A stretch of DNA of 35,099 bases from Alkalispirochaeta sp. GTDB lineage: Bacteria > Spirochaetota > Spirochaetia > DSM-27196 > Alkalispirochaetaceae. Below, one piece after another: positions 1 through 35,099 of the stretch. Numbering within the stretch: position 1 is the stretch's first letter; every line of letters starts with the position of its first letter. Where the stretch lies: positions 1 to 35,099 of the forward strand of contig CBDESZ010000032.1 in NCBI GenBank assembly GCA_965242725.1, written 5' to 3'. The notes below the pieces were generated by a model. That model was not told where the DNA came from and made no database searches. It saw only the letters and a list, made by a program, of their open reading frames with translations. The position numbers and the translations under genes were made by a program.

Positions 1-186
1 ATACCATGAGAAGACCGCGTCATCCCAGGAAATCGTCCATCCGATATTCTGATTCACGAAGTACTTGTGGACTGAAATATGCTCCGCAATTTCCTCCCAT
101 TCGTGATCGTATCTCAAATCGAGATGCTCGCCGGCGAGCATCGACTTCAGGGTAGTCATGTCTCGTGTTGTTTCTACTCGTTTCAT
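1..186 (-). CDS. Partial CDS (N-terminus only; runs off the window), DUF4032-like protein
   Basis: Not in the ORF track. My translation from ATG at 186 is MKRVETTRDMTTLKSMLAGEHLDLRYDHEWEEIAEHISVHKYFVNQNIGWTISWDDAVFSWY, open to base 1. The HI..HKYF.NQ...ISW.DAV.SWY pattern resembles DUF4032-type domains (from memory). Confidence 0.65.
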   Translation of the reverse strand, partial: MKRVETTRDMTTLKSMLAGEHLDLRYDHEWEEIAEHISVHKYFVNQNIGWTISWDDAVFSWY

Positions 187-192
187 GGGCAC

Positions 193-221
193 AATATACT
201 ACAGTGGAAAAATCTTTTCAA
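193..221 (-). promoter_or_regulatory. Sigma70-type promoter, probably leaderless, for the CDS at 186
   Basis: Minus strand TTGAAA (221-216), 17 bp, TATATT (198-193), 6 nt, ATG; no SD. Confidence 0.55.
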
Positions 222-370
222 ATTTTTTCTTGACAAATACGTATTTTCACCCTTTCTGTTGATTCCAGCCCGATGTATCGAGGAAGCCGTTCAAGAAACG
301 TCGAAACGTAATATTTATTACGACGTAATTTGATAAAAATATATCCAAATATTGACGAAATGTAAATTTC

Positions 371-399
371 TTGACGGATAGATTGAACGGGCTTAGTCT
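371..399 (+). promoter_or_regulatory. Sigma70-type promoter for the amino acid symporter
   Basis: TTGACG (371-376), 17 bp, TAGTCT (394-399); SD GAGGAGG at 414-420 before GTG 427. Confidence 0.55.
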
Positions 400-426
400 G
401 TGAAAAAATCTTTGAGGAGGTGACGT

Positions 427-1791
427 GTGGAAGCAATCAATGCGGTAATAGGTGCGATCGGCGGTTTTGCCTGGGGGCCGGTGATGATCACCCTCCTGTT
501 TGCAACGGGGTTGATCCTCTCCGTCGGTACCAAGATCGTCCAGTACCGGAAGCTTGGATATGCGTTCAAGTTACTGTTCACGAAATCGGAAGGCGAAGGT
601 GATATAAGTCCCTTTGCGGCGCTCATGACGTCGCTGTCGGCGACTATCGGAACGGGAAATATCGCCGGTGTGGCGACGGCGATCGCCCTTGGTGGACCCG
701 GTGCCGTCTTCTGGATGTGGATCACCGCGATCCTTGGTGGAGCGACAAAGTTCAGTGAAGCCGTTCTTGCAGTCAAGTATCGGGTAACCGACGAAGCCGG
801 AGAAAAATCCGGTGGACCCATGTACTATGCAAGTACCGGTATGGAAGAGAAGTACGGCGGAAACTGGAAGTGGCTCGGTTGGCTCTTTGCGTTTTTCGCG
901 TTCCTCGCGTCCGTCGGTATCGGAAACATGGTGCAGTCCAACTCCGTTGCCGCCGCCGTCAACAATCAGCTTGGTGTTCCCCTGTGGGTTACCGGGCTGA
1001 TTCTGGCCGTCGCGGTTGCGCTGGTCATTATCGGCGGTATCAAGAGCATCGCCCGCGTAGCGGAAGCGATCGTTCCGATCATGGCGGTCATTTACGTCAT
1101 CGGATCTCTGATCATTATTTTCGTCAATTTCAGCGTTCTGGGAGAAGCCTTCGGATGGATCTTCGGCAATGCCTTCACCGGCAAGGCTGTAGGCGGCGGA
1201 CTTCTCGGATCGGTCATTCGCTTTGGTGTCGCCCGGGGTATCTTCTCCAACGAGGCGGGACTCGGTAGCGCACCTATCGCCCACGCCGCAAGCCAGACCA
1301 ACGATCCCGTACGACAGGGTATCATCGCCAGTCTCGGTTCCTTCATCGACACGATCGTTATCTGTACGATGACCGCCCTGGTCATTCTTACCAGCAGCGT
1401 CCTCACCATGCCCGAAGGTGTGATGGCAATCCGGGACGGTCTGAACGGCGCAGAACTGACGACCGCCGCGTACCGTGCGCAGCTTCCGGGCTTTGGCGGA
1501 TTTGTCGTCAGCTTCGGTCTCGTCTTTTTTGCCTTTTCGACGATGCTCACCTGGTATTTCTACGGCTTCAAGTCCCTTGAGTACATCACCAACCGCACGA
1601 TTGCCGAGCAGTTCAAGTGGGTGTGGGTTGCACTCTCTTTTGTCGGTGCGATCGCATCTCTCAGCTTCGTCTGGAACATCTCCGATGCGTTCAACGGCCT
1701 CATGGCGATTCCCAACCTCGTCGCCCTCATCGCTCTCAGTCCCGTGGTATTTGCGGCACTGAAAGAATATGAAGGCAAAATGAAAAGCTGA
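427..1791 (+). CDS. Alanine/glycine:cation symporter (AGCS family)
   Basis: Hallmark motifs IGTGNIAGVATAIALGGPGAVFWMW, GGPMYY, RGIFSNEAGLGSAPIAHA, FIDTIVICTMTAL; strong SD. Confidence 0.95.
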   Translation: MEAINAVIGAIGGFAWGPVMITLLFATGLILSVGTKIVQYRKLGYAFKLLFTKSEGEGDISPFAALMTSLSATIGTGNIAGVATAIALGGPGAVFWMWITAILGGATKFSEAVLAVKYRVTDEAGEKSGGPMYYASTGMEEKYGGNWKWLGWLFAFFAFLASVGIGNMVQSNSVAAAVNNQLGVPLWVTGLILAVAVALVIIGGIKSIARVAEAIVPIMAVIYVIGSLIIIFVNFSVLGEAFGWIFGNAFTGKAVGGGLLGSVIRFGVARGIFSNEAGLGSAPIAHAASQTNDPVRQGIIASLGSFIDTIVICTMTALVILTSSVLTMPEGVMAIRDGLNGAELTTAAYRAQLPGFGGFVVSFGLVFFAFSTMLTWYFYGFKSLEYITNRTIAEQFKWVWVALSFVGAIASLSFVWNISDAFNGLMAIPNLVALIALSPVVFAALKEYEGKMKS

Positions 1792-1813
1792 CGGGCTCAC
1801 GAAGTTTGCTGTT

Positions 1814-1844
1814 ACCCCGGTCCGGTTGGACCGGGGTTTTTTTT
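1814..1844 (+). terminator. Rho-independent terminator
   Basis: ACCCCGGTCC-ggtt-GGACCGGGGT followed by a T run, 22 nt after the symporter stop. Confidence 0.9.
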
Positions 1845-1883
1845 GCGGAAACGGCTCATCCACGGGACCGGGATTTCCCCCGT

Positions 1884-1912
1884 TTGAAAGGATTCGGCAG
1901 GAAACGTACAAT
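1884..1912 (+). promoter_or_regulatory. Sigma70-type promoter
   Basis: TTGAAA (1884-1889), 17 bp, TACAAT (1907-1912). Confidence 0.6.
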
Positions 1913-1974
1913 TAAGGGAGAGGCTTCACCATGCACATACCGAAGTTGCCTGCAAAGGCAGGAAGGAGAGTGTC

Positions 1975-2802
1975 ATGACCTTAATAACCGTTTCACGACA
2001 AAGCGGCAGTCGAAGCGAAGAGATCATTGAGCTCGTCGCGCGTACCCTGGGGCTGCAGCTCATCGATAAACACGCCCTCGAAGAGGACCTGATCCGGATG
2101 GGACTCCCGGAGCAAAGTCTGGAGCGGTTCGATGAGAAGAAACCGGGATTCTGGGAGCTCTTTTCTCTCGACCGCGACCGGTATTACCACTACCTGAAAG
2201 CTTCGATCCTGGACCATATCTGTGAAGGAGACCACATCGTTGTCGGCCGGGGAGCGCCGATCTTCCTCGCAGGCATTCCCGGTATTCTCCATGTACGCAT
2301 CACCGCGCCGATGGAGGTCCGGGTGCGTCGAATCATGGAACAGAATCAATGTGACGAGCACCACGCCCGCAAGCTCGCCCACCAAAGCGATCACAACCGT
2401 GCCGGGTATTACCACGTCTTTTTCAACGCCGACTGGACCGCGCCGGATCTGTATGACCTGGTAATCAATACGGAAACGCTGAGCCCCAGGACCGTGGTGG
2501 AAACAATTCGTGCCACCGTGGAGGCTCCTTCCTTCCGTTCCGTCGGAGGTGAGACAAAAAAGCGAATATCCGAAATGGCGACGGCACAGCGTATCCTCAC
2601 ACGTATTCTCTTTGAAGAGAACGTACCGGTACGATTTGCGACGGTTGACGTCTCCGACGGCGTTGCCACGATCGGCGGTGCGGTGAGTACGGACTCGGAT
2701 ATCAGGCGATGTGAAAAGATCGCGCGAGAGGCCGAAGGTATTCACGCCGTGTCCATTGAAATTGCCCACGTCCCGGAGACCTACGAAGGGCCGTACATGT
2801 AG
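1975..2802 (+). CDS. Cytidylate kinase-like family protein with C-terminal BON domain
   Basis: N-terminal ITVSRQSGS P-loop-like, VVGRGA, LHVRITAP, YDLVINT; C-terminal VDVSDGVATIGG...AREAEGIHAV is BON-like; SD GAAGGAG. Confidence 0.8.
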   Translation: MTLITVSRQSGSRSEEIIELVARTLGLQLIDKHALEEDLIRMGLPEQSLERFDEKKPGFWELFSLDRDRYYHYLKASILDHICEGDHIVVGRGAPIFLAGIPGILHVRITAPMEVRVRRIMEQNQCDEHHARKLAHQSDHNRAGYYHVFFNADWTAPDLYDLVINTETLSPRTVVETIRATVEAPSFRSVGGETKKRISEMATAQRILTRILFEENVPVRFATVDVSDGVATIGGAVSTDSDIRRCEKIAREAEGIHAVSIEIAHVPETYEGPYM

Positions 2803-2829
2803 GAGTCGTGTCGGCCGATAACAGTCGAT

Positions 2830-3207
2830 ATGAAGCGCATTTTTTTCTCAATCGCCGCCCTCCTGTTTACCGTCGGAGGCAGTTCTGTACTGTACTCTCT
2901 TGATCTCGAGCAATACCGAAATGAACGCCCCGTCATCGTCGTCTTTTATCGCGTCAACGACGAGCCTCGGGCGTTCTCGTTCAACCTCGCCCTTTCCACA
3001 TACTGGAACAGAATAGAAAATCGCAACATCGTCACCATTGACGTTGGTCCCGGAAAGTATGATCTTGACCGCGTCGCGGAACAACTGAATATCGGAACCG
3101 AGGACTTTGCCATCGTCACCGTCGGCGTCGGCGGCTCGATCATTCACCGTACGACCGATCCCGGGGCGCTCGCGGAAATTCTCATGACCATTGACCAGGA
3201 GCAGTGA
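2830..3207 (+). CDS. Secreted DUF4174-like small protein
   Basis: Signal peptide MKRIFFSIAALLFTVGG; L..Y..ERPVIVVF and FAIVTVGVGG...ID pattern typical of DUF4174. Confidence 0.55.
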   Translation: MKRIFFSIAALLFTVGGSSVLYSLDLEQYRNERPVIVVFYRVNDEPRAFSFNLALSTYWNRIENRNIVTIDVGPGKYDLDRVAEQLNIGTEDFAIVTVGVGGSIIHRTTDPGALAEILMTIDQEQ

Positions 3208-3208
3208 C

Positions 3209-3994
3209 GTGTTGACCATTCTTTCTCCGGCAAAAACGCTGGACTTTAATACTCCCCCTCCCCTCAATACCGCAACGACGCCTGCCTTTCTGAAAGATGC
3301 GGCGACGTTAATGGGCGCCCTCCGCTCCTACGACCCGCCGGGACTTGCGGAACTGCTTAACATCAGCGGCGACCTGCGTGATGAAAACGCACAACGGAAC
3401 CGGTCATGGTCACTGTCGGGGCATACTGCCTTTCGGGATGGGCGGAACGAAACGGCAAAGCAGGCGCTATTTGCCTTTCAGGGGGCGGTCTACAAGAATC
3501 TGGCCGCGGAAAAGCTCTCACGGAGCGACATAGACTACGCCCAGGACCACATTCGCATTCTCTCGGGTCTCTATGGGTATCTCAGACCGCTGGACGTCAT
3601 CCAACCGTACCGACTGGATATCGGCACGCCACTGTCACCGCCCCGGGGAGCGTCGCTCTATGAGTTCTGGAGCGAGACGATCACCCGGGAAATCGCAACG
3701 GAACTCGCCCGCCATGAACATCCTATACTGCTGAATCTCGCATCGCAGGAATACTTCAGGGCGATACGGTGGAAGAAGGTGGACTTCTCCGTGATCACTC
3801 CCGTATTCAAGGAGCGCAGCGGCGACAGACTGCGCATCGTCGGCGTATACGCAAAGCAGCAGCGGGGCAGAATGGCGCGATATATCGTCGAAAACCGCAT
3901 CGATACGCCTGAAGCGCTGCGTTCCTACGCCATCGACGGCTATACCCTTGATCCCGATCACTCTACCGACCGGGAATGGGTCTTTGTCCGATAG
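3209..3994 (+). CDS. yaaA: Peroxide stress protein YaaA (DUF328)
   Basis: ILSPAKTLD, ILSGLYGYLRPLD.IQPYRLD, LNLASQEY, AKQQRG.MARY; start reassigned to GTG 3209. Confidence 0.92.
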   Translation: MLTILSPAKTLDFNTPPPLNTATTPAFLKDAATLMGALRSYDPPGLAELLNISGDLRDENAQRNRSWSLSGHTAFRDGRNETAKQALFAFQGAVYKNLAAEKLSRSDIDYAQDHIRILSGLYGYLRPLDVIQPYRLDIGTPLSPPRGASLYEFWSETITREIATELARHEHPILLNLASQEYFRAIRWKKVDFSVITPVFKERSGDRLRIVGVYAKQQRGRMARYIVENRIDTPEALRSYAIDGYTLDPDHSTDREWVFVR

Positions 3995-4844
3995 CTTCAT
4001 TTCGGGCAAGGAGAATCGAAAAGACGATCAACCCTCCGCCGACGATTGTATTCCAGTACAGCGGTTCATCCAGCACAACCACACTGAGGAGCACCGCAAC
4101 GACGACCTCGAAATAGGCGAGATTCCCCGCATGGGCCGCCGATGATCGGTGAAGGCCGACGAAAAAGAGGGTAAATCCTACCAGTCCGACCACCAGGCCC
4201 AGGTAGAGCCCCATGGTGAACTGGAAGGGACTGATGGCGACGTCCGACATAATCACAACGGGAAGGAATATAACGGCTCCGACGACGTTCTGAAAAAAGG
4301 TGGATTCGAAACGACTTGTCCCCGGTTTCGCCCGTTTCAGCAACACCAGGGTCAGTCCGTGGAGCGCGGCGCTGAGAAGCATAGATGATATTCCGAGGAT
4401 GTCGTTGAAATCGCCGCCCGCCGACTGCGTCAGGGCCCTGAGATAGAGAAGGGGTATACCGAGAAACGCGGTGGACAGGAGGATTCCCCGTCGGCGGGGG
4501 ATTTTTTCGCCCATTATCAGACGGGCAAAGAGAGCCGCAAAAATAGGCCAGGTGTAGAGACTCACCACGGCGTTCGCCACCGTCGTCAGACGATAGGCCG
4601 AAAAAAAGAAGAACATACGAACGGCATTGATCGTTGATGCACCAAGCTTCAATGCGATTCCATCCCGCGTTATCGGGTAACGACGGATGAGAAACCATCC
4701 GCCGATGACGAGAGCAGGTATCGCCATGCGAAAAAATGAAATGACGCCGGAAGGCAGATCTGCAAACCGGATGGCGACGCCGCCGGTTCCCCATATTCCG
4801 GCCGCAATGATCACCAGGAGAGCGGGAGAATTCATGTAACCCAT
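3963..4844 (-). CDS. DMT/EamA family transporter
   Basis: About 10 hydrophobic segments with two EamA repeats (IWGTGG...FFRM; YTWPIF...GEK; YFEVVVA...DEP); start taken at ATG 4844. Confidence 0.88.
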   Translation of the reverse strand: MGYMNSPALLVIIAAGIWGTGGVAIRFADLPSGVISFFRMAIPALVIGGWFLIRRYPITRDGIALKLGASTINAVRMFFFFSAYRLTTVANAVVSLYTWPIFAALFARLIMGEKIPRRRGILLSTAFLGIPLLYLRALTQSAGGDFNDILGISSMLLSAALHGLTLVLLKRAKPGTSRFESTFFQNVVGAVIFLPVVIMSDVAISPFQFTMGLYLGLVVGLVGFTLFFVGLHRSSAAHAGNLAYFEVVVAVLLSVVVLDEPLYWNTIVGGGLIVFSILLARNEAIGQRPIPGR

Positions 4845-4915
4845 GGCGCACCATACCACAGGAAAAGAATCGATTCCATTGTCGGTTTTCCTGATTAATT
4901 GACTATATTATTCCT

Positions 4916-5581
4916 ATGAGAAGGTATGAACCGTTGAAGTCCATGCGGACCGTTCTGTTCGCGGCGGTCCTGTTTTCAATTCTGACGGCGACGCCGGCGT
5001 ACCTGTCGGCGCAACAGCCGGCATTCGATTTCTCGTCCCTCCAGGAACATCAAGGCGTCGCGATCTTCGCGGGAGGATGTTTCTGGTGCATGGAACCTCC
5101 CTACGACAAACTTGACGGAGTCACCGCGACCATTTCCGGCTATACCGGCGGAACCGTACCGAATCCAACGTACCAGCAGGTTGTCCGCAATGATACCGGA
5201 CACCATGAGGCGGTTCTCGTCATCTATGACACGAGAGTCATAGACTACGGTGAGCTGCTGGACGTTTTCTGGGTGAATGTGGATCCTCTGGACGACGGCG
5301 GTCAGTTTTGCGACAGAGGTTCAAGCTATCGCGCCGCCGTTTTTTATCGAAACAATGAACAGCGGGTCGCCGCAGAAACGAGCCGAAGAGGTCTGAACCG
5401 TTCCGGACGTCTTCGCTTTCCCGTTGTGACTGAAGTACTGCCGGCAGGTGAGTTTTATATCGCAGAGGAATATCATCAGGACTACTATCTGAAAAACCCC
5501 CTCCGTTACCGCACATATCGCACGGGATGCGGCAGGGATGCACGTTTGCGTTATCTCTGGGGAGATGACGCCCCCTATTGA
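4916..5581 (+). CDS. msrA: Peptide-methionine (S)-S-oxide reductase MsrA, exported
   Basis: FAGGCFWCME active site, GQFCDRG, FYIAEEYHQDYY; N-terminal signal peptide. Confidence 0.95.
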   Translation: MRRYEPLKSMRTVLFAAVLFSILTATPAYLSAQQPAFDFSSLQEHQGVAIFAGGCFWCMEPPYDKLDGVTATISGYTGGTVPNPTYQQVVRNDTGHHEAVLVIYDTRVIDYGELLDVFWVNVDPLDDGGQFCDRGSSYRAAVFYRNNEQRVAAETSRRGLNRSGRLRFPVVTEVLPAGEFYIAEEYHQDYYLKNPLRYRTYRTGCGRDARLRYLWGDDAPY

Positions 5582-5594
5582 TTGCCCGTAGATA

Positions 5595-5623
5595 TTGAGG
5601 TCCATGACGGTGAGGGATACACT
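5595..5623 (+). promoter_or_regulatory. Sigma70-type promoter, probably leaderless
   Basis: TTGAGG (5595-5600), 17 bp, TACACT (5618-5623), 6 nt, ATG 5630. Confidence 0.55.
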
Positions 5624-5629
5624 CGCCGG

Positions 5630-6580
5630 ATGAAGCCACATCCGCTGCTCGTACAACTCGCGATGGCCCTGACCATGCTCTTCTGGGGAATATCATTTGT
5701 CGCGTCGAAAATCGTCCTTGACGCGATCGGTCCCCTCCCGTACATGGGAATACGCTTTCTTCTTGCCGCCGCCGTGCTGGGAGGAATCATGCTCTTCCTC
5801 CGGCGCCCCCTTTTTTCGCCCCGGGTCCATGGACTGATCGCCCTGACCGCCCTTGCGGAGCCGGTGGCATATTTTCTCTTTGAGAGCTACGGATTGAGCA
5901 TGGTCGGCGCGACGACGACGTCACTGGTGATCGCCCTGGTACCCCTGGCGGTAATGGTGCTGGCGGCGCTCTTTCTTCATGAGCCGATGCACCTGCGCGG
6001 CGTCATCGCCGTCTTTGTCTCCGTCGCGGGTATCGCCCTCCTCGTATATGGACGGGACCTTTTTACCCTCGCTGGGACGCCGACGGCGGCATATGTCGAC
6101 CCCCGTCGCCGAACCCTGGGTGTACTCCTCGTCCTCGGCGCCGTCTTTGCCGCCGCCGGGTACATTACCCTCGCCCGGTCACTCACGCAGAAGCATAATC
6201 CCGTCATTCTCACCATCTTCCAGACGTGGTGGGGAGCACTTTTCTTTGTCCTCTTCTGGCAGGCGACGACCCCCGGAATGACAACCGTCCGCGGATTGTC
6301 TCCCGCGGTGTGGGGGGCAATAGCATTTCTCGTACTCGGTGCAACGGTCGCCGCTTTTCTCCTGTACAATTGGGCGCTCAGGTATGAATCGGCGGGCAGG
6401 GCGGCGCTATACATTAACGCGATTCCCGTCATTACCGCCGTTACGGCGTGGTTTGTCCTTGGAGAGACCCTTGGTCCCATTCAGGTTGCGGGAGCCTTTC
6501 TCGTCCTCGCGGCGGTGCGCCTCAGCAGCGGAAAGAGCCGCGCCGTCACCGCCGAAGCACTACCGCCTGAAATTTCCTGA
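5630..6580 (+). CDS. DMT/EamA family transporter
   Basis: FWGISFVASK, RFLLAA, AFLLYNWAL, INAIPV...GE motifs; start reassigned to ATG 5630. Confidence 0.88.
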   Translation: MKPHPLLVQLAMALTMLFWGISFVASKIVLDAIGPLPYMGIRFLLAAAVLGGIMLFLRRPLFSPRVHGLIALTALAEPVAYFLFESYGLSMVGATTTSLVIALVPLAVMVLAALFLHEPMHLRGVIAVFVSVAGIALLVYGRDLFTLAGTPTAAYVDPRRRTLGVLLVLGAVFAAAGYITLARSLTQKHNPVILTIFQTWWGALFFVLFWQATTPGMTTVRGLSPAVWGAIAFLVLGATVAAFLLYNWALRYESAGRAALYINAIPVITAVTAWFVLGETLGPIQVAGAFLVLAAVRLSSGKSRAVTAEALPPEIS

Positions 6581-6617
6581 CCGAACGAAACGCCGCGGCC
6601 CGCCGCACTCACGACGG

Positions 6618-7466
6618 TCAGAGATGAGCGGCGAGAAATCCCCTCAGGTCCCGCCAGACGAGGGCGGGCGTTCCCCCGGCGCGGATCGCAGGGACCGACA
6701 GAAAGTCCCGACCGATTCCATCGTACCACCGCACCGTCACGACGCCGTGATACTCACGCAGGAGATCCGCAAATCGGCGGATCTCATCGGGTGAAACGGC
6801 GGTATCATTACGACCGTATGCGCCGAAAAACGGAACCCTCCGTCGCAGAGAGCCGAGATCGTCAGCTTCCGTTCCGGCCGGGGCTCCGGAGATAGACGCG
6901 ATCAGCGCGGGCGCATCACTTCGCGTCCCGGCGAGAATAGCCTGTGTCCCCCCATAGGATATCCCGAGCACGGCGATACGCCGGGGATCGACGTCACGTC
7001 GCGCCCCGAGCTGCCGAAAGGCGAGATCAAGATCTTCGGCGACCTTTCCGGCCGAATTCAACCATCGAAGAACGAAAACTCCGGGAAGGGAAATGGCGCG
7101 ATTTCCTCTGAACAGATCGGGGGCGAGAACGACATATCCATCGGCGGCGAGAAGCTCCGCCAGTCGCGCCGTCTCTACCGAGAGACCCTCTCCGGTATGG
7201 ATGAAGAGCACCGCCGGCCGGCGCCCGTCGGGGGAGGCCTCAGGACGGGGAGAGGTCTCGTTCACCGGGACAATCCGGCGCGCCTGCGCAGGGGTGACCA
7301 GGTACCCACCGCGGATTCCCCCGGTTGTTCCAGGCCACGTCTCGTTCCAGACGGTCTGTGCTCCGACGCCACCCGTTGCATCCATATATCCCCACAGCGC
7401 GACCAGCACGGCGGCGACGAGGGGGAGCAACATGACGATGCGGGTCCAGGAGCGGAAGGAGGCCAT
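6618..7466 (-). CDS. Membrane-anchored dienelactone hydrolase family protein with degenerate active site
   Basis: PAVLFIH, LAADGYVVLAPDLF, GISYGG elbow, YGRND; expected catalytic His position reads YDGIGRDF; N-terminal TM helix. Confidence 0.8.
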   Translation of the reverse strand: MASFRSWTRIVMLLPLVAAVLVALWGYMDATGGVGAQTVWNETWPGTTGGIRGGYLVTPAQARRIVPVNETSPRPEASPDGRRPAVLFIHTGEGLSVETARLAELLAADGYVVLAPDLFRGNRAISLPGVFVLRWLNSAGKVAEDLDLAFRQLGARRDVDPRRIAVLGISYGGTQAILAGTRSDAPALIASISGAPAGTEADDLGSLRRRVPFFGAYGRNDTAVSPDEIRRFADLLREYHGVVTVRWYDGIGRDFLSVPAIRAGGTPALVWRDLRGFLAAHL

Positions 7467-7736
7467 AGAAAAACGTAGCCCCCTTCGGGCGGTACGTCAA
7501 GAAGGTCACGGCGCGGCCGTCGATATGCCGAGTATGTGTGTGAATCCTGACGGATCGTACCGGCGCATGGCTGTAAAACCGACGAAAGCAGGATATCCAA
7601 CGGTACATCTTCTGTCACGAAACTTCGAACGGGATGAACAAACGTTCATTTATTGTACCCTCATTAAACGTCTGTGATGAATGTTTATTTTTTACTCAGA
7701 TAGTCGTAATTTAATTTTACAGTAATTCCAATTAAA

Positions 7737-7754
7737 ACGTGATTTTTTTCACAA
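7737..7754. promoter_or_regulatory. Rex/CRP-type operator
   Basis: CGTGA-TTTTTT-TCACAA matches the TGTGA-N6-TCACA geometry, 7 bp upstream of the -35 box. Confidence 0.45.
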
Positions 7755-7761
7755 AACAAGA

Positions 7762-7790
7762 TTGACAACCCACTTATGTTGTTGTACGGT
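7762..7790 (+). promoter_or_regulatory. Sigma70-type promoter of the sulfur-relay operon
   Basis: Perfect TTGACA (7762-7767), 17 bp, TACGGT (7785-7790), AT-rich upstream region. Confidence 0.65.
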
Positions 7791-7857
7791 GAACTAAACA
7801 TACATACGTTACCGTTGATACGGCGGTACGCAACACATGACACACAAGGAGTAAGAA

Positions 7858-8574
7858 GTGAGTGACGTCGCCTCCACTTCCGCTACCGGTACGTCAACTT
7901 CTTCGGGTATCCGACGAAGTGCGTCCCGCCCCCGGAAAAAGAAAAAAAGCCAGATCCCGCTGGGAATTCTGGTCCTGTTGATCATCGTTGCCGTCGGGCT
8001 CGTCTTCATGGCTCAGTCGGCGACGCTCGGTTTTTACTGGTTCACCGGTATGGTTTTTGGCTTTATCCTCCAGCGGGCGCGTTTTTGTTTTACCGCTTCA
8101 ATGAGAGACCCCTACCTCACCGGCAGTGTCGCCCTTCCCAAGGCTGTGCTCCTCGCCCTTGCCGTAACAAGTCTCGGATTCTGGGCGATCAAGTACGGCG
8201 CTTTTCAGTCGGGTCTGCCCATACCCGGACAGGGTTTTATCGCTCCCATCGGTCTGACAACCGCTCTCGGCGGCATCCTCTTTGGAACGGGAATGGTCAT
8301 TTCCGGCGGCTGTGCATCGGGCACCCTGATGCGGGTTGGTGAAGGCTTTGCAATGCAAATCCTTTCCCTTGCGTTCTTTGTCGTAGGGTCCCTTCTTGCG
8401 GCGGCGACATTTGGTTTCTGGACGGAACACTTCATCGTCCGTTCGCCCCGTATCTTCCTGCCCGACCTCTTCGGATGGTTTGGCGCAATCGTCATTCAAC
8501 TCGTCATTATCGCGCTGCTGTGGATTGCGGCAGACAAATACGGAAAAGCAAAACAAAGTGCGGGTTCGCACTAA
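7858..8574 (+). CDS. YeeE/YedE sulfur-compound transporter, N-terminal half
   Basis: GFILQRARFCF and GMVISGGCASGTLMRVGEG motifs; SD AAGGAG before GTG. Confidence 0.9.
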   Translation: MSDVASTSATGTSTSSGIRRSASRPRKKKKSQIPLGILVLLIIVAVGLVFMAQSATLGFYWFTGMVFGFILQRARFCFTASMRDPYLTGSVALPKAVLLALAVTSLGFWAIKYGAFQSGLPIPGQGFIAPIGLTTALGGILFGTGMVISGGCASGTLMRVGEGFAMQILSLAFFVVGSLLAAATFGFWTEHFIVRSPRIFLPDLFGWFGAIVIQLVIIALLWIAADKYGKAKQSAGSH

Positions 8575-8592
8575 AAAAGCTGGAGGAAAGAT

Positions 8593-8820
8593 ATGAAAGA
8601 AGAAACTCTCGATTGTTTGGGCGAAGCATGTCCGGTTCCGTTGGTAAAAGCGCAAAAAGCACTCGAAAAACTTGAGATCGGCGACGTACTCATCGTTTCC
8701 ATCGACCACTCCTGTGCCATGAAAAACGTTCCCGACTGGGCCCGCGAGGCGGGTCACAACGTGGAAGTTGAAGAGGTTGACGACGGCGAGTGGGAAGTCA
8801 TCATCGAGAAAGCAAAATAG
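8593..8820 (+). CDS. TusA/YeeD/SirA-family sulfur carrier
   Basis: LDCLGEACPVP (CPxP motif), 75 aa; SD GGAGG. Confidence 0.92.
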   Translation: MKEETLDCLGEACPVPLVKAQKALEKLEIGDVLIVSIDHSCAMKNVPDWAREAGHNVEVEEVDDGEWEVIIEKAK

Positions 8821-8921
8821 GTGAATGACGTGCTTCGGAAAGGTTTGGCGGATCGGTGGAAGGTCGTGCATCTCCCCGGTCCGCCGCCTCCCGAGTGCAG
8901 TTCTTACAGGAGAATTCCTCT

Positions 8922-9473
8922 ATGCTGAAAAAAATTTCTGACGCAATTGCCAATAATGACTACTACAAAGTGTGGTTGAAAGACGCATGGCCCTATATTA
9001 CCGGTGCGCTGCTCCTTTCAATCTTTCAGATCGTGACCCTTGCCGCCACCGGAAATCCCTGGGGTGTTTCGGCGGCTTTTGCAAACTGGGGCGCCTGGAT
9101 CTACGAGGCCCTCGGCGGCTCCGTGGACAAGTGGTTCTACTTCTCCTCTGAAGGAGCACAGGCCGTTCTGGAACGGGGATTCCTCAGAGATCCGGCAACG
9201 ATCCGCAACCTCGGTCTGATCCTGGGCGCCCTCTTTGCGACGCTTATTGCATCAGGTTTCAAGTTTAAAAAAATCAAGTCGGGCAAACAGGTAGCCGCTG
9301 CAATTCTCGGGGGTACGCTCATGGGATACGGCGCCCGCCTCGCCTTTGGGTGTAACATCGGCGCCTTCTATTCCGGGATTGCATCCCTCTCCCTCTCGGG
9401 TTGGGTATTCGGCATCTTCCTCTTTGTCGGCGCCATAATCGGCAGCAAATTGCTCGTCAAAGTCTTCATGTAG
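8922..9473 (+). CDS. YeeE/YedE sulfur-compound transporter, C-terminal half
   Basis: PWGVS, GLILGAL, GGTLMGYGARLAFGCNIGAFYSG; start reassigned to ATG 8922 (SD AGGAG). Confidence 0.9.
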   Translation: MLKKISDAIANNDYYKVWLKDAWPYITGALLLSIFQIVTLAATGNPWGVSAAFANWGAWIYEALGGSVDKWFYFSSEGAQAVLERGFLRDPATIRNLGLILGALFATLIASGFKFKKIKSGKQVAAAILGGTLMGYGARLAFGCNIGAFYSGIASLSLSGWVFGIFLFVGAIIGSKLLVKVFM

Positions 9474-9490
9474 CGAAAGAGAGAAATGAA

Positions 9491-10750
9491 ATGCGAGAAA
9501 AGAAGATAGAACAGTACGACGTCGTCATCATCGGTGGGGGCCCTGCGGGACTTACCGCTGCAATTTACTGCGGTCGGGCGCGGCTGAACACGATTCTCAT
9601 CGAGAAGGCCCTGGTCGGAGGATTGGCAACATATACCAACGAGATCGAGAACTATCCGGGTTTTCCCGAGGGCAGCTCCGGCCTCGGCCTGATGGAGCTC
9701 TTCCACAAACAGGCAAAGAAGTTCGGAGTCAAATTCAAACTCACCGATGTGAAGAGTGTGGACCTGGAAGAGGAAACCAAGCGGGTTGAAACCTTCCGGA
9801 ACATTTACGAGGCAAAGACAGTCATCGTCGCCTCCGGCGGACGTCCCCGCATCACCAAAGCAAAGAACGAAGAAAAATACCTCTTTGACAAGGGTATCTC
9901 CTTCTGCGCCACCTGTGACGCCGCGGCGAACACCGACAAGACCGTCATGGTCATCGGGTCCGGAGACGCCGCGATTGAAGAGGGAATGTTTCTCTCAAAA
10001 TTCGCCAGGGAAGTGCTGGTAAGCGTCATCCATGATGAACCGAAAATGGACTGTAACGAAATTGCCCGCGACCAGGCACTTGCAAACCCCAGGATGAAGA
10101 TGATCTGGAACACAATGGTCGACAGTTTTGACGGGAACGAACACCTTGAGACGGTAAACCTGAAAAATCTGAAGACCGGAGAGATTCTGCCGTTCACCGT
10201 CGACACCTGCTTTGAGTTTATCGGGTACGAACCAAACACGGAGATCTTCAAGGGCAAGCTCAACATGAGCAAGCGCAACTACGTGATCACCAACGAGAAG
10301 ATGGAAACGGGTATTCCCGGCGTCTTTGCCTGTGGCGACGTACGTGAAAAAGAGCTGAAGCAGGTTGCCACCGCTGTGGGAGACGGTGCCATCGCGGGCG
10401 TCGGCGCGGAAAAATACATTGCCGAGACGGAGATGTTCGAGAACCAGATCATGCAGAAGGAAAAGATCGGTCTCATTTACATCTACAGCGCCATTGATGC
10501 GCCGAGCCGTGAACTGCTGCCGATGATGCAGGAAATCGAATCCGAATTTGACGGCCAGGTGAAACTGAACGTCATCGACCAGTACAAGGGCAAGAGTCTC
10601 TGCGATCGCCTCGGATGCGATATTGAGCCGATGACGATCTTCTTTACCAGGGACGGAGAGGTTGTCGACACCTCAACCAGGGTGGACAAAAAGAGCGTCA
10701 TTGAGAATCTCAACAAGTACGTGACGGTACCGGTGGGAGGAAAGGAATGA
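9491..10750 (+). CDS. trxB: Thioredoxin reductase-like flavoprotein with C-terminal thioredoxin-like domain
   Basis: IIGGGPAGLTAAIY FAD motif, IENYPG, CATCD redox centre, GVFACGDV, QVATAVGDG; extra ~100 aa C-terminal domain; start ATG 9491. Confidence 0.88.
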   Translation: MREKKIEQYDVVIIGGGPAGLTAAIYCGRARLNTILIEKALVGGLATYTNEIENYPGFPEGSSGLGLMELFHKQAKKFGVKFKLTDVKSVDLEEETKRVETFRNIYEAKTVIVASGGRPRITKAKNEEKYLFDKGISFCATCDAAANTDKTVMVIGSGDAAIEEGMFLSKFAREVLVSVIHDEPKMDCNEIARDQALANPRMKMIWNTMVDSFDGNEHLETVNLKNLKTGEILPFTVDTCFEFIGYEPNTEIFKGKLNMSKRNYVITNEKMETGIPGVFACGDVREKELKQVATAVGDGAIAGVGAEKYIAETEMFENQIMQKEKIGLIYIYSAIDAPSRELLPMMQEIESEFDGQVKLNVIDQYKGKSLCDRLGCDIEPMTIFFTRDGEVVDTSTRVDKKSVIENLNKYVTVPVGGKE

Positions 10751-11655
10751 AGAAAACCCTCTCCATCATCGCCGTCGCAGCGGCGGCGATCGTTCTCCTC
10801 GGGTGCGGCCCTTCCCCTGCGGGTGAAAGCGGAACGGAAATCATTACCGCCAGAGAGGCGCTGAAGCTCCTCAGCGACACGACGGATGCGGTACTGGTCG
10901 ACGCCCGGCCGACCCTGGACTACCGGGAACAGCACGTTGAAGGTGCGGTGACGATCTCCCGGGCGGACATCGTCGTAAACACCCCCTATCCCAACCTCGT
11001 CGGTACGGGCGAACAGATTGAGCGGGTGATGAGCGGCAGGGGTATCGGAAACGACACCCTTGTCATCGCCTACGACGACAACAACAACATGGATTCCGCC
11101 CGTCTCTGGTGGACCCTCAGGTACTACGGCCACGACGGGGTCAAGGTGGTCAGCGGAGGTCTCAAGGCGCTGCAGGCGGAAGGGGTCGCGATGACGTCGG
11201 CGGAACCGACGGTGGAAGCGGCCACGTTTACCGCCGCCTCCCCCGATGAATCGATGATCATTACCGCATCTCAGGTGCGTGCCCTCGTGGAGGAACCGCG
11301 GGAAGATTTGACCATCATAGATACCCGTACGCCCGAGGAGTACCTGGAGGGAACGATCCCCGGTGCGGTACTGCTCAACTATGTGGGAAACAACTTCTCC
11401 GACGGCACCTATCGGCCTGTGCGTCAGATTCGTATCCGCTATATAGAAGCGGGAATCGATCTGGATGAAGGGGCGGTACTCTTCTGCAAGACATCGATCC
11501 GCGGGGCCCAGACGTACCTTGCGATGTATAACGGGGGATATCGCAATTTGAAACTCTATGACGGGGCGTGGGTGGAATGGTCCGCCAACCCTATGAATCC
11601 AATCTACATCGAAGAACCGGCGGTCCTCGAACTGCGGGCTTCAGATAATTCGTAA
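10747..11655 (+). CDS. Two-domain sulfurtransferase (rhodanese/SseA-like) lipoprotein
   Basis: Lipobox LLGC; SARLWWTLRYYG, IIDTRTPEEY, active loop CKTSIR, LYDGAWVEW; ATGA overlap with trxB. Confidence 0.9.
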   Translation: MKKTLSIIAVAAAAIVLLGCGPSPAGESGTEIITAREALKLLSDTTDAVLVDARPTLDYREQHVEGAVTISRADIVVNTPYPNLVGTGEQIERVMSGRGIGNDTLVIAYDDNNNMDSARLWWTLRYYGHDGVKVVSGGLKALQAEGVAMTSAEPTVEAATFTAASPDESMIITASQVRALVEEPREDLTIIDTRTPEEYLEGTIPGAVLLNYVGNNFSDGTYRPVRQIRIRYIEAGIDLDEGAVLFCKTSIRGAQTYLAMYNGGYRNLKLYDGAWVEWSANPMNPIYIEEPAVLELRASDNS

Positions 11656-11681
11656 TCACGGTATTACAAAAGGAGAGTTCC

Positions 11682-12644
11682 ATGAAAACGAGAGTAATCG
11701 TTTCGGTAGTGGTGGTCGTCATTGCGGCACTCGTCATGGGGTGCGGCGGTCAGGAATCACAGCAGGCTCAGGCTCCCGCCGGTACGGAGAGTGCGGCGGA
11801 AGCACAGCAGAAAGGTCCCTCCGTACGGGAGGCGGTGGAAGGGTATTTTGCCAATATGCCGGACCACATCTACAAAGTGGGTCAGGAAGAGTTCCTCCAG
11901 ATGGTCGCCGCCGGCGAGGAGATGACGATCATCGACATACGCCGCCCCGATGATTACGCCCAGGGTCACATCAAAGGCGCCGTCAACATGGCGTGGGGAA
12001 CACCGGCAATGTACGAAATGGTGTCCCATATCCCCACGGACAAGCCGGTCTTCATCAACTGCTACTCCGGACAGACCGCAGGTCAGGCGGTGGCGCTCCT
12101 CAATATCGCAGGCATTCCCGCACGGTCCATCAACCTCGGATGGAACTTCGGTCTTTCCCGGGTAGAGGGCATGCAGGAATATGTAGAAACCGACGTCAAC
12201 GAACTGCCCGCGTCGGTACAAACGGAGATACCCGAGAATATCATGGCCGCCTATCGCGGATTCTATGAGGCGACTGCAGAAGCCGGGGGCACGCCCTTCG
12301 CAAGCAACATCGTCAGTGAAGAGAATGCCAAGGCGATCCTTGACGCCGGTGACGAGAGCGTCCTCTTTGTCTCGGTACGTCGGCCGGAACATTTTGCGGA
12401 AGCTCACATCGAGGGAGCGATAAACATTCCCTTCGGCAAGGGCATGCAGGAAAATTTTGCGTCCCTCCCGGCGGACAAAAAGCTCATCATCTACTGCTAC
12501 ACCGGCCAGACTGCCGGTCAGGTGGTGGGAGGACTGCGCATGCTCGGTTATGACGCGGTCTCCCTCAAGGGCGGTATGGGCATGCCCGCCAATGAACCGC
12601 TGGGATGGGTCGCCCAGGGCTATCCGACCGTTGCAGGCAACTGA
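11682..12644 (+). CDS. Tandem-rhodanese lipoprotein
   Basis: Lipobox VMGC; two rhodanese repeats with CYSGQTAG and CYTGQTAG loops and HI.GA.N motifs; SD AAGGAG. Confidence 0.88.
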   Translation: MKTRVIVSVVVVVIAALVMGCGGQESQQAQAPAGTESAAEAQQKGPSVREAVEGYFANMPDHIYKVGQEEFLQMVAAGEEMTIIDIRRPDDYAQGHIKGAVNMAWGTPAMYEMVSHIPTDKPVFINCYSGQTAGQAVALLNIAGIPARSINLGWNFGLSRVEGMQEYVETDVNELPASVQTEIPENIMAAYRGFYEATAEAGGTPFASNIVSEENAKAILDAGDESVLFVSVRRPEHFAEAHIEGAINIPFGKGMQENFASLPADKKLIIYCYTGQTAGQVVGGLRMLGYDAVSLKGGMGMPANEPLGWVAQGYPTVAGN

Positions 12645-12677
12645 CGTCACGGCGAACTGCGTTACACGATTGTTTAC

Positions 12678-12703
12678 GCCCGGCTTTCAGCCGGGCTTTT
12701 TTT
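12678..12703 (+). terminator. Rho-independent terminator ending the sulfur-relay operon
   Basis: GCCCGGCT-ttc-AGCCGGGC followed by T7. Confidence 0.9.
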
Positions 12704-12753
12704 ATCCGTTGACCCGCCGCGACAGATGGGTACACTACCGTAGTGGGACGAGG

Positions 12754-14532
12754 ATGATTGGCATCAGACGGTATGGTATTCCTCTCGGTTTTCTCCTGTA
12801 CGCCCTCTTTTCCCTCTGGAGTCTGTCCTGGTATCCAGCCGTGCACAGCGATGAAGTGTGGCTCGCGTCGTTGACGCGGACGATGATGGAAGAGGGAACC
12901 GTTGCAGCGACGGAGGAGTTCTTTTCACTGACACAGCGCCATCCCCATGCGCTGAAAACGCTTTACCACCTCATTCAAATGCCCTTTCTCGCCGTGCAGT
13001 TCAGCCACCTCGCGGCACGACTGCCCGCTTTGCTGGCGGTCTGCGTCGGGATGTTCCTGTTTTATCGTATCGTCGCCGGAACGACCGGAAACACATGGGT
13101 CGCCGCCGCAACTGCCTTCGCCTTCGGAATGGACCCGCAGATCCTTTACATCAGCCATTTCGGTCGTCAGGAGAGTCTGATTCTGCTCGTTATCCTGGGC
13201 GGACTTGCGGCGATAACGTCATCGGTCAGTCGGAAATCACATGCTCCGTCGGGCGGGGCACAATCAACGCGTTCCGCCGTAACGATTACCGGAACGATCG
13301 TCGGGCTGGGAGTATTTGTACACCCCAACGCCTTTATCGCCGCGGCAGTTCTCACGCCGTGGGTACTCCGTCGGTCGTGGGTGGAACGACGGGATCTCCC
13401 GCCCGGCCGTCGCCTTGCCGTCGGCATGACGCTCTATCTCATCCCGCTCCTTACGGCGGCGGTCGCAGCTGTCGCGGCGAGCCTTGCGATGGATTTCCGT
13501 TTTCCCGTCCACTATATGGCCTTCGGCAGCAGCGTCGGTGTCTCAGACAACTACCTGCAGCGATTTTTTCGCCTCATCTCCTTCTTCCGGAATCTGATCA
13601 CCAGGAATCAGGGAACCTATTACCTTCCCCCCGTCACCACCCGGCTCCTGGCGATAGGCGCTCTACCTGTTGTGACCGGGTTCGTCGTCCTGGGACGAAA
13701 ACTCGGAAGGAAAAACTCAAACAGGACGGCAGGAAAGACCGATGGGAGCACTCCCCTCGGATTACTCTCATGTTCCCTGATCTCGACAGCCGTATGTATT
13801 ATCGCCCTTTATCTCATCGGGAAATACAGTCCGCCAAGCATCGTCTTTCTCTTCCCCTTTATCTATCTCGCCTTCGGTGGACTTGCGGGCTATCTCCTTT
13901 CACCTCAGGCGCCGTCCGCCGGGGTGACAGCCGGCGGGGTGACACATGGCGGGGTGACAGCAGCCGTCGTCGTTCTCGCGGCCACCGTCGCCATGCCGCT
14001 CCTTGCAACGGCCGCGGAGCTCGGACGTTGGCACCCCGGAACAACCGGTGATTCCTACGCCTCTTTCATCAGCGAAATCCGACGGGTAATTGAAGAAAAC
14101 GACCTTGGGGAGACGCCGGTACTGGCAAACCTGAACGCCGGATTTGCATTTGCACCGGGCCGGTTGAGGGCATTTCACGATCTCGCGGCACTTCCCCCCG
14201 GCGACGACGTGGCGATGGATCGCTATGTACGGGACGAGGAAATTGCCGCCGTCTTTCTCCCTCGTCGTGAGATGGAAATAATCTACGGGAACCGCCCCGT
14301 CTGGAACGACGTATACGGCAATCCGTCACGCTTCTACCCGCAGCTCATGGCAATCCTCGGGAAACGTGGCACCCTCGTAGAAACCATCGAGGCCCCGGTG
14401 TACGCCATGCGACTGCTCCGCTACATTCCGGTGAGCGGAAAAGGCGCCGCCGGAGAGAACCCGCCCGCCGTTGAGGTGTATGTACTCGACCGCCGCACCG
14501 CCGGCGGCGTCTCGCGCGAGGAGAACTGGTAA
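12754..14532 (+). CDS. ArnT/PMT-like (GT-C) integral membrane glycosyltransferase
   Basis: First TM followed by a SDE acidic motif (HSDEVW), ARLPAL, SHFGRQE, many TMs, soluble C-terminus; start reassigned to ATG 12754; TTGACC-16-TACACT at 12709-12736 upstream. Confidence 0.7.
   Translation: MIGIRRYGIPLGFLLYALFSLWSLSWYPAVHSDEVWLASLTRTMMEEGTVAATEEFFSLTQRHPHALKTLYHLIQMPFLAVQFSHLAARLPALLAVCVGMFLFYRIVAGTTGNTWVAAATAFAFGMDPQILYISHFGRQESLILLVILGGLAAITSSVSRKSHAPSGGAQSTRSAVTITGTIVGLGVFVHPNAFIAAAVLTPWVLRRSWVERRDLPPGRRLAVGMTLYLIPLLTAAVAAVAASLAMDFRFPVHYMAFGSSVGVSDNYLQRFFRLISFFRNLITRNQGTYYLPPVTTRLLAIGALPVVTGFVVLGRKLGRKNSNRTAGKTDGSTPLGLLSCSLISTAVCIIALYLIGKYSPPSIVFLFPFIYLAFGGLAGYLLSPQAPSAGVTAGGVTHGGVTAAVVVLAATVAMPLLATAAELGRWHPGTTGDSYASFISEIRRVIEENDLGETPVLANLNAGFAFAPGRLRAFHDLAALPPGDDVAMDRYVRDEEIAAVFLPRREMEIIYGNRPVWNDVYGNPSRFYPQLMAILGKRGTLVETIEAPVYAMRLLRYIPVSGKGAAGENPPAVEVYVLDRRTAGGVSREENW
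13918..13965 (+). repeat. 15-bp in-frame tandem repeat x3
   Basis: Core GGGGTGACA repeated at 15-bp spacing, encoding GVTAG-GVTHG-GVTAA. Confidence 0.7.
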
Positions 14533-14843
14533 TGACGGAAAGCACCCGCCGCATCATAGAAACGATCGCCGCCATTCCCCGCGGGCATGTCGCCACCTAC
14601 GGACAGGTCGCGGCGGCCGCAGGGGTGCACGGGCAGGCGCGGCAGGTTGTCCGCATTCTGCATACCCACAGCAGAACCCATACACTCCCATGGCACCGGG
14701 TTGTAAACCGCCACGGTATGATTTCCCTCCCCCCGGACAGGGGCGGAGCGTTGCAGCGCTCCCTGCTGGAAGACGAGGGGGTGGAGTTTGACGGTTCCGG
14801 CCGTATCGACATGTCCCGATATAATGTTATTGACTTTACCTGA
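14532..14843 (+). CDS. Alkyltransferase-like protein (ATL, YbaZ/Atl1 type; MGMT family)
   Basis: IPRGHVATYGQVA, ARQV, PWHRVVN (Trp in place of the catalytic Cys), LLEDEGV; TAATG coupling to the upstream gene. Confidence 0.9.
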   Translation: MTESTRRIIETIAAIPRGHVATYGQVAAAAGVHGQARQVVRILHTHSRTHTLPWHRVVNRHGMISLPPDRGGALQRSLLEDEGVEFDGSGRIDMSRYNVIDFT

Positions 14844-14865
14844 GTGTTTTACTCATTATTTACTC

Positions 14866-15642
14866 ATGAAAAGAATCGTTGTATTGGCTGGGCTGGTTTC
14901 ACTGTTCCTTGCCGGAACAGTACTGATGGCGGTGGCACAGGCAAATCCCCAGGATCGGGGTGAGCGAAATGTAACCTACCGGGGGGCCGACGGGACGGAG
15001 TTATCCGGATATCTCGCTCTGCCGGAAGGTAACGGACCATTTCCCGCCGTATTGATGATTCACGAATGGTGGGGACTCAACGTGGACACGACCCGCCTCG
15101 CCGACGCCCTCGCGGCGGAAGGTTTCGTCGTACTCGCACCCGATGCATTCAGGGGAAGTGTCGCGACGACCGCGCAGGGCGCGATGGCACAACTGCGGTC
15201 GACACCGGCGGAACAGATCGCCGGCGACCTCGATGCGGCGCTGGCGTTTCTCAAGACACATGAAGCGGTTGACGAAGATAGCGTTGCTTCGTTGGGTTTC
15301 TGTTTCGGAGGCACCCAGTCCATGTACCTCGGGACGAGGGCGGAAGGACTTGCCGCGGTGGTCACGTTCTACGGCAGCGGCCCGATACAATCGGCAAATC
15401 AACTTGGCAATCTCACGGAAAACGGACCGGTCCTCGGCGTATTCGGCGCGGAAGACGGAAGCATACCCTTGAATGAGGTAGAGGGATTTGAATCCGCGCT
15501 GAACGAGGCGGGCATTGAAAACACAATCACCGTCTATGAGGGCGTCGGACACGCCTTTGTGAAGAGTACCACCTACGACCAGGGCGGTGCGCCCCAGGCA
15601 GCGGCTCAACAGCTCATCGCCTTTCTGAAGGAAACCCTTTAA
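14866..15642 (+). CDS. Exported dienelactone hydrolase family protein (intact triad)
   Basis: Signal peptide; HEWWGLN, GFCFGG, GAED, YEGVGHAF; start reassigned to ATG 14866. Confidence 0.92.
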   Translation: MKRIVVLAGLVSLFLAGTVLMAVAQANPQDRGERNVTYRGADGTELSGYLALPEGNGPFPAVLMIHEWWGLNVDTTRLADALAAEGFVVLAPDAFRGSVATTAQGAMAQLRSTPAEQIAGDLDAALAFLKTHEAVDEDSVASLGFCFGGTQSMYLGTRAEGLAAVVTFYGSGPIQSANQLGNLTENGPVLGVFGAEDGSIPLNEVEGFESALNEAGIENTITVYEGVGHAFVKSTTYDQGGAPQAAAQQLIAFLKETL

Positions 15643-15678
15643 TCGCGATCCCGCGGACGCCATGCACCATGGTGTCGT

Positions 15679-15718
15679 ACCGCCCCGGACTCGTCTGAAG
15701 ATGGATCCGGGGCGGTTT
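15679..15718 (+). terminator. Probable terminator hairpin
   Basis: ACCGCCCCGGA...TCCGGGGCGGT stem followed by a short T run. Confidence 0.6.
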
Positions 15719-15904
15719 CACGCTCTATACTGATCACCCACACATACCGGACAGGACGCCCGACCCGGCTACTTCGATCCCGTACGGGAATGGCATCGTT
15801 CGTCTTTTTCTTCCCGTCGATAATCGTCGCAGCAGGTGCGGCGGCGGGCAGCGCTTCTACACTTTATCAGAGACAAGTACAATATCGGAAAAGGAGAACG
15901 ATCG

Positions 15905-16789
15905 ATGTTGACATCACTTACGGTAACGGTGGTTGCAGAGGACTCCGTCGGCTATGAAACGCCCTTCCTGGGACAGCACGGCGTATCGTTTCATCTTGAG
16001 GCGACCCATCGCGCCGAAAACGGAGAATTGCTGAGGCGGTCGGTCCTGGTTGACGTGGCACAGCACCCGCAGCCTCTGCTGCACAATATGAAGCTCCTTA
16101 CCATTGACCCGGAAGAGATTGATACCGTTGTACTGACCCACTGCCACTACGACCACACCCAGGGCCTCGTCGAAATCCTGCGCGCAACAGGGAAAGAGAA
16201 TATACCCGTCATCGCCCACCCGGACCTGTTCAGGCTGAATTTTGCCGATTCACCCCAGCTGCGCCATATCGGCGTCATGAACTCCGACCGGGCACCCCTG
16301 ATCACCGAGGCGGGAGGAATGCTCTTTCCCGTTCGGGAACCGATGTCCATCCTTCCCGGCCTGATCACCAGCGGCGAAATTCCCCGGCAGACCGACTACG
16401 AAAACAAAGAGACGTCTCTCAAAACGATTCGCGACGGGAAGATCGTCGTCGACGAAATGATTGACGAGCTCAGCGTCTACTGTCACGTAGCGGGCGTGGG
16501 GACCGTCGTCGTCACCGGCTGCAGCCACGCCGGTGTTGTCAACATTACACGGCACGCAAAAAAACTCACCGGAGCACCCGTCGCCGCCGTTATCGGCGGA
16601 CTGCACCTGATCGAGTCAACGGAGGAACGCATACAACGGACGACGACGGACCTCTACAACGAGGAGGTCCAACAGGTGATCGCCGGTCATTGCACCGGAT
16701 TTCCCGCCCAGGCGGCACTCTACGGGACATTCGGCGCCCGTTTTGTTCCGATGACGACGGGCCAGGTCTTCCACTTTTCCGCGGAATAG
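15905..16789 (+). CDS. MBL-fold metallo-hydrolase
   Basis: THCHYDHTQG (HxHxDH), TGCSHAG, GGLHL, HCTG; SD AAGGAG before ATG 15905. Confidence 0.88.
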   Translation: MLTSLTVTVVAEDSVGYETPFLGQHGVSFHLEATHRAENGELLRRSVLVDVAQHPQPLLHNMKLLTIDPEEIDTVVLTHCHYDHTQGLVEILRATGKENIPVIAHPDLFRLNFADSPQLRHIGVMNSDRAPLITEAGGMLFPVREPMSILPGLITSGEIPRQTDYENKETSLKTIRDGKIVVDEMIDELSVYCHVAGVGTVVVTGCSHAGVVNITRHAKKLTGAPVAAVIGGLHLIESTEERIQRTTTDLYNEEVQQVIAGHCTGFPAQAALYGTFGARFVPMTTGQVFHFSAE

Positions 16790-16821
16790 ACCCGCAAAGC
16801 CGGTCGCGGCGCCGGGCCTGA

Positions 16822-16852
16822 CGCGGCACAGGAACTATCGCGGCACAGGAAC
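16822..16852. repeat. 14-bp perfect direct repeat x2
   Basis: CGCGGCACAGGAAC at 16822-16835 and 16839-16852. Confidence 0.8.
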
Positions 16853-16941
16853 CTCTAAAAAACGTCCGGCCGACGTCTTCCTCTCCCGTAATAGTCGATC
16901 CACCGGAATCTGACTACATTGAAGGGACAAAGGAGTTTTCA

Positions 16942-18642
16942 ATGCCACAGAGAGCATCAAACTACCGATCCCTGCTTGTCACGACAATTCTGGTTCTCCT
17001 GATCACGAACCACACCCTCTTTGCGGAAAGGGCTGCGACGTCCGCCCATCGCCTTGCGACGGACGCGGCAATCGAAGTTCTCCGTTCCGGTGGCAACGCT
17101 GCCGATGCGGCCTTTGCTACCGCCGCAGTACTGACCATCGTGGAACCGTGGTTTTCAAGCGTCATGGGCGGAGGAACATGGGCGCTCTACTACAACCACG
17201 CCGATGGAGAGGTGTACGCCCTCGACGGCGTCGGCCCCGCCGCATCGGGAGCGACATCATCGTATTTTTCTCAGCCCGGAGTGGCCTCCCGGTCGGGAAT
17301 GCATCAAGCCGTCGTTCCGGGAGCGTGGGGCGGCTGGATGGAATGGCTGAAGGAGTTCGGACGGCTCCCCCTGGACCGCCTCCTGGAACGGGCGATCGCC
17401 GTCGCCGAGGAAGGATATACCGTGGATTCAACAATGGCGGCGTGGCTGCGACGGGGGGAAGACAACATCGCCACATGGCCATACAGCCGGGAAATATACA
17501 TGCCCGGCGGAGAGCTCCTTACCGCTGGCGACGTCGTTCGACAGCCTGCAATGGCCCGGACCTTTCGTGATGTACAGGAGGTCTACCGACGCAACCGATC
17601 AAGAGGACGATCGGCGGCCTTTGATGCGGCCAACGACTATTTTTACCGGGGACCCATCGGGGACTCCATCGTCGCCTATTCCCGCGATCACGGCGGTCTC
17701 TTTGAGCGATCCGATTTTTCCGATTTCCATACCGGAATCGTCGAACCGATTTCCATTGAATACGACGACATAACGGTATTTCAGAATCCGCCCAACAGTC
17801 AGGGAGCAACGATGCTCATGGCCCTCAACATTCTGGAAGGTTTCGACATGACCCAGTTTGGGGTGGATGATCCCCAGGCAGTTCACCTCCAGGCAGAGGC
17901 GCTGAAGATCGCCCACGCCGCGAAGCATCGCCATATCGGGGACCCAGCCTTTGTGGACGTCCCGATGGAGGAGCTGCTGTCTGATGAACACGCCCAGGCG
18001 GCGCGGGAGATGATACGGTGGGATCGGCCCCTGATCTGGCCCTTTCCGGACTCCCTCGATGAAATCGAGGATTCCAACACCTCCACCTTCCACATCGTCG
18101 ATGATGAGGGAAACGGCGCGGCGGTGACGACCTCTCTGGGCGCCCAGTTTCTCGTCGCCGGACCGAGCGGCGTCCATATCAACAATCGGATGCGCATGTT
18201 CTATTACAATACAGGCCTTCCCAACACCGTCGAGCCGGGAAAAAAGGTGCGCCATACAAGCAATCCCTACATCGCCCTGAAAGACGGCAGCCTGTACATC
18301 CTGGGAGGAAACACCGGGGTGGACACCCAGCCTCAGGGCCAGGTGCAGCACTTCATTGCCGTGGTGGAATACGGTCTCACCCCGCAGGAGGCGGTGTCAC
18401 GGCCGCGTTTCCTGACCCGGGGATTTCCCGCCGGTCAATGGCCATTCCGGGCCCAGAACGACCTCGCCCTTGAGCCGGGAACACCGGAACTTCTGGAACG
18501 GGGTATGACGGCGCTTGGACACACAGTCATCAACAGCGGAATATGGGGGAGCGCACATATGATCGTCGTCGACCCCGATTCCGGAGAACTCACCGTCGGT
18601 ACCGACCCCCGTGATCCCGCAGGAAAGGGTGTCGTCGAATGA
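16942..18642 (+). CDS. Gamma-glutamyltransferase-family Ntn hydrolase, exported
   Basis: GGNAADAA, VVPGA..GW, PPNSQG, autoprocessing Thr in NTSTFHIVD, signal peptide, SD AAGGAG. Confidence 0.88.
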   Translation: MPQRASNYRSLLVTTILVLLITNHTLFAERAATSAHRLATDAAIEVLRSGGNAADAAFATAAVLTIVEPWFSSVMGGGTWALYYNHADGEVYALDGVGPAASGATSSYFSQPGVASRSGMHQAVVPGAWGGWMEWLKEFGRLPLDRLLERAIAVAEEGYTVDSTMAAWLRRGEDNIATWPYSREIYMPGGELLTAGDVVRQPAMARTFRDVQEVYRRNRSRGRSAAFDAANDYFYRGPIGDSIVAYSRDHGGLFERSDFSDFHTGIVEPISIEYDDITVFQNPPNSQGATMLMALNILEGFDMTQFGVDDPQAVHLQAEALKIAHAAKHRHIGDPAFVDVPMEELLSDEHAQAAREMIRWDRPLIWPFPDSLDEIEDSNTSTFHIVDDEGNGAAVTTSLGAQFLVAGPSGVHINNRMRMFYYNTGLPNTVEPGKKVRHTSNPYIALKDGSLYILGGNTGVDTQPQGQVQHFIAVVEYGLTPQEAVSRPRFLTRGFPAGQWPFRAQNDLALEPGTPELLERGMTALGHTVINSGIWGSAHMIVVDPDSGELTVGTDPRDPAGKGVVE

Positions 18643-20597
18643 GAATCGCCCTTCCCGTCTTCTCTCTGCGGACGTGGGGGGTGATAACGGTATCGCTGGC
18701 TCTCACCCTCACAGCGTGCACCCCCGGCGATACGGTACCACCTGAGCCATCGGATAATCCCGCCGAATCGATGGAATCAACGGAATCGGAGGTACCGTCC
18801 CCGCCGGATCCTCCGGCGCGTCGCGCCGAGGCGATGGACGTTTCGGAGCTCATTCAAGTCATCGACTATGACACCTTTGATCCCGATGAAACCGAGGTAA
18901 TCGTACCGGAAGCGCTGCAAGGGTATCGCGACGCCGTGGAGGATGGAGTATCCCGTCAATGGGGAAAGGATATTCCCGCACATGGATCGCGGCACGCCGT
19001 GACCGCCAGGGATCCCGTTGCCGCGCGGGTGGGTCTGCGTGTGCTTCAGGGAGGAGGAAACGCCGCGGATGCCGCGTTTGCCGTGGGAGCCGCCCTGAGT
19101 GTCACCGAGCCGTGGTTTTCCCACGCCCTGGGAGGCGGTACGTGGGCGTTGTATCGGGAAAACTCCGGTGCGGTCCACGCCGTTGACGGCGCGGGGACGA
19201 TCGGGAGTCTCGCGGATGCGGAGTACTTTCGGGAAAGTGAAAACCTCCCCGCCCACGGGATGGTCTGGACGATCGTACCCGGCGCCTGGGACGCATGGAT
19301 GGTCTGGCTGGAACGATTCGGCACGATGGAGCTGGACACGCTCCTCGCTCCCGCGGTGGACCTTGCGGGAGAAGGCGCTCCTGCGAGCCGCACCATGGTC
19401 GCCTGGATCGCCCAGCAGCGGGACTCGATAGCGAACCGGCCGGCGTCGGCGGCGATATTTCTGCCCGGCAACGAGGTGCCGGCGGCGGGTCAGATGTTCA
19501 TTCAGGAAGAGCTTGAAAAGACATTCAAAATGATCATCGCCGCCTATCGTGCCGCCCGTCCCGGAGGGCGCGAGGCGGCGTTTCAGGCGGCCCGGGACGT
19601 ATATTATCGCGGCCCCATCGGCAGAGCGGTTGCCCGATACTCACGACGGAACGGCGGGAGCCTCACGGACGACGACTTTGCCGCCTACGAGGCGGTCTTC
19701 CGCAAACCCCTGGTAACGAAGTTTGCCGAATGGACGCTCTACAACCCGCCGCCGGGAAGCCAGGGTATCGTCATGCCCATGGCTCTCAATATCATTTCCC
19801 ACGCCCTGCCCGACCCCGCCGCATGGGACGATCCCGACACGATTCACGTCATCGCGGAAGCGATGAACCTCGCCCACATTGACAAGCACCACTACATCGG
19901 AGATCCCGACTCCATGGAAATGCCCCTTGAACGCCTCCTGAGCTCCTCATACGGTGCGGAACAGGCGGAACGAATTACACCCACCGCGGCTCTCCAATGG
20001 CCGCAGCAGGGCGGTCTGGACGTCGGAGAACACAACACCACAACCTTTTCCGTTGTCGACCGCTGGGGCAATGGAGCCGCTGTCACCACGTCGGTGGGCG
20101 CCCAGTTTGTCGTCGCCGGCGAGACGGGTATCGTCGTCAACCAGCGGCTGCAGAACGTCTTTTACGATGAAGACAACCCCAATTCCCTCGTTCCGGGTCG
20201 CCGGGTACGCCACACCGTCAATCCCTATATCGCCGAATTGCCGGGAAGACGCATCGTCCTAGGCGGGAATACCGGATACGACACCCAGCCGCAGGGGCAG
20301 ATTCAGCAATTTCTCAACATCGCGCGATTCGGCGCAAACGCCCAGGAAGCGGTAAGCCGCCCGCGATATATCGTCCATTCATTTCCCGACATCACCTATC
20401 CCCACACCGTCGGCAATCAACTTGCCCTGGAGTGGGGTTTTCCCGAGAACATAGCCGGTGCGCTGGCGGAAAAGGGACACAATCTGTCGCGGGGCGCGAT
20501 ATTTGGAAACGGCAACGTGATCATTCAGGAAATCACCGACGGCACGATAGAGGCCGGTGCCGATCACCGGGGAGAAAACCTGGCCCTGGCGGAGTAA
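18639..20597 (+). CDS. Gamma-glutamyltransferase-family Ntn hydrolase, lipoprotein
   Basis: Lipobox LTAC, Pro/Ser/Glu linker, GGNAADAA, PPGSQG, NTTTFSVVD; ATGA overlap. Confidence 0.88.
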   Translation: MRIALPVFSLRTWGVITVSLALTLTACTPGDTVPPEPSDNPAESMESTESEVPSPPDPPARRAEAMDVSELIQVIDYDTFDPDETEVIVPEALQGYRDAVEDGVSRQWGKDIPAHGSRHAVTARDPVAARVGLRVLQGGGNAADAAFAVGAALSVTEPWFSHALGGGTWALYRENSGAVHAVDGAGTIGSLADAEYFRESENLPAHGMVWTIVPGAWDAWMVWLERFGTMELDTLLAPAVDLAGEGAPASRTMVAWIAQQRDSIANRPASAAIFLPGNEVPAAGQMFIQEELEKTFKMIIAAYRAARPGGREAAFQAARDVYYRGPIGRAVARYSRRNGGSLTDDDFAAYEAVFRKPLVTKFAEWTLYNPPPGSQGIVMPMALNIISHALPDPAAWDDPDTIHVIAEAMNLAHIDKHHYIGDPDSMEMPLERLLSSSYGAEQAERITPTAALQWPQQGGLDVGEHNTTTFSVVDRWGNGAAVTTSVGAQFVVAGETGIVVNQRLQNVFYDEDNPNSLVPGRRVRHTVNPYIAELPGRRIVLGGNTGYDTQPQGQIQQFLNIARFGANAQEAVSRPRYIVHSFPDITYPHTVGNQLALEWGFPENIAGALAEKGHNLSRGAIFGNGNVIIQEITDGTIEAGADHRGENLALAE

Positions 20598-20645
20598 TGA
20601 AAACGGACACGTCCTATGCGGTTCTCCCGATTGCTTCGGCCCCGA

Positions 20646-21407
20646 CTACGCGGGCCGCGCCGTCCGCCACATAAGCAACGACCGTTCCGCCTCCAGGCCG
20701 GGAACGGAAAGCGGCAGCACCCGGACAGCCTCCTCTCCCTCATCCGACGCCCATCGCGATCCCGCGATCAGGCGCGCCTCCAACTCCGTCTGCTCGGTCC
20801 TTCCCTTGTAGACGCAGACCGGCGTAGCCGGCGGAAAGGTCTCTGAAAGAAACCGGAGAGATTCCTCCGTCGTCTGCTGAAAGGCACGAAACACGACGAC
20901 GCCGTCGGCGAGCCGGTCCCCTTCCCGCTCGGGAAGGAGAGCCGCGTCAACATCCACGATCCGAATCTCCGGCATGTCCGGTCGGACCCCCTCCTCCCGG
21001 TAGGCGGCACGCAGCAGCGGCACCGCTCCCCGCAGGAAGGAAACGCGCTTTGCCCGCCGTTCAACAAGGACAACCTCGTCCAGCCGTCCCGCGCACGCAA
21101 CGGCAAGGGGGATTCCCGGCAGGCCGGCGCCGCTCCCCAGGTCATAGAGGCGCCGCCGACCGCTCCCTTCCGCTGTCCCGGCGATGAAGGACCACGGCAC
21201 GAGACTGTCGATGATGTGCCGTATGAAGAGACGATCCCGGTCGGCGGCGTCCTCTCTGGCGATCAGGCCGAATCTCCCGTTCCCGCGAAAAAGCTCATCC
21301 AGATAGCGCCCGACGGCGGCCGCGGCCGCCTCGGGATGCGCGAAGCTGCCGGCGATGACCTCCTGCAGGAGCCGGAGTTGTTCCGTTGTCAACTCTGTGT
21401 TTCCCAT
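20646..21407 (-). CDS. rsmG: 16S rRNA (guanine-N7) methyltransferase RsmG/GidB
   Basis: RHIIDSL, DLGSGAGLPGIPLA, LVERRAKRVSFL, FRAF, YKG. Confidence 0.9.
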   Translation of the reverse strand: MGNTELTTEQLRLLQEVIAGSFAHPEAAAAAVGRYLDELFRGNGRFGLIAREDAADRDRLFIRHIIDSLVPWSFIAGTAEGSGRRRLYDLGSGAGLPGIPLAVACAGRLDEVVLVERRAKRVSFLRGAVPLLRAAYREEGVRPDMPEIRIVDVDAALLPEREGDRLADGVVVFRAFQQTTEESLRFLSETFPPATPVCVYKGRTEQTELEARLIAGSRWASDEGEEAVRVLPLSVPGLEAERSLLMWRTARPA

Positions 21408-21440
21408 CGGGGGGAGTATACACTATCGCAGCAGGTAAAA

Positions 21441-21469
21441 TTGACCTTTCACCGCTTTCACCGTACCCT
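21441..21469 (+). promoter_or_regulatory. Sigma70-type promoter, probably leaderless, for etfB
   Basis: TTGACC (21441-21446), 17 bp, TACCCT (21464-21469), 6 nt, GTG 21476; no SD. Confidence 0.55.
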
Positions 21470-21475
21470 TGGGCG

Positions 21476-22276
21476 GTGAAAATCATCGTACCGATCAAAC
21501 AGGTTCCCGCGACCGGCGACGTCCGCATGGACCCGGATACGGGAACCATGGTCCGGAAGGGGACGAGATCCGTCATAAATCCTCTGGATCTTTTTGCCCT
21601 GGAGGCGGCATTCGGGCTCAAAAGGAAACGCGGCGGATCCGTCACGGCGATCACCATGGGCCCGCAGCAGGCGGAGACGGCGCTGCGGGAAGCGATCTCC
21701 CTCGGATGTGACGACGCAATCCTCCTCTCGGATCGGAAGTTTGCGGGGTCGGATACATGGGCGACCTCATGCACCATCGCAGCGGCAATAGCGCGGCTCG
21801 CTCCCTGGGACCTCATCATCACCGGAGAGCGGGCAACCGACGGAGATACCGGTCAGGTTGGACCGGGAATCGCCGCGTGGCTTGACGTCCCCCTTGCGAC
21901 ATTCGTCGCCCATATTTCACAGGTGACCGACGGAACGATCACCGTTGAGCGCCTCATGGAAGAGGGATATCAGGCTGTGGAACTGGCCCTCCCGGCGCTT
22001 CTGACGGTTGTCAAAGAGGCGGCAGCGCCCTCCCTCCCCACCCTCTCGGGAAAACGCGCCGCCGGGGAGGCGGAAATTGTCCGCTGGGACGCCGCCTTTC
22101 TTGGTCTCGACGAAGGGAAGATCGGATTGCGCGGCTCGCCGACGAGGGTGGTGAAAATAGCGACCTCCGTGGTGGGCAGGACAGGCACCTTCATCGATGC
22201 GTCGGAGGAGGGCAGTGTGCCGGCGGCGGCGGAGAGCCTCCTTGCGTTCCTGCGGGAACGGGAGCTTATACCGTGA
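21476..22276 (+). CDS. etfB: Electron transfer flavoprotein beta subunit
   Basis: KIIVPIKQVP, INPLDLFALE, TMGP, DRKFAGSDTWAT, GERATDGDTGQVGP, GSPTRV; start reassigned to GTG 21476. Confidence 0.95.
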   Translation: MKIIVPIKQVPATGDVRMDPDTGTMVRKGTRSVINPLDLFALEAAFGLKRKRGGSVTAITMGPQQAETALREAISLGCDDAILLSDRKFAGSDTWATSCTIAAAIARLAPWDLIITGERATDGDTGQVGPGIAAWLDVPLATFVAHISQVTDGTITVERLMEEGYQAVELALPALLTVVKEAAAPSLPTLSGKRAAGEAEIVRWDAAFLGLDEGKIGLRGSPTRVVKIATSVVGRTGTFIDASEEGSVPAAAESLLAFLRERELIP

Positions 22277-23292
22277 GCTTTGTTTGGACCATCGCGGAAA
22301 TCCACCGGGGAACGATAAAACCGGTATCCTATGAACTCCTCGCCCGGGGCCGCACCCTCGCCGACGGTGTGGGCACAAAACTTGCGGCCGTCGTTATCGG
22401 CGACGGCGTGCACGACGAAGAAATGGGGCGCCTCATAACCTACGGCGCCGATGAGGTTTACTCCATACAGCACCCCGCCCTGTCGGACTTCATCTGTGAG
22501 AATTATGCGGCGGTGCTGACCGACGCGATAGCCGGGTACCGTCCCCGAATCATTCTTGCCGCGGCAACGACGACGGGGCGCACCCTCATGCCCTACCTCG
22601 CCATCAAGGTGGGAACGGGTCTCACTGCGGACTGTACGGAACTTTCGATGGAGGAAGGGACGGACAATCTCCTGCAGACACGACCGGCCATCGGCGGAAA
22701 CATCATGGCCACCATCAAGACTCCCTCCCACCGGCCGCAAATGGCGACGGTCAGACCAAGATCGACACGCCCCCTGCCGCCCGACGAGAACCGAGCGGGA
22801 AGGATCATTTCCGTCCCGGTGGCGCCGGAACGCCTGGAGCGACGCGTCACCATCCGCGGATATCGCCGCGACGAAAACGACTTCGTCAATCTCGAGGAGG
22901 CGGACGTCATCGTCGCCGGTGGACGGGGGATGAAAAAGGGAGAGAACTTCAGACTTCTCAGCGAACTCGCCGATACCCTGGGCGGTATTATCGGAACAAG
23001 TGCGGTGGGCGCGAGCCGCGACGCCGTCGACCGCGGCTGGATCGGCTATTCCCATCAAATCGGACTCAGCGGGAAGACCGTCTCTCCCCGACTCTACATC
23101 GGGGCGGGTATATCCGGTTCCGTCCAGCACCTGGCGGGGATCAAAACAAGCCAGACAATCGTATCCATCAACAGCGATCCCGATGCCCCGTTGCACCGGA
23201 TCGCCGATTTTGCAATTGCAGGTGATCTCTTCACCGTCATTCCCGAACTGGTCCGTCGTATCGGCGGCCGGCAACAGGCAATGGAGGAATAG
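22273..23292 (+). CDS. etfA: Electron transfer flavoprotein alpha subunit
   Basis: TGLTADCT, QTRPAIGGNIMATI, VAGGRG, GASRDAVD, QIGLSGKTV.P.LYI, GISGSVQH. Confidence 0.95.
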   Translation: MSFVWTIAEIHRGTIKPVSYELLARGRTLADGVGTKLAAVVIGDGVHDEEMGRLITYGADEVYSIQHPALSDFICENYAAVLTDAIAGYRPRIILAAATTTGRTLMPYLAIKVGTGLTADCTELSMEEGTDNLLQTRPAIGGNIMATIKTPSHRPQMATVRPRSTRPLPPDENRAGRIISVPVAPERLERRVTIRGYRRDENDFVNLEEADVIVAGGRGMKKGENFRLLSELADTLGGIIGTSAVGASRDAVDRGWIGYSHQIGLSGKTVSPRLYIGAGISGSVQHLAGIKTSQTIVSINSDPDAPLHRIADFAIAGDLFTVIPELVRRIGGRQQAMEE

Positions 23293-24102
23293 ATGAACTG
23301 GTTTCTGTCTCAAAGCGCCATAGTCCAATCACTGCTCGCAGGCGTATTCACCTGGGCGGTTACGGCCCTGGGTGCCGCCTTTGTCTTTCCCTTCAAACGG
23401 GTGAGCAAAAAAACTCTCGACTCCATGATGGGCTTTGCCGCAGGCGTCATGATCGCCGCGAGCTTCTGGTCTCTCCTTGACCCGGCCATACAGATGTCGG
23501 AGACCATAGGGGGAAGACCATGGGTGCCCGCGGCGGTGGGATTTCTCTCCGGGGGATTCTTCATGCTTCTCATTGACAACGTCCTGCCCCACCTCCACAT
23601 TGGAGAACCCATGGAGCACGCCGAAGGTCCCTCCACCAGCTGGCGACGGTCGGTGCTTCTTGTCCTGGCGATCACCATTCACAACATTCCCGAAGGTCTC
23701 GCCATCGGGGTGGCTTTCGGGGCGGTCGCCGCGGGTATTCCATCGGCCTCCGTGGGGGGCGCCATCGCCCTCGCCCTCGGCATCGGTATCCAGAACATGC
23801 CCGAGGGTACCTCCGTCTCGGTCCCCCTTCGACGAGAGGGGATGAGCAGGAGGCGGGCGTTCTACTACGGTCAGCTTTCGGGGATTGTGGAACCTGTCGC
23901 GGCCGTTCTGGGCGCCGCCGCGGTGATGCTTATGCGCCCCATCCTCCCCTATGCCCTCTCTTTTGCGGCAGGGGCGATGATCTTCGTCGTCGTGGAGGAG
24001 CTCATACCTGAATCGCAGCGGAACGAGAACACCGACATCGCCACCATCGGCACCCTTCTTGGATTTGCCGTCATGATGATGCTGGACGTGGCGCTTGGGT
24101 AA
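23293..24102 (+). CDS. ZIP family (GufA/ZupT-like) metal transporter
   Basis: [49 protein letters not shown]. Confidence 0.93.
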
Positions 24103-24162
24103 GGCGCGTCGCGTCGACGCCGCCCCGGACGGCCCTTCTCACCGTCCGCCCCCTCCCGCATC

Positions 24163-26025
24163 TCAAAGATGGGAAAAGATGCGGCGATAATCCTCACTTT
24201 CGGTCATGAGCGTCTCATGGGTACCCACGGCCGCCACCGCACCCTGTCTGAGGACGATAATCCTGTCCGCCTTGCGTATCTGGCTCAGCCGATGGGTGAT
24301 AATGAGGGTTGTCCGTCCCGCGGCGACGCGGCGCATCGCCTGCTGGATCTCGTCCTCGGTCCGGCTGTCTACGGCGCTGGTACTGTCGTCGAGAATGAGG
24401 ATACGGGGATCGGTCAAAAAGGCGCGGGCAATGGCAAGACGCTGTTTCTGTCCCCCCGAGAGCGTCACGCCCCGCTCGCCGATCTGCGTATCATATCCGT
24501 CCTTGAAACTCCTGATGAAGTGGTCCGCCTGCGCCTGAACGGCGGCCTGGACGATCTCGTCGTCACCGGCATCGCGCCGTCCGAAGGCGATGTTGTCCCG
24601 TATGGACATGCTGTAGAGAAAGACACCCTGCTCGATAAATGATATCTGACTGCGCAGGGTCTCCAGATTCCACTCCCGCACATCCACGCCGTCCACAAGG
24701 ACGCGCCCCGAGGTCACATCAAAGATGCGATTGATCAGACGCACAAGCGTCGTCTTTCCCGCCCCCGTCCGTCCGACGATGGCCACCGTCTCCCCCGCAT
24801 TGACGGTGAAGGAGACCTCTTTGAGGACGAACCCGGGGGGTCGCAGGACGCCCGATTCCCCCGACGGGGAGGTACTGCCTTCGCCGGGGGACACGGCATC
24901 CTGTGACACCTCGTGTTCCTTTAATAGATCGAAGGAGAAACTCACATTTTCAAAGGAGATGGTGCCCCGGATCGTGCCGCGATGGCCCGCCTCGTTCCGG
25001 TCCAGCAGCGTCCGCGTCCGTATGAGGTTGAGGATGCGCCGCGACGAGGCGAGACCGAGCTGGACGAGGTTGAATGAGAATATGGATATGAAGGTGGCAA
25101 AGCGGAAGGTGCCGAAGAGCCCCATGAAGCTCACCACCTCGCCCAGGGTGATCACCCCGATCCGGCGCAGGTGGAGACCGTGGAAGAGTGCAACGCCCCA
25201 GCAGACGGCAAAGGCCATCATCGGCCAGTAGCGCGCCTGGATCAGGCCCTGCCTGACGAAAAAGTCGCGATACCGTCCCGCCCGGCGGAGGAACTTGTCG
25301 TACTCGTAGCGTTCACGGACGCTTCCCTTGACCACCTCTATGCCGCCCACCGTCTCGGTGAGGGTGCTGTTCATGGCGCCGAACTCCTCCCGCTGGGAGA
25401 TGCTTACCGGTTCGAGACGCCGGTTGTAGTCCCTGACGGTGAGTATGAGCAGCACCGTAAAGATCGTCGGAACGAGCCAGAGCCTGATATCGATGAAGAG
25501 GATCATCACAAAGGGCACAATCAGCGCGAGGGACGAGTCGATAATGAGCATCAGCCCCGGGGAGTACATGAGATTGATCGCCTTCATGTCGTTGGTTGCC
25601 CGGGCCATCACGTCACCGACGCGCTGGGCGGCGTGAAAGCTCTGGCTCTTGCCCAGGAGGCTTGTGTAGAGCTCCTCCCTGCTGTCCCGTTCCACCCGAT
25701 GGGCCAGTACTTCCGTGGCGACGTTGCGGGCCAGTCCCGTCAGCCCCTGGATGACCGCCGAGAGGGCGATAATGAGCGACACCGAGAGGAGCTCGCCGGC
25801 GCCCCACCCCGATCGGGAGATGACGTCGAATCCGCGACCGATGTAGAGGGGCACGTTTCCGTAGGCGTAGTTGTTCACCACCGCAGTCACCACCAGTGCG
25901 ACGGGAAGCCACCAGTAGCGGGCGCTGTGGGATATGAGCCACCGCATCGGTCCGGAGGTATCGTATGTTCGTACATGACTTACGTGAAATTCAGTTATTC
26001 CCGATGGTCCGGTGTTGTCTTCCAT
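24163..26025 (-). CDS. Type IV ABC exporter half-transporter (TMD-NBD)
   Basis: 6-TM domain, Walker A GRTGAGKT, LSGGQKQR, Walker B ILILDDS, ITHRLS. Confidence 0.92.
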   Translation of the reverse strand: MEDNTGPSGITEFHVSHVRTYDTSGPMRWLISHSARYWWLPVALVVTAVVNNYAYGNVPLYIGRGFDVISRSGWGAGELLSVSLIIALSAVIQGLTGLARNVATEVLAHRVERDSREELYTSLLGKSQSFHAAQRVGDVMARATNDMKAINLMYSPGLMLIIDSSLALIVPFVMILFIDIRLWLVPTIFTVLLILTVRDYNRRLEPVSISQREEFGAMNSTLTETVGGIEVVKGSVRERYEYDKFLRRAGRYRDFFVRQGLIQARYWPMMAFAVCWGVALFHGLHLRRIGVITLGEVVSFMGLFGTFRFATFISIFSFNLVQLGLASSRRILNLIRTRTLLDRNEAGHRGTIRGTISFENVSFSFDLLKEHEVSQDAVSPGEGSTSPSGESGVLRPPGFVLKEVSFTVNAGETVAIVGRTGAGKTTLVRLINRIFDVTSGRVLVDGVDVREWNLETLRSQISFIEQGVFLYSMSIRDNIAFGRRDAGDDEIVQAAVQAQADHFIRSFKDGYDTQIGERGVTLSGGQKQRLAIARAFLTDPRILILDDSTSAVDSRTEDEIQQAMRRVAAGRTTLIITHRLSQIRKADRIIVLRQGAVAAVGTHETLMTESEDYRRIFSHL

Positions 26026-26229
26026 GATTACGTCCTATCGCGAAATCAGACGGCGTCAGCCGCAGGTTGTGCTATTTCGTGTACCCCGCTGGGGCATACG
26101 AAGGGATTGCAGATGTGACGGGCTTGTCAGCGGCGGGCGATACGAGATACCGTCTCTCCCTCCACCGGAAAATTTGACATCCGGCACCAGTGTCGTAACA
26201 TTCATAATGACAGTGAAAAATATAGTCCT

Positions 26230-28245
26230 ATGAAGTCGTCTATGCCTATAGATAAAAGGCCACCACAGAACTCACCGGTTTTTAACTTCCCCCATGACGA
26301 CGACCAGATAGATTCTCCCCTCCTCATCGTCTCTTCCACAGGAGTTGTCCGGTACGCAAACGATGCGAGCTGGATCGTTCTCTCCGCGTGGAACAGCGCC
26401 GTCGGGTCGATGATTCCCGAGCGGTGGCGTCAGACGGTACGCAGCGCCTGCGAGACGGGGGCAACCCAGAACGCCGTGCTGACCATCGGCGTCATTTCAA
26501 TCGATCTCTTCTTTGTCCCCCAGTGTTCAAAAAAGTCGGTCCTCGTCGTCGGATCGGAGACGACGGCGGAGCGGGAGTCCGAGCGGGAGAAGCTCATCCA
26601 CGCGACGATTTACATGCAGTCCAGGGAGGCGATCATCGTTCTGGACGATGAGTTCCGCACGATTGATCTCAATCCGGCATACACCCAGGTGACGGGCGTC
26701 ACCGAGGAGGAGGCGCTTGGAGAGCTGCCCCTCTTCATACGGCAGGCGCAACGGGACGCCGGCCTCCATCACGAGGTGATCACGGCACTTGCGGAAACGG
26801 GGTCGTGGCAGGGGGAGGTTGTCGTCGACACCGATTCCGGGGAGGAACAGGTCATTCACGCGTCCCTGTCGGCTATCCGTCTTCACGGCGAGGAGATCAC
26901 CCACTATCTCGGCCTGATCAGCGATATCACCTACCGGCGCAAGGCGGAGAAGGCGTTACAGAAGATGGCCCACTTTGACGCCCTGACGGGTCTGCCCAAC
27001 AGGTATCTCTTTACCGACCGACTGCAGACGGCGCTTGACGATTGCCGCCACGGCGGAGACCGTCTGGCGCTGATGATCGTTGACCTCGACGGCTTCAAGT
27101 CCATAAACGATACCTTTGGACATCGCGCGGGGGATACGCTGCTCCAGAAAGTCGGCGGTGCAATGGCCGACGCCGTCCGTACCAGTGATACCGTGGCGCG
27201 CCTGGGGGGAGACGAGTTTGCCGTTATCGCCAGGGATATCAAGTCCGAACACGATATAACCATCGTGGCACAGAAACTCAGGAACTCGATTTCAAAGGCC
27301 GTCCGCATCGACGGGTATGAGATGTACGTAACCGGAAGTATCGGCATCGCAATCTTTCCCGAGGACGGTACGGAGCCGGAAATACTCTTCCGCCGCGCCG
27401 ATACGGCGATGTACCGGGTCAAGACGGCGGGGAAGAACGACTTTGCCCACGCCAAGGCGGACCGTCAGGAGACGATAGCCCGGAATCTCAAGCTCCAGAC
27501 AAATCTCAGACACGCCCTGACGCGGGATACAATAGGCGTCGTCTATCAGCCGCAGCTCTCCACCAGCACGGGACAGCTTGTCGGTGTGGAAGTTCTCGCC
27601 CGCTGGTCGGTACCGGACATCGGACAGGTGTCGCCCCTCGATTTTGTCGCCATCGCGGAAAAGCACGGTCTGATCCACCAGCTTGGAGAACGTGTGCTCT
27701 ATCGGGCGTGTGAACAGGGGCTGCGATGGATAGAGGAGTACCATCGGGAGATTCCGATGAGCGTCAATATTTCTGCGCGACAGCTGGGACACCCCCAGTT
27801 TATACCTTCACTGTATCGTATTCTCAACGAGACCGGCTTCCCTCCGGCGCTGCTGGAGCTGGAAATAACGGAGTCGGTCTTTATTGAAAATCCCGAGGAG
27901 ACGGTGGATACCCTGCAGGAGCTCGTTTCCCGGGGTGTCAGCTTCTGCATCGACGATTTCGGCACTCAGTACGCGTCGCTCATGTACATAAAGAACTTCC
28001 CGGTAGGGACGATTAAAATAGACCAGACCTTTATCAAGGATATTCCCGACGACGAGAGCGGGACGCGCATCGTTGCGGCAATTGTCGCCATGGCGTCCAG
28101 TCTTCATTGCCGGATTATCGCGGAAGGCGTGGAATCGGCGCGGCAGTTTGACTATCTCAAGAATGCCGGGTGTCACATTGTTCAGGGATACTATTGCGGT
28201 ATGCCCATGGAGGCTCAACAAATTGCGAAACAATTCCTACAATAA
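26230..28245 (+). CDS. PAS-GGDEF-EAL diguanylate cyclase/phosphodiesterase
   Basis: PAS (NPAYTQVTG...WQGEV), DALTGLPNR, RTSD I-site, GGDEF, EVLARW, ELEITES, DDFGT, KID, EGVE, QGY. Confidence 0.93.
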   Translation: MKSSMPIDKRPPQNSPVFNFPHDDDQIDSPLLIVSSTGVVRYANDASWIVLSAWNSAVGSMIPERWRQTVRSACETGATQNAVLTIGVISIDLFFVPQCSKKSVLVVGSETTAERESEREKLIHATIYMQSREAIIVLDDEFRTIDLNPAYTQVTGVTEEEALGELPLFIRQAQRDAGLHHEVITALAETGSWQGEVVVDTDSGEEQVIHASLSAIRLHGEEITHYLGLISDITYRRKAEKALQKMAHFDALTGLPNRYLFTDRLQTALDDCRHGGDRLALMIVDLDGFKSINDTFGHRAGDTLLQKVGGAMADAVRTSDTVARLGGDEFAVIARDIKSEHDITIVAQKLRNSISKAVRIDGYEMYVTGSIGIAIFPEDGTEPEILFRRADTAMYRVKTAGKNDFAHAKADRQETIARNLKLQTNLRHALTRDTIGVVYQPQLSTSTGQLVGVEVLARWSVPDIGQVSPLDFVAIAEKHGLIHQLGERVLYRACEQGLRWIEEYHREIPMSVNISARQLGHPQFIPSLYRILNETGFPPALLELEITESVFIENPEETVDTLQELVSRGVSFCIDDFGTQYASLMYIKNFPVGTIKIDQTFIKDIPDDESGTRIVAAIVAMASSLHCRIIAEGVESARQFDYLKNAGCHIVQGYYCGMPMEAQQIAKQFLQ

Positions 28246-28315
28246 TACAATTTGTGCCGTCGCGGCCGTGCAACGGGAAGGGCATCTATGTTAATATGGG
28301 CGTGTAGCGTATATC

Positions 28316-28807
28316 ATGTATAACGAATTTAACCTAGAAGTAAAGCCAATATGGTCGGAAGTGGAGCGGGTTATTCTCGCGACGCGGGACTATTTGACGG
28401 AATGCGGTTTTCCGGAGAACAGCGTCGATACCTACACCATGGTGGCCTGTGAATTGGTGGAAAACGGGATTAAGTACGGCCAGTACGAATCCCCCGAAGA
28501 TGGGTACGTGGACGTCACCATCGACATCTCTGATGCGGTGATTACCGTACAGGTTCAAAATCGTCTCAAAGAAGAAAACACGTATCATTTGCGTCAGCTC
28601 GACAAGACGCTCCAATGGATTAGAGGTTTTCAGGATCCCTTTCAGGCGTATGTTGAACGACTCAAGCAGATCTCCCGGGAAAGTTCAGATCAGAACAAAA
28701 GCGGCCTCGGTATCGTCCGTATCGCCTACGAGGCAAAGGCTACGATCGACTTTATCGTCGGAGAAGATGAAACGTTGCAAGTTGTTGCGGTGTCGCACAT
28801 CAACTGA
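28316..28807 (+). CDS. SiaB/RsbW-like HATPase Ser/Thr kinase
   Basis: N-box ELVENGIKYG, G-box KSGLGIVRIAYE, helical insert (QAYVERLKQ) before the G-box as in SiaB-type kinases; no HisKA domain. Confidence 0.7.
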   Translation: MYNEFNLEVKPIWSEVERVILATRDYLTECGFPENSVDTYTMVACELVENGIKYGQYESPEDGYVDVTIDISDAVITVQVQNRLKEENTYHLRQLDKTLQWIRGFQDPFQAYVERLKQISRESSDQNKSGLGIVRIAYEAKATIDFIVGEDETLQVVAVSHIN

Positions 28808-28820
28808 GAAGGAGTAAGCG

Positions 28821-29195
28821 ATGGAAAAGTTTCAGGGAATTCAGGAAGGACCCCTGTCAATTGCACGTGAAGACGCCGGTAAGGAAATACGACTCATCTT
28901 TTCCGGTAAGAGTATTCTCAGAAGTCCCGCAGAGTTCCTGCAACCGATTCTCCTTCAGGTGCTTGGAGAAGCGACGCTCAACGAGAAACGTCTCGTATTG
29001 GACTTCAGACAGCTGACCTATATGAACTCATCCACCTTTACCCCCCTGGTAAAGACACTGGAGCGGGCGCGGATGGGAACGACCCAATTGACGGTCCTCT
29101 ACAACGCCGAAGCCAAATGGCAGGCCGTGTCGTTTCACGCCTTGACGATTTTTGCAACAAGCGACGATCGTGTAAAAATATCCGGCAGTAACTAG
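28821..29195 (+). CDS. SiaC-like (DUF1987/STAS-like) phospho-acceptor
   Basis: FSGKSILRSPAEFLQPIL and LDFRQLTYMNSSTF align by eye with SiaC G.S.PEN...F and LDL.L.YLNTSS; SD AAGGAG. Confidence 0.7.
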   Translation: MEKFQGIQEGPLSIAREDAGKEIRLIFSGKSILRSPAEFLQPILLQVLGEATLNEKRLVLDFRQLTYMNSSTFTPLVKTLERARMGTTQLTVLYNAEAKWQAVSFHALTIFATSDDRVKISGSN

Positions 29196-29199
29196 CACT

Positions 29200-30621
29200 A
29201 TGGCAGGATTCGATACCATTTTACACGGACACCTTGGCCTCGACGAGAGGCAGATTCCCGTGGTTATTCGGTTTGCGTCGCGGTTTTCGCTCTGGATTCA
29301 ACAGAACAACGACGGAACCAACGGGAACGGTCACCTGGACCCGGAAATCGAAAAGTTTGATTTTCTCACCATTGAAGTAAACGGAAAGTCGATCCAGACG
29401 GGGCCGTGTCTGGCGATCGAATCACGGTCAATCCCGGACCGCCAAATACGAATCACCCCGACTCGCTCCATTTACGATTTTGAGAAGCTCTTTTCCGGCT
29501 CCCGTATCATCACGGTGGATTCCGCTCTTGTGGACCTACCCCTGGTCCTCACCTACAAGGAAGACATCAAGGACGAGTTTGTCCGCTTTGTCGCGGAGCT
29601 TACCTATGACCTGAGTACCTACAAGTCGACCTTTGACGAAATAGAACGGGAGCTCTCGGGGGAACCGGTAAAAGTCGCCGCCGTCGTACGCAGCGGCGTT
29701 CTCGAGTCGATGAGCGACTCCCTCCTGGATTATCTTGAAGAACGATACGAGCAGTTGAAGACGCTGACCCGTGACTACACACAGGAAGAACATGAACACC
29801 ACGGCTTCTATTTCAGAAAGCAGCTGTGGAACGTCATTCTCAGCGCGCCGATCATGACCCGGACCAACCTGAAGCCCCGCGGGTATATCGGTGATTCCGA
29901 GATGATGCAAATGATCTATCGCAATGACTTTGAGGGAACGACCATATTCGGACAGATCGTCCATAAACACGCAATCGGACAACCCGCCGCCGATGCGGTA
30001 CGCAACCGGCGCCACGATCTCCCGAAAGTGCTGCGTGAATTTGCGACGGCGTGGAAACGGACAAATCGCCGGGAGGACCGTCTCGCCGTCCTGTCCGTTG
30101 CATGCGGACCGGCCATGGAACTGGACGAGGTGTTCAAAGAGAAGGAAGACGTGGATCTCTTCTCCTTTTCCCTTCTTGACCAGGACAACCACGCCCTTCA
30201 GGAGGCGGCAAACGTCATTGAAGGGGTGGAGCGCCGCCACGGCAACAAGGTTTCGGTAAACTATATACGGGATTCCGTCCGGACAATGCTCTTCACCAAG
30301 GAGCTGAAGGCCAAGTGGGGGCAGTTTCATTTCATATATTCCATGGGTCTTTTTGATTATTTGAGCCGTCCCGTTGCGTCTGCTGTCATAAAAAAGCTAT
30401 ATAATCTATTATTACCCGGTGGTGAGATGATTATAGGAAACTTTTTCGTAGAAAATCCGACAATGATATATATGGCGTACTGGATGGACTGGACAATACT
30501 GTACCGAACCGAAGAAGACATGCTCGCCCTCGCCGAGGACCTTGAAGGAGCGACGGCGTCGATTGAGCGAGACGCGACGGGCATTCAACTATTTCTCAAA
30601 ATCAGGAAGGCCGCAGGGTAA
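29200..30621 (+). CDS. Class I SAM-dependent methyltransferase, PhcB-like (3-hydroxy fatty acid methyl ester synthase-like)
   Basis: KPRGYIGDSEM, AVRNRR, SAM motif VLSVACGPAME, LLDQD, FIYSMGLFDYL, LLPGGEMIIGNF, DWTILYR. The methyltransferase call is firm; PhcB likeness comes from recalled family motifs. Confidence 0.75.
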   Translation: MAGFDTILHGHLGLDERQIPVVIRFASRFSLWIQQNNDGTNGNGHLDPEIEKFDFLTIEVNGKSIQTGPCLAIESRSIPDRQIRITPTRSIYDFEKLFSGSRIITVDSALVDLPLVLTYKEDIKDEFVRFVAELTYDLSTYKSTFDEIERELSGEPVKVAAVVRSGVLESMSDSLLDYLEERYEQLKTLTRDYTQEEHEHHGFYFRKQLWNVILSAPIMTRTNLKPRGYIGDSEMMQMIYRNDFEGTTIFGQIVHKHAIGQPAADAVRNRRHDLPKVLREFATAWKRTNRREDRLAVLSVACGPAMELDEVFKEKEDVDLFSFSLLDQDNHALQEAANVIEGVERRHGNKVSVNYIRDSVRTMLFTKELKAKWGQFHFIYSMGLFDYLSRPVASAVIKKLYNLLLPGGEMIIGNFFVENPTMIYMAYWMDWTILYRTEEDMLALAEDLEGATASIERDATGIQLFLKIRKAAG

Positions 30622-32018
30622 TGGGTGAGAATCCGTCGCGCAGCATCGCTCTCCCCAATTTCGTACGCCAGCGACAGGTAGAGCACGAGATTTCCACCGA
30701 CGCCATAGACCGTAACGACTTTACCGGATACCAGCAGACGATCATTCACTCCTGGTTAAGGACCATTACGGCCCTTACCTTCGTGCTGGTTCCGATGTTC
30801 TTTGTGCTGGACATCTTTGTAACGCCGCCGGAACTTCTCATACGATTTGCAATATACCGAACCATTTCCACCGCTCTGGCGCTGATACAGCACTTCATCG
30901 TCAGATACACGAAACCGAGCAAGTTTTCATTCCTTCACGGGTATTTCGTCTCGTTTCAGGCCGGAGGTTTCATCGCGCTGATGACCGTCTTTCTGGGCGG
31001 TTTTTCATCGGGCTACTACGCCGGTCTCATCATGGTCATTATCGGCGCCAACCTGCTCATGCCGTGGCACGCCGCCCATACCGCGGCCAACGCGACGATC
31101 ATCGTCGCCATGTACACGGGACTCAACATTTTCAACGGCGGTATCGGAGCGGGCATCGCCGCCGCGAACAACCTCTTTTTCCTCATCGGTGTTTCCGTCA
31201 TTTCCGTCGCCATTAACCACGTCCGGTATCGCCTCATTCAGAGCGAGTTCTCCCTCCTGGTACAGCTGAAACAGGCACGGGACGCCCTCTGGAGTGAAAT
31301 GGAGCTGGCAAAGCAGGTACAGGTCGCACTCCTTCCCCGGCGCCTTGATATGTCCGGCTACGATGTGGCCGTATCATATGAGCCGGCACTGGAGGTCGGT
31401 GGTGACTACTACGACGTCATCGAGACGGGAAACGGCGTGCGTTTTGTCACCATTGGAGACGTGGCGGGACACGGACTTGACTCGGGTCTCATCATGATGA
31501 TGGCACAGACCGCCGTGATGTCCGTGATCAAGGGCGACGACCATTCAATGCCGACGGATGTACTGGCAACGGTCAATACGGTCCTGCGGGAAAATGTGGG
31601 ACGTCTCGGGTCCAACCACTACATGACCATGAGCGTCCTGCGTCTTGAAAATGACCGCGTCATCGTTGCCGGGCACCATCAGGACATCCTCGTCTATCGG
31701 CAGCGCCATCAGAAGACGGAGACCATATCCGTATCGGGCAGTTGGCTGGGTATTGCCGACAACATCCGTGATTTTACAACCGACCACGAGATCCCCATCG
31801 CCCCCGGTGACGGAATCCTTCTCTTTTCCGACGGTGTCACCGAGGCGATGTCACCAAACGGTCAGATGTATGGACAGGAGCGCCTGACGTCCCTCTTTTC
31901 CCGTGTCTCCGACCGGGCGCCGTCAGACGCCGTTGAGGCAATCCGTCTCGACGTGGATCGGTTTCAACTGGAAATGTCCGACGACGTCACCATTATTTTC
32001 CTGAAGAGAAACACCTGA
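30621..32018 (+). CDS. Membrane-bound PP2C/SpoIIE (SiaA/RsbU-like) phosphatase with ~6-TM sensor
   Basis: About 6 TM segments, coiled coil EMELAKQVQVALLP, VGGDYYD, GDVAGHG, FSDGVTEA, DDVT; TAATG coupling. Confidence 0.9.
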   Translation: MGENPSRSIALPNFVRQRQVEHEISTDAIDRNDFTGYQQTIIHSWLRTITALTFVLVPMFFVLDIFVTPPELLIRFAIYRTISTALALIQHFIVRYTKPSKFSFLHGYFVSFQAGGFIALMTVFLGGFSSGYYAGLIMVIIGANLLMPWHAAHTAANATIIVAMYTGLNIFNGGIGAGIAAANNLFFLIGVSVISVAINHVRYRLIQSEFSLLVQLKQARDALWSEMELAKQVQVALLPRRLDMSGYDVAVSYEPALEVGGDYYDVIETGNGVRFVTIGDVAGHGLDSGLIMMMAQTAVMSVIKGDDHSMPTDVLATVNTVLRENVGRLGSNHYMTMSVLRLENDRVIVAGHHQDILVYRQRHQKTETISVSGSWLGIADNIRDFTTDHEIPIAPGDGILLFSDGVTEAMSPNGQMYGQERLTSLFSRVSDRAPSDAVEAIRLDVDRFQLEMSDDVTIIFLKRNT

Positions 32019-32027
32019 CGCCGCATC

Positions 32028-33575
32028 TCACGACTGCGACCGTTTTTCCGCGTACATCTTGGTATCGGCAATTCGCAGCAGCTCATCACGGTCGGTACTG
32101 TCCTGCGGAAACACTGATACACCGAAACTCGCGCCTATCGTGATTGACTCGACACGACCGTCGAGTTCCAGGGTCATCGGTATGGTCAGTGTCCGGCGAA
32201 TCTTTTCTCCGATCACCATGAGGTCTCCCGGCTCATTGAGGTGTCCGCAGAGAACGACAAACTCATCCCCTCCGATCCGCGCGACCGTATCGGAATCGCG
32301 GATAGTCGAGTTAATGCGCTGTGCCGAGTTCCGGAGCACCGTATCTCCAGCCTGATGGCCGTAGGTATCGTTTACCTCCTTGAACCCGTTGAGATCGAAA
32401 TAGATCAACCCGCAGGAGCGACCATCCCGCACCGCTCCCTGGATCATCACATCGAAACGGTCGAAAAAGAGCTTTCTGTTGGGCATCCCGGTGAGGTCGT
32501 CGTACAGTGCAAGGCGTTCCAGCTCAAGCTCGGCCCGTTTTCTCCGCGCCACATCGTGGGCGACAAGGACCGTTCCGACCGTACGGCCGTAGGTATCCTT
32601 CAACACCGACGCGGAAATCGCGAGTATGACGTCCCGTCCGTCGGGGAGCGTCCACGTTCGTTCAACGTCCCGAAAGGGAATGTTTTCAGGTGCGAGCAGC
32701 GACGCCGAGACGTCAAGATGATTCAGCGCTTCGTCGAGAGTTCGATTGACCAGATCGGGGGAGCGCCGGCCAAGGACGCGGTGAGCCGGCTCATTGGCGA
32801 TTCTGATGACCTTCCTGCGGTCGACAACCAGGACGGCGCTCGCCAGGGTCTCGAGAATGGATGAGGCGGCAAGATCGGGGGTGACGTCGACCAGACGATA
32901 CCGAATGATCGCCACCCCCGTTACGGAGGCAAAGAGCGTGACCGGTATGTACCCGATGGGGTATACGGGAAGTCCGAGGGCGGGAAGGACATCGATGATC
33001 GTCGTTGCACCGATGATGATTGCTGCGATCTGCCATCCGAGGCGGCGGCGGTCGAGCCGGTACTCCTGTTGCCGGTATTCTCCGATATACCGGACAAGGA
33101 CGACCGCCATGATCACACCGAATACGGAGAGAAAAAGAACTCCCGTGATACCGTACTCCGAAAACCACCCCCACGGTACGGGGATGATGTCTACGAGAAT
33201 CAGGTCGGTAAACCACACGAGAAGTACGTGAACGACGGCGACGGCGAAGATGAGTCGTTTCTGTATGACCGTTCGGGAAGAACAGCCGAGGATCTCCATT
33301 GCGGTACCGAAAAAGGCGAGGGGCATGAAGGCAACGCCGATATGGCCGACGCGATCCCAGAAAAGTGCAAGCTCCGGTGTGGTGACGGCGTAGGAAACTC
33401 CGACACCAAGGGTGTATACGCCCACGGTCACCGCAAAGAAGAGATGCCACCACCCGATACGTGACCATTGCACCCGGACCGTGACATAGAGTCCGAATAT
33501 AAGTGTCCAGAGTCCCGCAATGACGACGGGTGTAGAGTACACGCTAAACGCAACGACGGCGGGATTAAAAAGCAT
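32028..33575 (-). CDS. 7TM (HisKA_7TM-like)-PAS-GGDEF diguanylate cyclase
   Basis: About 7 TMs ending AIIRYRLVD, PAS (VLVVD...ANEPA), DDLTGMPNR, RDSD I-site, GGDEF; no EAL. Confidence 0.9.
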   Translation of the reverse strand: MLFNPAVVAFSVYSTPVVIAGLWTLIFGLYVTVRVQWSRIGWWHLFFAVTVGVYTLGVGVSYAVTTPELALFWDRVGHIGVAFMPLAFFGTAMEILGCSSRTVIQKRLIFAVAVVHVLLVWFTDLILVDIIPVPWGWFSEYGITGVLFLSVFGVIMAVVLVRYIGEYRQQEYRLDRRRLGWQIAAIIIGATTIIDVLPALGLPVYPIGYIPVTLFASVTGVAIIRYRLVDVTPDLAASSILETLASAVLVVDRRKVIRIANEPAHRVLGRRSPDLVNRTLDEALNHLDVSASLLAPENIPFRDVERTWTLPDGRDVILAISASVLKDTYGRTVGTVLVAHDVARRKRAELELERLALYDDLTGMPNRKLFFDRFDVMIQGAVRDGRSCGLIYFDLNGFKEVNDTYGHQAGDTVLRNSAQRINSTIRDSDTVARIGGDEFVVLCGHLNEPGDLMVIGEKIRRTLTIPMTLELDGRVESITIGASFGVSVFPQDSTDRDELLRIADTKMYAEKRSQS

Positions 33576-33621
33576 GTCTCTATGCAGTATAGAGTACCTT
33601 CAGGGAAAATAAAACGGCAGC

Positions 33622-33957
33622 TCAGCTCCCGGACGTTTCAAGTTCATACCCCGCCGCGAGCCATCCCGACTTCCCCTTGGAGTAGTAGTAGGTGTTCTCG
33701 TACCCGAGGGAGCGTAATTTTGCGGCGGCGATCCTTCCCGCACGACATGAGGCATTGTGGCAATAAGTGACAATGGTGTCGTCTTTTGTAAAAAGTCCCC
33801 GCGCCCTGCCCGCTATCGTCGCGAAGTGGACGTGAATTGCACCGGGAATGTGTCCCTTTTCATACTCCGCCGGCATCAGTACTTCCACTACGGTCGCTTC
33901 TCCGCGATCCACCAGTGACTTCAACGCCGGCGTGTCTATCACTTCAACTTCGCCCAT
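33622..33957 (-). CDS. Single-domain rhodanese-like protein
   Basis: EYEKGHIPGAIHV, YCHNASCRAG, LRSLGY, GKSGW; start may be 33957 or 33996. Confidence 0.88.
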   Translation of the reverse strand: MGEVEVIDTPALKSLVDRGEATVVEVLMPAEYEKGHIPGAIHVHFATIAGRARGLFTKDDTIVTYCHNASCRAGRIAAAKLRSLGYENTYYYSKGKSGWLAAGYELETSGS

Positions 33958-34005
33958 CTGTCCTGTCCGTCCTCGAGTACCGTACTCCCGTTCCATATTC
34001 GTCCG

Positions 34006-34800
34006 TCACCAGCCGCCGGAAGCCCCGCCGCCGCCGAAGCCGCCTCCGCCGCCGGAAAAGCCGCCAAATCCCCCGCCGGAAAAACCGCCGCCGAACCCGC
34101 CGCGATGTGTGTGGTGAGAATGGCCGCGGGACGCGTTACCGAGAAGGAATCCCCAGAAGAGGGCGCGTCCGAATCCCCCGCGCCGGCGCATGCGTCCAAA
34201 TGAACCGATACCGAAAATGAAAAAGAGGAGTATCAATTTTCCAAGCAGCTCACCTGCCGCGTTAAAGGCAGGATCTCCACCCCTCTCCGCGGAGGCGGAC
34301 GACGGAAGCGCCTCCTCATCACCGGCGGCGACAGACCCGATCACCCGTACCGCCTCAAGAACACCGCCGTCAAAATCACCGCGCTGAAACCGCGGTTGCA
34401 GTATCTCCCTGATGATGAGTCCGCTCTTTGCGTCGGTGAGTACGCCTTCAAGGCCGTACCCAACCTCTATACGGATCTTTTTCTCCGCCGCCGCGACGAG
34501 AAGGAGCACGCCGTTGTCCCGTTCTCCCGACCCGAGCTGCCACTCTTCCACCACCCGGATTGAAAACTCTTCAAGCGCCTCTCCCTCAAGTCCGGGAACG
34601 GTAAGTACTGCAATCTGCGCTCCCGAGGAGGACTCAACCGATTGAGAAAGTGCCGCAATTTCCCGTTCCGTCGACGAAGAGAGCATACCGGCGTTGTCCA
34701 CCACCCGACCCGTCAGGGACGGGACGTCGAGCGCACCGACGGTAGCCACGACAACGGCGGATACCACCATGAGAACGATAGTTTTTTTTACGCTTTTCAC
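34006..34800 (-). CDS. TPM-domain (YgcG-like) membrane protein with Gly-rich tail
   Basis: Signal peptide, VVDNAGML, QIAVLTV, DNGVLLLVA, RIEVGYGLEG.LTD, C-terminal GGGGGFGGGGASGGW. Confidence 0.93.
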   Translation of the reverse strand: MKSVKKTIVLMVVSAVVVATVGALDVPSLTGRVVDNAGMLSSSTEREIAALSQSVESSSGAQIAVLTVPGLEGEALEEFSIRVVEEWQLGSGERDNGVLLLVAAAEKKIRIEVGYGLEGVLTDAKSGLIIREILQPRFQRGDFDGGVLEAVRVIGSVAAGDEEALPSSASAERGGDPAFNAAGELLGKLILLFFIFGIGSFGRMRRRGGFGRALFWGFLLGNASRGHSHHTHRGGFGGGFSGGGFGGFSGGGGGFGGGGASGGW

Positions 34801-35099
34801 GATCCACGCTCCAATATGACGGGGCGATTCCGCAACTCGTTTGTATCTTTCTCCCGGGGAGGGACGTTCTCCGCGAGGATCTCCCCCACGGAACGTATTG
34901 CGGTGATGAGAGAAACCTTCAACCGTCCCTGTGCAATACCCTCAGTCAGAAGGGAGACGACGGAGTTCCACCGTTCCCGGGGAACCACTTGTGCGATTCC
35001 CCTGTCGGCAATGAGTTCCACCCGCCGTTCCAGGAGGGATACAAAGATAAGGACCCCCGTGCGATCGGCGGTATCGTAGACACCGGACTCCATAAAGTG
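34797..35099 (-). CDS. Partial CDS (C-terminus): second TPM-domain protein
   Basis: T.DRTGVLIFVSLLERRVELIADRGI and NEL.N.P; frame open to the window edge; 4-bp overlap with the downstream TPM gene. Confidence 0.85.
   Translation of the reverse strand, partial: HFMESGVYDTADRTGVLIFVSLLERRVELIADRGIAQVVPRERWNSVVSLLTEGIAQGRLKVSLITAIRSVGEILAENVPPREKDTNELRNRPVILERGS

Follow-up and report, generated by a model that had tools for sequence, protein, structure and literature searches.

A 35,099-nt stretch of Alkalispirochaeta sp. DNA (the window) raises the question of why a methyltransferase gene that may encode a signal synthase lies within what looks like a serine-phosphorylation partner switch. An initial annotation described four co-oriented genes, and the open reading frames bear this out: a GHKL kinase-like gene (28316..28807, 163 aa), a STAS gene (28821..29195, 124 aa), a PhcB-family class I SAM methyltransferase gene (29200..30621, 473 aa) and a TM-PP2C phosphatase gene (30621..32018, 465 aa) all lie on the forward strand, with spacings of 13 bp (kinase-STAS) and 4 bp (STAS-methyltransferase) and a TAATG overlap at 30619-30623 between the methyltransferase and phosphatase genes. 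The motifs it listed, YMNSS, KPRGYIGD, YSMGLFDYL, PGGEMIIGNF and WTILYR, are likewise all present in the translations. A promoter scan gave 7 sites against 4.3 +/- 2.1 in shuffles, which is not significant, and the same scan found no terminator-like site between the upstream GGDEF-EAL gene and the kinase gene. Among the sequencing runs that carry the cassette no RNA data set was listed, which has no bearing on expression. The genes, their order, their homologies, their conserved residues and their co-occurrence could be established directly. From them we propose that the four genes form a Phc-like autoinducer circuit, complete in itself, with a self-made lipid signal and a phosphatase receptor in place of a histidine kinase, a sequence-based reading to which we assign a probability of about 0.6. 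The cassette would thus probably serve as a sensor of a lipid signal that the cell itself makes.

The order kinase-like/STAS/methyltransferase/TM-PP2C is kept in 71/80 loci (the best 80 of 245 genome hits) and in 30/30 best loci from a 401-genome phylum sample, and because the same order recurs in 71/80 loci, the cassette is confirmed to be more than a chance arrangement. The neighbourhood survey suggested by the initial annotation, which took a lack of co-occurrence as evidence against a circuit, thus finds the four genes together. The unit spans at least seven phyla, and its carriers include Leptospira weilii, L. borgpetersenii, L. mayottensis and other Leptospira species, as well as harmless cultured bacteria (Natronospirillum, Saccharospirillum, Aquisalimonas and Anaeromyxobacter). 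No relative was found on viral contigs, plasmids gave only distant relatives (143 records), and a literature search found no publication describing the cassette. The four genes could be a co-inherited mobile block in which the methyltransferase has no functional tie to the partner switch, since block transfer fits both the patchy distribution within the genus (1/16 genomes) and the GC content of the cassette (0.52-0.55), which is slightly below that of the flanks (0.58-0.63). We consider this highly improbable, because the order is fixed and the spacing tight at 38-53% identity across phyla, and the pairing of enzyme and sensor is found again in four subfamilies whose outputs differ. Two apparent gene fusions were rejected as evidence: a kinase-methyltransferase fusion (L038) looks like a deletion that removed the STAS gene, and a GGDEF-EAL-kinase fusion (L014) carries homopolymer runs where the two parts join, and in its relatives the genes are split.

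The methyltransferase matches a Cupriavidus necator N-1 protein named PhcB at 31% identity over 270 aa of the catalytic part (E 5e-36), and profile-profile comparison aligns it with PhcB end to end over 440 co-linear columns (probability 100). Trees from FastTree and from a quick IQ-TREE run, the careful tree search being unfinished, place it in a separate clade from PhcB, and the catalytic domains of the cassette and PhcB enzymes share 28% mean identity. These alignments and trees make the enzyme a homologue of PhcB along its full length, but one in a sister clade, not an orthologue, so that it is no more than a candidate for making the same product. The PhcB-like synthase of the initial annotation thus holds as regards full-length homology and fails as regards membership of the PhcB clade. 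Clustering with protein or RNA methyltransferases, named there as the outcome that would speak against such a synthase, was not seen. Pfam gives weak matches to Methyltransf_25/12/20, and a sequence search of the PDB returned no match for the methyltransferase or the kinase. The closest folds to the predicted model (pLDDT 90.7) are 3OCJ and mostly small-molecule methyltransferases; a small number of RNA methyltransferases come further down the list, and a protein or RNA methyltransferase reading is not favoured.

The phosphatase consists of a six-helix membrane domain (residues ~36-225), a coiled coil and a PP2C/SpoIIE domain (~235-465; SpoIIE Pfam E 2e-33), in which the metal-binding aspartates D262, D280, D404 and D454, together with G283 and G405, are present in 71/71 phosphatases. 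A plain hydropathy scan gave only 3 segments above threshold; six helices are seen in the AlphaFold model (residues 36-225, pLDDT 94), in line with the roughly six transmembrane segments first annotated. This model has the same fold as the six-helix membrane anchors of ImcA (8WCN, Z 16.2, rmsd 2.8 over 189), human AC5 (Z 15.2) and 6R3Q (Z 14.3), but it differs from these anchors of ImcA and class III adenylyl cyclases at 6-12% identity, and a shared fold shows no ligand. MASE8 (PF20968) has no match in the window phosphatase, matches 6/71 alignment members at E<=0.05 (best 7.5e-5) and has no match at 1e-3 in two PhcS-type kinases. The cassette membrane domain matches PhcS-type kinases (probability 99.6, E 9e-24), for which the reference sequences were a Janthinobacterium protein named PhcS by its source and the kinases encoded next to PhcB-clade genes, rather than Ralstonia PhcS itself. 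A profile built from cassette phosphatases alone finds exactly one ORF, the kinase adjoining the PhcB-like gene, in 72/82 PhcB-clade loci, with no other match at E<1 among 3347 ORFs; the remaining 10/82 loci end at or just past the methyltransferase. The reverse, PhcS-type profile recovers 72/74 cassette domains at E<1e-3. On these profile matches, the phosphatase membrane domain is a homologue of the PhcS-type sensor domain; the homology upholds that part of the annotated receptor role, and the sensing of a signal is what we infer from it. Mean identity between the two sets of sensor domains is 20%, and with 28% for the catalytic domains, the chemistry of the cassette may therefore differ from that of PhcB.

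PhcB makes 3-OH MAME/PAME, which are sensed by PhcS, and both proteins co-evolve with the signal type (PMC7694676, available in part); in the literature examined, Phc-type signalling is described for Ralstonia and close Burkholderiales. The CqsS and LqsS anchors, of the same six-helix design, bind lipophilic autoinducers (PMC4821796, of which the available part contains 0 occurrences of PhcS or phosphatases). A precedent for an autoinducer domain joined to a phosphatase is provided by dCache_1 AI-2 receptors fused to serine phosphatases, but their sensor and signal are different, and the accessible portion of that source describes no dedicated synthase-receptor-switch operon (PMC12503165). The sensor family, with 4887 representatives at E<=1e-3, is much larger than the synthase-linked set, and because the family is large and its fold is common to adenylyl cyclase anchors, the cassette sensor need not sense the product of the enzyme.

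The methyltransferase might accordingly modify or remove a signal, with the sensor reading a free fatty acid or a membrane lipid of metabolic or foreign origin, or it might methylate the receptor as in chemotaxis adaptation. The low identity to PhcB and the size of the sensor family relative to the synthase family are compatible with this, as are weak CheR Pfam matches in 50/71 methyltransferase members and enzyme homologues that lack sensors (close catalytic-domain relatives in 12/14 more distant loci, and 2/80 close loci with full flanks, L027 and L050). We nevertheless judge it quite unlikely, since the CheR match spans the SAM-binding stretch only, the structural neighbours are mostly small-molecule methyltransferases, and the enzyme is a synthase in the one studied pair (PMC7694676). 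A synthase role is the reading that we prefer. Synthase and sensor are also neighbours in two further methyltransferase subfamilies, where the outputs or the gene order are different (L085-L089; L213, L226 and L227), and in their deep branches the synthase and sensor trees sort the pairs into like groups. Across groups, synthase and sensor identities are weakly correlated (Spearman 0.59, p 0.07, ten non-independent points).

The first two proteins of the cassette had been likened to SiaB and SiaC. The kinase-like protein has weak HATPase_c_2/DUF6272 Pfam matches and no HisKA, as first described; the STAS protein, a single domain, matches SiaC (E 2.6e-4) and STAS (E 0.04). The best-scoring named families in all members tested are those of Synechocystis Slr1658 (NF047703) and Slr1659 (NF047705), which match 42/42 kinases and 71/71 STAS proteins and score better than SiaB (9/42) and SiaC (4/71). 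The window proteins score well below the cut-offs of these families, at 41.5 bits (E 9e-11) for the kinase and 35.2 bits (E 1e-8) for the STAS protein against 100 in each case; the kinase matches SiaB at E 1e-3, and against the Sia cut-offs the scores in bits are 57/700 for SiaA, 18.6/85 for SiaB, 21/24.5 for Pfam SiaC and 129/290 for SiaD. By these model scores, the kinase and STAS proteins have their nearer counterparts in the cyanobacterial Slr1658/Slr1659, not in SiaB/SiaC; the Sia identity is not sustained, and the window proteins score below all curated cut-offs. Slr1658 has an iron-recovery phenotype, and no biochemical role for it was found in the literature examined (PMC7555055, available in part). 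N-box and G2-like residues are invariant in the kinase-like proteins, E46, E49 and N50 of the N-box together with S129, G132 and R135 being present in 42/42; a DxG G1 motif was not found in these 42 members, and some carry a Cys in the G2-like motif. The kinase-like profile finds SpoIIAB structures (E 0.006) through a match that spans residues 1-81 only, and the protein is a predicted STAS serine kinase. In the STAS proteins, S70 and S71 are present in 78/78 and YMN-S70-S in 76-78/78. Ser70 aligns with the YMDS/FMDSS serine of TM1442 and SpoIIAA and sits at the position of Thr68 in the SiaC site YLN-T68-SS, so that the annotated YMNSS phospho-site stands as an invariant candidate acceptor position.

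The cassette still resembles SiaABCD of Pseudomonas aeruginosa (10.1101/674879; PMC8457831, both available in part) in combining a membrane PP2C, a HisKA-less GHKL kinase and a small protein of the STAS fold, whose Y-x-N-[T/S]-S site lies where STAS helix 2 begins. It differs in its sensor domain and in having the methyltransferase inside the operon. A c-di-GMP enzyme also adjoins the cassette, but in the GGDEF-EAL clade only, and it is a PAS-PAS-GGDEF-EAL protein. In the window, the gene for this protein (26230..28245, forward strand, 671 aa, PAS-like/PAS/GGDEF/EAL) is co-oriented with the cassette, lies 70 bp upstream of the kinase gene and outside the conserved core, and has intact-looking GGDEF, EVL and DDFG motifs; the initial annotation did not note it. 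The characteristic PAS-like domain at its N-terminus occurs in 18/80 loci, and in 17 of these the gene immediately precedes the kinase gene in the same orientation. The gene travels with the cassette in one clade, in which it is a candidate output of the switch. In Leptospira, an adenylate cyclase gene is upstream instead, and no output gene is common to all loci. The Sia-type output proposed in the initial annotation therefore does not describe the cassette, which has no fixed SiaD-like output.

In the circuit that we propose, the methyltransferase would transfer a methyl group from SAM to a small, lipophilic acid, the likeliest being a 3-hydroxy fatty acid or a relative of one, and so yield a diffusible ester (step 1, by homology to PhcB). 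The ester would enter the membrane, bind the six-helix sensor and switch the PP2C domain through the coiled coil (step 2, by homology to PhcS), and the phosphatase and the Slr1658-like kinase would set the phosphorylation of STAS Ser70 (step 3, by analogy with SpoIIAA/SiaC). In one of its states, the STAS protein would bind a downstream partner (step 4), in the Alkalispirochaeta genome most likely the upstream PAS-PAS-GGDEF-EAL protein, which would change c-di-GMP, and in other lineages an adenylate cyclase or another partner; it may also bind the N-terminal domain of the synthase as feedback. The likeness to the Phc systems of Ralstonia, Cupriavidus and Paraburkholderia lies in a PhcB-family enzyme followed by a gene with a homologous six-helix sensor. 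The cassette differs in that its sensor is fused to PP2C and that of PhcS to HisKA-HATPase, no HisKA or receiver (PhcR/PhcQ) is found by Pfam among the four genes, the enzyme-sensor pair has the GHKL kinase-like and STAS genes beside it, and the cassette enzyme belongs to the separate, 28% identical clade.

The N-terminal domain of the synthase bears on an alternative that agrees with steps 1-3 and differs in step 4. The core may be a signal-production feedback unit, in which the STAS protein targets this domain and behaviour is set by other receptors of the sensor family (histidine kinases, cyclases and chemoreceptors). The enzyme has an N-terminal beta domain (~7-87), a helical middle and a C-terminal catalytic domain, and the first is probably a degenerate PilZ-like barrel. 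PilZ is above cut-off in 3/3 sister-subfamily proteins only and absent from the 25 Pfam families shown for 71 methyltransferase members; for the methyltransferase N-terminus it comes only as an Atlas lead (0.82), and RxxxR was not found in the N-terminus of the window protein. Compared with the PhcB N-terminus alone, the domain gives E 0.09, which is not significant by itself. In keeping with feedback, only the methyltransferase always accompanies the STAS gene besides the kinase and phosphatase, enzyme relatives swap N-terminal regulatory domains (PilZ, cNMP-binding), another sensor-family protein is encoded in 42/80 loci (histidine kinase, CheA-like, adenylate cyclase, MCP, GGDEF/EAL or second PP2C fusions), and in Ralstonia the dynamics of quorum sensing are changed by R22C, a substitution in the N-terminal part of PhcB, while PhcQ has an effect on the synthesis of the signal (PMC6989110, available in part). 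We regard a pure feedback unit as rather unlikely, because profile-profile alignment shows that PhcB, which has no STAS gene with it, retains an N-terminal domain in matching register, and because GGDEF-EAL and adenylate cyclase genes lie directly upstream in two separate clades, as expected of an output.

If the autoinducer circuit works as proposed, Phc chemistry is far wider than described and is coupled to a phosphatase partner switch, not to a two-component system. The cassette names a testable synthase, receptor and phospho-site in groups with little described cell-cell signalling, including Leptospira, it suggests a candidate class of ligand for a large family of sensors that has no name, and it provides a tractable setting in which to study the uncharacterised Slr1658/Slr1659 families. 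A bolder extension, which we offer tentatively and with the odds leaning against it, is a widespread undescribed class of quorum sensing, in which a PhcB-type lipid autoinducer acts through a membrane PP2C and STAS serine phosphorylation on c-di-GMP or cAMP enzymes that can take each other's place, and perhaps also feeds back on the PilZ-like domain of the synthase. It would give a cell-density signal to spirochaetes, including pathogenic Leptospira, and to Desulfobacterota, Myxococcota and uncultured phyla, and the thousands of orphan sensors would be listeners. The other sensor of the family in the Alkalispirochaeta genome (C22) matches PhcS at E 4e-17, compared with E 0.005 for the cassette sensor, a difference that counts against the proposed circuit. 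In the sensor tree, one locus (L035) stands apart, the sensor adjacent to its synthase being that of the adenylate cyclase.

The initial annotation described four co-oriented genes encoding a kinase-like protein (28316..28807), a STAS protein (28821..29195), a methyltransferase (29200..30621) and a membrane-bound PP2C phosphatase (30621..32018). The window sequence and its translations bear out these four ORFs, all on the forward strand, together with the gaps of 13 bp and 4 bp, the TAATG overlap and the quoted motifs. In Pfam, the products are HATPase-like without HisKA, SiaC/STAS-like, a class I methyltransferase and a SpoIIE phosphatase, respectively. The 4.3-Mb genome (G000), which we infer to be that of a free-living-type spirochaete, carries one copy of this cassette. 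As judged by Pfam, a co-oriented PAS-PAS-GGDEF-EAL gene (26230..28245) ends 70 bp upstream, and a HisKA_7TM-PAS-GGDEF diguanylate cyclase gene on the reverse strand (32028-33575) converges on the cassette and ends 9 bp from it; the locus comparison did not find the latter as a conserved cassette neighbour. Elsewhere in the window, a sulfur-handling cluster (7858-12644) contains two rhodanese proteins and a pyridine-nucleotide oxidoreductase alongside two sulfur-transport ORFs of the YeeE/YedE type. Pfam gives no match at 1e-8 for a 691-aa ORF at 12457-14532, and two gamma-glutamyltranspeptidase genes stand in tandem at 16942-20597.

We compared the best 80 of 245 methyltransferase relatives confirmed in genome contigs, a set biased toward close relatives. 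In this neighbourhood survey, which the initial annotation had proposed, the order kinase, STAS, methyltransferase and membrane domain is kept at 71 of the 80 loci, 70 of which carry the PP2C and membrane domains within one ORF. The nine exceptions are one locus cut by a contig end, three damaged or miscalled cassettes (L029, L038 and L078) and five loci without the cassette (L027, L046, L050, L056 and L079); at three of these five, a sensor of the same family adjoins the enzyme. The 80 loci are labelled as Spirochaetota, Desulfobacterales and other deltaproteobacteria, Myxococcota, Gammaproteobacteria, Calditrichota, Marinimicrobia/Fidelibacterota, SAR324 and one Bacteroidota. Among 401 genomes sampled from the host's own phylum, 54 have a match at E<=1e-8, 31 reach a cassette-type score, and all 30 loci retrieved, including G000 and one genome of the earlier set, keep the four genes in order. 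The distribution is patchy: of 16 genomes from the same genus, many of which are incomplete, one has the cassette. Some genomes have two full cassettes about 13-15 kb apart (L214, L215, L037/L068), suggesting two signals or specificities. Exact look-ups place cassette proteins in Leptospira weilii, L. borgpetersenii, L. mayottensis, L. alexanderi, L. alstonii, L. yasudae, L. johnsonii and L. neocaledonica. In some L. borgpetersenii records, serovar Hardjo-bovis among them (P0302, P0305, P0347, P0351), products are listed as shorter (methyltransferase 374-382 vs 464 aa, or phosphatase 305-312 vs 465 aa), which could reflect gene decay or annotation.

The methyltransferase matches a Cupriavidus necator N-1 protein named PhcB, the signal methyltransferase of Phc quorum sensing (31% over 270 residues, E 5e-36), and the two profiles align over 440 columns. 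The label PhcB-like stands as homology and does not extend to orthology: the cassette enzymes form a clade separate from PhcB in quick, midpoint-rooted trees, with a mean identity of 28% between the groups. Many homologues carry the automatic label '3-OH PAME biosynthesis', an annotation by homology only. The model (pLDDT 90.7) places a helical middle between an N-terminal beta domain and a Rossmann-like catalytic domain, and its nearest folds are 3OCJ (Z 19.8) and mostly small-molecule methyltransferases. The N-terminus of a sister subfamily is a true PilZ domain, and another relative carries a cNMP-binding domain; the cassette N-terminus has no Pfam PilZ match among the families listed, and we infer that it is a degenerate PilZ-like regulatory barrel.

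The membrane domain of the phosphatase links the cassette to the sensor kinase PhcS. A Paraburkholderia plasmid carries a PhcB-clade gene with a kinase gene and two receiver genes downstream of it, and the membrane part of this kinase aligns with that of the cassette phosphatase (E 2e-5). A receptor profile built from cassette phosphatases alone and run on 3347 ORFs of 82 PhcB-clade loci matches one ORF at 72 loci, always the enzyme's neighbour, and nothing else at E<1; the ten remaining loci stop at, or shortly past, the enzyme. In profile-profile comparison, the cassette domain and PhcS-type kinases align over 180 columns (probability 99.6, E 9e-24), sharing LD..P, R, M, S.YY.GL, LP, Y and N..F. 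The domain is modelled with six helices and shares its fold with ImcA and with the anchors of adenylyl cyclases (Z 14-16; the next rows are far lower, at 9). Two observations speak against a simple reading. The sensor family is large (4887 representatives), and its fusion partners are kinases, CheA-like proteins, cyclases, chemoreceptors and GGDEF/EAL; and of 14 enzyme loci that are more distant, 12 have no such sensor within ~4 kb. Synthase-sensor pairing is thus characteristic of the long subfamilies: the partner is a kinase for PhcB and for a 580-residue spirochaete type, and PP2C for the cassette enzyme, while a 490-residue PilZ type has a different PP2C. The spirochaete type (570-590 aa; L085-L089, same order) divergently adjoins its TM-histidine kinase, which belongs to the same sensor family. 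In the sister system of Leptospira-family genomes (L213:373-3676, reverse strand; L226; L227), a TM-PP2C of ~620 aa with an additional C-terminal part precedes the 490-aa PilZ-methyltransferase, with no kinase or STAS gene adjacent. A second PhcS-type sensor in the genome (TM-HisKA-HATPase-receiver-HD, 756 aa) is the last product of a co-oriented run (G000:C22:55155-63477; L180:155-8478) that also encodes a 1038-aa PilZ/LuxD-like acyltransferase/methyltransferase protein, an AMP-binding enzyme and a B12 radical-SAM enzyme. This run is possibly another lipid-signal synthase-receptor cluster; the methyltransferase of the 1038-aa protein does not match the PhcB-family profile.

The cassette is real and strongly conserved, and in it a phosphatase partner switch is joined to an enzyme of the PhcB family and a sensor of the PhcS type. 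We put the probability that it works like Phc quorum sensing at roughly 0.6. Judged by their defining features, it is a member of neither Phc nor SiaABCD. A literature search found no paper on the cassette; any survey of PhcB homologues in the primary Phc chemistry papers (Kai 2015, Ujita 2019 and Kai 2023) could bear on its novelty, and for one query none of the 40 matches listed out of 241 mentions PhcB. The literature consulted includes PMC6989110, PMC7694676, 10.1101/674879, PMC8457831, PMC4821796, 10.1101/2021.11.05.467447, PMC12503165, PMC13220807 and PMC7555055.

In the switch, the metal ligands of PP2C are present in 71/71 cassette phosphatases, and Ser70 and Ser71 of the STAS YMNSS motif are invariant (78/78). 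Ser70 lines up with the TM1442/SpoIIAA phospho-serine. SiaC Thr68 is likewise in register with Ser70 (10.1101/674879; PMC8457831), and the metal-ligand spacing listed for SiaA agrees with that of the cassette PP2C (10.1101/674879). The GHKL-type first gene product retains N-box and G2-like residues; the residue conservation check did not find a G1 aspartate motif, so that it is best called a putative kinase. The Slr1658/Slr1659 models score best for the kinase-like and STAS proteins, yet below the cut-off. SiaABC-like holds as a description of the logic of the switch and fails as a family assignment. One other weak STAS-profile match in the genome (G000:C16:136684-137073, reverse strand, E 0.0014) may be a second substrate.

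According to PMC8457831, SiaC activates SiaD by binding a helical stalk, and SiaC phosphorylation blocks activation. By this analogy, the upstream PAS-PAS-GGDEF-EAL enzyme is the natural candidate for the switch output, and the STAS protein would act on it in this genome. Its distinctive first PAS-like domain occurs at 18 of the best 80 of 245 loci, directly upstream at 17, and a receiver-PAS-adenylate cyclase occupies its slot at the Leptospira loci. No fifth gene universal to these 80 loci was found; a rival reading is that the switch feeds back on the synthase in place of the upstream enzyme. Another sensor-family receptor is present at 42 of the same 80 loci. Immediately past one Leptospira cassette lies a FadL/TodX-type outer-membrane channel gene (L212:11800-13218, reverse strand); neither the other loci searched nor G000 has a relative of it. 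At L014:5009-7564, GGDEF-EAL and kinase form a single ORF, perhaps owing to a sequencing error in homopolymer runs. Two groups, each of six loci, have a single-domain PilZ gene directly 3' of the cassette (L009:5965-6375 and L067:10730-11116).
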